Translations under genes and position numbers: made by a program
Part shown: piece by piece, positions 1-64,000 of the stretch
Position numbering within the stretch: position 1 is the stretch's first letter
Layout: each line of letters opens with the position of its first letter
The notes under the pieces: model-generated
Seen by the model: the letters and a program-made list of their open reading frames with translations, nothing else
What the model was told of the DNA's origin: nothing
Databases searched by the model: none
NCBI GenBank assembly: GCA_002633005.1
Contig: NMRA01000178.1
Coordinates: 658,062-722,061, forward strand
Reading direction: 5' to 3'
DNA: 64,000 bases
Source: Phoronis australis
Taxonomy: Eukaryota > Animalia > Phoronida

Positions 1-99
1 TTACAATTAAACTCTGAAAAGTGCGAATTCACGATTTATATATTTGTGCTCGAGGTGGTGCACATTTTTTTCAAAAAATGTACAATATCTCTTGGCTAC

Positions 100-900
100 G
101 AAAACCTATAAACAGTCATGGAATATATTTCAGAAAAAATGACGACGTTGAACAGCTGTATTATGGTAATGAAATTCAGAAATTAAAAGATCTATTAAAT
201 ATTTGGAAAACTAGATATTTGACGACCACGGGTATGGTTCATGTTGAAAAACTCACGGTTTGTCTAGGTTGATACACGTTTTAGCCAGTAGTGAAGTTAC
301 AAAAAATACGATTATACAAATAAATAAAGTTATCAGAGATTTTATTTCGTGTGAAAAACCACCACTTTACTTCCATATGAAGAAGGAGGGTTAAAATATC
401 CTAGTGTGGAAATAATTAAAAATAGTCTCATGTTCAATTGGGTCAAAAGTTTAAATTCAGGGGGAAATGGTAGTTGGAAATTTTATCCCAAGTCTCTTTT
501 AACTAAATTGGGTGGTAATTATGAGGAAAAAGAAATCGGAGAAATTTATGTTATGTCCTTTAGCGTTCCCATGAATCCTGAATTAAAGAACTTCGGGTAT
601 CTCTTTGCCCACAGAAGAATATTTACAAGTAGGGCTTTATACCAAATAGGTGTACTTCAAAATGATAAGTGCCCTTATTGTGAGGAGTTACAGACTTTAC
701 TTCATATGTTTTATTATTGCACATGTGTCATGACTTTCTGGAAGTCAGTGCAAGCACTCTTAAATAAAGCCCGAAATACTCAGCTCATGTTTACGATTTG
801 GGACATAATAGAGTTTGTTCAAAACACTAATTAATTCAAATTGCAAATTAATTTGCAATACCATTAACACACTTGCGCTTTACTTTATTTATTAGACAAC
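100..900 (+). mobile_element. Degraded Tx1/L1-clade non-LTR retrotransposon ORF2 C-terminal remnant
   Basis: Broken frames read 'LLNIWKTRYLTTTG', 'LPYEEGGLKYPSV' and 'NWVKSL', plus the C-terminal zinc-knuckle 'CPYCEELQTLLHMFYYC..V..FWKSV'. These are typical of L1/Tx1 ORF2. Stops and frameshifts are present; the ends are approximate. Confidence 0.8.
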
Positions 901-1124
901 AATGGCAGAAAATCCTATCAGTTTTAACGATGTTAAACTTACAGAGACATGTACTTCGGACGCAAACGTGAATAAATGAGGAGGTCTGCAAGCATGTTTT
1001 TAATTGGTATTTTAGAAATGATCAGAGTTCCATTGTTATAATTATTTTTGTATTGTCATTTAAATATCAAACAACATTACACGATGTCATGTATTATTTT
1101 CCATATTGTCTATATGTACATGTT

Positions 1125-1315
1125 NNNNNNNNNNNNNNNNNNNNNNNNNNNNNNNNNNNNNNNNNNNNNNNNNNNNNNNNNNNNNNNNNNNNNNNNNNNN
1201 NNNNNNNNNNNNNNNNNNNNNNNNNNNNNNNNNNNNNNNNNNNNNNNNNNNNNNNNNNNNNNNNNNNNNNNNNNNNNNNNNNNNNNNNNNNNNNNNNNNN
1301 NNNNNNNNNNNNNNN
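1125..1315. other. Assembly gap (N run) next to a (GTGC)n/(GT)n microsatellite
   Basis: Run of N followed by cgtgcgtgcgtgcgcgtgtacatgtgtgtgtg. Confidence 0.98.
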
Positions 1316-2005
1316 CGTGCGTGCGTGCGCGTGTACATGTGTGTGTGATGTATCTGTTATTATTATTATATTTCTTTTCTTTTCATTGTGCATATTTTCA
1401 TCAGACACCATATCAGCACGGCGTGTTTTCTGTATGAATGGTGCGTGAAAGTTTCCCTGTCCCCCTTTTTACCTGTTCAGTTACATTTCATTGCCGTTAC
1501 ACAAACTGATTGTTTAATATTATATCCTTTTGTAAAAGATGTATCTGAGGCGCCCATTGTTTGGGTAATAAATATACGTCTATATATAAAAAAGATCAGT
1601 GACATGTAGTGAATGATATGGAATTCCAATCAGGTGACCAGAATATTGTCACCTGACTATATCTCGCCTGACTCTACCATTGCTTTGTCATAGAACTCCA
1701 GCTAGAATTATTTGGTTTAGTTGGGTTTTTGTGCTTGAACGTTTAAATGTAAGTTCACGTGGTTTGTACCTTATTGCTATTGTATTACTGTTCTTGTTCC
1801 AATATAACTCTTTTAAAGCTGCTTGTCCTCGTATATAAGTGTTGGCAAGTAGTTGCGCAGTAGTGTGTCCTTTTAGGTTTGATAAATTTCGTAGTTTTCT
1901 ATTTTTATGTCTTAAGCTTCTCAAATGGAAGTGATAATCACACATATATGAGATAAGGTACTTTTATAGGTAGTTGCGTATCTCAGTGTTGAAGTCACTA
2001 ACGAC

Positions 2006-2101
2006 ATGGCCCGGCTCGGTCTCGCATTTTTTCTTGTCTTCATCTCACTGCCGTGTTTGGGCGGGCTGTGTTTGCTTGCGTTGGTTTCTGCACGCAAATT
2101 G
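2006..2101 (+). CDS. Possible first exon encoding a signal peptide (MARLGLAFFLVFISLPCLGGLCLLALVSARKL); downstream exons not found
   Basis: ATG, then a basic residue and a hydrophobic core. Candidate donors GTACGT (2102) and GTAATT (~2124). No convincing next exon. Confidence 0.25.
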
Positions 2102-2589
2102 GTACGTATATGTCGCCAATTAGGTAATTTACCTTTGATTTGTTTTAAACATGTTGAAGTTGCATTTAGACCTGCTTAGCTTGGTAAAAGAGTGGAAATC
2201 AAATTAGACCTTTTATTATCATAACGTCGGTCTCACAATTTTCCTCGCCGTAATTAGGATTCTATTTTTCTTATCAACAAGAACTGTCCAAACTGTCAGC
2301 GACTCAAGAGAATGCTTCAGAGTTTGTTGGGGTTGGCTATTGGCGAATTGGCACGTGAATGCATTACTTGTGATTTGAGTTAATAGTGTAAGTAAAATCC
2401 TATTATGGTAAGAATTATAGTTGGATCGATTTTATGATAGTAAAAATCCCTCTCGAGTGGTCTTTTTAGCCATCTGATCAGGGCGAAACATATCTTTTAC
2501 AAGCATTACGTTTCATTTTAAAATTTGATATCAAAATGTATTTTGTGATGAATTGTCAGTCAACAAGTCTTTTAACAGTATAAAACTTT

Positions 2590-2857
2590 GGGGTCACTGT
2601 CTACCTTCATTACCAAAGATTTGATTTTTAAAATAACTTTTGGAGTATTAATACTAATTCCATAAAACTACATATGTTTATTATCTTTGAGTATCCCAGA
2701 ATCTTATTAAGTGCACGAGAACAGTATTAAGACGACTGTGATCACGTAACCGCATTCTTTTTAAAATCTCGATTTTTCACGAAGTTCCCACGTTTTTAAT
2801 AGTTCAAACAACATTTCATCAATCAAATCTTTGGTAACGAATGTAGGCAATGACCTT
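2590..2857. mobile_element. MITE-like element with ~37-bp imperfect terminal inverted repeats
   Basis: ggggtcactgtctaccttcattaccaaagatttgatt (2590) is the near reverse complement of aatcaaatctttggtaacgaatgtaggcaatgacctt (2821-2857). Confidence 0.7.
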
Positions 2858-4011
2858 AAGAGTATGATTGTGTTAGCAGGCTCTCATCAAGGTAAAAAGT
2901 GAGGTTCATCAACTTAACATAGAAAAGTGCAGGAAACACAATGCTTTTGTGAAATTCAGCCTGCCACGTCAAGAGGCGGTGCCGACTGTATCCTATAGGT
3001 GGCTTGGCTAACAGTGATTTGGTAGTTCAAACATTTTCATATTTGAAACAAAAATCAATTCAACATGGGTAGCAAACATAATGACTCTGAAGCGCTCTTG
3101 AGACATTGGGATTTAAAACGGTCTAACGGACGATAAATGGCAACATGAAGCCATCTGGGATAGAACTAGCGTGTACCGGTCATGCGATCGGCGAGTATCC
3201 AAAATGACAGCTGACTTTCGATTCGCGCTAGATGACGTTTAGTGGTAGCTACAGATCCCATGTAATGAGGCAGGTTTCAACGGACTGGAAGAAATAGCGT
3301 TTTAACCCCCTTCCTGCAATTACAACGCCAGCAAATTTCCACTGCTGTGTGATGGGACTGCGTTTTACGAAAATGTCGAAGCTTTTGAAATACCATTGGA
3401 TGAACAACGACATCTTGTTCCAAGTATTTCCCACTGTGAAGAAGTATCTACCGCCAAACCAGTGGCTGCGGCTTACATGTATAAAGCTACGTGAGAATTT
3501 CGATCCCAGCTGGTGTAAAAAGAATTAAAATCTTAGTGCACTTAAAATAATCAAACAATGGGAGGCGCCGACTGTAGAATTTATTCACCTGCTTTTAAAT
3601 TAATGAACCACTATGTCAACTGAATTTCTGTCCACCATGTCTGAGTCGTGCTCTCATTTCTCTAGAGAGCGCCAATATGAAAAGTTTCGTTATGAACCTG
3701 GGAGGTAAAATTCTCAGTTTTCTCCTTGCCAGTCAGCCGAGTTAGGCCTGCAAATTTTTGACTGCTTAATCTGTGAGTTATATTGATGGTGCTTCATTTT
3801 CAATGTCAGCATAGTTATTTCCGTACACCAGACTAGCTTGAAAATTGCACGCAGTACGTTCCTGTGTACCAGTGCCAGTTCCGGTCTTTGCTATTTAAGT
3901 GGGCCAATTGACATTTTTTCAAAATACAAAGGTGGACATGTATTTGTACCACGCAATACACATTTATAAGACTTTACATGCGCGATCCCGAGATGTAATC
4001 GCTCAGTTGTT

Positions 4012-4242
4012 TATCGTTGGCCAAATGGGTGAACGTTGCGCACGTAAATTACGTGCGTACTTTGATTCTTATTAGAGGCGTAAAGTAATTATTACTTTAC
4101 GATGTCACTTTGCTGCGTTAACAGTTACTTTAGGCCGCAAATAGTTACTTTACGCTGCAAATAATTACTTCATGCCTCTAACGAAGAATTCACTTTCGCA
4201 GGTAATTTACGTGCGTGGCGTTCATCCATTTGGTCAACTATA
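4012..4242. mobile_element. Foldback/MITE-like palindromic element with internal ~20-bp tandem repeats
   Basis: The left arm tatcgttggccaaatgggtgaacgttgcgcacgtaaattacgtgcg...agaggcgtaaagtaatt pairs with the right arm aattacttcatgcctct...cgcaggtaatttacgtgcgtggcgttcatccatttggtcaactata. The centre has repeated (a/g)ttacttta..c.gcaaata units. Confidence 0.8.
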
Positions 4243-4717
4243 GTTTTCATCGTCAGCACGTCGTTGCAGTTAGAAACGCGCAAACAATTTCTAGTTAGCT
4301 TCCTTAAAAAGGTGATTGACGTCGTTAAATGAAATCGAAACATTTCAATCGAAACCTTGTCGTCATAGCATCCCTTAACCAGATTACCAGCTGACTATTG
4401 TGAACTACGACATGGAATCGTGTGAGGTGAGTACACTTCAGCCGTCAGTAGATATGCAGCCATTTAAATCCAGCTAGAGGAGTCTATGCCTTAGTAGGAC
4501 CGTCCTTGATTACACCGCGACACTCAAATCTCGCTGTATTATACCCATGCATGCCGTAAATATCCATCCGGCACATTTTATGACTCGTTTTCATGCCATT
4601 GGAGTTTCACATGTTATTTGTTTTTGTCTGATTAAGCTTTTTCGGTTGCATTACTTTATTCGTCCTTCCAATACCAATAAAGTGTTACTGCATGCTGTGT
4701 TGCAACTCCTACTTCAG

Positions 4718-4904
4718 GAAGTTTGATAAACTGGACAAATGCCCGTGGACACGTGCTCTGATCGAAATTCTTCGCTTTACCGACTTCAACGAAGACACGA
4801 AAACGTGCCTGACTTCCAAAACGAGTTCACGCGCTTTCTTATTTCCGGGACAAAGGAGAGTTCTGTTGCCGTGTAATCCGGGACGGCCCTATTGCTATTA
4901 ATGT
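4718..4904 (+). repeat. Dispersed repeat, family A copy 1 (second copy at ~42973-43148)
   Basis: Shared blocks aagtttgataaactggacaaa, gaaattcttcgc, gacacgaaaa, ttccaaaac, gacaaaggaga and acggccctat occur colinearly in both copies. Confidence 0.8.
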
Positions 4905-5582
4905 TTACTTGAACAGTGACAGTATTGCGTTGACCAGTCATTGCTCTTAACTAGCATAGGTTCTGTAAGCATGCAGGTCATTCTTCACTTTCCACATAGA
5001 TATATATACCCCTATGGCTAATTGGTTTCGTTTTGAAGTGATCCTGGCGTAGACGAGTGTGTTCCAACCAGCGTCGCGGTATGGTAAATATTTACGCGTG
5101 GCGATCTTATGACCAAGACCATCTTGTACGACAAGGTGGATATGGGATTGCGAATCCACAGGCAGATCTCTGTTCCGCTACAAAGATGTCCGAATTTACA
5201 AAACCTGTAAACTTTTCAACATAACTAACCCCTGCAATGACGGGTGCCATAAGTCGGGGTCAACATGAGTTTTGAAAGGAAAACAGCTTAGTTTGTTTTG
5301 TACAATCGTGCTCGTAGTGGGGCATTTAAGCTAATTTAAAAACGGCTATAAAACCTGCATTGTGTCCACGAACCGAACTTTTGCTATAGGTCCCTTACCG
5401 CTATTAAACGTACTCGATTCCAACTTAATTGTTCCTCAGTAACTCAGATGAGAAGTAAAATCTAAGTTTTGGTACTTCGTAATTCCTAGAGACCATTCTA
5501 TGCGCAAATGTGCTTTACATGCCAACTTTTCAGAGTTCTTTCCTCTAGCAATAACGCACTGCTGGTTCCTTCGAAGTCCTCT

Positions 5583-5690
5583 GGTAGGGTTCAATAATGC
5601 TAGGACTTCGCTAGGTGAAAATCACAGTTCCCGAGATTACTCGAAGTATTGTCGTGGATTTTAAATGAAACCACGTGATTTTGGCAAGAC
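5583..5690. mobile_element. Diverged copy of MITE family B
   Basis: gggttcaataatgctaggacttcgcta...ttcccgagattac...tattgtcgtggattttaaatga...tgattttggc resembles the copies at 32495, 41288, 47417 and 63357. Confidence 0.6.
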
Positions 5691-6683
5691 ACTGAGCGGC
5701 TTCTGAGCTCTAGCCTGGCATCATCCCCATTTGACTTTCAATCAGTTCCATAACGGAATTTGGATTTACAGCCAGTTTCTATCCGCCTATTGAACCTTGC
5801 AGCTAAAGGCTGTTCCGACAGGGGGTACACAGGCAACTAGAATGTCGGTCTTGGAAATTAAAAACAGAATACTATGACTAGTATAGGCCTAAATAGCCCA
5901 CGCAGAGAAAGAGAACTCCAAGAACGAACAGGACTTCTGAGGACCACTATCGACAAAATGCAACATATCTAACATATGCCAGATAGTTTGAGATTGTCGC
6001 ATATAGTTACGTCTTTTACCTCATACCCTATGAACTGTTATGAAAAAAACGGCTAACGATTACCCCCAAATTAAACAAGCTCAGATTTAGGGAATACGAC
6101 GTTGACTTGACCATTAAATATAATGTAGACTAGAGGAATACATGCACATCACTATTAAGCACGTACGGATGTATGACTACCAGGAAACTTCATTTTTGAA
6201 AGTCAATTAAGGAAACTATGTGACAACAAGCAGCCCTCAACAGGGTTCACAGGTTGTAGTCACCATGTTAACGTGTTTTGCAGGCACATTTGAGTGGCCA
6301 TGTTTTGCTGGAAAGGGTGTCTTTTTGGAGATTTTCACGTAGAAAGAATGGCGAGGTAGGTGATTAGCTTATGTGTATGGGCGTGAACTTGCATGTAGTT
6401 GGCTGAACAAAGAGTGGCTCAAACAGTAACATATCTACTTTGCTGATGTTCAGGTCTTTAATCCTTTCAATGAAAGTTCGCGAATATCCATTAACAAACA
6501 ACAGTCGGTTTACAGAAGACACGCCAGCAGACAACTTACCTGCTTAAGGTTATCTCAAACCTTATTTAGTAGCCTCCATTCTAGCTGATATATTAAAAAC
6601 CGGGCTTTTTCAAGTTGTAAAAGAACATATTTTCTGAAAGAAAAAAGATCAGGGAATAAAGTTATATTTTTGTTCATGCGTCG

Positions 6684-6784
6684 TTATTATTAGTATTATT
6701 ATTATCACTATTATTATCATTATCATTATTATCATCATTATTATTATTATTGTTATTATAATTCTTATTACTGTTATTATTATT
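6684..6784. repeat. (ATT/ATC)n trinucleotide microsatellite
   Basis: About 100 bp of imperfect attattatc repeats. Confidence 0.95.
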
Positions 6785-7718
6785 TTTAGAAAAATAACCC
6801 GTCGGTCGATTTTAATGAAACGTTTTTAAATGAAAACTTGACCAGTTACCTCAAAAACGCGGTCAGGAATTTTCGATTAAACTTTTCGTTTCATTTCTAT
6901 GACAAACCAACTCGCAAAACGTAAGGTATTTTTGTAGGTGTTTTTGTAAAAAATAACATTCGTATTCGTATTTGTTACATTACGCAAAAACCAAGCCTTT
7001 ATGTTAAAAATCCTAACAGCATTTTTGAGATTGATGAATGAATAATAATTTAGAAGTTTCAGCGAAATCCACCCAGGTGTTTTCGAAAGTTCTTATCACT
7101 AAGTTCAAACTAGGAACCAATATGATTGGTTCAAATTAAGCCGATTTTCCGAAGCCGAGAACAAGTCGACTATGTGGGGACGAGTTAAGGACTGTGGTTA
7201 GTTATTCGGTGAAAACTTGTTTTTGCTCAGTATAACCTATACACCTCTTAATCACTTTCATTATTTCAACATTCATGAGCAATGTCACAGGAATTTGCTG
7301 TGCGTAATTAACTTAATAATCACAACTTTTAATCTAAACCAAGTCTATCTTGTCACGGGCGGAATCAGTATATGAAGTGGGTCAAGCTGGTGTATTGTGG
7401 CCCACTTTAAAGTAGGTCACAGTCAACAGTTCATTGTTTGACACACGGCGAGATTGATATGAAAACCAAAAACGAAATGGGTACAGAGATCAGTCGGTGG
7501 TTAAAGCTCGTCGTGAGGATGAGATCGAAACAAATTGTCGAATTACCCGAGTTAAGGAATTTGGGTGAGGATTTATCTCTTTTCACAACTTTTTATTTTT
7601 GTGAACACTAAGTCACAGAGGCGCGAGACCACCGTTCCCAAAGGTCGTATGCATGCAGACGCATAAATCTCTCAGGATCAACGCAACGTTTTTGTCTTCG
7701 TTTTCCCGGCATTTTCTA

Positions 7719-8108
7719 TCATATGTACACGTCGTTGACACAATGATAGAGCGACTTGGTAAATGAAAGGACTGAGGGTATATACGGAGCTGCTCTGTGC
7801 GTGGGCTGAACGATTTCAGTGACAGTCCCATAACCTTTGACCTCAGATAAGCAGTAAACAAATTTCCACGCGGCTGTGCGGTTCCATGGTAATGTCTGCC
7901 CAATCTTTTTTCTTCTCGTTGCACGGTTTATATTAGTATTTGAAGTTTCCCAATCATGAAGATAAGATATTTTACTAGACATATATGAAATATTGTAAAC
8001 ATGGATAATTTGTGAATAAGGTTTTAGATATCCTGAATGGCTTCGATCCACGGGGCACGGCTTGTACGTGGCTCGCGAATTAACTTCCCGATAGGAGAAA
8101 TCACTCAT
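7719..8108 (-). CDS. Hypothetical 129-aa ORF, possibly with a spliced 5' UTR
   Basis: ATG at 8108, stop at 7719, minus-strand AATAAA at 7597-7592. Upstream are a GT-AG intron-like segment 8379-8279 (G|GTGAGT ... tttcaaAG) and an acceptor at 8165. No recognisable domain. Confidence 0.25.
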   Translation of the reverse strand: MSDFSYREVNSRATYKPCPVDRSHSGYLKPYSQIIHVYNISYMSSKISYLHDWETSNTNINRATRRKKIGQTLPWNRTAAWKFVYCLSEVKGYGTVTEIVQPTHRAAPYIPSVLSFTKSLYHCVNDVYI

Positions 8109-9238
8109 TGGCGGTGTCCATAATCCCCTGCTTGTCAACACCTTAATTCAGCAGAAGTCCCTAGCTGAAAAGAAGTGATATGAAATCGAAGAAAAGCACT
8201 GGCAATGATTATTAGGCGATTGTCCTTCTTTTGAACATGCTCTTCCACCTCAGTGCTCTCCCTCCGCATCTATGACACCTTTGAAATTTAAAAATTATGA
8301 TAACGGCAATTAAGAATTGCTAATACAGGCGTAATGCTCGCCGTTTTGTCAGCTGCTGCGAATTAACTGTGTCACTCACCAGCACGATGTCTCCTCTGTT
8401 TCAGGAACTTTGTCCGTTCAAAGAGTACGTTCCTGCATACACCAAAGTCATTTTGTGTCACAGTCCCAAGGCAGCCTCGTTCCAAGTGGCTTCCAATCAG
8501 GTCCGCCACTTCACTGTCAACAAAGTCATGTGTTTTTGTCAGTTTGTGGAACACAGGGCCAACGAAGACGGACGCCAGTATATTCGCAGGGACGAATTCT
8601 CAGCGAACGAAGACTTCGTAGAGGATAATGATCGTGCGCAAATAGTTTGAGATTCAATTGAACGAAATTACGCACCCTCGATGTGGGATGAGTATCCCGA
8701 TTTCATTGGCTAGTTGAGATACAGCCATGTGGTTATCAGATTGATAGTGATAGTAAGGGGAGAACGTTGACAAAACCAATGTTTATATAGTCCATCTCTC
8801 TTGTGTTCGTCTGCTAAGCTCATGTAATGCAGCAATTATGTTGTAAACATCGCGCCTGACGCTAACCGACATTTTGACTATTTTCAAACGACGTTCAACA
8901 AATGACATGGAGAAGATGCGTTTTGTTTGAAACACTGTCACCAAAAAACTTTGAACGGAGAATATGACTGATTTTCAGGGAAATTACATTAACTTTCACC
9001 TGCACGTGCCCATTACTTTGCGTGACTGCAACCTCTGACCCGCTTACTACCACGGCATTGTTTACCAACAAATTGACCTATCGCCAGGATTATGACGGAC
9101 GGCTTGATTGACCAATCAGAACGCAGCATTCTCGGCAAACCTTCGTCTGCGTTTCCAAGCCGCCATTTTACCCGACGAACCACACGTAGTCGAGTTAAAC
9201 TTACTTTAATCTATAGGTCAAGAAATTGTCCGCTAAGA

Positions 9239-9453
9239 ATGGAGAAACGGTTTTGATATGGCGTGTGTAGCACCGGCAGCCGTTATGCTGCTCCAGAATA
9301 ATATCCCGTCATTTTTGGCATGTCCTAAGCCGAAAAATGATGTTGAAAAGCGTAAACTATGGATGAAACTGTACGGCCACACGAGCAGCTGAACATAGCG
9401 ATGTTGCTTGATAACTCGAAGGCTATAATAAACACAAATATATTAGTTCCAAG
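9239..9453 (+). pseudogene. Degenerate THAP-type zinc-finger remnant (DNA-transposon derived)
   Basis: Across stops and frameshifts it reads MEKRF*YGVCSTGSRY..., CPKPKNDVEKRKLWMKL, RPHEQLNI and NKHKYISSK. This matches the invertebrate THAP pattern MxKRCxxGxCxxDSRY...FPKPK...WIK.CGRPH.QLN...YVCSKHF. Confidence 0.65.
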
Positions 9454-9832
9454 ATACGCACTTTTCAGCTTGGTGGCTATGGTGCAGGACTATCTCAGAT
9501 TTTGACTCCCCGGCGAGTTCCCTACGTCTGGCCGCCTTTGTCTCGGCACCTGCTGGATCTCAGCACTCTAGCGGCAGTCCCCGGAAATTCTTGTTTTCAA
9601 GGACATTTTTTATCTTATGTTTTTTATTTATTTCAACCTAATGGACATTATTTTGTTTCGTATCAGAGGTACATTTTTGTTCACGAAAACAACAACGGAT
9701 TTAAAAATTGACATGTTCCGGTGTCATTTATTAAACACCATCCTCAGAAGTCATAATACAGTGGCCACCTAGCTAGGCCCAGCAACAAGTAATGAAGCAC
9801 AGATACAGTCAGTTACAGGGAGTGACAATGAA

Positions 9833-10003
9833 CTATACCAACAATGACAACCTGTGGTGTGTCAGTTGCCTATTGAGATTGGGCTTGCACCAACTGATAT
9901 GTAAAGCCTCACGAATTTTAAGCTCCTTTGTTGTTACTGCCTGGTCTATTATTGCAAAGTCATTGAAAGAGCACTGCTGATAACAATGATTGGAGCTCTG
10001 CAG
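9833..10003 (-). mobile_element. Penelope-like element, GIY-YIG endonuclease C-terminal fragment
   Basis: 'CSFNDFAIIDQAVTTKELKIREALHISWCKPNLNRQL' matches the F.I+D.....+L.I+EA++I...KP.LN.Q ending of Penelope elements. The fragment is cut by an assembly gap. Confidence 0.75.
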
Positions 10004-10004
10004 G

Positions 10005-10135
10005 NNNNNNNNNNNNNNNNNNNNNNNNNNNNNNNNNNNNNNNNNNNNNNNNNNNNNNNNNNNNNNNNNNNNNNNNNNNNNNNNNNNNNNNNNNNNNNNN
10101 NNNNNNNNNNNNNNNNNNNNNNNNNNNNNNNNNNN
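10005..10135. other. Assembly gap (N run)
   Basis: Run of N flanked by G's. Confidence 0.98.
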
Positions 10136-13100
10136 GGGGGGCTGTTTGGCCAGGACGAGATGATTGTGTACCTGAGCTATGAACCTCAATTTTTTGATCA
10201 AAATATTTCGTTACAACATTAGAAAAGCGTAAACAACGTTATCGAGTCGACCTACGGTCAGACACTATAGTGCATGTGTTGTCTAAAATCTATGACCTAC
10301 TTTACTCCAGGAGTCCCACCAGTTGAGACCTACTTTTCATTTGGCGAAATTTAGCAGACGACAGAATAAAAATATCGGTGAATCTTCACTGGTTTTATTC
10401 GAAAGATCGTGAAATCTATGGAATTGTACAGATAATTCGACTTTAAGGTATATACCCAGCTTTACATGAACATATCGTATCAGTGGCCTTGTCATTTGTC
10501 AGGTGAAGGTGAACCCCGAGGCCGAGGGGTTCTTCGGATTTTCGCTGTCTCCTCGAGCACTTATTTTTTCATCGTCACCTTTACAAATTCCCATATCATG
10601 AACGTACGATTCTCTGTTGAAAAGCATCGCCTCTTGTCTCTGTCGACGCGTTTTCAAGTAGTGTAAAAACACTCATCGCTTCCACCAGGAACGTCGTTTA
10701 GCGACAGTGTATTTGCCTCTGACATCTCGTTCGAATGTCGGGTATCACGTGACTTTTCGCATAGAAGCGGAGCTTGTGATAGGTCAATTGTCAAGGTCTT
10801 AACGGACTGACATTCCTTATTAACAGGTTGTGCTGCCGCGATTAGGTCTCTCTCCATTTTGAAGACTACCGGTATTTGTACTCCAAATTGTGGTCTACTT
10901 ACAAGCACAAACGTGGGGTACAAAAGTGAAAACAAACGTGCAGATCCAGTCAAGCAATGCAGATGGCACTGGAGATAGAGAAACAATAAACTGAGTTTGT
11001 GACCAGACAAAATGTCATTGGACTATTGGCATTTACATCTCGAACAGCTATAGACCTCTTGTGAGGAGATTTATAAAAACATTGAAGTAAAACATGATTT
11101 CGGAGTATTCTTCTTGAACAGAATTATTTAACTGCAAAATATGTTTTGAAGTCAGTTAAAACCATCACTAATGCACCTACGCTCTTAGTGGACTCTTAAA
11201 TTTGTCGACGTGTTGGACCTGTGGGCAAATCTGTGGCATTGCAAGAAAGTTATCCAAAGAATACGGCAATGCTTTCATAATGGGAACGTACGTAAAAGGG
11301 TGTTTTTTTCGAAAAATGCTTAAAACGCATGAGCTTGTTCTTTACAGTTAATTCTTTGTGACAAGTGTACACATGCAAAGGTAATGACTGATGGCCAATC
11401 GTTTTTGTACACGGAAGTTGGAAATGGCCATGGACGAACTGGATTCCAAAAGGTGCCTGGTCGATACAGGCGCCAGCGCCTCTATTTTAACACAAACATA
11501 CTGTAGTGTGCTGTTGAAATCCAAAATTTTAGCAGATAGTGGCAAATCGGGCAACGGATGAATTTTTTAAGCAAAACTATCATTTGCCACTGAAACTACA
11601 AAATCTAAATACACTTGTGCACAAGAGCTCTGCAAACGATTTTTGCATCCGTGACACTCTAATCGGTCAATAAAGAAATCTTATGAAGAAGTCACTGCTT
11701 GATCTGAACCGACGTACACAGCTTACGTAACAATTGGGTGGCAATCTAAAAAGCATATTTCGATATAGAATGTTTTTATAATCATAACGCGTTGGGTGAA
11801 TTTCGGTGGGATATAATTGGACCTACTGAAATTTCAGTGTCGTTGCATCAAGTCACTTTTAGCAGATTTTCCAAGTCTCAAAGTCCAGTGTAACATTTCC
11901 AGCTGCAAAGAGGCCCAATCCTCACAGTTTGAAGGGAAGGCCAGGCCTCTAAAGAAATGGAGCCTCTAGATTTCGCTCAGATGCCCACATATACTTGAGA
12001 CCACGAGTACGAGCTGCAACAGGGGACCCTACAACTGTAGCTCAACATTGGACCCGGTTATAGTCAATCCGCCACTGTAGTGGTTCGAGCCGTAAAGCCT
12101 TAAAATCCACAATCTTTCGCAAATTTGCCCATTCCATACACTTTCCCGTGATTGGGTAGAGACTTACTTACCGGAAGTAAAATCGTGAATTACACCAGGC
12201 GCCGCTAGTGAATAGTGAATTCTCGACCAATGGTGCTGGTCGTGTCACAAACGCACGATCACAGATTTTATCTTCCGAACATGCAGAGTTGGTGGTACAT
12301 GTTCTATAGCTTATGATGAAACACGTTCACGCGACTCGTGTATTCGAGTTTAATTTCCGTCCGATGTCTGCAGCCAAATCAAGTTATCAAAGTTCATAAC
12401 TGTTCATGTTGTAAGGCGAGTGGCGCGAATCTACAATGCTTATTTACTATAAAGTTTGTTGGAAGTAACGTAGGTTTTTTATCCTTTATAGATATTTTTG
12501 ATTATTATTATAATTGTTATTGTTATACAGTGTAATAGGTTATACCGAAAATAAAAATCCAATGTTTATGCAATCAATATCCAATTTATTAATTGTTGAG
12601 TGAAATTCGAAAATCCGATTTTTGCTTTAAATCCAAACCAAAAGAATGTTTATTGTGTTAGTACTAACAAAATCAATTCCTTTACACGTTTAGAAAACTG
12701 CAAACGGTTTTACTGGTTATATTTCGCCTCTTTTTACCTTCCTCTAACAACAACGAATCAAATCGTCTGCCATCTTCTACCGTAGTTTTTTACCTAATTT
12801 GGTCATGTAGTGACCTGAATGCAAGCAAATAAGCTTAGTGAATGTTTTACTTCATGATTTCACCGCTAGGTTAAAAAAAGCAAATGGTGGAGTGTCGGAC
12901 AAGAGAAAAGTAAATAGTCGAATCTTCTTTGAGTAATTAAGTTCTTTCCAAGGGCTTAAATTCCGTGCAATTTATGTGCTGTATTATTTCTTAAAATAAA
13001 TATATTCACGCAATCGCGATTTCGACGCGTGCGGGTTAATGTTTGACGAGCAATTAGAGTGTGACGTCTGGCACTTGATTCTGCACATTCACTGCGCATT

Positions 13101-13437
13101 TTGCTGTATTAAAGTACTTGAATGTGTGGAAATGTCTAGTTTTGTTTAGGCCATCATTTTTGTTAGTTCATCCTTTATCTCGGACATGAAGGGATTTTCA
13201 AAGTGAATTTTACCGATTGTTCCTCGTAATTGCATACCCATGTTCGATAATTAATGCGACATGACATTGTGCTTTGTCTCTCATTTAAATGTGAATGCAC
13301 GTGTTTGCGAGTAGTTGCGCTGGCTTCAACTTCGAACAGTTTCATTAAAACGTCGCGTGGTTATACCCGTAATAATTAGATTTCAACCTATATAGTCTTT
13401 GGATACGAGGTATATGCAATGGATGAAAAAGAATAGT

Positions 13438-14219
13438 TTAGTTTGAAGACGTCTCGCCGACTGATGTATAATTAGTGCTGCTATAGTCGTCGTCAGGGTT
13501 ACTTGTCGAGCTGGTGTTTGCATTCGCTTCACTGCTAGAGGGCGCAACTGTTGTTGTAGTTGCGTCATCTTCAGAGGTAATTGTTAATGTCCCACCAGAA
13601 GAGGTAGACATCGTTGTAGTGACAGTTGAACCAGTGTCACTCGCTAGCTTATTCAATTCTGAACCTGGTGTTTCCTTTTGCGATTTTGACTGTGTAGGCT
13701 GTCTGTCTCCTTGGCCGCTCTGGGCTACAAACGGCAGTCCTGTCACCTTCCACGGCTGTTTTGGATACTTAACTGGGTTGCAATAATCGGTACGCATAAC
13801 ACAGCGAGCGCAAGTGCATCCTTGTGGACAGGGATAGCAGAAACCGAGCGAGGTGCATCGAATGCAGGTACACCCAGGAGGACACGACGCGCCGACGGCA
13901 GTACAGCGCAAGCACGTGCATCCCGGCGGACAAATAGATGTCCCGGCTGACCGGGGCCACTCACGGGTGCACTTTTCACATTTGCATCCAATTGGACAGC
14001 TTGGACCCTTCTTGAAAGCTAGACAAAGTTCGCACATGCAGAAACCCGGATGAGGCTTCTTCCGTTTTTTCGTGTTTGGACATGTCAGTTTTTGATAAGT
14101 AGATAGTGTGTTGCAGTAGTTAGTGAGTTCTCCATAGTTGGCTTGACTGGCTGCGTTGTAGCCGTACATATAAGCAAAGTACTGCTGCCAGGCTGGTGTA
14201 GCATACGGATTATCGTCCT
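13438..14219 (-). CDS. Terminal exon of the giant gene: Tyr/Ala-rich segment, 4-5 CPxGCxCxxC repeats, Ser/Thr-rich tail
   Basis: Strong acceptor at 14222-14220. Repeats PGFCMCELC, CPIGCKCEKC, CPPGCTCLRC, CPPGCTCIRC and CPQGCTCARC. TAA at 13440-13438. Confidence 0.75.
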
Positions 14220-17200
14220 CTGGAATTAGAACAAGATTACGATAATGTTTAGACACTTCGTGAGAAATTTGATTGTATCAAATGTAAGAAATGACGTAAT
14301 GTATCCCACTTTTAATTCAAAGCAACCAAAAGGTTAATTGTCCTTATAGGTTGATCAGACACGCGAATTCACCACGTGATATTTTCTACATACCTTCCTT
14401 TACTGGTTCAACTGGTTGATCAAGTTTTTCAGTGATAATAGCCAAAGAGTCAGCTAGAAGGTTAAGCTTGTTGTTGACCATGTCCATTTCTTCCATCAGC
14501 TCAGTATCATCATACTCCTTGTTTAGTGCTCCTGGGGATTAGCAGGGGAAGCAGAGACATTGATATTGATCAAGCAGTACTGCCCCGAATCATAATGAGA
14601 GTTTCTTAATTTTCGCCTGACGTATAGAATACGGCTCAAGATTATGGTCTAAGAAATTGTAATAATAACGACTCCTGTGTGAGGGTAAACCTTGTGGTAG
14701 TACAAAAAGCACAACTTTTTTGTCACTATTTTGGCCTTCCCGGGTGGTTGCAATTCACAGCGCTCCCTGGTCTCGAGCAGTTTCTACCATTCTATCGTTA
14801 CAACTTTCAGGATCCCACCTTCATATAAGTTTCGCTTCTGAAACGAATTGGGGGTGCATGTACTTGCCCCCCCCCCCCCCCCCCCCCCCCNGCCTCCATT
14901 TCCCAAACTGCCCTTGTTATGTGGATGTACTTAAAAGCGTTTCAACAAAGCGGTGTTGAAAAATTAGAATTATACGGTCATCATTTGTATTGATAATATC
15001 ATTTTATGTGATAGCTTAAAGAGGACGAATATATCAAATCTGCTTTCAAACTCGTATAACAATCGGCTCACCTTCGTCTAAGGCGTCCGACACTTTGTTC
15101 ACAGTTGTTGACACCTCTTCCACTTTGTCTTTAAGCTCGTCTACTTTTCCGTCAACCTCGCTCTTCACAATGAAATTTTGATCCTGATTTTCGTATAATG
15201 TTTTAAATTTTGTATGAGGTAGTGAGTAATGGCGGTCCTTGTGATATATCTTCTTTTTCACCTTACCCCGCTTAACAGACGGGGCTGGTATACCTGGAAA
15301 ACGAAGAAGTCTTCTAAATCGGAAAGAAGACGACATAATTTTCCCACTCTTGCTGCTGGCTATGCTTGGTGACTTGCGCCTTGGTGGTGAGAATCGAGGG
15401 GATGGCATGCGTTTCCTCGGTTCAACTTTACCAGACATCCTTCGTGGCCGACTAACGGACGAAGACGACTTGGAACTCCAAGCCTTCGGTATCATGACCT
15501 TGCTTGGAGTTCCACCTGTTCTTTTGACACCGTCTCCATGCTTTATCTTTTTGCTTGTTGACGCGTTCTTAGGAGACAATGATCGAGGAGGAGGAGTACG
15601 TCTTCTGGCTTCTATTTTTCCTGACAGTCTTCGCGGCCTCCAAGGGGTTGCCCTTTCTTCGTCGTTAAACACGGCAAGAGCTCTTCTAAAACTACTCTTG
15701 CTAGGTTTTGCCAAGCTTGCCCTCTCAGGCGGTGTGAAGGTATTGTGGGGGCTAAACCAGTGTTGCATGAGCGTCGGGCTGCTACGAGAACCTACAAGCC
15801 TCCGATGTTGCCTGTCATAGATCGTCATTCCTGATCTTGAAGTTTTTAGAGGGGACGCCACTCTTCCTGAAAATTCATCAGCACTAGTAGTTTTCAACCT
15901 GCGGCCACGTCTTTGTTTAATTTGGTCTCCACTTGGTCTTAGCTGAATTCTTCTTTCCAATCTATCAAACAAGGAAATGGCAGAAGAAGAGTTTCTACGT
16001 TTGCGAGAGAGAACTGTCTGACTAGCTACGCTGACACTTGAGCTCGAACCAGTAAATAAGTTTGTAAATTTCTTAACTTTCTTCAAAACGTTGCCACTTA
16101 GGCTTTTCTTCTCGTCAATGGGAACATCTTTCTTTTCTGTGACATATTTCTCTTCTTTGCATATAGGATTTGTATTACCATGAGTCACGTCATGCTTTGT
16201 TTCAACGCCTTTACGTTCATTTCTGTAGACCCTACAAGTCCCTGCACACCTACAGGCTCCGCGAGTTCTTTCTCCTTCACTTGTTTCGATTTTAACAACA
16301 GCGGTCTTGAAATCCTTTTGTTTCGTGCTATTTGACGTTTTCCTTTTCTCCTTTGACTTTCGCTTATGTGGCTTTGACTTCTTATTGAGATGCCTTTCAT
16401 CCCGGATCTCTTCCTTTTTCATGCTCTCTCTTGGTGGAGGTTGCACGGTTGACGTATCAAGATGTCTTTCATCCGGGATCTTTTCCTTTTCCATGCTCTT
16501 GCTTGGCGAAGGTTGTACGGTTGTGCTCTTTCCGGGATGATTTTGTTCCTTACTTTTTGGCTTCCTCTTAGTGTTGTGTGCTTTTTTTAACTTAGATCTC
16601 TTTTGTTTTTTAATTGTACGTACGCTGTCCGTTGGTTTTGTGTATAATTCGTCCTTGGCAATTTTCACTGCCGTACTGCGTGGTTCCCAAGTAACCTTTT
16701 TCTTAGTCGGTTTTCTTTGTTTCCTCTTATCAACACTGCCAAACGCTTTGGCACGAAATTTCTTAAGCAACCCTCCTTTGCCTCGTCTACCCATTGTGTT
16801 ATTATCTCGACGGTTTGGAGTTTCGTGGTGCTTTGGGATTGTCTTCTTTCTGTGCAAACGGTCTAATTTATCAGAAACTTTGCTTGCGCAATTATCGCTT
16901 TCCATTTGACTAGTGTCAGATGCACTTGTATTTGTGTTCTCGCTATTGAAGGTAGTGCTCCGCACTGTTTGCATTGATATACCGGATGTCTTTTTTATTT
17001 CAGGCAAAGATTCATTTTTGTTCCTCTCTGATATTGAGTATCTTTGGTTCACTGTGTCATGCTGTCTTTGCGCTTTCGTGAGACCGTTGTCACTTTCGGA
17101 ATAACGCCTTTTGCTTTTTCTGAGGTCGCTCCGTTTTGTTACATTTTTCTGCGTTGATATAACCACATCACTTTTGATTGCAAGCTTTTTCGAAGAGGGC

Positions 17201-20200
17201 TTGGCGTTTGGTTTAACTGCACCCTTACACGTTTTGTCATTTCGTTCTTGTTTGTTTTTGCACGCTGATGACTTGCCCAAATTTGTGTTTTCCCTGACCG
17301 ACTCGATATTATGCTGCTGTGCACCTTTAGCCAAATTGCGCTGAAAAGGTATCCTCGAGTCGCCGGAGCAAGCATCGAAAGTAACCGTACTTCCTCGGTT
17401 AATCTTATCAGAACTTCTGAAGACTGTCCTGAGAATTCGCTTTACATTCGCTAAGCCGACACTATATTTTCTATGCTTCTTTGAAGCTATCGTATCATTT
17501 GTTGTCGAAAGCATTTCGGATGGACTTCGAGAAACCTGTTCTGTGGAAATTACAGAGCTATTTTTAAACGATTTGGGTCTCTGTACGTTGTAAGCTTTGT
17601 TTTTGCTGACTTTGCGGTCTCTGTTGTCTTTTTTCTTATTAATGTAAACAGGCAATTCGACAGGCGTAGCTTTAATGGGCGACTTTGGAGATCTATTTTC
17701 AGCGCGAGACGCTTGACTCCTTAACGGTTTTAATTTGAGAGATGACCTCATGTTTCTCCATTGAGTCTGCTGTGACAGACATTCCTTTTCCGTTTTGGTA
17801 AATATTTTTCTACATTTCTTCAATGTGGAGAGCTTTTTTGGTTTCGTTTCTTCCTGTCCCTTTTTAGATTTTGGTAACGCAAATTTCTCCAGGGCAGGCT
17901 TACCTGGTGATTTACGTGATCTTCTGGTTGGTTTCTTCTCGCTTTTAGCTTGCGGTGAGTGCTTGTCTTTTTGAATTGCAGACGTTCCTCCACGCGTAGT
18001 GACTGATACTTTAGACGGGGCTGCAGATTGTTTGATTTTCAGAATTCTAGACTCTTCCTCAGTCTGAGGTATTGATAATTTAATTATGCCTTTGGGTGGT
18101 TTCTGTGTATTGTCAATTTGTTGCCTGCAGGACGTTTCCTTCGCACGTTCCACCAATACCTTACTGGAGTCGGTTCGCTTCACTGTAGACGGTTTACCAA
18201 AAAGATTCTTGGCCAAATTCCAATTTTCTGGATGTTTTCTCTTTTCAGTGTCACTTTTGTGTCTGCGTGACTTTTTTTTAACATTCCCTTTATTACTGGC
18301 ACCCGTCTTTTTCTTTTTCTCAGTTTCAGAAAAACACGTCTTGTCTGATTTATAATTCCTAGTTTTCGTTGTCAGAGGCCCTTGTCCTGTGTTTTCATTC
18401 TTAATTCCTTTGAGGATTTTACTGGTTTTCAAATCCCTTCTTATCAAGTTGCCTTTTTCTGCTTTTGAAAGCACAATATTTTTATTACATTCGACTGAGT
18501 CCTTGACATGGGTGCGAGTGGGTCTCTTTGACCTTTCTCCACTCCGGCTAATTCTGACGGGCTTTTGGTATACTCTGCTGCTTTTCCTAGATGATATTTT
18601 CCCAATTTGCTTGTCAGTTTCTGAAATACGTTTGGTCGGCTTAGGTACGATATTGGATAATTCCGGGATCTTGTCGTTGCCTTTATTGTCTCCTGTGTTC
18701 ACGATTTCTTGGAAACTTGTTTTGCTTGTTTTGTCTGTCGGCTTGGACTTCTCAGAATCAGACAGTGCATGCACGTCTTCCTCTTCCGAAGAAAAGCTTC
18801 GTTCAGGGGTAGTGCTTTGCCTGGCGTATTGAATGTTTTTTACGTCATCCTTGTAAGCTAGGTTTTCACTCTTCAGAGCTGAACTACTATGTTTCTTTAA
18901 CCGACGTCGTATAGCTGGTCCACCGTTTCGATAAAAAACAACTTTCTCAAGTTTTGCCTCCTGTATGTTGTCTTTACTGGTTTGTTTCTTAACGGAAACG
19001 GTTTCTCCATTGATAATCTGCCATTGTAAAACCTTGTCTTTAACACTTAGAACGTCCCGATTAATTGGTAAACTCGACACTTTTTTCAGAGGATCTGTGG
19101 CGTTCAGTCTTTGCTCTTGTGAAGAGCTTTTCTTGCCTCCGAATTGAGAGGCTTCCAATTTCTCAAAAGTAACACTTCCGGGATTATACACCAAAGTTTT
19201 AGATTCCGGAAAGTTGGTTAATTTAGGGATTTTTGTATCCATTCTTGTCTTGTTTTTGTTTTTGTTTTCACGTGGCTTCTTTTTCTGAAGAAGTTGACGC
19301 AATGGCTGTTTGTCCACTTTAACTTCAACTTCGTTTTTGTGTACTTCATGTTCACCAGGGTCTTTGGAATTTTTGTACGTTTTCAAGGGAATTTTTTTCA
19401 ATAATTTGGGAAGATTGCTAATGTTTTCAGCACTAGTGGCCATCGTTTCATAATTCTGTGGTGCTTTTGACTTTTGTGCTTCGAGTTGTTTGTTTGGTTT
19501 AGGGTTTTGAAGTACAGCAACGTTAGGATCACCCTGCAGCGCACCAAGTTCAATATTGTCCTTCATTTGTTTTTTATTTCCTTTTACTCGCATAACCTTG
19601 TTTTCAAGAACCTGGGAAACGGAAAATGTCTTTAAACCATCATCAACTGGTTTGCCTTTTTTGATACCCTCTTTGTCTCCCCTTCTCTTGATACCAACGG
19701 AAGAGCGACTTTTCGGCTTTGCGTATTGACTTTCCAACCGCATAGTTCGTGGAAGATGCTGTAATGAAATATTATCGATCAACTCCTCGACTTCAGCATG
19801 ATCAGATGGCTTAAATTTTCCTAATTTCAATTTTGAGGTTGACTTGCAAACTTTTTTATGCACTTTTTTTTCTTTCGATTTTATTTTCAGGAGTTTGGGA
19901 AGTGACCGGTTGTCTATACCTTCTTCAACCTTGTCTTTCCATGCTTTCGCAACGCTAGTTACATTATTTTTCTTCTCCTTATACCAGTCCTGTGCATTGG
20001 GTGTCATCGGTTTTTCTGATTTTTCAATCTCAGTTTTTTTTTCAGCAGCGCCGCTTTGTCTTCTTGGACCTTTATCGTTTTCGTAAGCATCTTTTGCGTC
20101 TTTGCGTTTCTGCTGAGAATTTGTAACTTCTGATGCCCAGTCTTTGGAGTATTTACTTTGTCGTACCACAGCGTTTTTTCTTTGTAATTCATCGCCTTTT

Positions 20201-22102
20201 AAATGATTGGGCACGCCAACATTCTTTTTCTCAGAATGTTTCAAACAGTCTTGCTCTTGGTCGTCCGTAATAGAAGTAAGAGACGAAGATACAATGTGTT
20301 TTTTTGATTCTTCTAGATTCATGTCAGTTGGTTTCCCGCGTAAAAGCTGATGATTTTGCTTTCTTTTCAAAGAATCACAAGGACTGGACGCCCCATAAGT
20401 AGTACTTTCAAGTATCTTCTTGGTCTTATTTTTTCCTGCAACGTTAACGACACCGTGCTTAGCAATCTCCTGAATAGTTTTTCTCACGTTGGTTTCACTG
20501 TGAGTGAAGAGCATTCCTCTGGGTGTCCATGAATTCGCTGTCCACGAAGGCACTACCTTCATGCTGGGTTTTTTGGTATTCAACTTGTTAGGTTCTCTTT
20601 TTATTTTGTCACCTTCTATTGTTTTAACTATTCGCTTAACTACACCATACTGCCTATTGCTGTTGTTGCTTGCTACGTCATCTTGATGGATGTTGTATAA
20701 TATTTCAATATTTTTTTGCCCACCAACAACACTCTCATGATGATCTTTTGTAAAGTTACTGTTGAAATTAAGTTCCTCGTTTGCAACCTTTTTCCGGCTG
20801 TGTTTGTGGGTTTCTTCGCACGTTTTGTTTATCTCTTCATCTATCTCAATGCTTGTAGACTCATCTTTTCCACATTCAAATTCTTCTTGCCCTCCTGTGC
20901 CATCTTTTTCTAACATAGTTGGCGCAGACATTTTTCTCTTGACGGCATCTTTAAGAAATGTTAGTACGGATACGTACTTTTCCTTAGAACGGTTCATTCT
21001 GATTTTTGATTCTTCGTCCAATCCCATTAATGTCTTCGTTAGGACGACTAACTTTCCAATTTTAGAGCCCCCTGTATTGTAATTAAGTCGAGACCCATTC
21101 CTGTACTTGGCGAGTCTCAATGTCAATTCTTTTCCCATTTTATCAGCACCTGCTGCCTCTTTGAAAGCACTGATTAAATTTCCGAGTCTCTTGGTATCCA
21201 AATGATTTCGTGAATTTGTACTTCTCCGATTGGAAGCCCTGTGTCTTCTTTTATTCATATTTGTTCTGAGCTTGCGTGCTAATGTATTCTTCCGCTCAAA
21301 AAAACTGAGAATACTGGTTGTACTTTGTTTCAACGCGTTCCTGGCATTCTTGAAGTATACGCTCGTCCCGTCATCCTCTTCGCTACAGCTGGCGTTGTTG
21401 TTCCCGTTTAGCTGTTCTATGGAAGCTGAGTGCGACATTTTACCTCCGGCTATTTCGTTTCCCTTTTGTCGTACGCTGTTCGAGAGTTTGCAAACACTGT
21501 GTTTCACGTAGCGTTTTATTCCTGCGCCATCTTGTCTGCAGATGTACTTGGTTCCGTTACTTATCGCTTGAGTTTCTATCACCCTATTTTTACCACCTTT
21601 CTCCTTATATGTAACGGTGCTACGATTCACTGGTGCCGTAACGTGCCTTCTGTCGTGTTGTTTAGTAACAATACTATTTGGGATGGAATCAAATTTTTGT
21701 TTTCTTGACTCAATATTATCTGCACCATTTTTGTTACTCCTATAGCAATATCTTATCGCAGCGCTCAACTTTGGTGGTACACACTGACAATTGTTTTCAT
21801 ATCTTTCCTTTCTATTTCTATAAACCCCATTGCACAAGTAACTTAAGTTTGACACTGTCGATAAGATACCGAATCGGTGGTGAATTATTTTATATCTTAG
21901 CTGAACTTCTTTACGTTTCTTTTCAGATAATGTGTTTCTATTTTCTTTTTTCTCCTCCGTGTCATTATAGATACTTTCGTTTCCGTTTTCTTCTGTCGTG
22001 TTTTATTTTTCTCCTACCGCATTTGATTGGCAGGCACCTGAACGCTAATCGACAGTTCCACGGAACTACTGAAGCGAGCAGGTTTGCCTGTTCTGTATTC
22101 AT
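13438..22102 (-). CDS. Giant orphan gene: basic disordered region + coiled coil + Cys-repeat domain (~2595 aa from ATG 22102, or 2428 aa from ATG 21438)
   Basis: Exons: 22102-22018 (tentative; donor G|GTAGGA); 21854-15072 (donor GAAG|GTGAGC); 14531-14394 (acceptor tctctgcttcccctgctaatccccAG, donor GAAG|GTATGT); 14219-13438 (acceptor cttgttctaattccAG). All junctions are phase 1 and in frame: ...SDALDE-G-ALNKEYDD...EPVKE-E-DDNPYA... Confidence 0.7.
14394..14531 (-). CDS. 138-nt phase 1-1 exon encoding an acidic coiled coil (not in the ORF track)
   Basis: Translates ALNKEYDDTELMEEMDMVNNKLNLLADSLAIITEKLDQPVEPVKE, with a canonical acceptor and donor. Confidence 0.75.
15072..21854 (-). CDS. 6.8-kb single exon encoding a Lys/Arg/Ser-rich intrinsically disordered region
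   Basis: The frame is stop-free from 22002 to 15049, far longer than chance allows. No recognisable globular domain. First in-frame ATG at 21438 (aaaATG context). Confidence 0.85.
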
Positions 22103-22164
22103 ATACTGGATGGCGACATCGGTGAATTACAGGTATGTACGAAGGGTGGCCGATGAATATGTGG

Positions 22165-22227
22165 TGACGTGTTCAAACGCTGACGTCATATTGGAATTTA
22201 GTCGGTTAAGAAACTAGAATGAATTGG
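22165..22227 (-). promoter_or_regulatory. Candidate promoter of the giant gene: palindromic CRE plus CCAAT boxes
   Basis: TGACGTCA at 22181-22188, half-site TGACG at ~22165, and minus-strand CCAAT at 22190-22194 and ~22223-22227. These lie 60-125 bp upstream of ATG 22102. Confidence 0.45.
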
Positions 22228-22802
22228 TGCAATGGGCCGTGCATGCATATGAGGCCGACACAGCTTGATTTACCCCTTTTACGTGATGTGTGACCAACAG
22301 GTGGGGTGCCGACCAGATTTCAAAATGTTTGAGAATGCTTTCAAGAATTAAAAATGCAACACAACACTGTCACTCATTGATCTCTTTTATTTAGAGCGCC
22401 AATGAGCCGAAGAAAATGAATTCTAGTTTAGACCACTTATTTATGACCGATATTAAATTGGTCTTAGCTTGATCATAATAGTGGAAAGCTCAGTCATTCC
22501 CCTTTCCAACAGTACCGCATTTTGTCAATGAATTTTGGATATGCTCAGTAACTTTGCTGTCAAAGAAGGCTTGGTCTCAAAGTGAATGTTGCAAATTTCC
22601 CTGTTTTTACTAAGCATTGTCACCACCTATGGTGTGCTGATGATTAACACCGGGGGATAAACACCAAATTTTTGAGACACTGATTGGTAGTATGGAACTC
22701 TTGCTGTTAGCAGCCTCAGTATGAATTGTAATTATGTAAATTGTGTTAGGAGTGCCCAGTTTGAGGTTTCTTCAGATGTAAAATCTGGTTTTCTGGCTCC
22801 AA

Positions 22803-23019
22803 ATGGAATACCCGCATGCAGCCCAGACTTGAACCCTATCGAACACCTGCGGGACCAACTCGGACAGGCGCGAGTGACCAACACAACCACTGAGCGCTGA
22901 TAAGGTGCTTCCTGACTGAGGAGTTGAATGCCATCACACGGCAACGCGTCTCCAGGCTAGTAAAGAAAGTGTACAATATGGCTGCCGTGACTTCGAATGT
23001 TTCCTCAACCAGATACTGA
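22803..23019 (+). mobile_element. Tc1/mariner transposase C-terminal remnant
   Basis: Reads 'PACSPDLNPIEHLRDQLG..RVTNTTT', 'LTEE*NAITRQRVSRLV' and 'SSTRY*', the WPxxSPDLNPIExxW...TRY* end of Tc1 transposases. Degraded. Confidence 0.85.
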
Positions 23020-25429
23020 GAAGACTATCACTACAGTCTATGAGTCAGTTTTTCAATGAATAATTAGTGTTTAAGTGTTGCAAATTGTCATAAGTTCTTA
23101 TTACCACGGAACCAGCTGCGTAATTGCCATTGAAAAAGCTTAATGTTCAAATTTGAAATTACATTTAGCTGCAGCTGAATTTGCGACAGTCACTTCTTAA
23201 AAGACCAAGCGCCCTCTTTGGAAACAAAGTTACTAAGCACAATAAATATTTATTCAGGAAATGTGATATCAATGGAAAGGGCAATGTCTGGGCTTTTTTG
23301 GTATGCAAAATGATTTGATTAAACCAAAAATGATAAGACACGTGCGAGTGAACATAAATTTCCAAATTTTTATTGAAGTGTGTATATTATAAAGTCAAAC
23401 GCATGAGCCATGACATTCTCGATAACAAAATTACAGACGTTTGTTTTGAGTTTGTACAAAATATCAAAAATAATTTCTTTTTCGAGTAGAAAGACCAGAC
23501 TCGGAGCCCAGTCAGACCCCGCGCAGCCCAGGTCCAACTATGGACTCATCAAGTGGTCTGTCGAGGCCGATGTCGAGTCAGCAAGCCAGCTGCGTGAGGA
23601 CTAGCGTCGAAAGGCAAATTTGTACCGTGGCGTCAACCAAGTTTTTCAGCCGTAAGCAGTGTTCTCGTGAGAATTAAAGTTGAGCTATTGTAACGCAGAG
23701 TCTGGCCAGATTTCGTAAAGCTCGGCTTTTAAGCAGTCCGGCGGAAGAACTTAATTTAATTATGTCCTCGTTTTTTCCTTCATTGTTTAACAAGCTGAAA
23801 CCGCTTTAAAGCAGTGTATTATTGACGATTGATATGACAACCAAGCGTGATAGCCCACCACGGTCAAAAACTTGGCGAGAACGCTGAGGACTTATTTCTT
23901 TCCAATCACAGGTTGAAACCACTTTTGAACTGAGTGAGAAACAAGTTGATGCGTTAAGTGGATGAAACAAAAAATATGGTTTCTTTCGTGGAAAATGAGT
24001 TTGTAAAAGCTTACAACGAGTCGACAGTTTGCACCTATACAACACCAGTAACATGATTATCGTTTTATTGCTTATAAGGACAAGGTTGCGCTCATTTATT
24101 GAAAAGGACACATTTGTTTGTGTCCACAGAACAAATTTCGTTTCATCATGTGTCTCCGTTCGCTTTCCTGCAAGCGACTTTGAAGATCGCTCATAACATC
24201 CTCAGCCAAGCTCAAGAAAACGCCCTGCATCATGTTGCGCGTGTCTCTTTTCTCGGGATTACAACAATGGTTGCTTTCGTCTGTACGGGTTGTGTTAAAG
24301 ATCGGCGTTAGAGACGAAAGCAAAGATTGGTTACCACAACAATTGACCCACTGTCGTTTACAGGTGTACGTTGGAACTCCTCCATGCGGCCACAGAATGA
24401 AGTTTGAGAGAACTAGTTCTGGTTGCCCTTTCACATATTTGCTGTTTTCTGGAAAATATGCACCGGAAATGTCAGACAACGACCAACTGTTGATTGATTT
24501 GATTCAGACTGACTTAGTGTCGTCCGGTCATTTTTATCCCCGAGCCTCCATCATTCCTCTTTATATCATGACAGCAAAGCCACATCCTACAATCGGCTGA
24601 ATTGCAAGAACAGGTAAAAACACAACAGTACATGCTTGTGTAGCTAATACTCTTACAAGTTTTGAATAATGGTCAACAATCCGTCTTCGTTTTATTAACG
24701 TCGTCAAAAATGTCTTGTTTGCTGTTGTAAATGTCTGTGTTTGCTCATTAAATAGCACAGTTTCGGCAAAGTCAAGGAAGTTCCATTAGAAGTCTTTTTC
24801 GTGCTCAATCGGTGAGAAAAGCAATATTCAGGGATCAGCCCCAACGCGGAATCGACCTCACAACCTTAACTACTTCCAACGATCTACTGGCGGGTCTAAA
24901 CCTCACTCGATAAATGCCAGAGAATTTTCAAAGCTTATAAAACTTCAGGTTGTCAATCCCATTTAACGGTAATCCGATTTTCGGCTGCGAAACCGAATAG
25001 TTATGTTCCTTTAATAAACCTGATATTTTTTTGAATGGAAAAAGTTTGGAGAAAATGACGTGCACAGCACAGTCACACGTCTGCACGCGGGTATATACAA
25101 AGTCAAATGCGCTTTCCGTGTCTAGATTATTGTAAATTGTTTTGGAAAGAGGCGCAGTGACGGCAGTGGGCCTATCTGAGTACGGAGAATGACTGATTGT
25201 GTAGTTAACTGAAACGCCGTTGTCAAATTAGCAAGACGTGGCATAATGCTGAAGGTATTGTATCGTAATAATCAAACACTTGTTTTGCTCTTTGTATAGG
25301 TAGATAATAAAAGTGGTGGTTAATCGGACGATTAAAACGATCAGGAAATTTTAATGTGATATATTTTGATTTATGTATATTTCATTATATACCAGCACAG
25401 TCGTCTTTTACACTTTACGTTTTATCCCT

Positions 25430-25810
25430 TTATATATATTTGTACACCATCCGAGCCAATTCGCATCTTGCATTTTGTCTGAAATTGACATCCTCGGACA
25501 ACTTGTTGGCAAGAAGATCACGTCCAAGAGACGCCAGTTCTTCCTCAGTTAGGACTCGCAGTCGATGCACATTGGTAGTCGCATTGTTATTACGCGTGGT
25601 GTTCCCGATAGTAGACGAGCTTGTTTGTGAACCAGAGTCCACCCAGTTTGAGAAGTTTCCAAACGAATTTCCGGTTTTGCTAATGCAAAAATTGTTGGAG
25701 GACGAAGGAATGGCACTGTAGTTACTCATGAAACCCGTTGGCCGTTCCTCGTCGTGCCAACGATTTTTCGGTCTACTTCTGTCCACACTCGATAACGCTG
25801 TGATAAACAT
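25430..25810 (-). CDS. Hypothetical 126-aa ORF (Ser/Asn/Thr-rich N-part, helical-looking C-part)
   Basis: ATG-initiated and lies downstream of a strong acceptor (ttttattttattcAG at 25898-25896). No recognisable family. Confidence 0.3.
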   Translation of the reverse strand: MFITALSSVDRSRPKNRWHDEERPTGFMSNYSAIPSSSNNFCISKTGNSFGNFSNWVDSGSQTSSSTIGNTTRNNNATTNVHRLRVLTEEELASLGRDLLANKLSEDVNFRQNARCELARMVYKYI

Positions 25811-26228
25811 TTAGAGTTACATTGTATGGCGGTTCAGTTTCCTTTTGGAAAGCATTAGTTTCACTGAAGAGGCCACTATCATTTTAAATGATCCACTGAA
25901 TAAAATAAAAATATTACAATAAAACTGATAACAATAAAAATTGGTAGTTTGAAGTCGGGTATTACTAGTGCCAAGTACATTATGATAATGTACACAAATC
26001 TTTGATGTTATTACGCAACACTGTCTCAAAAACTTTTGATTTTTTAATAAACCGCAAGCCGTTTCATGGTGAGTGCTAATCTACATAAATTGCCTCAATC
26101 TTTCCTGTGGACACTAAGTGTTCCAGCACCGCCATAACTTATTGACCAATGAGACATTTAAAAATAAGTTCTAAAATTGAAAGGTTGTACAGGGCACCTG
26201 ATAAAAGCTTCAACATTACCACCTGAAT

Positions 26229-26394
26229 CAGTGGCGGATTTAGAGGCTGGACCATGGGGCAATGCCCNCCCCCCCCCCTACTAAAATTCTTCCTGTTTCC
26301 ATTGACAGTTCGGGAGTGCAAATGTCTGACGGACAAAATCCTGGGTAATATTCTGCCCTGGCTCCCCTAACTCAAAATCCTGGATCCGCTCTTG
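26229..26394. mobile_element. Non-autonomous DNA element, 'CAGTGGCGGAT...ATCCGC' family C
   Basis: cagtggcggatttag ... ctcccctaactcaaaatcctggatccgctcttg. The right end is the reverse complement of 54270-54302. Confidence 0.7.
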
Positions 26395-26514
26395 TGAATG
26401 TTACGTGGCATTTTCTTCACAGACCAATAAATTGAGTCTGCGGCTCTTGAGCTCCATCTATTTAATACAAGAAAAGATGTTCTCCGAGAATTTAGTTGTA
26501 ACGACGTTTGATCT

Positions 26515-27063
26515 TTAGGTAGAAAAATGAGTTCTACCTTTGCTGGTATTCGAAACCAAAAATTTCGGTCGCCTAGTGTATACACCGCCCCTAAATCCCC
26601 TAAGACGCCCAACGAATACATTGTCGGAGTTGTCACAAATACTCTCGCAGTGATGTTGTCCGCATCCGCGGTCGATGTCCTTCATCTTCATCACAACGGT
26701 GTGATTATTCCGAGATCGTGTGGCGCTTCTCAGTCTAGTGTAGTGCCTTGTAGGTGTGTAAGGTAAAACTCTTCCAGGAGGTGAGATAATCTGGCGCAAG
26801 CGATGGACGGTTCTACCACCTTTGGTCAACTCTTGATAAGGGTCAAGTCCTTTTGTGAGAAGCCTGTGGAGTTCGATCCGTGGCGGCCGTGCTCGTCCTG
26901 GCCTCGACTTTGTCTTCTTCATTGAAAATTTCTTTAGTTTTTGACTCCATTTCCTTTTCCTTTTGTCATTCCTTGTTTTCTTTGCCTTTTCAATTTCACT
27001 CCTTTGTTTCAACTTAGCAGAATAATTTGAATTGCATTCCTTGGAGCAAACTTTTAAATTCAT
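26515..27063 (-). CDS. Hypothetical Lys/Arg-rich 182-aa ORF
   Basis: ATG at 27063. Very basic (KKTRNDKRKRKWSQKLKKFSMKKTKSRPGRAR). Upstream TTGCGTCATATT motif at 27289-27300. Confidence 0.4.
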   Translation of the reverse strand: MNLKVCSKECNSNYSAKLKQRSEIEKAKKTRNDKRKRKWSQKLKKFSMKKTKSRPGRARPPRIELHRLLTKGLDPYQELTKGGRTVHRLRQIISPPGRVLPYTPTRHYTRLRSATRSRNNHTVVMKMKDIDRGCGQHHCESICDNSDNVFVGRLRGFRGGVYTRRPKFLVSNTSKGRTHFST

Positions 27064-27828
27064 TGTGGTTTTCTCTCCCACTGTGATACCAGCATTTTTT
27101 CAGATTAGAGTTGTTTTCTTTTACACCTTCGTTTTTGCATTTTAGTGGTTTTATTAACCTTTCGTGGACCTAATGTACATGTAGTGACAGGTCGAAGTGT
27201 GTTGACAGACTTCACAGTCGTGCCCCCAAAACTTGCAATCTGGCTATATTTCGTCAAACTTGGGTAACAAGCAAATACAACGATGGCATTGCGTCATATT
27301 ATATCGTGCGCCGATAATGTATAGATATATTCCGATTGTGCTTCTCGTTTTGTCATTTCATCCTTCAGAATTCAACCGTGCAGTGTTTTGCAGTTAACAA
27401 CTCAGTCTTGACTGTCCACGATTTTTGGTGATTTAATTTTACTTCATTTTCAGATGATTGTCGATAAACAACGACGTGACTACGCAACTCTTGACTCTTT
27501 TTCTTGTGCGAGCATAGCAGCACCAAGTACAGAGCCAACTGATTTGACTCTGTGAAAGTATATGTACAGTTATAAATATCATATGCTCACATTTATGTTC
27601 TCATTGTCGGAAACTAGCACTATCTTAACCCATATTTCAATGAATTTCATTTTACTTTGGGTTACTTCAGGAGTAAATTATGTTTTTCTTACCGAACTTC
27701 CCTGTTCCCGTCTGGGAACTCAGTCACTGTTTTGTAGACAGAAACATGTGTGAGTTATTGTACAAAATCTTGGGTAGAGACCGTTAAATTTTAAATTAAT
27801 CTGTTCACATGTATAGTGTACATTTTTG

Positions 27829-28392
27829 TCATATGCATGAACGTACACTATTACCTGCATTTGTCATGTTTTTCCTGGAAGTCCGCACGTGCCTGTCTTT
27901 TCTGTAAGTGTGTGTCTTCACTTGCGGCAACCTGAATAGTTGTCGCAGCTTAGATTCTGGTGATCGGCGAGGCTGACGCCGGCGTCTCGGCGATAAAGAT
28001 TTATTGAAGCGAACACAAGGCGACGGACCACGTATGGGAAATTCTCTGTGCGGGCGTTGGTGCTTTCGCAAAATGAGCTTTTTGTAAACGTTTGATTCAT
28101 CTTTGACATCCGACGTATCGTCTCCGCTGGTTGTTTGTGCATCTTTCTTCCTTTCTCTCTTTCTGTCGTCACTTACTCTCTTGTTTTTCCTTTTCTCGTC
28201 ATTTTTACGGGCGTCGTTAACGTTAGTTTCTCTACTTCTGTTAGTCTTTTTCGATTTTTTTGATTTGTGCTTACTCTTTCTGGAATAGATTTTGGACCTT
28301 TGACGATTTGCTTTGTTGCCAGATGACATACATTGTTTTGCCTGCTGTGTACTTCCTGAGTCACGTGACGACGAACCAGATGTCGGGACCAT
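27829..28392 (-). CDS. Hypothetical Lys/Arg/Ser-rich 187-aa ORF with protamine-like SPRRRR motifs
   Basis: ATG at 28392. Contains SRKSKHKSKKSKK and SLSPRRRRQPRRSP. Phase-1 donor CAG|GTAATA at 27854. Upstream TTGCGTCAATAT at 28483-28494. Confidence 0.45.
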   Translation of the reverse strand: MVPTSGSSSRDSGSTQQAKQCMSSGNKANRQRSKIYSRKSKHKSKKSKKTNRSRETNVNDARKNDEKRKNKRVSDDRKRERKKDAQTTSGDDTSDVKDESNVYKKLILRKHQRPHREFPIRGPSPCVRFNKSLSPRRRRQPRRSPESKLRQLFRLPQVKTHTYRKDRHVRTSRKNMTNAGNSVRSCI

Positions 28393-28930
28393 GAAGGGGT
28401 CTCTGAAAGAGCCATGCTCACGGCATTTTTGAGAACTCGATTTTACGACCAATGTTAGTCACTCTTTACGTGAATGCTTTGTTTGCGTCAATATCATTGT
28501 TCCACCTCCCTGGTCCTTATAGATAAGAGCCATTCGATGAATGGCAGCGGTTATTTGCAGTTCGCAAAGATATCAAAGGTGTAATCCTTGATTTTGCCCT
28601 GGTTGGCTATTTCTGTGATCATAAGACGTGAAGCATGGGGTCTCTAGCTCATTTTGCACTATAACTGGACATTTTAGACCCTGTCTTACTGCAATACTTA
28701 GCGATTGATATGCAGAGACACAACTGGTGTAGCCTGAAAGAAGAAGTTGGTCATGAGCCGAAGAAAGACACAGCGACGTTGTTGGCACAATATCAATATG
28801 TCGTCAAGGACTACGACTAACATCGCAGCACGACAGAGAAGCGAGGAATGGTGCAACAGCAAGTAAAAGGTGTGCAAAACGAAAGATAACTTCGTGAAAG
28901 CAGCAGGCATGTAACATCAGACCAATTGGC

Positions 28931-29312
28931 TCAACTGGCAGGGAGACTGGCAGAGAATTCTTTGTAGGCCGGTACACTAAAGAGAAGTATTAGTTGGCCA
29001 CGGGAGAGACTGGCAGACAAGTCTCAATTGGGCGGAAAACGGGTAGAGAAGTCTTATAGTTGTGCGCGAGACGGGCAGAAAAGTCTGCATTGGCCGAGAG
29101 ACGACAACGACGTCTCAATTGGCCAGACGACGGGCAGAGAAGTCTCAGTTGCCCGGGAGAATGACAGAGAAGTTTCAGTTGGCCGTGAGACTGGCAGAGA
29201 AGTCTCAGTTGACTGCGAGACTTACTGAGAAGTCTCAGTTGGCCGGGAGACTGGAAGATAATCCTGAGTTGACCGGGAGACTGGCAGAGAACCCTGAGTT
29301 GGCCGGCAGACG
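28931..29312. repeat. 30-bp minisatellite (~12 degenerate units, consensus GAGACTGGCAGAGAAGTCTCAGTTGGCCGG)
   Basis: Directly visible tandem units, each with a GAGACT/AGTCTC inverted stem. Confidence 0.9.
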
Positions 29313-31475
29313 GGAAAAGAAGCAGCTGCTAGTCCGAAAATCTTGTCAATTGGTAAACGCACAGATTTTACAATCATTTGGTGAACAGATGAAAACCAAC
29401 TATACAAATTTTCTGCGTTTTGAACAAGTTTACCAATTTACCTTTTCATAGCACTAGAAAGCTTCTGTTGCAAAATCACTGTAAAAGTGATTGTAGGCAA
29501 AAAACTAGATTTTTCCAGGTTGGTGTTTGAGGACACAGATTTACGGGCGTACTAATCACGATAAGGATTCGTATACCATATTTTAAAAGCGATCTTCCAT
29601 TGCTATTATCAAGTCCGTCAGGTGGCATGCGGCTTCTACACAGCTCCCATGATAATGCAGACTTGAGCCAATGCATATCAATGCAGCATCAAGACTATCA
29701 ACGCGAACCCGCTGCATGGCCGCTCATCAGATCTGAACTCATCTAGTGCGTCGCAGATTCTTCACTACTAACCGGGACTGAAAATCGAAAACTTCGCGGC
29801 GCTACTCGTCGCAAACATTATTAAGCCTGGTCAGCACGCCGGTTTGAGAATATTCATAAACGCTTTTCATGTCAATGCAATTTTTGTCACTTTTAAGGAT
29901 AGCGTTTTTCGGCGCGTTTTCTTGCTGAGGGTCATTTTTACCGTAAATTCGAAGAGTGTGTCTACAAATAAAATTCAGCTACACTCTAACAGATGCTTTA
30001 GTCTGAGGCCGTAAACATGATGTGAAAACTTGTGTCTGGTGATAGCCTGGTATTACATAAAAAACTGAAGTGAAATCTATTCTTCAACCTTAGCACCTGT
30101 TCATAGATGAGATAGCGCAACAGAAATTAATTCTTCGTGTCATATTTTTGAAACGGTGTTATGAAATCGATCCACAAGTTATCAAATATAATTCTTGTAG
30201 TCAATTAAATTGTGCGTTGGTTTATCAATTAGCAAGTCTCAGTTGATGTTTGTTTTTTCAATATACGTATCATGTGACGATTGAACCCACGTTTACAAGA
30301 AAAGTCTCAATCCAGTAAAAAACACCCTAGTGTTGAGTCCGTGTATATTACGTGGTCACACAGGAAATGTGAAAGTAGCCATTCCGCAACATACATGTAC
30401 TAAGTAGAGGCGGATCTTTCGTGAAACAAGTGAAGGCGAAGTGACGCTGAAATATGGCTACGATCCGGGGCAAAGCTGGCCGAGGAGCGAACCACGGTGG
30501 CAGCAGGGTGGGGGGAAAGTGTTGCATTTGCTTGCTCCGGCCACAGCCCCCAACGCTAAAGAAAACCTCTCCACGCTTATGCATGTACTTATGTCATGTT
30601 GACCGTTCTCTCGTAGGACCATTTGAAAAGGTTTTCCCCGAAGTCATTCAGTGGGACGCAATTACCTTTCTTCGCCTTCGATCGTAACACCCTTGATATA
30701 ACTTACCAGTTTAATCAAAAGTAGTGCTTTTCAATCAAGCAACATTTTTGAAAAAGTTATGGAATTACATACATATAATTTTATGTTCATGGTGTATTAG
30801 CAAAAAACTAGCAACGAAACCTTCACGTTCATTGATCTTGGTAAATGGAACAATATAGCGTACTTTAAAAAATGTTACTATGTTAGTGGTATATTTGATT
30901 GATTAGACTCATTTTACGAAATAAACTGCGTGGTGAAAACAAATAAAAGCATTTTTAAAAGGCAATAGTTGAGAATGAATGTAAGGATACTTACTTCTTC
31001 GGTTAATGTTGGCAACGTCACTGCCACGTTGCCGCTTTGAATCACCACCAGTAAGGTCAACTGACCATGCGCGAACCCGGCCTAAAAATCGGGGCTCGAA
31101 TTTTTCAGAATGTGGACCTTTTGGCATGATTCATGGGGTACGTTCAGAACTATGGATTGTGCATTCGACGAATTTTGGTAGTTCCTGTCTTGTTAATGGA
31201 CTTTTGTTTCGTTTTCTACGTTTTTTCGGAGTTTTTGTTTCTCTGAGGCGGATCTTTTTGCCCACTTTACCAAATGGGGAGGGCTCCATCGAGCCCTCCG
31301 AGCTCCCCCTAGGTGCGCGCATGCTTACTTACGCTTTAGTCTGATTTTATTAATTTGATTTTTTCTTGGTGTTTTATGACACCGTTATGCCAACATTTGA
31401 GCCTGTCGTAATTCTATATCTGACACGTATAAACGTTAACAGGAAACTACCGTGAAATATGTGGGGGAAAGAGGC

Positions 31476-31547
31476 TATAAGAACTGGTGGCGTGTCTGCT
31501 GGATTTACACGTGTTCGCAGGTTGATAACTACCAGCAAGAAGTGAAC
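31476..31547 (+). promoter_or_regulatory. TATA box and non-coding first exon of the VWA-VWD gene
   Basis: TATAAGA at 31476, donor AAC|GTAAGT at 31548, and acceptor ttggtttccTAG (32181-32183) immediately before the ATG. Confidence 0.55.
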
Positions 31548-32183
31548 GTAAGTTTCAACAATTTCGCTGCATAAATAGCTTAAACTTGCAATTTTGTTCG
31601 ATTTAACTCACTTTATCTTATTTCATTACGTATGCGCTTACGTTTACCAGAACGTATGTAACATGTAGTTTCTGTACGTAATGGGGTGGGCTCTTCTCTG
31701 ATTATAATCTCACCGGCGTTCTCGCTTTCAATCTTCTTTTCTCACGAATGCAGATGCTCTTACGAACTAGATCCTTATGCTTTGCAGTTTGTTACTTTCA
31801 AAAACATCTTTTTGCTTACGAACTAGACTGTTACTCAGTAGCAACATACAGACAATTTGTCACATGACATGAAGCTCATGTTTACTCCCACACATCGTTG
31901 GCAAGCATAAAGAATCGTAGCTCGTGAGAAAGCAAACGTGTTCGTAAAACAGAAACGTGGTACATGACAAAATTACAGCCCATGACAAAGATTGTTACTT
32001 GTGGCAAAAATGCCTGCAATACCATTAGTGGCCGAACATTGTCTACACACGAGTTGGTTTTTTATATCATTACTGATTTGCAGAATTATTTTCATTTTTG
32101 TCAGAATCTTTACTCTGGTATTCTTTGTGAGACATGGACAAGTTGTAAATAATTGTTTTTGTTTTCGTACGTTGGTTTCCTAG

Positions 32184-35100
32184 ATGAAGATTTACATGAG
32201 TCTTCAAACGCTTGCAGTCGCTATTCTGCCATTGTTGTTTTCGACGATAGAATGCCGTAAGTTCAATTTATTTATATATTCGTTTGTTTGATAAAGTATT
32301 TATTGGTTTATTCACATATTTGTTTTGTTTAAAAGACTTAGTAAGCATTTCAATAACTCCGCGGATTTCCAAGTTGGAACGATCGGAAATATTCCCATCG
32401 ATTTACATGTAAGTACCGTGGCCCGTAAACCGTCAGACTAATTTGCATACATTGTTAAATAGAGAGAATAATAACTGTAATGAATGTGACATGACGTGCG
32501 TTCAGTAACGCTAGGACCTACCTAGAATCTAGCCAAAGTGACGTGATCTCATTTAAAATACACGGCAATATCTCGCGAAGTCTTGCTTTTTAGCGAGCTC
32601 CTAGCGTTACTGAACGGGAGGCGGGAGGGAAGACGCCATCCATGCGCAGTGATAATGGTAATGTTATATTGCCTCCAGGGGTCTGCACCAAGAAAGTCGA
32701 CGTTGTTTTCATTGTGGACAGTTCTGGGAGCATCGGGTTTTCAAACTTCAACAAGGTGAAGGAGTTCGTTAAGGAAATTACCGAAGCCTTCAAAATCGGA
32801 AACGAGGCTGCCCACGTCGGAGCAATGCAGTTTTCCGTAAAAGCAGAAAAAGTTTTCTTTCTTAATGGCAACCGAAAAAAAGTTTTGAAAGGTATTGACG
32901 ACATGGCGTACCAGCGTGGCCATGCAACCAACACGGCTAGCGCACTGCAGTTTGCAAGAGAAGTGATGTTCTTACGAAAAAACGGAGCTCGTCAAGACGT
33001 TCCAAGAGTAGCTATCTTCGTTTCAGATGGTAAGCTCCACTTTGCGTGTTCAATAATGCCACAACGTCAGACACTATTTTTTGCTGTGATCCAATGAAAT
33101 TCTTGGCTATGCATGTATAGCGGAAACTTGTGTGATCTCACAAAATCTCGAATACTGGCCTTTTTGAACGCGCCTCTGTCTTCGAATATTCAACGTTCGT
33201 GTAGGTAGTAGGATGTTAAAGTAGTTTAACCAGGAAACGGGAAAATAGAAAACACGTATATTATAAAGTTGAGAACATAATATACATTAATTTGCAGTGA
33301 ATGGGAGATTGTCATGACTGACTCCTGGTTAGAAATATACATGTCGAACAACATCGAGCTATGATTGGGTAAGACGAATGCGATCATGAATAGTACAATT
33401 ACCCACGTCAAAAATAATTTTGTTAATGACTTCCATTAGCCTATAATACACGATTACGCAGACAACACTAAAGATGCTCAAACTGAAAGCTCTGTTAACT
33501 TTGTACGCTTCCTTTTGCTTAGGTAAGAGTACCAAGCCAGCTGACACGAAGGTTGAAGCCAAAAAGAATCATGCGTTTGCCATAGCAACTTTCGCAGTAG
33601 GTATTGGTAACGCCCGTGTGTCAGAGCTGGAATACATTGGATCGAAGCCTAGCTCCACATTTGTCCACCACGTAGACAACTTTAACGATCTAAAGAAACT
33701 AGCAAAACAGTTCACAACAAAGACATGTGTTACTGGTAAGAATAATCGAGGTTAAATAGTCTTTGAAACATTGGCGGAATGAGGGTAACCCGACGGGTGC
33801 CGAACATAATTAGCCAATGAGACATTCGCTATAATCCAGTTATCTCCTACAAGTGGTATGCGGAAGGTACAGTTTTGTCTAGCTGACGTCGATTCATGAG
33901 AAGGCCTACCGTGCCCCATGAGCTCCCTTAATCCGTCAATATAAAAATAATGTGTGGACGACCACATGAAGTTTCGTGTTTTTTTATAAACTGTGAAACT
34001 AAGCTAGGTCTCTTCATTCATTTTTGCTTTCTTTCATTTGCATTCCCACTGTAATTTGTTCGTCATCATGTCATTTCCAGTTCTCATCACAAACCTATAA
34101 CTGTTACCGGTATATAATTATTGACTTTCGCAGAGGTCAATATATTGGTCCTTAGACAACAAAAATGTGACGATGGCCGAGGCTGAGCCGACGTCATTAT
34201 CACATTTTTGGGTCTCAAAACTAACATTTTAATCCAATGTGAGGTCATTAGTTGATTTATTACATGATTAGTTTTGTAATGCAAAGCAATCGACAAAGGA
34301 CTTTGGTTGCACGCTCATTGGATACGAAGCTCTTTTATTTGCGTGTGACGTCATCACGCACAAAATACACCATTTGATGAAGAATTTTATTTGAAAACCT
34401 TAGATTTGCGCAAGCAGCTAAAAAATGATTGTTCTATTACTACTGATCATGGCTTAAATTGTGAAATCTGTATTGGTGAGGTTAGAAATGCTGTTATGAA
34501 AACAAAGAATAACAAAGCCGTCGGCTATGACTGTATACCTTATGAGGTGTTAAGATTCGAAACTATTGTTGTTTTTCTAATCAAATTGTTCAATGAATCT
34601 TTTAAACATGGACTAATGCCTTCTGACTGGTATAAGGCAATTATAATCCCGATACCTAAGAATTCTACAGACGACCCTAGGTTATCTTTGAACTACCGTG
34701 GGATTAGTCTTCTTTCCAATATTTATAAAATCCTCAGTGCTGTGTTGAATAATAGAACTTTGGGTTTCTGTAAACAGAACTATATTTTTGTTGACGAGCA
34801 AACTGGTTTACGAAGCCAACGGTCTTGTATTGATCACTTATATGTCCTGTCATCAATTATTCAAACAAGAAAGTCGTCTAACCTTTCCACATGTGTGACA
34901 TTTGTGGACATGAAAAAAGCTTTTGACTGGACAAACCATCTGAACTTCTGTTCTATAAAGTACTGACAATAATATTAATTTTAGAATGTATGATGCAATT
35001 CGTATGATTTACAGAAGTCCGTTGAACTGTATACGATTAAATGGCACTCTGTATAGTGGCTGGTTTACTCCTGAAAATGGTGTCCGTCAAGGGGACGTTT

Positions 35101-38100
35101 TATCACCGTAACTCTTTGCATTATATATGAATGACTTAGCTCTGGGTATTAAAAAACTGGGTAAAGGTGTCCAATGTGGCCCGAACAATATTTCAGTACT
35201 TCTTTATGCAGACGATATTGGAATGAAAATGACATGCAAGATATGTTGAAGGTTTTAAACAACTGGTGTAAAAAGTGGAGAATGATTGTGCACATGGCAA
35301 AAACTAATGTCTATGCCTAGAAGCAATTTTGAATTTATTTTGAACAGTGTCATCAGTTATAAATCCTCATACAAATATTTAGGCTGTATTCTGGATCAAC
35401 ACCTTGACTTCAAAGAAAATGTGAATACGTTATCTGAAGCTTCTGGTAGAGCGTTAGGGAAGATATGCTCAACATTCCGTGATAACAAGAACCTAGGATT
35501 CGAAACGTTTAAAACATTATTTAATTCGTGTGTGGCACCAATTTTGGATTACGGGTCATCTGTTTGGGTTACAAAAATTTTGTGTTGCGACTCTGGCTCT
35601 GTGGAGGATGAGCTACACTCTGTATTTGATTGTTTTCTTTATTACTCACGGAGGTCTATTCTATTTAATAATGTTTCACTTCAAATCCCGAACTTTGTAG
35701 ACTTCAGTAGATTAGATACGTTAAAATTGCTATTTTAGCATTTCCTTAGGCAATTTACCAAATATATCAAGTCTGCTTTTGAACTTAGAAATCGACACAT
35801 TTATGGTAGGCCTACATCTGAGTTGTGTTGTTAAAGTGATTAATAAGCCCAACTGGGCTGGGTACTTATCTTTCTTATGAATGTTATACTTATAACTGTT
35901 TGATTTAATTGTACTTGTCACAATAATAAATAAATACTAATACTAATACTAAATCAGTGGCGGATCTAGGATATCACAAGGGGGAACCCAACATTTTGTC
36001 TGTACACACTTTCTCAAAGCACGATTGTAGATGCGAATAGCAAGCATTTTCCTTGATTCCCGAAATATTATCGAAGAAAAAAGGCAAAAAAAAATTTAAA
36101 AAAAAACACGGAAAAAGGAAAACTGCATGTTCCACAGATTCGAACTCACGACCTGGCGGATATATAGCGCGTGCTTTACCATTCCACCACCACGACTTAA
36201 CGCCTAACTTGATACTAAGAGACCTATTTGTTTATGGTTCACAGCGTTTGCGCGCGAAACCTCTTTCTTTTTTAATGCTTATAACATGTTTTATATTTTG
36301 TGCAATCAGTTCGTAACAATTTTTTGTATTAAAAATAGTCTTCAATTGCCCAAAAGACCAAATCCGTTTTTTGTGTTGGCAATAATGACGAGATTGCTTG
36401 GGAAATCGTCTAAGGTTTGACAAAGAGAAAATTATGAGTTTCTGAGTGATTCACTAAAGCTTCGATTCATCTTACCAGCAGCTTTTGTTCTTTCATCATC
36501 ACTCAGATTCCATTTTCTTTAAAAAATGAAGTGATTTTCTCCATTGCACAGTAGAGCAGACGTGGGAAACAGAGTCGTTGTGCCTAGCGCCATTGCCGGT
36601 CGCCTGGGATATCGCGGGAGAGCCTATACTTAGCCATAGTTCCATTACGATTGCGTCCCCCTCCCCCCCAACACTAAAACTGCACACATTGAAATCTTGT
36701 TTCAGCCGTATAATTTTAAATACCGGGGTTAATTAATAAACTCAACATTTCCCTTCGCCCTTGATGTTTTATTACTTTGCGGCAACCAAGGCCCNTCGCA
36801 TGAAATATGTCGAATGAATGAGCGTGCGAGTCAGCACGCTCAAAGTGCACGCGCTAAAACCCGCGCAAATGACGTCAGTGAACATTCGAGCTATCAGTTT
36901 GAAACCACCCCTGCGTACATTGAGCGGAAACCATGATGCTTTGATGCACGTTTTCGTTCACCGGAAGGTTTAGATTTTACGGTTATTTAAAGCAAATGTG
37001 ACGTCAAAATTCGGACGAAAAAGACTTAAGACTTTCGAGTTCGGTGACGTGTTTGTGTTACAGCGGAAAAATCGAGGCTTACGAAATGATACATGTAGAT
37101 ACCCGGTCTGGAACTTCAAAAAATAACTACAACTTACGAAATTTTTTGTTGACATGGTAACGGTAACGTCTATTTATTGCCGTTTGTAACTTTATAACCT
37201 GTCCTGATCACATTATAACCTTGCAACAACTCTTCAAGGTGGTTCCCTTGTTGATCTGTGAATGAGGACAAGATGTTGTTATTTCTTATAACTGATGTTT
37301 TAGAAAAGAAGCCTTGCTCCTGCTGGGTGTCGGGCGATCCACATTACCACACCTGCGATGGTTTGAAGTTCGACTACATGGGGCGCTGCACATACGTTTT
37401 GACGAAGACGTGCTCAAAGAACGTACCCGTTGACTTCGAGATACAAGTGTCAAATGAAATGTGCAACGGCGGGACGGTAAAGCGACCAATCACGTGCACA
37501 AAAAGTGCAGAAATCAACGTTTACGGTATTGAAATTAGAGTTCTGAAGACCGGGAAGGTTATGGTGAGTAGCCTAAATAACGTCTTCGTCATAAAGCAAC
37601 TCCTATGCTAACATTTAGGGTTTCATTACCCCAACGCCTAAACGAGAACAGGCCAGACTGTAGCACACACGTATCCGTCCTAATCTATTCACAAATTAAA
37701 TGGAGCGTGGCTTTAGCAGCTTTTCTGAAGAAAACCTGCTCGCACATTTTTCTTATAATGCATCGATCTTAAAAATTCAAAGACGGCTAATATTTATTTT
37801 TCAATTTTAAAAATAGTCGTGATAATCATTTGCCTTACTTAGTGTTCGTTTTTTACTTTGAAACTAGTACGCTAAGCAGGCACGTTGGTTACGACCGCTC
37901 TTCCAATACACATTCGGCCAAGCTCTCTTGAATCTATATTGGTGCCATCAAGCCTTTGATGGAATTCGCTGGGGTGAACATTACACGCTTTCTCGTCTAC
38001 TCGCGTGCAAATCATAGAGATTTGCTTAATGTTGGTTCATTTACACTTAAAGTTGCTGAACCAGGCAGCTAAAATTCAAATTAAACGCATCTTCTTGTAT

Positions 38101-41100
38101 TTTTTATCGCGAATTATGATATTTTATTTGCGGTCAAAAACTGCCCCATGGCGCATGATCTTGTATTTTTTACCACTAATCTTGGAACACAGGGTCCGCG
38201 CTAAAGTCTGATCTTCGGTTATTGTTAGAGAATGTAAGGGCACCCGCTTTTGGGGATTTTGTTCACCGAATCAAAGATCGGGATTCGTTTCGATGTATAG
38301 CATGCAATTCACCAAATTTAGGTCCCTTAACTTTAAAAATACCGTACTGGGTGTTGATTTCACCCAAAGCCGATTATGGGTCCCCACGTGCTCTATTACA
38401 CCGATAGTACCTCATGTGATCTATAAAGCATCGTTTCGCTAAAGCGTCCCCTGATCAAAACGTGCATGAGTGGCATGTAGTTCGAGTTGACGTCACTTAA
38501 CTCGTACCAGCCTGACTCTTGCCAGGTTCGCAAGTTTAATTTTTTTAGAAAACAAAGTTTTTGAGTTTGAAAAGGTTTACACATAATAATATTTTCGAGG
38601 ATTTAATGATCCAGAATAGGTTTAACTAGGCAACTCTCATTCTGAGGTGGTTTACCCACGATGCAACACGTGTACTATTCACTTTCATGAGTCTTCACCT
38701 CAAAATCACTATACTAGTCTCCATTTCGTAATATCCTAATTATTACGTCAATTCATCTTTGGAGTGCAAAAAAATTTTCATTTCGAGTAGCACTGCTGAC
38801 ATATGAAATTGGCAAAAAGTGTTGTGAAATATCAGTGCTCAATCTGATGATCATCTGAGGAGATTCTGGCATTTTGAAAAGTAGCCCAGTTCAATCCAGT
38901 GGGGCAAATGGGTCTATTTATGGTATCTCATTCAATTTCCATGTGATGTCACTTACAATTGAAGCTACGATTGGTGAGTTATAATAGATGAAATTTTCAG
39001 TGATGTGCTTATATTACTCAAGCTTCAAATTTCGTCGTCATTTGATCACTTGCAGACCTATTAAAATCATAGGGGACTTCTCACACTTTAGACGTTGATG
39101 CGACGTGAGACAGTGGTACTATTAATCACACGTCAAGAGAGGGTCAAAAGTAGCCTGTTCCCAGAAAGTATCTCTAATTACTAAGCCAACTAAGATGCTC
39201 ACTGACTGTCTGGCTCGACTTTGGAATCGTTGGACCAGCAACTCATTGATACTAAACAACAGCTTCAAAACTCCGACATTTCCATCCTGTGAAATTCCTA
39301 AAGAAGGCGTCACTCTCTTTCAATGCACAACTCGACTTCTGGTTCGTGAGCAAATGACGTACTTATCGGAAGTAAAACGTGCACCATACCTCGGCGCAGC
39401 TAGTGGGTTGTGACGTTGCGGCAGTATTTGTGGTCCATGTACCAGTTGTCTGTGCTGAAATTAAAGTAGCTTCTCGTTGACACAGCTGAGAATTATTGAA
39501 TTTGTTACAAGAAATAATCAGTTTGGTTCTTTAATTTTGATTTAAGCTGGGCGTTCTTAATTTTACAACAGGTGGACGGACACAAAGTGACCCCTCCGTA
39601 CACAGCCGAGTTTGACAAAGGGCGTTTTGTGAAAGTAGATCTTACCAGCTGCCGCACTGTGGTTGTTGAGACCGACTTTGGACTTAAGGTTCGAAACAAG
39701 GGAAGACGGCTTGATGTCACTATTCCAGCAGACTACAGAAATAAACTGTGTGGACTCTGCGGCAACTTCAACGGCAAAAAATTTGTAAGTTATAGATTAT
39801 AATCATGCGTGCACCCAGGCTAAAATATACGCGGACTCGAAGTTTTCGGTATGCGGACTTTTACTGGCAAAAATCAACTTGGACTAAAAAAGGGGGGTAT
39901 TACGTTCAGTCCAACAAATTGTGCATCTGCACAGAATTCTTGTGGACTTTGTGGACTTTTGTCTCGCATGACGGCCGCTCTGTCGTTCAGCAATTTTTCC
40001 AGACGCGGGGGTTCTGAACGTGCGATAACATCTGGCTCCTTTGTAAACTGCCCAGCACAGTCTTTTGTAGAGTATGACATCAAGCAGGCCAATTATCTCC
40101 CAGGCTTCAGAGGGTTACTGAAACCTGGCAGAATGGATTGTCTTAAAGGAGCATGCCACTCAAAAAAACAACCTAATTTGTATCAATTTAGATCGAGTAG
40201 TTCTACTCCATAACGACACGTACGGTTGCGTTACCTGACACCTGACGGCAGACGGAGGTGTTGAAATTATCCAATGATGTCATCGGTTTCACATGCAGTG
40301 TGTTCAGCAGTTCTCAACACGGGTTACTGGTGCCAGCTTATCGCTTGAAGTCATCGTTTAACACCAATAAATCATCAAGCTTCGATGTAAAAACCTTAAA
40401 AATACACCGAGTTCATATAAAAACGTGTTGTTTTATTTCGCTCTTACGGATTTATTGGTATTTGGACACACCGTAGCCTACAAAGTTCGGCAGGCCAATG
40501 AAGTCCGTAGCAGGAGTTTGGGGTCTGTTCGGAGATAATTTCGAAATATTTTCCGTGAGATACAGACACGACAACTTTGATCTGTGTTGTTTAGACTTGT
40601 GATTTTTTGAGTTCTAAACACAGAACGCTTGATATCCTGGCCAATGCCTCGGAGGCCGAACAGGCCCGTCGCGACCGGCCGGATTGACTCGTTATCCCGG
40701 TTAGTGGCTCGGAAACTGATCAGACATCACGAACCTAAACCATCCAAAGTTCAGTGGAAACTAAACTTCCAGTCAACATGAGAAAATACTATACTAGTGA
40801 GCCAAAGTAATGTGATTATGTTGGTGAATTATCATCTTTTTCAGTGAGGCGTGGAATACATTGCAAGTAGTTTATCCCGTTCAATCCGCCATCTTTTGAT
40901 CACATCACGCGACCTAATGTATAAAAGTCCGAAAAGATTTCTGTCCCCGACCGGCACTCGAACCCAGTTTACATACACAATGGAGATCATGGGCAAGATG
41001 CCCGCTACTAAGTCCGATTAGATTTCTGTGGCTGACCAGTGGTCCCGGTGGCTTAGTGGCTAGAGCGTCTGCACGGTTAGCGAAAGGTCTTGGGTTCGAG

Positions 41101-44100
41101 TCCCGGTCGAGGGCAGAATTCTTTTCGGACTAATATACATTAGGTCACGTGACATGATTAAAAAGATGGCGGATTGAACGGAATAAACTACTTGCAACTA
41201 TGGTGATGACCTACTTACTTTCCCTGTATCTCTCACTCTCTTTTCACCACACGGATGTGGTAATCTACACTTGTCGTACTGTACATATCCTGCCTCCCGT
41301 TCAGTAACGCTAGGACCTCGCTAAAAAGCAAGACTTCCCGAGATTACGTGAGATATTGCCGTGCATTTTAAATAAGAACAAGTGACTTTGACTAGGTTTT
41401 AGGTAGGTCCTAGCGTCTACTGAACGCACGCCTGGTGATGTCTTATGAATAGACGAAACGTTGAGATAACATGAACTTGTGCGAAGATTGTCCGTTTTCT
41501 AATTAAACGAGCAAAAAATGATGATAGACTGATTTACCACGGAGACGTTCTAGATATTTTACAATGAGCTTGCTTTTTCGCCTTGGAACTGACATTTGTC
41601 AACTGAAATAGAATAAAAGAAGTCAAAGTGCGCAATAACACAATACTTGTGTCGGCATGCACCTTCCTAACTTCTCCGACCACAGGAGGGCTTGTTCTAA
41701 AACCCACTTCTTTCCTTTCACGTTCGGTAGTCTTTTTTCACCTTCTGCTACCTACTCTTGTCCATGCAAAGTATTGTCCATTAATGTCTCAGCTAACTGT
41801 TATTCGTGCTTAGTGTTGTTGTCCATGTCAACGATGTCCATGATAATTGTTGTTCGTGCCAGCTGTTGTTCATGCCTGTTGATTTCCAAGCTAACTGTCG
41901 TCCATACCAACTGTTGCTCATGCCAACTGATGTCCAAGTTAATTGATGTCCAAGCTAACTGGTGTCCAACCCAACTGGTGTATATGCTAACTCTTGCCCA
42001 TGCTAACTATATTGTCCATGCCGACTGTTGTCCATGTCAATTGTTATCAACTGGTATCCAGGCATGCCAATTGTTATCAGTGCCAATTGCTATCCATGAT
42101 AACTGGTGTCCATGCTAACGTCATTTTCTCATTTCATGTCACCATGTGTCACCTCTCCATACCTCTAGGTCATAACTTTGATATAGTCGTCATTATTTCC
42201 CTTTTTCTCCAAAAGGATGACGCAGTCCTCAAAAATGGCAAAGACGTTGGCAAAGATTTCAATCTCCGGAACAAACGTGAAAGGAATAAAGCGTATGCAC
42301 TTGTAGGAAACAGTTGGCTGGTTACGTCATCTACTAAGCATCGAGATCCCGCGTGAGTTGTATGACATGTCGTATTCCACCATGATTGTAACGTATTGGT
42401 GGGTGTCCTTTGGATACTTAGATGGCTATAACTTCACTTTAGATGGGTGCGAAGATGACCAATAAGCTAATGGTTTAACCGTGATTGTCAATATAAGCAA
42501 ACTGTGCCTTGTTTTGAACCTTAAGTAAGCCCACAACCCCAACTGGCTATAGCCTGCAAAATATCTACTCAGTTTTTGACTGCTAAATTTGCAAACACGT
42601 TATGTTAATTTCAATGATTGTTCTAAATAATTCACAAAGTACAACATGATCGAAGGCATGTGTGGATTATCACCTCAGCGGTAATTTACGCCGATTCCAG
42701 ATGCACCCCGGCAAAACCTCCGACAGACTGTGCTGCCAAACACTTTAAGAAGGCTCAGAAATTGTGCTGGGTCTTGCAAGACAATACGAGAAAGGGTGAG
42801 TTATTTTGCCTATGATCCCGCACACCTGGCCAGCCTAATAGAGCCATCCCGAATTACACAGCGCTAAACTTAAATCTTGCTATATTTACCCACATTTTTG
42901 TCTAGTTGCATTACTCTATTCGACCTTCCAACGCCAAAGAAAGATTGCTGCTTTGCTGTGGGCCGACGTGAGAAAGTTTGATAAACTGGACAAACAACCA
43001 TGAATGGCGTGATGGGAAATTCTTCGCCTTCCTGACATCACTGAGAGACACGAAAATATGTCTGATTTCCAAAACCAGGTCACGCGCTCCTTGACAAAGG
43101 AGAATTCTACCGCCATGTACTTCGGTACGGCCCTATGGTAGTTAATGGATCGCCAACTCTATATATTCTTAATGGACAAAAACCTGTGATCGCACCCGTA
43201 AGTTGCGGCCAACACTGTTTGCCGAGAAATCACTATTCAATAGCTGCACGTGATGTGAATCACTGTTTTACATCCGGCAAGTAAATTGTCTGCCTACCGA
43301 AAAGTGTTACCTCTTCTGGGAATTCCATTCGAAAGTTTCGGGCCGTAAATCTGTTGTCTATGATCTATGGTGCAATGAGCATCCTCTTATATACTGCACA
43401 ATTTTACGCTAATCGTTTAAAGCCTGGCCATTTTGTTGGTTCCCTCCCATTTAAAGACAGTTTTACAATCAAAGTGTTTAAACTTGTTCACGGTAAGTCA
43501 ATGAACCAATACTTGAAATGTGGAACTTTGTACCACCTGAATTATTGGTCTAACTACATGTATGGCTCCTATCCACGCTTCTAACAGTATGCTCATCGGA
43601 TTTGCTTTGACAGGTGTGTTTGTGAAATGTTTAAAACGGTATGATGGAGACGCTGCTTATGACGATTGTGTTTTCGACGTTTGTCGCGGTCGGGACCACT
43701 GTGAGAGCATCGCTTCGTTTGCTGAAGAATGTCGATTGATTGGTGCTCTTCGCCGACACTGGAGGAGATTAACCAAATGTCGTAAGTTGATTTTTAAAAG
43801 CAAAGAAATTAAAATGGGGGTAAAATTAAGTTTGATTTTAATCACGTATCTCACCATGAGAAATGCAAGTAAACTGAAACATGATATGTTATGAAAATCG
43901 ATTTTTCTACCACTGACTCATTTTCTTCATTTGTTAATCAACAGCCTATACTAGTGGAAAACAACAGCTTTTGTAGTACTTGTTGTTCTAAAAAGTGAAA
44001 TCCGACTAATCGCCTTCACTCTCCTTACAGATATAATTGCACAGATTAAACCTCTCTGAATTTTTCATGGATACTGCGTTATAGAATGTTGATTTGACTT

Positions 44101-46406
44101 TCAGGCACAGCCTTGAATAAATAAAATTGGTCATATTTAATAGCTCTTATTTTTACTTATACTGTGCCCAACCATTCGCTTACTCGTATTTCATTTCAAT
44201 TCAACAAGGAAAACGTTTTGCAAACCTTTTGATAAAAGTATCCAATTTGTCAGTGCCTGGAATTTTCTGTTAACGTAACAGAATTTATTCCTGAGGACTT
44301 CAGTGGCCGGTTGAAACAGTCTCAATATAGGGACTCAACTAAGGTCCCAAACTCTTTTTTGCGTATTTGTGTCTTTATGGACACACAAATGCAATACTTT
44401 TCTACTATTTCATCTTTATTATGAGCTCCTCTTTGATTAATGACATTTTCTTATGATATAGCTAAAAACTGAGCCCAGAGTTCATTGAAAATAAATAGGG
44501 ACTCCGTCTCAGTTCTTAAATTGGGGGTGTTGCACGAAAAGATCCCTAATTATTTTCTATAATATTGACAATTCAACGTTGAGTTCACTCTCGATTTGTA
44601 TCAAAGTCGAAAGTAGTCTTAGTAATGAAACTAATACAAGAAAAGGCAATCGATGTTTTCATACGTAGTAGATTTAGGAAACTTAGTCGAGTCCCTATTT
44701 GGGATTGTTTCATGCAACCAGACGCAGAATCCTCGTGAGGCAATTTGGGCTTATTCGGTCCGATTTTAATTTTGCTCTACATCAACGAGTTGCATTCCGT
44801 AGACCTTACTTCAAACCCTACATGCATGCACCCACACCGTGAGGCTCCTACTGCATTCAGAGTGAAAACTGCGGACCAGTTGGACTGGTCAAGTTGGTCC
44901 ATGGGGCATCGCAGACGATTAGCTTTTACAGTCATTCCCTGGCGCTGACAAATTCGGGTTGGAAACTCGAAGGTTCGGATTTGTAGCTGGACTCTACTTT
45001 ATATATGAGCTATATAGAGTTTGATCTTATTGTCAATCCACGTAAACCGGTGTTCTTGCCCACGCTAGCGCTGAATTGTGGTAAAAACGCCGTCTACCGT
45101 ACGAGAATGACAGCATGTCCAGCAACCTGCGCCGACCCGCACGCGCCAAAGCACTGTGGCAAACCCAAAGGAGAGGGTTGCGCCTGCAAAAGGGGTTACA
45201 TCCTGGAAGCGGGCAACTGTGTGAAGCGCAAAAAATGTGGATGTGCGTCTAGTGATGGCAGTTACCATAAGGTAGGCCATAGGCGGATCCAGAGGTAATC
45301 AAGGGGGTCCGGATATCCCTTTTCCCTTGATTTTCGTGATATCAAACCTATAATTTTCAAATTTTTGACTAAGATCCTCTTTTTAAACAAATCCTTGATC
45401 CTGGACCCCCTTTAAAAAATCCTGACTTGGCGAAGTTGGTTCAACTCGTGTCGGTCCTTCATTCAACTCGAGTCCACTATTTCACAAATCGTTAATCCTG
45501 TTCAGACAGGCTTGTTTTTGTTGGAAAACATGAGAAGATCTGAAAGGTGAAGCGCCTTTTTGTTCCTTCCGTTTATTTTTGAACGCGGACTCAATGGGAG
45601 CACTGATCACACTTATGAGACTGGACTTGAGACTCGCCTTCTAATTACATGCTGTGATAGCTTCAGTTTCAACCTATTTGGATTTAAGGTGAAAAAATCT
45701 GGCGTTTTTAGTCAAAAATAATATTCCATTTAGGCGGTTATAAAATCGGTCTCATTTTTTCCATACTCGTGATTAATTCAGAGGACTGTCAGCTCAGTAA
45801 AGCTTCAGACTATACTCACGAACTTCCATGTCACAGCCGTTGTAACAGTGGCCGTCAGGGGAATTTCAGAACAAACAATAGGAAACAGTTGCCGATGAAG
45901 AAAAATATTTTTGACACCAGAACAAGATTTTTAAAGGCGACATTTTGAGCTAGAGACCATGCAATTGTACCAAACACCAAAATGTTTGTCCATGTTTGAA
46001 CAAAGCGTTTCACTTATCTATTCTTGAACAAGTAGTTATGAAATAAAAAATAATAATAAATGTTGAAGTGAACTATTTACAGTTTCACGCTTTTCTGAAC
46101 TTTTTAATCCCAAATCATTTATACTTAAGTCCTGTATTAGTAAGAAATTTGTAGAAATCCATTTTAAAGTTGTATAGATCGAGATTGCAAAAGCCATCTT
46201 TTGGTGATGAATTTCAGTTTGCCTTAAGTGGCAACCTACTGCCTTGTCGTCGCTGTATGGCTCACTTTGTTTTCCAGCATGGTGAACGATGGCTTACTGC
46301 TGACTGCAAATTCCGCAAATTCTGCAGACGGGGAAAAATCTGCGAGAAGCCGTTCTGGTGCAAAAAGACGTGTGGTCTGCACGGGGGGACAGTTGTCTGC
46401 AAATAA
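32184..46406 (+). CDS. Secreted VWA-VWD-C8-TIL-TILa protein (zonadhesin/IgGFc-binding protein/tectorin-like), 613 aa
   Basis: Exons 32184-32256 (signal peptide MKIYMSLQTLAVAILPLLFSTIEC), 32679-33029 and 33523-33735 (VWA: DVVFIVDSSGS, TNT, SDG, FAVGIG), 37304-37563, 39572-39784 and 42216-42352 (VWD: GDPHY, CGLCGNFNG, GNSW), 42701-42795 and 43614-43781 (C8: CVFDVC), 45069-45271 (TIL), 46278-46406 (TILa-like). All introns are GT-AG, phases are consistent, total 1842 nt. AATAAA at 46402 and 46532. Confidence 0.9.
32495..32625. mobile_element. MITE family B copy (TIR CGTTCAGTAACGCTAGGA)
   Basis: cgttcagtaacgctagga (32499) ... tcctagcgttactgaacg (32616). An inverted copy lies at 41288-41430. Confidence 0.85.
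34391..35952 (+). mobile_element. 5'-truncated, degraded non-LTR retrotransposon (RTE-X/CR1-like RT) in an intron
   Basis: RT motifs KAVGYDCIP, IIPIPK, NYRGISLLS, DEQTGLR, FVDMKKAFD, GVRQGDVLSP*LF, LYADD and YKYLG. C-terminal 'VEDELH...DC..Y'. The 3' end has AATAAA and a (TACTAA)n tail. Confidence 0.9.
36129..36193 (-). mobile_element. tRNA-derived (SINE-like) head inside a repeat starting CAGTGGCGGATCTAGG at 35955
   Basis: The minus strand reads gtggtggtggaatggtaaagc (A box) ... gagttcgaatc (B box). No intact cloverleaf. Confidence 0.5.
39975..40120 (+). repeat. Dispersed repeat, family D copy 1 (inverted copy at ~48535-48680)
   Basis: ttttccagacg.gggggttctga.cg..gataacatct.gct.ctttgt.aactgcccagcaca.tcttttgt...gaca.caagcaggccaattatct.ccaggctt matches 48535-48650 on the opposite strand. 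Confidence 0.85.
40861..41197. mobile_element. Long inverted repeat built from two head-to-head tRNA-SINE copies
   Basis: Arms 40861-40966 and 41091-41197 are near-perfect reverse complements. The right copy keeps an A box (TGGCTTAGTGG, 41049) and a B box (GGTTCGAGTCC, 41093). Confidence 0.85.
41288..41430. mobile_element. MITE family B copy
   Basis: Same TIRs and interior as 32495-32625, in the opposite orientation. Confidence 0.85.
41755..42118. repeat. Degenerate ~21-bp tandem repeat (GCTAACTGTTGTCCAT-like)
   Basis: Recurring tgtccatg / gctaactg motifs over ~360 bp of intron. Confidence 0.8.
42973..43148 (+). repeat. Dispersed repeat, family A copy 2
   Basis: Colinear similarity to 4718-4904. 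Confidence 0.8.
44328..44697. mobile_element. MITE with GGGACTC(A/G)ACTAAG TIRs flanked by TA
   Basis: TAgggactcaactaaggtcccaaa ... tttaggaaacttagtcgagtcccTA, with an internal partial copy at ~44495. Confidence 0.7.
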
Positions 46407-47304
46407 AAGACCGATACTACAAGAAGGCTGCCTGCCATTAAGATCCGCTTTGATCATGACATTTTGTGATAACTGAAAATCTCGGAAACCGTTGATACTG
46501 AGATAACTCTATACACATGCTTGTATAAACAAATAAAACACGTGAATAGTTTAAACTATACTAATGTTTTACTGGAAAGTGATAATCCTGATAATATCGA
46601 CGACACGCAAAGCTGTGTAACTATTGTAGGTTACGTTCATTATCCTATCTTGCCCTAATCTCTCGATGATCAGCAGCGGATTTGATTAGGGATGGCCCGC
46701 TTGCTCGAATAACTCTGAATCAAAGACGCCGGTGCTGTAAATTTTATACAAAATCCGTCTGTAGGGGTACTTTTGGCCAGTTACGCAAAGTGTATTTAAA
46801 AAGTCACGGGTGCAGTACCGGCATACTGGTAAGCATATGCACGTGGCCTGAAACAAACCTTAATCAACGCTGTAACTTTGCTGTCCTTGGTATAAAATGT
46901 AAAGTTACCAACCAACTCCCTCTGTCGTGAATTTTCACAATTAATATAGTCAAAGTTTGGACACACCTTAATTCGTGCTCATTGTCTAAAGGCAGATATA
47001 AACCCGGTTTTTACTCAGGTCTCAAACTTTTCTTAACCACGACAGATACTTGTATTTCTACCCAGAAACAGATCACATGATATATTGGCAACTTGATAGA
47101 GTGACTTTCTAAAGCTGCTTTGGACTCATAACAACAAAATGTTTAGAATCCGTTTTGTTTATTTACACCAACCTCTAACCTATTCACACTGGCACGACAT
47201 ATCCGTCGGCTTAGTGCCATCTTCAGGTTTTACAAGAACGAGGATGGGAATCCAATACACTGACACGGTGGGCAATTGCGTAATATTTTCCGGGTAGACG
47301 AACG

Positions 47305-47365
47305 GAGGGGTTTGAACCTAGGATCTTTCGCTTGCCAGTTCAGTACTCTCACCAGTAGACCACTG
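47305..47365 (-). mobile_element. tRNA-SINE head related to the 41041 element
   Basis: The minus strand reads gtggtctactggtgagagtactgaactggcaagcgaaagatcctaggttcaaacccc, with A and B boxes. Confidence 0.55.
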
Positions 47366-47416
47366 ACAGAGCCCGAACCATTAACTTCGAGGGTAAATTG
47401 CTATAGGCCTACTTAG

Positions 47417-47538
47417 GTAGAGTTCAGTGGCTGTCTCCCGGCTAATAAATCTAGCCATCACGTGCTCTCCGATTTAAAATGCACCGCAATATCTCACGTA
47501 ATCTCGCGAAGTCTATCTTTTAGCGAGGTCCTAGCGTA
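47417..47538. mobile_element. MITE family B diverged copy
   Basis: gtagagttcag...aatctagcca...tttaaaatgcac.gcaatatctc...tctcgcgaagtct...ttttagcgaggtcctagcgt. Confidence 0.7.
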
Positions 47539-48534
47539 GCTCCTAAGTGTTATTGCTTGACTGAAAGACATTGTCGCTTTACTCCAGGTGCACAGCTTCA
47601 TAGGTCTCTCTTTTAGTCCAGGTCACTGTCTAGTATCCGGATATTGTGTTTTTGACGACATATGCTCTGCCATGGGCGGCGCACCCCCCCCCCCACTTTT
47701 TTCAATGCTGCCGTAGTCCGTCCATGTCTGCTACACATAATACTAGAGAAGTATTGCCCTCTGTCCAGCATTTCGTGTCCACGACAATTAACACTGGTTT
47801 TCAAGTTGGTGTAAATAGACCCAACACATTTTAGACGCCAGAATGTTTGACGATGGAAGTTAGTGGTCATCCCTTTCATAACTTGCCGAGTTTTGTGTAA
47901 ATTGCAAGTCACTTAATGATATTGATCTCGGTTGGAAACCTCTCTTCATAACGGATTTCGTTAAATTTTACGACAATTTTCCCTTTAGAAACTTGTAGTC
48001 ACTTTTATAGTAGGTTATATCCCAGCATGTAGGCTACATCTCTTGTACACATTCCCATTTTCGTATAGGACTTCGATTGTACGATTGTCCAACACGACAC
48101 CAGGAATAATTGCAGACAGGTGTTGCGACACGATTTTTTCATTACGGCGTTTTGCCGTTGCTCCCAACTTGTTCGATTCTATAGCCCAACAACAAGTTGG
48201 GAAGTTTACCCTTGGAGCCAATATCTTACACGACTGATTAAGTCCATTCTGGCATTTATGGTCGCAGGGCCAGCTCTCTTTTGTTCGTTAATTGCTCTAA
48301 TCTCCAATACGATCGTATCTACCCTGACTGGGCTGTACTGTTAAAAATAAAAGTTAAGTTATAACTCATGTGAACATAAACCAATAGCATTTCTGAAATC
48401 TTCGTCAAATGGTGATCATGTTTAGTTTTTGAATCGCCAAAATCGCCCAACAGCAACCGAAGTTACGACAATCTATTCTTAACAAAAACACCAATTCACT
48501 CTGAGTTTGGCTATGTTCAGACGTGGGTCTGCAA

Positions 48535-48680
48535 TAAGCCTGGTAGATAATTGGCCTGCTTGTTGTCGTAACAGACAAAAGAGTGTGCTGGGCAGTTAAC
48601 AAAGAAGCTAGATGTTATCACTCGCTCAGAACCCCCTACGTCTGGAAAAGTCACTGAAAGGGAAAACGCTGTCGTGTGTA
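48535..48680 (-). repeat. Dispersed repeat, family D copy 2
   Basis: Reverse-complement match to 39975-40120. Confidence 0.85.
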
Positions 48681-49182
48681 CACGAAGAGATACACGGCGA
48701 TTCTGCATGCACGCAGTGGTCCAAGCACTCAGATTTTCCGCATTCGATCTCGCATACGATTTTTGTATAGTGCTTTACACACTTCAATTTTTCAAAGACG
48801 ACGCAGTGTGCGAGTGATAAGCTCTAAAATCGTGTCTTAACATGTGTTTGCCCTCTCCTAGTTGTCGCATGAAATATCAAGTCGTGTACGAACAATTGTA
48901 GTGTGTTGACAGAGTTCGCTATGCGTCTGCAATGGGCATGTTTTGTTCCATGGGCTGATTTCCGATGCTTTTCTTCGAAAAATAATATTTGCTGCGTTTG
49001 TGGACCCTTGCGGCTATCTTTTACTCACACGTTAGGTAGATTTCCCTGCTTGTAAAGCAACATAGAAAAATCTGTTTGCTTTTCAATTCCTGTTTTTTCC
49101 GAAAAGTTGAGGGAGGTGAGGGGAGCACCCCGTGGGGACATTTGGTGAGGGTTACTCTTTCCCCTGCTACCCTTCAAGCCAA

Positions 49183-50325
49183 TCAACTTTGATTCCAAAC
49201 CGAATTTGAGCTTTTCTTCTTCGCTTTCTTATTGGATGATTTCCTATTGTACGATTGTGAGTTTGGGCCCTTATTCTTGCAAACTGTGCAAATAATGCAT
49301 ATCAGTAAAAGACCCAGAATACATCCAGCCTGGCACTTGGCCACATTTCTTAAATTCAGTATAAAATTACCCTCTTTGCTGTACGTGTGTACCCAATGGT
49401 GATTTGTGAACGCGTCTGGTGATACTGGATTGCTGAAATTAGTTTTCTTGAGAGATTCACACACGCGACGCATAGATTCTTGCTGGACCAGAAGTTGACT
49501 ACATATGCGCTTAAAGCGTTGAATTTCTTCGTTATCGAACGTGGGTAGCAAGTACTTTGGCTCCATGACGTGAAGCTCGTCTTCCGGTAGGGCATTACGT
49601 GCTCTCACGTTGGTGTAAGCGTCCGCCATTTTTTCCAGCATTATAGGCCCAGTGGTTTCCAAAATGTGACCGGTAGACGACTTTTTTAATTCACTGGCTA
49701 AGTTACGGATGAGAAATTCGAAAAATGGATGATGGGGTCTGCACGCCATTATGGCGTTGCATGCTAGTCTATACGTGTCGTAAATCAGTTCGGCATGCTC
49801 GACCGGTTCTTGACTGACAAAGCAAGAATTCTTCTGCAGCAAATCATCAATAGGTTTGAAACTCTCAACGTCCAAGTCAACGTAAAGCCCGCCAATCTCG
49901 CGCAAAATAAAATATCGAATGACGTCTGCTCTTTGAATATTGTGTGGGTAACTGTCATACAGTTGCAAATAACCTGAATATCTTGACTGTACTAGTCTTC
50001 GTGCGTCGTCGTCAGTCCAGAGCCAGTGTTCCCAAGATTCATGATTTCGACACCACGAAGACATCCACTCGTGAAATTGTTCTGGAATATGAGTTGTTTT
50101 CCAAGTCTGGTGAATTATGCGGGGTACCGTATGGGGCTTCAAGGCGCTGAACGTTCCATTGAAAACACTCAATGGTGGAGATTTTGGCGTGCACTTCTGG
50201 TATATCCGATAAGGCTTTATCAAGCTAGCGCTCTCGTCGGTAACATGAATATTCAAAAAGGTAAACATTGTAGCACCAAAACATACAGCTACGAAAACAT
50301 ATGCAAACTTTTGCTTCGACTCCAT
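49183..50325 (-). CDS. GT32-family DXD glycosyltransferase (OCH1/SUR1/CSH1 mannosyltransferase-like), 380 aa, intronless CDS
   Basis: N-terminal signal anchor, then VPRIIHQTWK, WLWTDDD, IQRADVIRYFIL..IGGLYVDLD (DXD), NAIMACRPHHPFF, TGP and HHWVHTY. accATGG start. Confidence 0.9.
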   Translation of the reverse strand: MESKQKFAYVFVAVCFGATMFTFLNIHVTDESASLIKPYRIYQKCTPKSPPLSVFNGTFSALKPHTVPRIIHQTWKTTHIPEQFHEWMSSWCRNHESWEHWLWTDDDARRLVQSRYSGYLQLYDSYPHNIQRADVIRYFILREIGGLYVDLDVESFKPIDDLLQKNSCFVSQEPVEHAELIYDTYRLACNAIMACRPHHPFFEFLIRNLASELKKSSTGHILETTGPIMLEKMADAYTNVRARNALPEDELHVMEPKYLLPTFDNEEIQRFKRICSQLLVQQESMRRVCESLKKTNFSNPVSPDAFTNHHWVHTYSKEGNFILNLRNVAKCQAGCILGLLLICIICTVCKNKGPNSQSYNRKSSNKKAKKKSSNSVWNQS

Positions 50326-52298
50326 GGTAATTCGTTAGGCTTGTAGATTCTACCATAATCTGTGCTTGACAATATAGTCTATAGAATAATGACAATCGTC
50401 CTGAAGTTGACGTAAAAACAAAAAGCGTGTGTGGTTATATATGAGTTGATGTATACGGTACACTGCTAATATCGATTTTCTAATGTGTTTGCCACTGTGG
50501 ACAGGGGATAAGTTTTAAATATTGATTAGTTTTTGTTTGCATTCTCGTATTTCGCAGTAATCGTCAATTAGCTTTCAGTCTTTAGAAATCTATCGTTCAA
50601 AATTAAAAATTAATGACAGCAGTTCAAACATATTAAATGTAAGTAGGTACAATACAAAAAAAAACAACTCTTGCGCATTTTGTGACACTGCTCTATATTT
50701 TTCATTGTGAGGTTTTGAGTAAGGTATGGACAAATACAAAAATAACACTTTTATTTGCGTGGATTGCGTTATCATCAGAAGTGAAAAGTTTACTTTGATC
50801 GTGAAGCTCATTTTACTTTTAAACACCATCGGTAGCTGACTGATCCGCCATCAACTTGTATGTCTGATACGCATCTCGTAATGTAAACAAGGGTTATTAT
50901 ATAAGATTGGGGAACAGCATTTTACTCCTTTACAAGAATGTGCGAGAGTGTTTGATGGTAGATCACGGTGTGATGCGCTTTCTTTTTGTTAGGTTTTGCA
51001 TCTGGTACTCTTGGGTTTGTTTTATATTGCTAGTACATGTTCTACATATGACCATTGGTCCAAAGTATATCAAATACCCGATAGTAAATTATCAAGATCG
51101 CTCAAAATTGGACAGGTTCTTGATTGGACAATCATAGGTGAGGTCAACTCGTAGGCGTATGAAGCTGGGGACGACTTTGCACTCCAACAATTTGCAGGCG
51201 TCAGAAACCGTGTTGACTGGCAAAGGCTTAAGGCGGGGCCCGAAAAACTTGTTGCATGCCAGTGCTGAATTTACCCTTGGAGGGTCCTGACCAGGGCATG
51301 TTTGTTAGATGTTGGGGGGGGGGGGGGGGGTTNTACCAGTTCATTTTGTGGGGCCTCGGTTGGAGGGTTTCCTAATGATAGAGTTGACTGCCTCTCATTT
51401 CCTGTATTTTCATAAATTTTACATTTTTTTTATGGTAGGGAGGGCTGTCACTATTTTCCGGTTCTTTCTCGGAAATAGAGCCTTTGCCTCCCTTTGAATC
51501 TGGCACTGTCAACTAATCACGAGGGGATGTAGGAACTGGTCGAAAAAATGACTGTGTGACAGAACATTTCATGTGAAGCACCAAGACATAAAGCCAAACG
51601 TTAAAAACATGAGATTTGATTGAAAAAAACGAAAGCATTAACAGCCATTGAAAGGATGAAAGTTTAAAGAGTCACTACTTTTGAATTACACAAAACCAAC
51701 ACTCTCGATGATTTTGTGACGGTGAAAATAGCGATATCTTCTATCAAAAATTTCATTTGAAGATCGTCATGAGATAATTAACCTTTGTTGATGAAGAAGG
51801 GTATAAAGTGGATTTTTTAGGAGACTCGCACCCGTCGGCTATTGTAAAAGAGTTAAAAGCGGCCCAAATGTATTCCAAATGGCTTCCATCTATGCGGCAC
51901 TTACAAGCTGCCCACTTTACAATGGGCCTGCTCCGGAAGCCAGTGGAGTGAAAACTGTAATGAAATAACGGCATACGAGCCACTTCTTTGGAACCTGAAG
52001 CTAGACGTCATTTGAATATAGTCTTTCACATATAAATCTTGATGGGGGACGGTGTGACCCTACGCTGAGATATCTCATCCACGATCTACCACCCTTCTGT
52101 ATTCTGTGTCACACGTTCAGAGAGGAGATGGTCTAAGAGTACTATTAATGTGCAGTGACTGTTCATGGTCTTGGCTTTAATTGTGCATGCTGGTCTTGTT
52201 GAGTCGAAAAATAATTTAAGATCTAGACGGATAAGAAAGTCTATCTTGGTCAGAAAAAGTGGCTCAGTTATGAACAGCGACGATGGGGTATAAGTTAC

Positions 52299-52515
52299 CT
52301 AAAAATCTAGCACAGTCTCGTCACCACACCACCTAGTGTCCAATAGCTTCGGAAGATGGCTGCTGAGAGGAACCGGAAGTGTTAAGGTACTAATACTTTT
52401 CTGGTTGTGAAAATAAGAAATAATCAATTTGTGCCTTGCTTCGTTGGAATAACGATGAAATATTACCATACTCATTTGCATAAAAATAGACTCGCAAAAC
52501 GAGATTTTCGCGAGA
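52299..52515 (-). promoter_or_regulatory. Candidate promoter and first non-coding exon of the GT32 gene
   Basis: ETS CCGGAAGT (52373), YY1-type AAGATGGC (52353), octamer ATTTGCAT (52474) and TTCGCGAGA (52507). Donor AG|GTAACT at 52298. Putative UTR exon 51954-51905 (donor GTAAGT). Acceptor cttcAG before 50400. Confidence 0.45.
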
Positions 52516-54269
52516 AAGTAACTGGTTCGCGGAGGGTTTTCGGTACACTGGAGGACCCGGTGTTGTTTGTAAATTAGTACTTCATTTGCTTATTAGCAAT
52601 TCATTAAGACTATGCATCTTTAAAAGTAGCTTTAAAGTTGGTTGAAAATTGTTATTAAAACCTAAGAAAATTGCCCAAGAACTGTTGGTCGACAAAATAA
52701 CACCAATATTCATAATGAAAAAGTCGTAGTTGAAAAGGTATAATTTTCCCAAGGTACATGTAACTGTTGATACAAAAAGTTCGTTTTTCGGCATTTGACT
52801 ATTTGATTTGTGACGTCGTGCTATTGCTGACGTACATTGTACGTAATCACTAATTAATCGATTACATAATGGACCTACAGATGGCTACCAGGAAATTAGA
52901 AAATTTGCTTGAAGGTATAACATTGTATTTAGTGGGGTGTGTTAGCTGTATTTCTCGTTGTCTATTGAGAATGGCTGCATTTACGTGGAGCTTCATTAGC
53001 GTCTATGTTTTGTTCGGTAAGGAAGACCATTGTACAAACACCGTCGATGAAAAATGGTTAGCCGAGGTATTGGAGGCTGCCATTGCCCTCAGTGAAGCAG
53101 AGCCTGACATTGGAGTGAAGGAAATCTACTATGGATATATAAATGACTTGCGTTGCTATCAGCGTGAGGTATTATGCCGAAAAGAGGCAAACTGCACAAC
53201 GCACAAACCAAGCACCCCCATCGAGTATTTCGTCAAGTCAGAATGATTTGAACAAGTAATCTCAGAAATTCAGATCTATCAATTGCCCGGCGTCTACAAA
53301 TTACAGCATTTGTGTAAGAAGAGAGTTTGGTTAACGAAAAATTACAAGAAAATTGACACTATAAATACAAATTCTTTACGACGAACAAAGGAGATCGGAA
53401 AGAAAAATGTCTAAATCTAAGGCAAACCGACAAGAAAAATATGAACCAGTGTTGATGTAGTGGGTTTGTCCCAAAGAATTAGTGTGTATATCATGATATC
53501 AAGGGGCGGATGTAAATATTAAAAAATGCGTAATAACATAATTAAGAAATTACCTTATGAATTCAGCCTATACTTCAAAACTAGCATTAGTACTAAAACT
53601 TTCTTAAATCAAAATTTTACGTTTTGCCTCAGAAACGCTGCTAGGATACCTAGTTTTCTCTTACCCATCGATATATGAATAAGGTCGCTGTTTTTTTTTA
53701 CAAAAATGTCAAGTGTTTTGCGTGTTAATTTAATGCCATGAAACCTGAAATACCCGGTAAGTGAATAGTCAAAAATTCTTAACGACGTTTTTGAGACATA
53801 CATAAAGTTTTCATTTCAAAAAAGGTTTAATGAAATCGACTTAGGGCTTATTTTGCTATGTACCTTTCTTGCACAAAAAATTTGAATTAAAAAACTTGGT
53901 CACGTGACAATAATACACAGTAGTAAGAAGACATTTTTAGAATCCTCGATCTTTCTCCTTCCAGAAATTTTTAATTAACTTTCAATAGTTGACAAAGCCC
54001 AGTTTTTTATATTTGACTTAGAGATCAAATCGTGCGTTTAAGACCTAGATAACCTTGAACATTAACAGAACACGACAAATTATATTGCTCTTAGTTAAAA
54101 CTTCTAATATCCAGACACTAATAATTTCTTTTGAGGCACAGGGTTTAGTTGAGACCAACGTTTATTAATTTGGCCACCGCTATGACGACAAATAGGAAAA
54201 GATCCTTTGCCAGCCATTTACACCAAAGTCACAAAACTATGAGAGACTCATTTGATACTGGAAACCTTT

Positions 54270-54356
54270 CAGGGGCGGATCCAGGATTTTGAGTTAGGGG
54301 AGTTTTAGAGGGGGCATGGCTCCCATGCCCCCCCCTCCCTTCTAAATCCCCCACTG
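54270..54356. mobile_element. Family C element (inverted relative to 26229-26394)
   Basis: caggggcggatccaggattttgagttaggggag ... ctaaatcccccactg. Confidence 0.7.
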
Positions 54357-55745
54357 ACTTCAGTCTAACTGTTTCTCGGCTTCTACGAAAAACCAGCTTC
54401 TAATAGAAATCTAGCTTTTGTTACAAACTTTAGAGTATTTGGTGAAGTGATACAAGTGGAAGACAATATCCTCAAGTTATTCACGGTCAGGTATAGATCT
54501 CCCTTCAAATACGAAAGCAGGCTTTAACATTCCATTGGAAAAACTCAATGTGGTAACTGAACGAGTCTGGCGTCGTCTCTGTAACTAAACAAAAGTTTGC
54601 CAAATTTCATCATGATGAAAATAAATCAAGGAACTCTTAAGATATAGAGACAAACGTAAAACACAATTAACACAAGGGACACAGCTGTAGTCCGATTGGT
54701 CTGAACTTCATCGTCGAACACCCTTCAAAGGTTAATGAAATACAGCCGGAGATGCAAAAAAAACAAAATTGCTTGTACACGGGGGGCCAGAATAGTCGAA
54801 AACATCCCCAACCAACGTCAGCCGAGGTGTTCGCATCAGAAACACGTAACCGTCAATTTAATTATTGTCCTTTGAGTGGTTTGGCAACCAGAGTGGCAGA
54901 CTTCAAAAGCCTTCCTCGAAAAAAAATTGAAATGGCCACCAAATGGTGCAGAAAACATCGAATCTCCTCCCGGCGAAAACAGTGGGAAGACGTTGTCGTC
55001 TCCTTAATAGAAACCTAGTGCCGAATTTCATGACCGAAATCTGAGGATACAGAGGGAAACGTAAAAAAATTATCTCGAGGGGGCATAGTGGTATGCAGTG
55101 GATTAGTTCGACATTTCGACGTAGGCCTACGGTCCGTCCTCGCGCGGCTCCATGCCGACATGATGCATCTTTCAAATTTTAGTAAGTCCGGGGCTAGGAT
55201 ATTCGATTGCAGACTCAAAAAAAATCACTGCTAGGAGGTACCGAACACGGTAGAAGGACCCCGGGTTCCGAAACTCTTTACTCGTGGCCGTTTCATCAGT
55301 AATACAGATAAGGATGAAGGACGCACTCGCCGGCAAATAAGGCCGCTGAAAAATTAATGGCCACAACTAAAGACGTGGTGCAAAAATCCGAAATCTATCA
55401 CTCAAAAATGGGAAGGCGTTGTCGTCCCCTTAGTAGCAAGTACCTTTTTTGTCGAATTTCAGAAAATAATATTAATGAAATTTGAAAAAATGAAACGGCA
55501 AACGTAAAAACTTGAACTTGACGAGAGCAGGCCAAGTCTCAATAAGAAGCATTGTGATTTATAGCATGAGCCAACCAAACCCGGAGTGGAAGTTCACGTT
55601 CAGCCATGATGCTGTTTGCACTTTCACAACAGAAAACTGACGACTTAAGCTGGGATGTGCACAATGATCAAAGAAGGGCCCGGGGACCGTGTTACGGCTA
55701 CCACTGGGTCTACTCACACGAAGAACTAAACAGGTTATAAGCTCG

Positions 55746-55821
55746 TCACTAGGGGGCGTTGTTGCGCAACTACCATCGTGCAGCATCATGGGATTGATTT
55801 GTCGTCAAAACAATATGGCGG
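55746..55821 (+). promoter_or_regulatory. Candidate CEP126 promoter: CTCF-like core, X-box-like palindrome, YY1-like motif
   Basis: TCACTAGGGGGCGT (55746), GTTGTTGCGCAAC (55758-55770) and AATATGGCGG (55812). Confidence 0.4.
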
Positions 55822-55939
55822 ACGTCTAGAAATTCCAGAGGAGAGATTCGGGCCATGTCACGAATATTTTTTCAAGGAGTCCAAGACCTGTCTCGCCAAA
55901 AATGAAGATTCTTAGATGTTTTTTAAATAGGTAGTGAAG

Positions 55940-58900
55940 ATGTCTGGCGGTTATTCGTATCCTTTATGATCCTGGAGCTCTTCTTATACCAAAGATGTGA
56001 ATGCCTGCCAGTTTCCATCCTGCTAGAGATTCTTAACTTAACGTCACTTTATTACTAGTTAGGAGTGGGCAGTACATCTTCTTGTCTCAACCACTGTAGG
56101 TCAGTTAGCTCAGAGTTATATTTTGTAGTCAGAGGGCCCAGAGCTATATATAGCCAGTGTGCCGAGAGCTGTATATAGCCAGTGAGACCAGAGCTGTAAA
56201 AGCTTTAAATTATAAAGCAGGTCCGAGAGCACTTTTGTGGGGCAATTTAATTTAAAATTTTGCACTTTATTCATAGCACTGGTGTACACTTCAAAATGTA
56301 AAAACTTCCTGCCGTTAAAGTTGCACATTAATGCGTAATGTGCCAAAAATTTTGGTGAAAATTACTGTGCAACTTAAAACGGGGAGACATACTTATAATG
56401 AAGTACAAATAATTTCATTTAATCATACAAAAGTGTGTTAATTGCCAGGGGAAAGTACTCAGTTACAAAATGTTCTCGTACAGCTCAGGGCTCACTGGTT
56501 ATTACACCTTAGTGTATATTATAGCAGAACACACTTGATGATTTAAATTGACAGGAACCTAGGTATAATGTAGCAAAATGTTGTGATTTTAATCAGCGGT
56601 CCTTTCACATCATCCAATGTGCATCTGACTGCAGCTTAATACATGATTATTTTGCTATGGACATATTTGCTCATTGGCAACTGATCTCTCTTGTGACGTG
56701 TGTGTCAATGTTTCATGTGTTTAAATTCCTTAATGGCCCACCAGTAACAGATACCGAACATCAGACAGAGAGGTCTTTGACTATGCCACTGAACTGAGGC
56801 TACAAGAAAAACATGATGCCATTGCGAGAAACAGGAAGCTTTCTGCAGAGACAAATAAGAGACGGAAGTAAGGAATATTTTTCTGGTGTACTTGTTCATC
56901 GTTTGTTCAGATTTTCACGTAACTTAATTCTACTAATATGAGACATTCTTTACTACAAATCAGTTGAAACTCCCTAGTATTCTAAAGTTGAAGACAACGA
57001 GGGTCGCTTTACTGAATATGTGCCACAAATGGAACATGAACCCTACCTGAAGAAATACCTACGTACAGGTAATCACAAGAGTTCTTCTACAAACCATGAA
57101 TATACCTGCATTCAGGTAACCACAATATCCATTAAAATGTCTTTATTCAGGTAATCACAAAGGTCCTACCTGTAGAAATGTCTAAATTCAGGTAACCGTA
57201 AAGGTCCAGCCTGTAGAAATGCCAACATTCAAGTAGTCACAAGGTTCTCTTGTGACACAAATGCTGATGAATGACTTTGTGCCCTAAAGAGATACTTTTC
57301 GCCGTCCAGTGAATAACAATTTGCCCATTATTGAATGCTTTGCTGGAGTACTTGACATCCTCAGGAATATAACTGTTGCAAGGCATTCATCAAATTATTC
57401 CCGATGATAACAGTGTGGATTCTGGTGTTACTTTTATTGTCGTCAGCCTTGTGCTGCTTAAAATGGCCAACTTAGCCCCTAGCCATCAATGTAGAAAGTT
57501 TTAGGTCAGTCACACTCAATCTTTTCATCTGAGTTTGAGAGTGATCACAGACTGGCATGATACTGGAACAATGGTCTCGTCCAGTGGCAAGAACGCATCT
57601 GCCTTCTGTTGGCTTGGAAAGAATTAAGTTCATTGATGCTGGAGAGTATGCATGATGAAGTGACATCATAGGCTCGTTGTTTTTGTCAGGAAATTTGCGG
57701 ACTCATATGCTGAATGCTATGGGTTACGGGCTGTTATTGTGGTACTTGAATGGACACATCATGCTTTTGTATTTCTGACCAGGATACTGGCAAATAAACG
57801 GAAAGTTGAAGCTCAGCGAGAGGAGAAACGCAGACAGGAAATACTGTCCAAGAGAAGGGAGCAGCAGAAATTTGCCACAGAACGCTTCCAGCGAAGTCAT
57901 GTGACTAAGAAGAAACAGGACATTTTCTACACTGGTAGGCATATGTTTGTTAATGGGTGGTCTGGCAAGTGCAAAGTGCCTTGGAAAAGTGAAACTGCTG
58001 TTTTTTTTTTTAAATATTTATGAGATTCGATTGGCTGATTTATAATCTCTTCTATTGCAACATTCTTGTATGGATTTGATGCAGTGGGATATTTTCCAAA
58101 TATTTCTTTCCTTGTGGCCCTCATGCCATCAATTCTGCCACTGCTGTGCAATGGGATATTAAAAAGTCACACAAAAATGTCCAAAATCACAAAACTTCCA
58201 TGAATGAAAGGAAAATTTGCAATTTGTACTTGTCCACTCCCTCTTGCAGACCAGACCTTGAAGAAGAGTCGAGTGAAATTAACTCTTGTGCATTCATAAT
58301 GCTAGTGTTGTGTATAGACTGTTTGCTATTAAAGGTGTATTGAGTCCTGTTTAAGTTTAATATCTCTTACCTTGGGACATCCTGTTTCACGCAGTGTTGG
58401 AGTGTCGAATGTGGTGATTTAATTTTTTGCAATCTGTCACACATAATCGAGTTTCTGTCTGTGCACGTTTTCTTAATTTGCACGGTGGTCGAGTTAAATG
58501 TTTCTAAAGAAACATTTTAGTTAGTTGATGTGCTTTTTTCGTGCTGTGTTTTAGATTCGATTCCAAGGCGTGCGGTAAATCTCGAGCCCACCCCCGCTTT
58601 AGAGGATGCCCTTCATGCTGTCAGAGGGAGTGGTCACACACGTCAGAACAGCCAAGAATCAAACCCCTGCAACAACACAGTGGTACCAACAGACAATCCC
58701 ACCAATAAGCTTTATTATCACAAGTACGGCGCATACATTCCACAGCGGACTCCGGACAGAACCAAGCAGCATATGAAGGAGATCGCGGACAGGACTGAAC
58801 TGCACTATAGAAGCCTTAGTAACCTTAGCAACAGTCGGAGTTTGTTTGAGAAGCAGTTGCAGCAATCTCAGCAACAGTTAGTGGTCCAGCATCAGCGTGC

Positions 58901-61900
58901 ACTGGATGATCTGTCTGCTGCTGCTACACTAGGCACTGAGGAGGAACAGTATGAAGAGTTCAAGGGGAGCAATGAGAGCTTGTGTAGTGCTGATAGCTTG
59001 GATAGTGGAAAGGATAGTGTGGAGGAGAGGCTGGTGAGTGAACCAGCTGAGACTTACAGGGCAAATGACGCGGAGCATTGTGCCGCGCGTAATGACAATG
59101 ATGTCCTGTTGGAGGATGCTAATGATAGTGTGTCTGATATCTTAGAGGAGGTGACACCTAGTGTAAAGACGGGCATAAATACATCGAATACAAACGGTAA
59201 TTGTAATAGTAAAATGGGAGCGTATTGTGTTAATAAACAGCAGACTACTGAGGCTGGGTTGGAGAGTAGGCAGGCTGGGTCAGCCAATGTACTCAGTAGA
59301 AGGACTCAGATGCAGAGTAATAGTGTTATGTCTGATGGCAGCCGCTCCCAGCTGAAGACTGTTGATAACCTGGCTTTGAAGGCCGTCAATAGAGACGTGG
59401 GAGTCAAACCAACAAACAAAGCATGGTCAACGCCACCACCAGATGTTATTCCGTCCCAAAAACTAAAAGGTACACTGAAAAAGTCTACCCCTGTGATAAA
59501 CAATGCAAGAACTGTGGCAACAGCCATAACTGAGGCAAATGTTATGAACAAGCTCATCAATGGTGCAGTGGTGCCCTCTGATGATAGTCCCGGTGCTGTT
59601 GATTTTAGGTCTTCGTACACAATTAGTTCTAAATGTGAGCCGGTTGCTTCACATCACTGGACGAGCCAGGTCACATCTCTAGCCAGCCCCCTGCACAAGG
59701 TGAGCTCAGAACCAGTCATTTGTGCTCACCCAGAGGACAAGGATGAAGATGAGAGTTCTTCCACACAAAGTGCCCCTGAACAAGAACTTAAAGGTATACT
59801 GAAGCGGCCTCAACCAAGCGAGCGACGTACCGTGTTCACACGACAGGGTTCTATGAGTTCCCCAAACATCCGGGACAGCATTGAAGTGACCAAGGAACAC
59901 CAGCACGGAAAGCCGGTTTGTTATTTTGTCGTATAATTGTTTCCTTATTCAATTAGTTGTAGATTGTTTAGAGCATTTCTGTGAAACATGGCGGGGTTTA
60001 TTTATTGTGAAAAGTAGTCTATCGTACCTATGAATCAAACCACACATAAGTCATCTTCATTGTGGAGAACATTTAGCACACATATCCAAAATGAACGATG
60101 ATCGGGCTAAATAGTTGAAAATGAAGCTGGTCAAAAGTTGGGTCAAATTGAATGCTTGTATGACCTAATTTGGTAAAATGTTTCCCTTTCTTGTTGAAGT
60201 TCATGTAACAACTAGATCTGATATACTTATTACTTCAGTGATGACATTTGGACTGTGTTCTTAATGCCAACACGAACAGTGTATCTCCTCTGCATGCTCA
60301 CTGGCTCTTATCATAAGTCACATGCATGGTTAATTGTTGGCCTTGTTGCAAGGTGCAATTCTAAAAAGGCTTGTTTAATCCAACACCAGGCTAGCAACAT
60401 TCATGATCACATTATCATCATATTCCAGAAATTTATTTTGCTCATAGATCGTGAGAGTGGACATTTCAGCTTTAAGAAGGTCATATTATTAATTGGAAAT
60501 TTGACTTTTTTGTGTAGGAAGTAACCCTCCGTGTCTGACATATAAATACAAATGGTCGGGAATGTAAGTGCTAGCAAAGTACTTGGTTTAAATATAATCC
60601 CACTATTCTTCTAATTCACCACACAAAGGGTTTGTCATTTACGCTCTTAATGCTCTTCAGGTGCGTCACAAGAAGTCGGTCAGGTTTGCTGACAATCATC
60701 ACGAGAGGTTCATAGAGTCTGACCTTACCTTGGGACAGATGGAGACTAAGAAACCTCCCATTGTCTCCATTCCAGCTGCTGTTCCTCGACCAACACCCCC
60801 ACGGATGACAACTCAACAGACCCCTGTCGTAAATAAAAAACCACCTCGACCAGTTTCAGCAAAGGTTTTTGTTACTTATTTTTGAGACAATCTTTGTTAT
60901 TCACTTGTTAATGACGTGGCTAGACATATGGAAGTTGCTTTTAATAGACAATGGAATTTTCATTCACTTAATTTCTTAAATAGTTTTAGGTTTCATATCA
61001 AACTCTATGTGCATGGCTTAGGCTTTAAGTAATGTCTAAATGCAAGTCAAATTCCTACACTGTTTATTTCTTCTCACAGGTTATTTTAGCAAAGCGATCT
61101 CTGGTCAAATTGATCAAGATCATTGCATATGTGCGGAGTCAGGTCATCCTCTGTTGTATTACAGGTAGCTACGGACACTAGAGAGGCGACATCCAGACCT
61201 GCCAGGTCGGCTAGTGCTGGCACTGTCAGGCCAGGACCAATGTTAAAACCCAAAGCTGGGTCACCAAAGACCACACAGAGGACTGTGTATGCAGGAGAGG
61301 AGGAGGAGGCGGAGCATACAGAGGTCAAAGTTCAGCAAAATGGCAGTCAGCCTATGTACAATGATAGAGGCCTGAGGTTAGATAAGACACCAACTGACGA
61401 TGAAATTAATTGGCTGTGGGAGAAAGTGAGGACGTGTCTCAATCGGTCAACATCGAGCACGTCAGGGGATGGTGACTCTCAGCCAATCCGAACTCACCCT
61501 GCGCAGGCGCATTCCAATCAAATATCTGCCAACTTCACAGATAATAGTCATCTCAATATGAATGGAACATTTCCTCGGCGACGGTTGCCTAGTGATAATG
61601 CCCACAGTAATGGTTCCTACGTCCAGAGGCGACAGGCTGCGGGTCAGGGTAATGCTGGCCAGTTACGCCCTACTCAAGGCTCTCACAGACCACAACACAG
61701 TCACCATGAGCCTATGATGTCACACAACCATGATGGTAGGTGTATTGTGTCAATACATGGCTCACTTTTCTGTTCAGTCAACTCAACATTATTTAGATGA
61801 TTAAGATGAGCTCAGGCGATGACCTCAGGTGGTGACCTCAGGTGGTGACCTAAGGTGGTGATAACCTCAGGCAGTGACCTGTGGTAATGACCTCAGAAGG

Positions 61901-63335
61901 TGTCCTCAGGAGATGTCACTGTTGACACTCATTACTGTGTCATTCTGCTGTAGGACTGAGATTGATGTGTTACGTATGCTGATTATGTAAACCCAAGTCC
62001 CATGGTATGGAACAATTTACAGTAAAGCGGCTAGCCATAAATATTGCCCAACTCAGTATTTTGTGTAAGTCAGTTCCCAGCAGTTCAGGAGTATTCGAGT
62101 TAGTGGTAAATAATTTTTAACAGTCTCAACCTTTCATAATGCATGCAGTTGAAATTCATGATTAGACTGATATTTTCTAATCTCATTACTTGTATGTTTC
62201 TACCTTGTTGTGTTACTTGCAGTCAGTGAAAGTATGGCCGCCTTCTTGACTGCAGAGGCAATGGCACAGAAATCTGCCTCAGAGGCTGAGATCCAGCAGG
62301 CCATGGATGCTGCTCAAAACAGACAACAAGCTCAGTTAGCAGGACGACCTTCATACCATGGTATGGTGGTAGGGGACACTAGCCTGTGATAAGCTCTTGT
62401 TTGCTTACTGGGCATTCTTATTTCTTCAGGCATTCTTTGGTTGTGTCTACAATGCCGTGTTTTGTTTGAACCACACTCCTCAGTCTGCGCATGTCATGGC
62501 ACAAGCTGAAAAAATGTCGCCACAAGTGGTTGAGGCTCTTCTAAGCACGGTTTTCTGCAAAAACCTGACTCGTTTTTGAAAGAAAATTTGATTGGCTAAA
62601 CAGCCTAATGTGCCGTGAGAACTGTCTCTGCCATCATAGTTTGTATTTTAATGTATTGCATGAGATGCTACAAATCTACTTTTTATCAGGTCTCTGAATG
62701 ATTCTTGCTGTTTGGAATATGAATAGCACAAACTGCAAAGTACATATCAATAACCTATAATGATCATCACATATGGTCTTAGCTGTTGCTTAAATTGGCT
62801 TGCATATCATGAGTATGTACAAACGTGGTAACGCACAGTAACCATCATGAACGTCATATAACTACATTATTACTTAGCTTCATTCCATACTGAGTTGTTG
62901 TCCTTTGTTGCAGTGCCATCAGCCTTGTCTATTGAAGAGCAGAGACTCATGCAGTCTTTAGATAGACTCAACGAAAGGTTACGAGGTATGTTAAACTTCA
63001 AAATCTTACTTTGGGATTGCTTGACATTCAGATTGCTTCACTTGTCGACTGCATGCCATATTTTGAATGTTTTGGCACTACATATTACATATATAAGGAT
63101 TCTGCATTTGTGCTTTAAGATTTTTTTCTTCAACGTTATGTAGAATGTGTGCAGTTCACTAGACAATTATGCATTGCTTATTGTGTTTGAATACTTTTTA
63201 CACGGCACAGTCATGTACTTAATAACCCACTTGCCTCAATTTCAAGTGGACAGCAAGTTCAGCATATAATAATGTGTTTTTATTATTTCAGTTACAGATA
63301 TTACTTCTGGTAATCAGCCCTTGGGAACTCCATAT
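55940..63335 (+). CDS. CEP126: Centrosomal protein CEP126 (KIAA1377) orthologue, 3'-incomplete
   Basis: Exons 55940-55956, 56751(or 56745)-56867, 57783-57934, 58555-59915, 60661-60864, 61165-61735, 62223-62360, 62914-62985 and 63292-63335, all phase-consistent; the gene continues beyond the window. Conserved CEP126 blocks: 'RKLSAETNKRRK..REEKRRQEILSKRR..ATERFQRSH', 'KGILK', 'IRDSIE', 'KKSVRF', 'LDKTPTDDEINWLW', 'VSESMAAFLTAE' and 'SALSIEEQRLMQSLDRLNERL'. Confidence 0.85.
57066..57245. repeat. Degenerate ~35-47-bp tandem repeat (5 units, most starting CAGGTAA)
   Basis: caggtaatcacaa / caggtaaccacaa / caggtaatcacaa / caggtaaccgtaa / caagtagtcacaa. Confidence 0.75.
61811..61912. repeat. 13-bp tandem repeat (GACCTCAGGTGGT)n
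   Basis: Directly visible units that decay towards the 3' end. Confidence 0.85.
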
Positions 63336-63356
63336 GTAAGTTAATATCGAAAGCCA

Positions 63357-63508
63357 GGTAGAGTTCAGTAATGCCAGGTTCTACTTTGGCACCTCGCTAA
63401 AAAGCAAGACTTAGTGAGATTACGACAGATATTGCCATGTAGTTCAAATGACAATACATAATTTTGGCTAGATTTTTCTAGCCTCGAGACAGCTGCTGAA
63501 CTCTACCC
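63357..63508. mobile_element. MITE family B diverged copy
   Basis: ggtagagttcag ... acctcgctaaaaagcaagactt..gagattacg..agatattgcc...ttggctagattt... ctgaactctacc, with TIR ggtagagttcag/ctgaactctacc. Confidence 0.75.
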
Positions 63509-64000
63509 CAGTCTCTCCCTTTGAGATGCTCATAACTGCTTGTTTACAACCTTTTTGTTTAACATATGTTGTACTGCTGGAAACACTGCACAAGTCATGT
63601 GAGTGCATGTTGAGTCCTGGGATTTTCCTTGTTTTCCTTTACCTTGACCTTTTCTAATTGTCCGTTGTCATCTCTGGTTTGGGTGTTATGCTTGTCTGTG
63701 CATCTGACTTCTCAACAACTGGGCTGTGGTTTTTGAATTGGAATTGTTATTGAACTACGGAATACACTAACAATGTTCACTCCATGCGTTTCACTCATTG
63801 TCATTTACTCCATGGTCAACCCATTGCTTGATGTCACCAAAATAACGATTAGTAAGGATTTTACGAACAAGACAAAGTGCTTTTATAATTATTTAAAGTT
63901 TAACATTCTTCTCAATTCATTTCCATATGAACATTTTGCCATAAATCATGCCCCAGTTGTTTCAATACTCTTATCCCGTGTCCTCACTTTATCACATTGT

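What the first reader, a model, noticed from the sequence alone, without database searches (positions are those of the whole stretch)
13438..22102. Two separate ORFs are one ~2,500-aa orphan protein: giant basic exon + coiled coil + Cys4 repeat array
Seen: the 2269-aa ORF has a donor (GAAG|GTGAGC, 15071) just before its stop. A hidden 138-nt phase 1-1 exon (14531-14394) continues the acidic coiled coil begun at the ORF's end, then splices in frame into the Cys-rich ORF at a strong acceptor (14219). The product is >2000 aa of K/R/S-rich disorder from a single 6.8-kb exon, a ~70-aa coiled coil, a Tyr-rich linker, CPxGCxCxxC repeats and an S/T tail. I recognise no family with this layout. Established: basic, SP/RRxS-rich and Cys-Pro-Gly-rich compositions occur in sperm nuclear basic proteins and sperm-tail proteins (Drosophila Mst84D/87F CGP repeats, mammalian ODF1 and SMCP). 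Inference: a germline structural or chromatin scaffold, oligomerised by the coiled coil and cross-linked by Zn or disulfides.
Basis: partly seen in the sequence, partly recalled or inferred. Interest (0 to 1): 0.8.

Follow-up and report, generated by a model that had tools for sequence, protein, structure and literature searches.

The report
Giant basic orphan with co-expressed neighbours
RNA reads show that two reading frames in an invertebrate genome are one spliced gene, which would make a 2,400-2,600-residue, strongly basic, predicted-floppy protein with no relatives found; it is on together with two neighbouring genes for small basic proteins in two samples and off in two others, and it is likely a scaffold for building sperm, though the tissue is unknown.

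Summary
The gene model is confirmed to the base. Stranded RNA reads cross both predicted junctions (44+39 and 41+32 reads in runs X1 and X2), depth is flat over a 7.06-kb first exon, and intron 1 is nearly empty. The product would be 2,428 aa from the first in-frame ATG, up to 2,615 aa; the start is unresolved. It has a basic, predicted-disordered chain, two acidic heptad segments, four CPxGCxCxxC units plus one His variant, and an S/T tail. No animal relative or family was found. New here: two orphan two-exon genes just upstream, one nested in the other, also encode basic proteins (pI 10.6) and share the on/off pattern: on in X1 and X2, off in X3, where a neighbouring mucin-like gene is expressed. 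Tissue labels are hidden, so the germline reading stays an inference. It likely works like Drosophila Mst77F or mammalian cylicins but failed membership tests for SNBPs, CGP proteins, cylicins, metallothioneins and CXC domains. The scan held no look-alike on other DNA. A real, lineage-restricted gene of moderate interest.

The parts
15072..22132 (-). Gene A exon 1 (about 7.06 kb, first exon); stop-free frame 22002-15072; K 15%, S 11%, R 8%, pI 10.3, predicted disordered
   Evidence: (flat depth, 5' ends at 22132)
22181..22188 (.). Palindromic CRE TGACGTCA, 56 nt upstream of the gene A 5' end (function untested)
   Evidence: consensus from PMC10454534 passage
21997..21999 (-). In-frame ACG in an A-rich context, second codon of the open frame: candidate near-cognate or allelic start (2,615 aa); untested
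   Evidence: the 188 codons above the first ATG have no stop (P about 7e-7 from shuffles)
21436..21438 (-). First in-frame ATG (2,428-aa product, 273.6 kDa, pI 10.06); 8 other ATGs lie between it and the 5' end
16388..16523 (-). In-frame 72-nt tandem duplication inside exon 1
15190..16038 (-). Arg/Ser/Pro-rich end of the basic chain (R 15%, S 17%, P 9%, K 10%)
15079..15156 (-). Heptad segment 1, Val-rich a/d, acidic; helical in a single-sequence AlphaFold2 model (block pLDDT 69-83 over most of the helix)
14532..15071 (-). Intron 1, 540 nt, GT-AG, phase 1
   Evidence: 44 + 39 junction reads
14394..14531 (-). Gene A exon 2, 138 nt; holds heptad segment 2 (14499-14422, Leu-rich a/d, acidic)
14220..14393 (-). 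Intron 2, 174 nt, GT-AG, phase 1
   Evidence: 41 + 32 junction reads
13383..14219 (-). Gene A exon 3; stop at 13440-13438; reads reach at least 13383, none of this strand in 12800-13173
14080..14214 (-). Tyr-rich linker (8 Tyr in 45 residues)
13801..14052 (-). Cys array: one H-x3-C-x-C-x2-C unit and four C-P-x-G-C-x-C-x2-C units; likely metal-binding or disulfide-forming (untested)
13441..13695 (-). Ser/Thr-rich tail (40 of 85 residues)
27855..28456 (-). Gene B exon 1 (basic, pI 11.5; ATG 28392); TGACGCAA 34 nt upstream of the 5' end
   Evidence: (5' ends at 28456: 17 and 13 molecules)
24067..24448 (-). Gene B exon 2; spliced product 296 aa, pI 10.6
   Evidence: 221 + 178 junction reads over a 3,406-nt intron
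26538..27220 (-). Gene C exon 1, nested in the intron of gene B (basic, pI 11.1; ATG 27063); TGACGCAA 76 nt upstream; a 3' end at 26451 suggests an unspliced short form
   Evidence: (5' ends at 27220 and 27232)
25393..25797 (-). Gene C exon 2; spliced product 297 aa, pI 10.6
   Evidence: 52 + 85 junction reads over a 740-nt intron

Best explanation
This is one three-exon gene, expressed in some samples and not others, that would encode a 2,400-2,600-residue basic, predicted-disordered protein and likely serves as a scaffold on or around the nucleus of developing sperm. Shown: transcript, junctions, composition, heptads, Cys units, co-expression with genes B and C. Inferred mechanism: the long basic chain binds DNA without sequence preference; the two acidic heptad segments bundle several chains, perhaps only after DNA binding neutralises them, as proposed for Drosophila Mst77F; the five Cys/His units first hold zinc and later form disulfide cross-links that stiffen the assembly; [ST]Px[KR] sites allow phosphorylation to time binding. 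It is likely a minor architectural component rather than the bulk DNA-packing protein. Genes B and C likely belong to the same programme.
For: Junctions and flat exon depth. On in X1 and X2 (about 230 laid reads per million), no depth on the exons in X3, while X3 has more junction reads than X1/X2 on the neighbouring mucin-like gene (17 and 23 vs 3-4), and X4 holds a contig of that gene but none of gene A. Two more orphan genes for basic proteins share the pattern. No signal-like or membrane segment (best 19-residue hydropathy 0.91, in the Cys array), so likely intracellular. A CRE or half-CRE lies within 100 nt of all three 5' ends; CREM drives spermatid genes through such sites in mammals (PMC10454534 passages). 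Among 41 shown substitutions in exon 1, 11 are silent, near the 26% expected without constraint, none makes a stop, and the 3 indels with real support are multiples of 3: frame kept, residues free, as reported for much of the cylicin sequence (PMC10684152 passages). Mst77F pairs an acidic coiled coil with a basic unstructured DNA-binding part and carries Cys proposed to cross-link (PMC4381051 passages; PMC5133442 abstract).
Against: No tissue, sex or stage label is available. X1 and X2 show the same fixed differences and may be one animal or one tissue, so they are not independent. With no DNA run listed, absence of the locus from the X3 animal is not excluded. Abundance is modest (at most about 29 FPKM), low for a bulk sperm nuclear protein unless the samples are mixed tissue. 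Charge density is low (+0.12 per residue; best 100-residue window 37% K+R). The promoter motif was noticed after the fact: random triples of 100-nt windows share as many 5-mers in 1553 of 3000 trials and the three promoters share no 6-mer. Kinship of A, B and C is not supported (57, 302 and 67 of 1000 shuffles reach the scores). The substitution tally uses only the 41 rows shown for exon 1, a fraction of those found (190 and 636 rows hidden), and no stop in 41 has P = 0.18. No protein evidence.
Confidence: 0.42

Rival explanations
1. A male-germline gene, but the protein is a cytoplasmic accessory part of the sperm tail or midpiece: the basic chain would bind microtubules or mitochondrial surfaces and the Cys array would form a disulfide-stiffened sheath, as ODF1, SMCP or Mst87F-type proteins do.
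For: Same expression evidence. Cys-Pro-Gly-containing units. Lys exceeds Arg two to one and charge density is low. Runs of four K/R are no commoner than in shuffles (3 vs 6.2), so no clear nuclear-targeting signal. Fly Mst87F/Mst98C resemble mammalian ODF proteins (PMC12584897 passage).
Against: No CGP tripeptide; Cys is 1.7% of the protein and confined to 80 residues; no Pfam or PDB match.
Confidence: 0.2
2. A tissue- or stage-specific intracellular structural protein outside the male germline (oocyte, embryo or larva, ciliated or secretory epithelium), using the same basic chain, coiled coil and Cys cross-links.
For: The runs show only on versus off. Basic, disordered, lineage-restricted proteins are not limited to sperm (own knowledge). 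CRE sites are also read by CREB in somatic cells (PMC10454534 passage).
Against: Three adjacent orphan genes for pI >10 proteins, one nested, co-expressed and near-neutral in sequence is a pattern I associate with testis genes (recalled; one search gave no usable paper). No signal peptide, which argues against shell, glue or mucus proteins.
Confidence: 0.23
3. The working part is the last ~330 residues (coiled coils plus a metal-binding Cys array, acting as a zinc buffer or small adaptor), and the giant exon is a weakly constrained spacer or a precursor that is cut into basic peptides.
For: Substitutions in exon 1 are near the neutral ratio (11 silent of 41); indels and a tandem duplication are tolerated. 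Mst77F is matured by proteolysis (PMC5133442 abstract). The Cys unit equals the end of several mollusc metallothionein domains and of the CXC domain (PMC7826182, PMC10058331 passages).
Against: A stop-free frame of 2,318 codons is kept while the other two frames hold 104 and 217 stops, and basic composition holds along the whole exon. No full metallothionein or CXC pattern.
Confidence: 0.12

Closest known systems
Drosophila Mst77F (PMC4381051 passages; PMC5133442 abstract)
   Same: Basic unstructured region plus an acidic predicted coiled coil, no winged helix, Cys residues; the model of non-specific DNA binding followed by multimerisation fits the anatomy here.
   Different: Here the order is reversed (basic chain first), the basic chain is over 2,000 residues long, charge density is low, Cys sit in a repeated C-x3-C-x-C-x2-C array, no sequence match was found, and sperm expression is not shown.
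Mammalian cylicins CYLC1/CYLC2 (PMC10684152 passages)
   Same: Lys-rich, pI above 10, most of the coding sequence in one large exon, many codons under relaxed constraint; structural role around the sperm nucleus.
   Different: KKD/KKE repeats are not enriched (4 vs 5.6 in shuffles); no Pfam match; the Cys array and heptad pair are not among the cylicin features in the passages read.
Mollusc protamine-like and protamine SNBPs (PMC11607694, PMC13113032 passages)
   Same: Basic, Ser/Arg/Lys-rich segments; Cys occurs in some marine invertebrate SNBPs.
   Different: 274 kDa against 6-40 kDa; Arg 7%; no linker-histone winged-helix match; modest transcript level.
Mst87F/Mst84D CGP proteins, ODF1, SMCP
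   Same: Cys, Pro and Gly in short repeated units.
   Different: No CGP tripeptide; units are C-P-x-G-C-x-C-x2-C; they make up 3% of the chain.
Metallothionein domains and tesmin/TSO1 CXC domain (PMC7826182, PMC10058331 passages)
   Same: The unit's C-x-C-x2-C end closes mollusc alpha, beta2 and beta3 domains; C-x3-C-x-C-x2-C is the last part of the CXC consensus.
   Different: No complete alpha, beta1, beta2, beta3 or CXC pattern; no Pfam hit.
P0001, an unnamed GIY-YIG homing-endonuclease-like protein
   Same: Its C-terminal half has six similar C-x-x-x-C-x-C-x2-H units; the only hit among 1.84 billion representatives (E 1.4e-4, 41% identity).
   Different: Last ligand is His; attached to a nuclease; the likeness rests on the repeated short motif and is most simply convergent.

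Membership tests
Protamine / protamine-like SNBP | Small size (PL 6-40 kDa) and high Arg/Lys content | tested here: not met
   273.6 kDa, Arg 7.1%, K+R 21%; ranges from PMC11607694 passage
Protamine / protamine-like SNBP | Linker-histone winged-helix domain (PL-I type) | tested here: not met
   No Pfam match in the whole ORF or six pieces; no folded segment predicted in exon 1
Protamine / protamine-like SNBP | Major protein of sperm chromatin | not testable with these tools
   No tissue labels, no proteomics; at most about 29 FPKM
Mst77F-type SNBP | Acidic coiled coil plus basic unstructured region | tested here: met
   Heptads 8/8 twice, net -18 over the region; exon 1 net +255
Mst77F-type SNBP | Sequence homology | tested here: inconclusive
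   No hit; Mst77F was not compared directly and such proteins diverge fast
Mst77F-type SNBP | DNA-induced multimerisation and spermatid chromatin location | not testable with these tools
   Needs experiments
Cylicin | KKD/KKE repeats | tested here: not met
   4 observed, 5.6 expected; 251 of 300 shuffles reach it
Cylicin | pI above 10 | tested here: met
   10.06 whole, 10.28 exon 1
Mst84D/Mst87F CGP, ODF1, SMCP | CGP or CCGP repeats (definition recalled) | tested here: not met
   0 CGP; no Pfam match
Metallothionein | 9- or 12-Cys alpha/beta domain patterns, 15-30% Cys overall, mostly under 100 aa | tested here: not met
   Patterns from PMC7826182 table 1 give no match; Cys 1.7% overall, 25% in the 80-residue core
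Tesmin/TSO1 CXC (CRC) domain | CXCX4CX3YCXCX6CX3CXCX2C | tested here: not met
   Only the last four Cys match; consensus from PMC10058331
CCCH zinc finger | C-x7/8-C-x5-C-x3-H | tested here: not met
   No pattern; PDB tristetraprolin hit is E 1.4
Secreted matrix protein (shell, glue, mucus) | N-terminal signal peptide | tested here: not met
   No hydrophobic segment from either candidate start (hydropathy scan; no dedicated predictor)

The most novel reading that the evidence does not exclude
A 270-295 kDa sperm scaffold of a new build (2,000-residue basic chain, paired acidic coiled coils, tandem array of a four-ligand zinc unit that later turns into disulfides), possibly started at a non-AUG codon, heads a compact nested cluster of three CRE-driven genes for basic proteins: an invertebrate spermiogenesis locus that arose independently of the mammalian protamine/CREM system and of fly Mst77F.
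Probability: 0.15. Interest if true: 0.7.

Novelty: new variant of a known kind. Interest (0 to 1): 0.42.

Why it matters
If germline, it adds a very large, independently built example of the basic-chain, coiled-coil, cysteine design used to shape sperm, and offers a compact three-gene locus for asking whether CRE-type control of late sperm genes exists outside vertebrates. It also shows how ORF-based annotation splits such genes. The limit: animal genomes hold many lineage-restricted, disordered, tissue-specific giants, and neither tissue nor function is shown here.

Tried and rejected
No whole genome is held, so paralogues elsewhere and related animal genomes were not searched. Run search: no RNA holder listed; four runs came by species label only. 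Homologue searches: exon 3, lengths 490-2000, 0 of 3686 candidates (the full-length protein is outside this range); exon 1 residues 1950-2311, lengths 1274-4057, 0 of 7980; Cys part against 1.84 billion representatives, 1 hit; ESM Atlas no usable hit; PDB 1 hit at E 1.4 and 0 hits; PHROGs none; viral contigs 0 of 5 and metagenome contigs 0 of 26 candidates confirmed; gene B exon 2, 0 of 96; gene C exon 2 in the Atlas gave unnamed clusters at 0.94 and weak TOG/HEAT leads with recognition below the mark. The spliced protein was never searched as one query, only exon pieces. AlphaFold2 on the Cys part: pLDDT 42, unusable, so no fold search was run. Complex prediction of three copies of heptad segment 1: no verdict, score 0.16. 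Paralogy of A, B, C rejected as unsupported despite short look-alike motifs. Upstream exon or trans-splicing: no AG at the 5' ends and no joint or loose end listed. A frameshift joining ATG 22102 to the main frame: no indel listed there among the 10 rows; only a 66-nt go-back joint in 4 X2 reads. The loose end at 14221 is exon-2 sequence, not another acceptor. A Pfam RPA3 hit at 7411-7608 (E 7e-4, below cut-off) was not used as a control. Paper searches found no description of this gene or of a CPxGCxCxxC array: one search gave 0 occurrences of CPPGCTC and CPxGCxC, and its 3 CPXGC listings looked unrelated by title. The library lacks most subscription papers, and no supplements were opened.


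Full report
Observation. The window is animal DNA with introns. Neighbours include a VWA-VWD-C8-TIL mucin-like gene, a DXD glycosyltransferase and a CEP126-like gene with a weak K1377 hit. Unchecked notes of this scan call the genome a likely mollusc; I could not test that. On the - strand a stop-free frame runs 22002-15046 (2,318 codons) and another 14277-13438.

RNA test. Four runs were offered by species label; none was listed as holding the stretch. Laid on 12800-24000, X1 and X2 gave 3,011 and 2,556 reads, stranded to match the - strand, at 30-65x across all three exons. Intron 14532-15071 is skipped by 44 and 39 reads and intron 14220-14393 by 41 and 32; both are GT-AG and exactly where predicted. 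The intron-1 bin has 0.36x and 0x. Depth falls off near 22132, where 6 molecules end in X1, with no AG and no listed joint, so the giant exon is the first exon, about 7.06 kb. X3 gave 27 reads, all 90-95% alike partial matches upstream of the gene, and X4 gave no contig on it.

Protein. From the first in-frame ATG (21438) the product is 2,428 aa, 273.6 kDa, pI 10.06. The frame is open for 188 codons above that ATG (P about 7e-7 from shuffles; 4 of 8 shown substitutions there are silent), so the true start may lie higher. An ACG at 21999 in an A-rich context is a candidate (2,615 aa); the RNA allele at that base was not among the rows shown. Exon 1 is K 15%, S 11%, R 8%, net +0.12 per residue, 97% unfolded by FoldIndex, and ends in an Arg/Ser/Pro-rich stretch. 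Two acidic 26-residue segments have 8 of 8 hydrophobic a/d positions (0 of 5000 shuffles each); the first is helical in a single-sequence model. A Tyr-rich linker leads to one H-x3-C-x-C-x2-C and four C-P-x-G-C-x-C-x2-C units, then an S/T tail. There is no hydrophobic segment that could be a signal peptide or membrane span.

Selection. The RNA differs from the window by fixed changes shared by X1 and X2. Of 41 shown substitutions in exon 1, 11 are silent (26% expected without constraint; P 0.86) and none is a stop (P 0.18). Three indels with real support (+15, -6, -6) keep the frame; four further 1-nt rows in exon 1 (18653, 18835, 19569, 20033) and one in exon 3 (13759) have only 3-4 reads at 38-71x in one run and look like read errors. 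The rows shown are a fraction of those found (190 and 636 hidden). Reading: the frame is maintained, most residues are free.

Surroundings. Laying 21300-40800 revealed two more genes on the same strand. Gene B: 5' end 28456, intron 27854-24449 (221 and 178 reads), 296 aa, pI 10.6. Gene C lies inside that intron: 5' ends 27220/27232, intron 26537-25798 (52 and 85 reads), 297 aa, pI 10.6. Both have a basic first exon and a phase-1 donor. Both are at about 70-280x in X1/X2 and 0-0.05x in X3; X4 has one low-depth contig on gene C exon 1. As control, the mucin-like gene has 17 and 23 junction reads in X3 against 3-4 in X1/X2, and a spliced contig in X4, so X3 and X4 are usable libraries. 44 joints were not shown, so rarer cross-splicing among B, C and A is not excluded. 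Neither gene has a Pfam family or a found relative. Kinship among A, B and C is not supported. All three 5' ends have TGACG within 100 nt (a full CRE at A; TGACGCAA at B and C); 17% of 100-nt windows have TGACG, so B and C both having it is about 0.03 once A had suggested the motif, and the after-the-fact control shows shared 5-mers are ordinary. Weak support only.

Relatives. Searches are listed under Tried and rejected. The only hit is P0001, a GIY-YIG-type protein with six similar Cys3-His units, best read as convergence on a short metal-binding unit. The Cys spacing matches the end of the CXC consensus (PMC10058331, passages) and its C-x-C-x2-C end closes several mollusc metallothionein domains (PMC7826182, passages), but no whole pattern is met. 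'Orphan' means no hit in these libraries; related animal genomes could not be searched.

Mechanism. Shown: one gene, its structure, sample-restricted co-expression. Inferred: male germline; DNA binding by the basic chain; bundling by the heptads; zinc then disulfides in the Cys array. The nearest working model is Mst77F, where a basic unstructured part binds DNA non-specifically and an acidic coiled-coil region is needed for multimerisation and aggregation (PMC4381051, passages), and which is processed with its cysteines kept (PMC5133442, abstract). Cylicins show that Lys-rich, pI >10, loosely constrained proteins build the structure around the sperm nucleus (PMC10684152, passages). Size (protamine-like proteins are 6-40 kDa; PMC11607694 and PMC13113032, passages), low charge density and at most about 29 FPKM argue against a bulk protamine. 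I put the nuclear or perinuclear sperm scaffold at 0.42, a sperm-tail part at 0.2 (PMC12584897, passage), a non-germline structural protein at 0.23 and a spacer or precursor reading at 0.12. Caveats: X1 and X2 may be one animal, and absence of the locus from X3's animal is not excluded. CRE consensus and CREM's role are from PMC10454534 (passages), which has no invertebrate data. Other papers in searches were seen as listings only.

Verdict. Observation confirmed; interpretation plausible and partly supported, with the tissue untested. It is not a member of any family tested; it likely works like known basic sperm scaffolds with a layout I did not find described in the ten paper searches. New variant of a known kind; interest 0.42.

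Noticed in passing
window 24067-28456 (-): Two orphan two-exon genes for basic proteins (296 and 297 aa), one nested in the other's intron, co-expressed with the main gene.
   Followed up: partly
window 28461-30413 (+): Low-level opposite-strand signal (1-5x) in X1/X2 only, divergent from gene B's 5' end, over a degenerate 30-33-nt repeat (28936-29322) with an open frame of 10-11-residue repeats.
   Followed up: no
window 26451-26538 (-): Gene C has a 3' end at 26451 (6 molecules, X2) just past the in-intron stop: likely an unspliced short basic isoform.
   Followed up: no
window 27094 and 28430: One-base insertions in a third to a half of reads in the 5' leaders of genes C and B, next to upstream ATGs.
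   Followed up: no
window 21941-22006: 66-nt go-back joint in 4 X2 reads at the very start of the open frame; possibly an in-frame duplication allele.
   Followed up: no
window 32594-45295 (+): Multi-exon VWA-VWD-C8-TIL mucin/zonadhesin-like gene, higher in X3 than in X1/X2.
   Followed up: partly
window 49183-50334 (-): 383-codon ORF of a DXD glycosyltransferase (PF04488, E 2.5e-17) with an N-terminal hydrophobic anchor.
   Followed up: no
window 58521-63140 (+): CEP126-like gene pieces (PF15352, E 5e-4, below cut-off); CpG observed/expected 0.44 here against 0.95-1.0 over genes A-C and the mucin-like gene, suggesting gene-body methylation only here.
   Followed up: no
window 355-834 and 34349-34966 (+): Retrotransposon fragments (zf-RVT, RVT_1), the second inside an intron of the mucin-like gene.
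   Followed up: no
P0001 residues 99-200: A GIY-YIG homing-endonuclease-like protein with six C-x3-C-x-C-x2-H repeats that no Pfam or PHROG model covers: a possible undescribed zinc module.
   Followed up: partly
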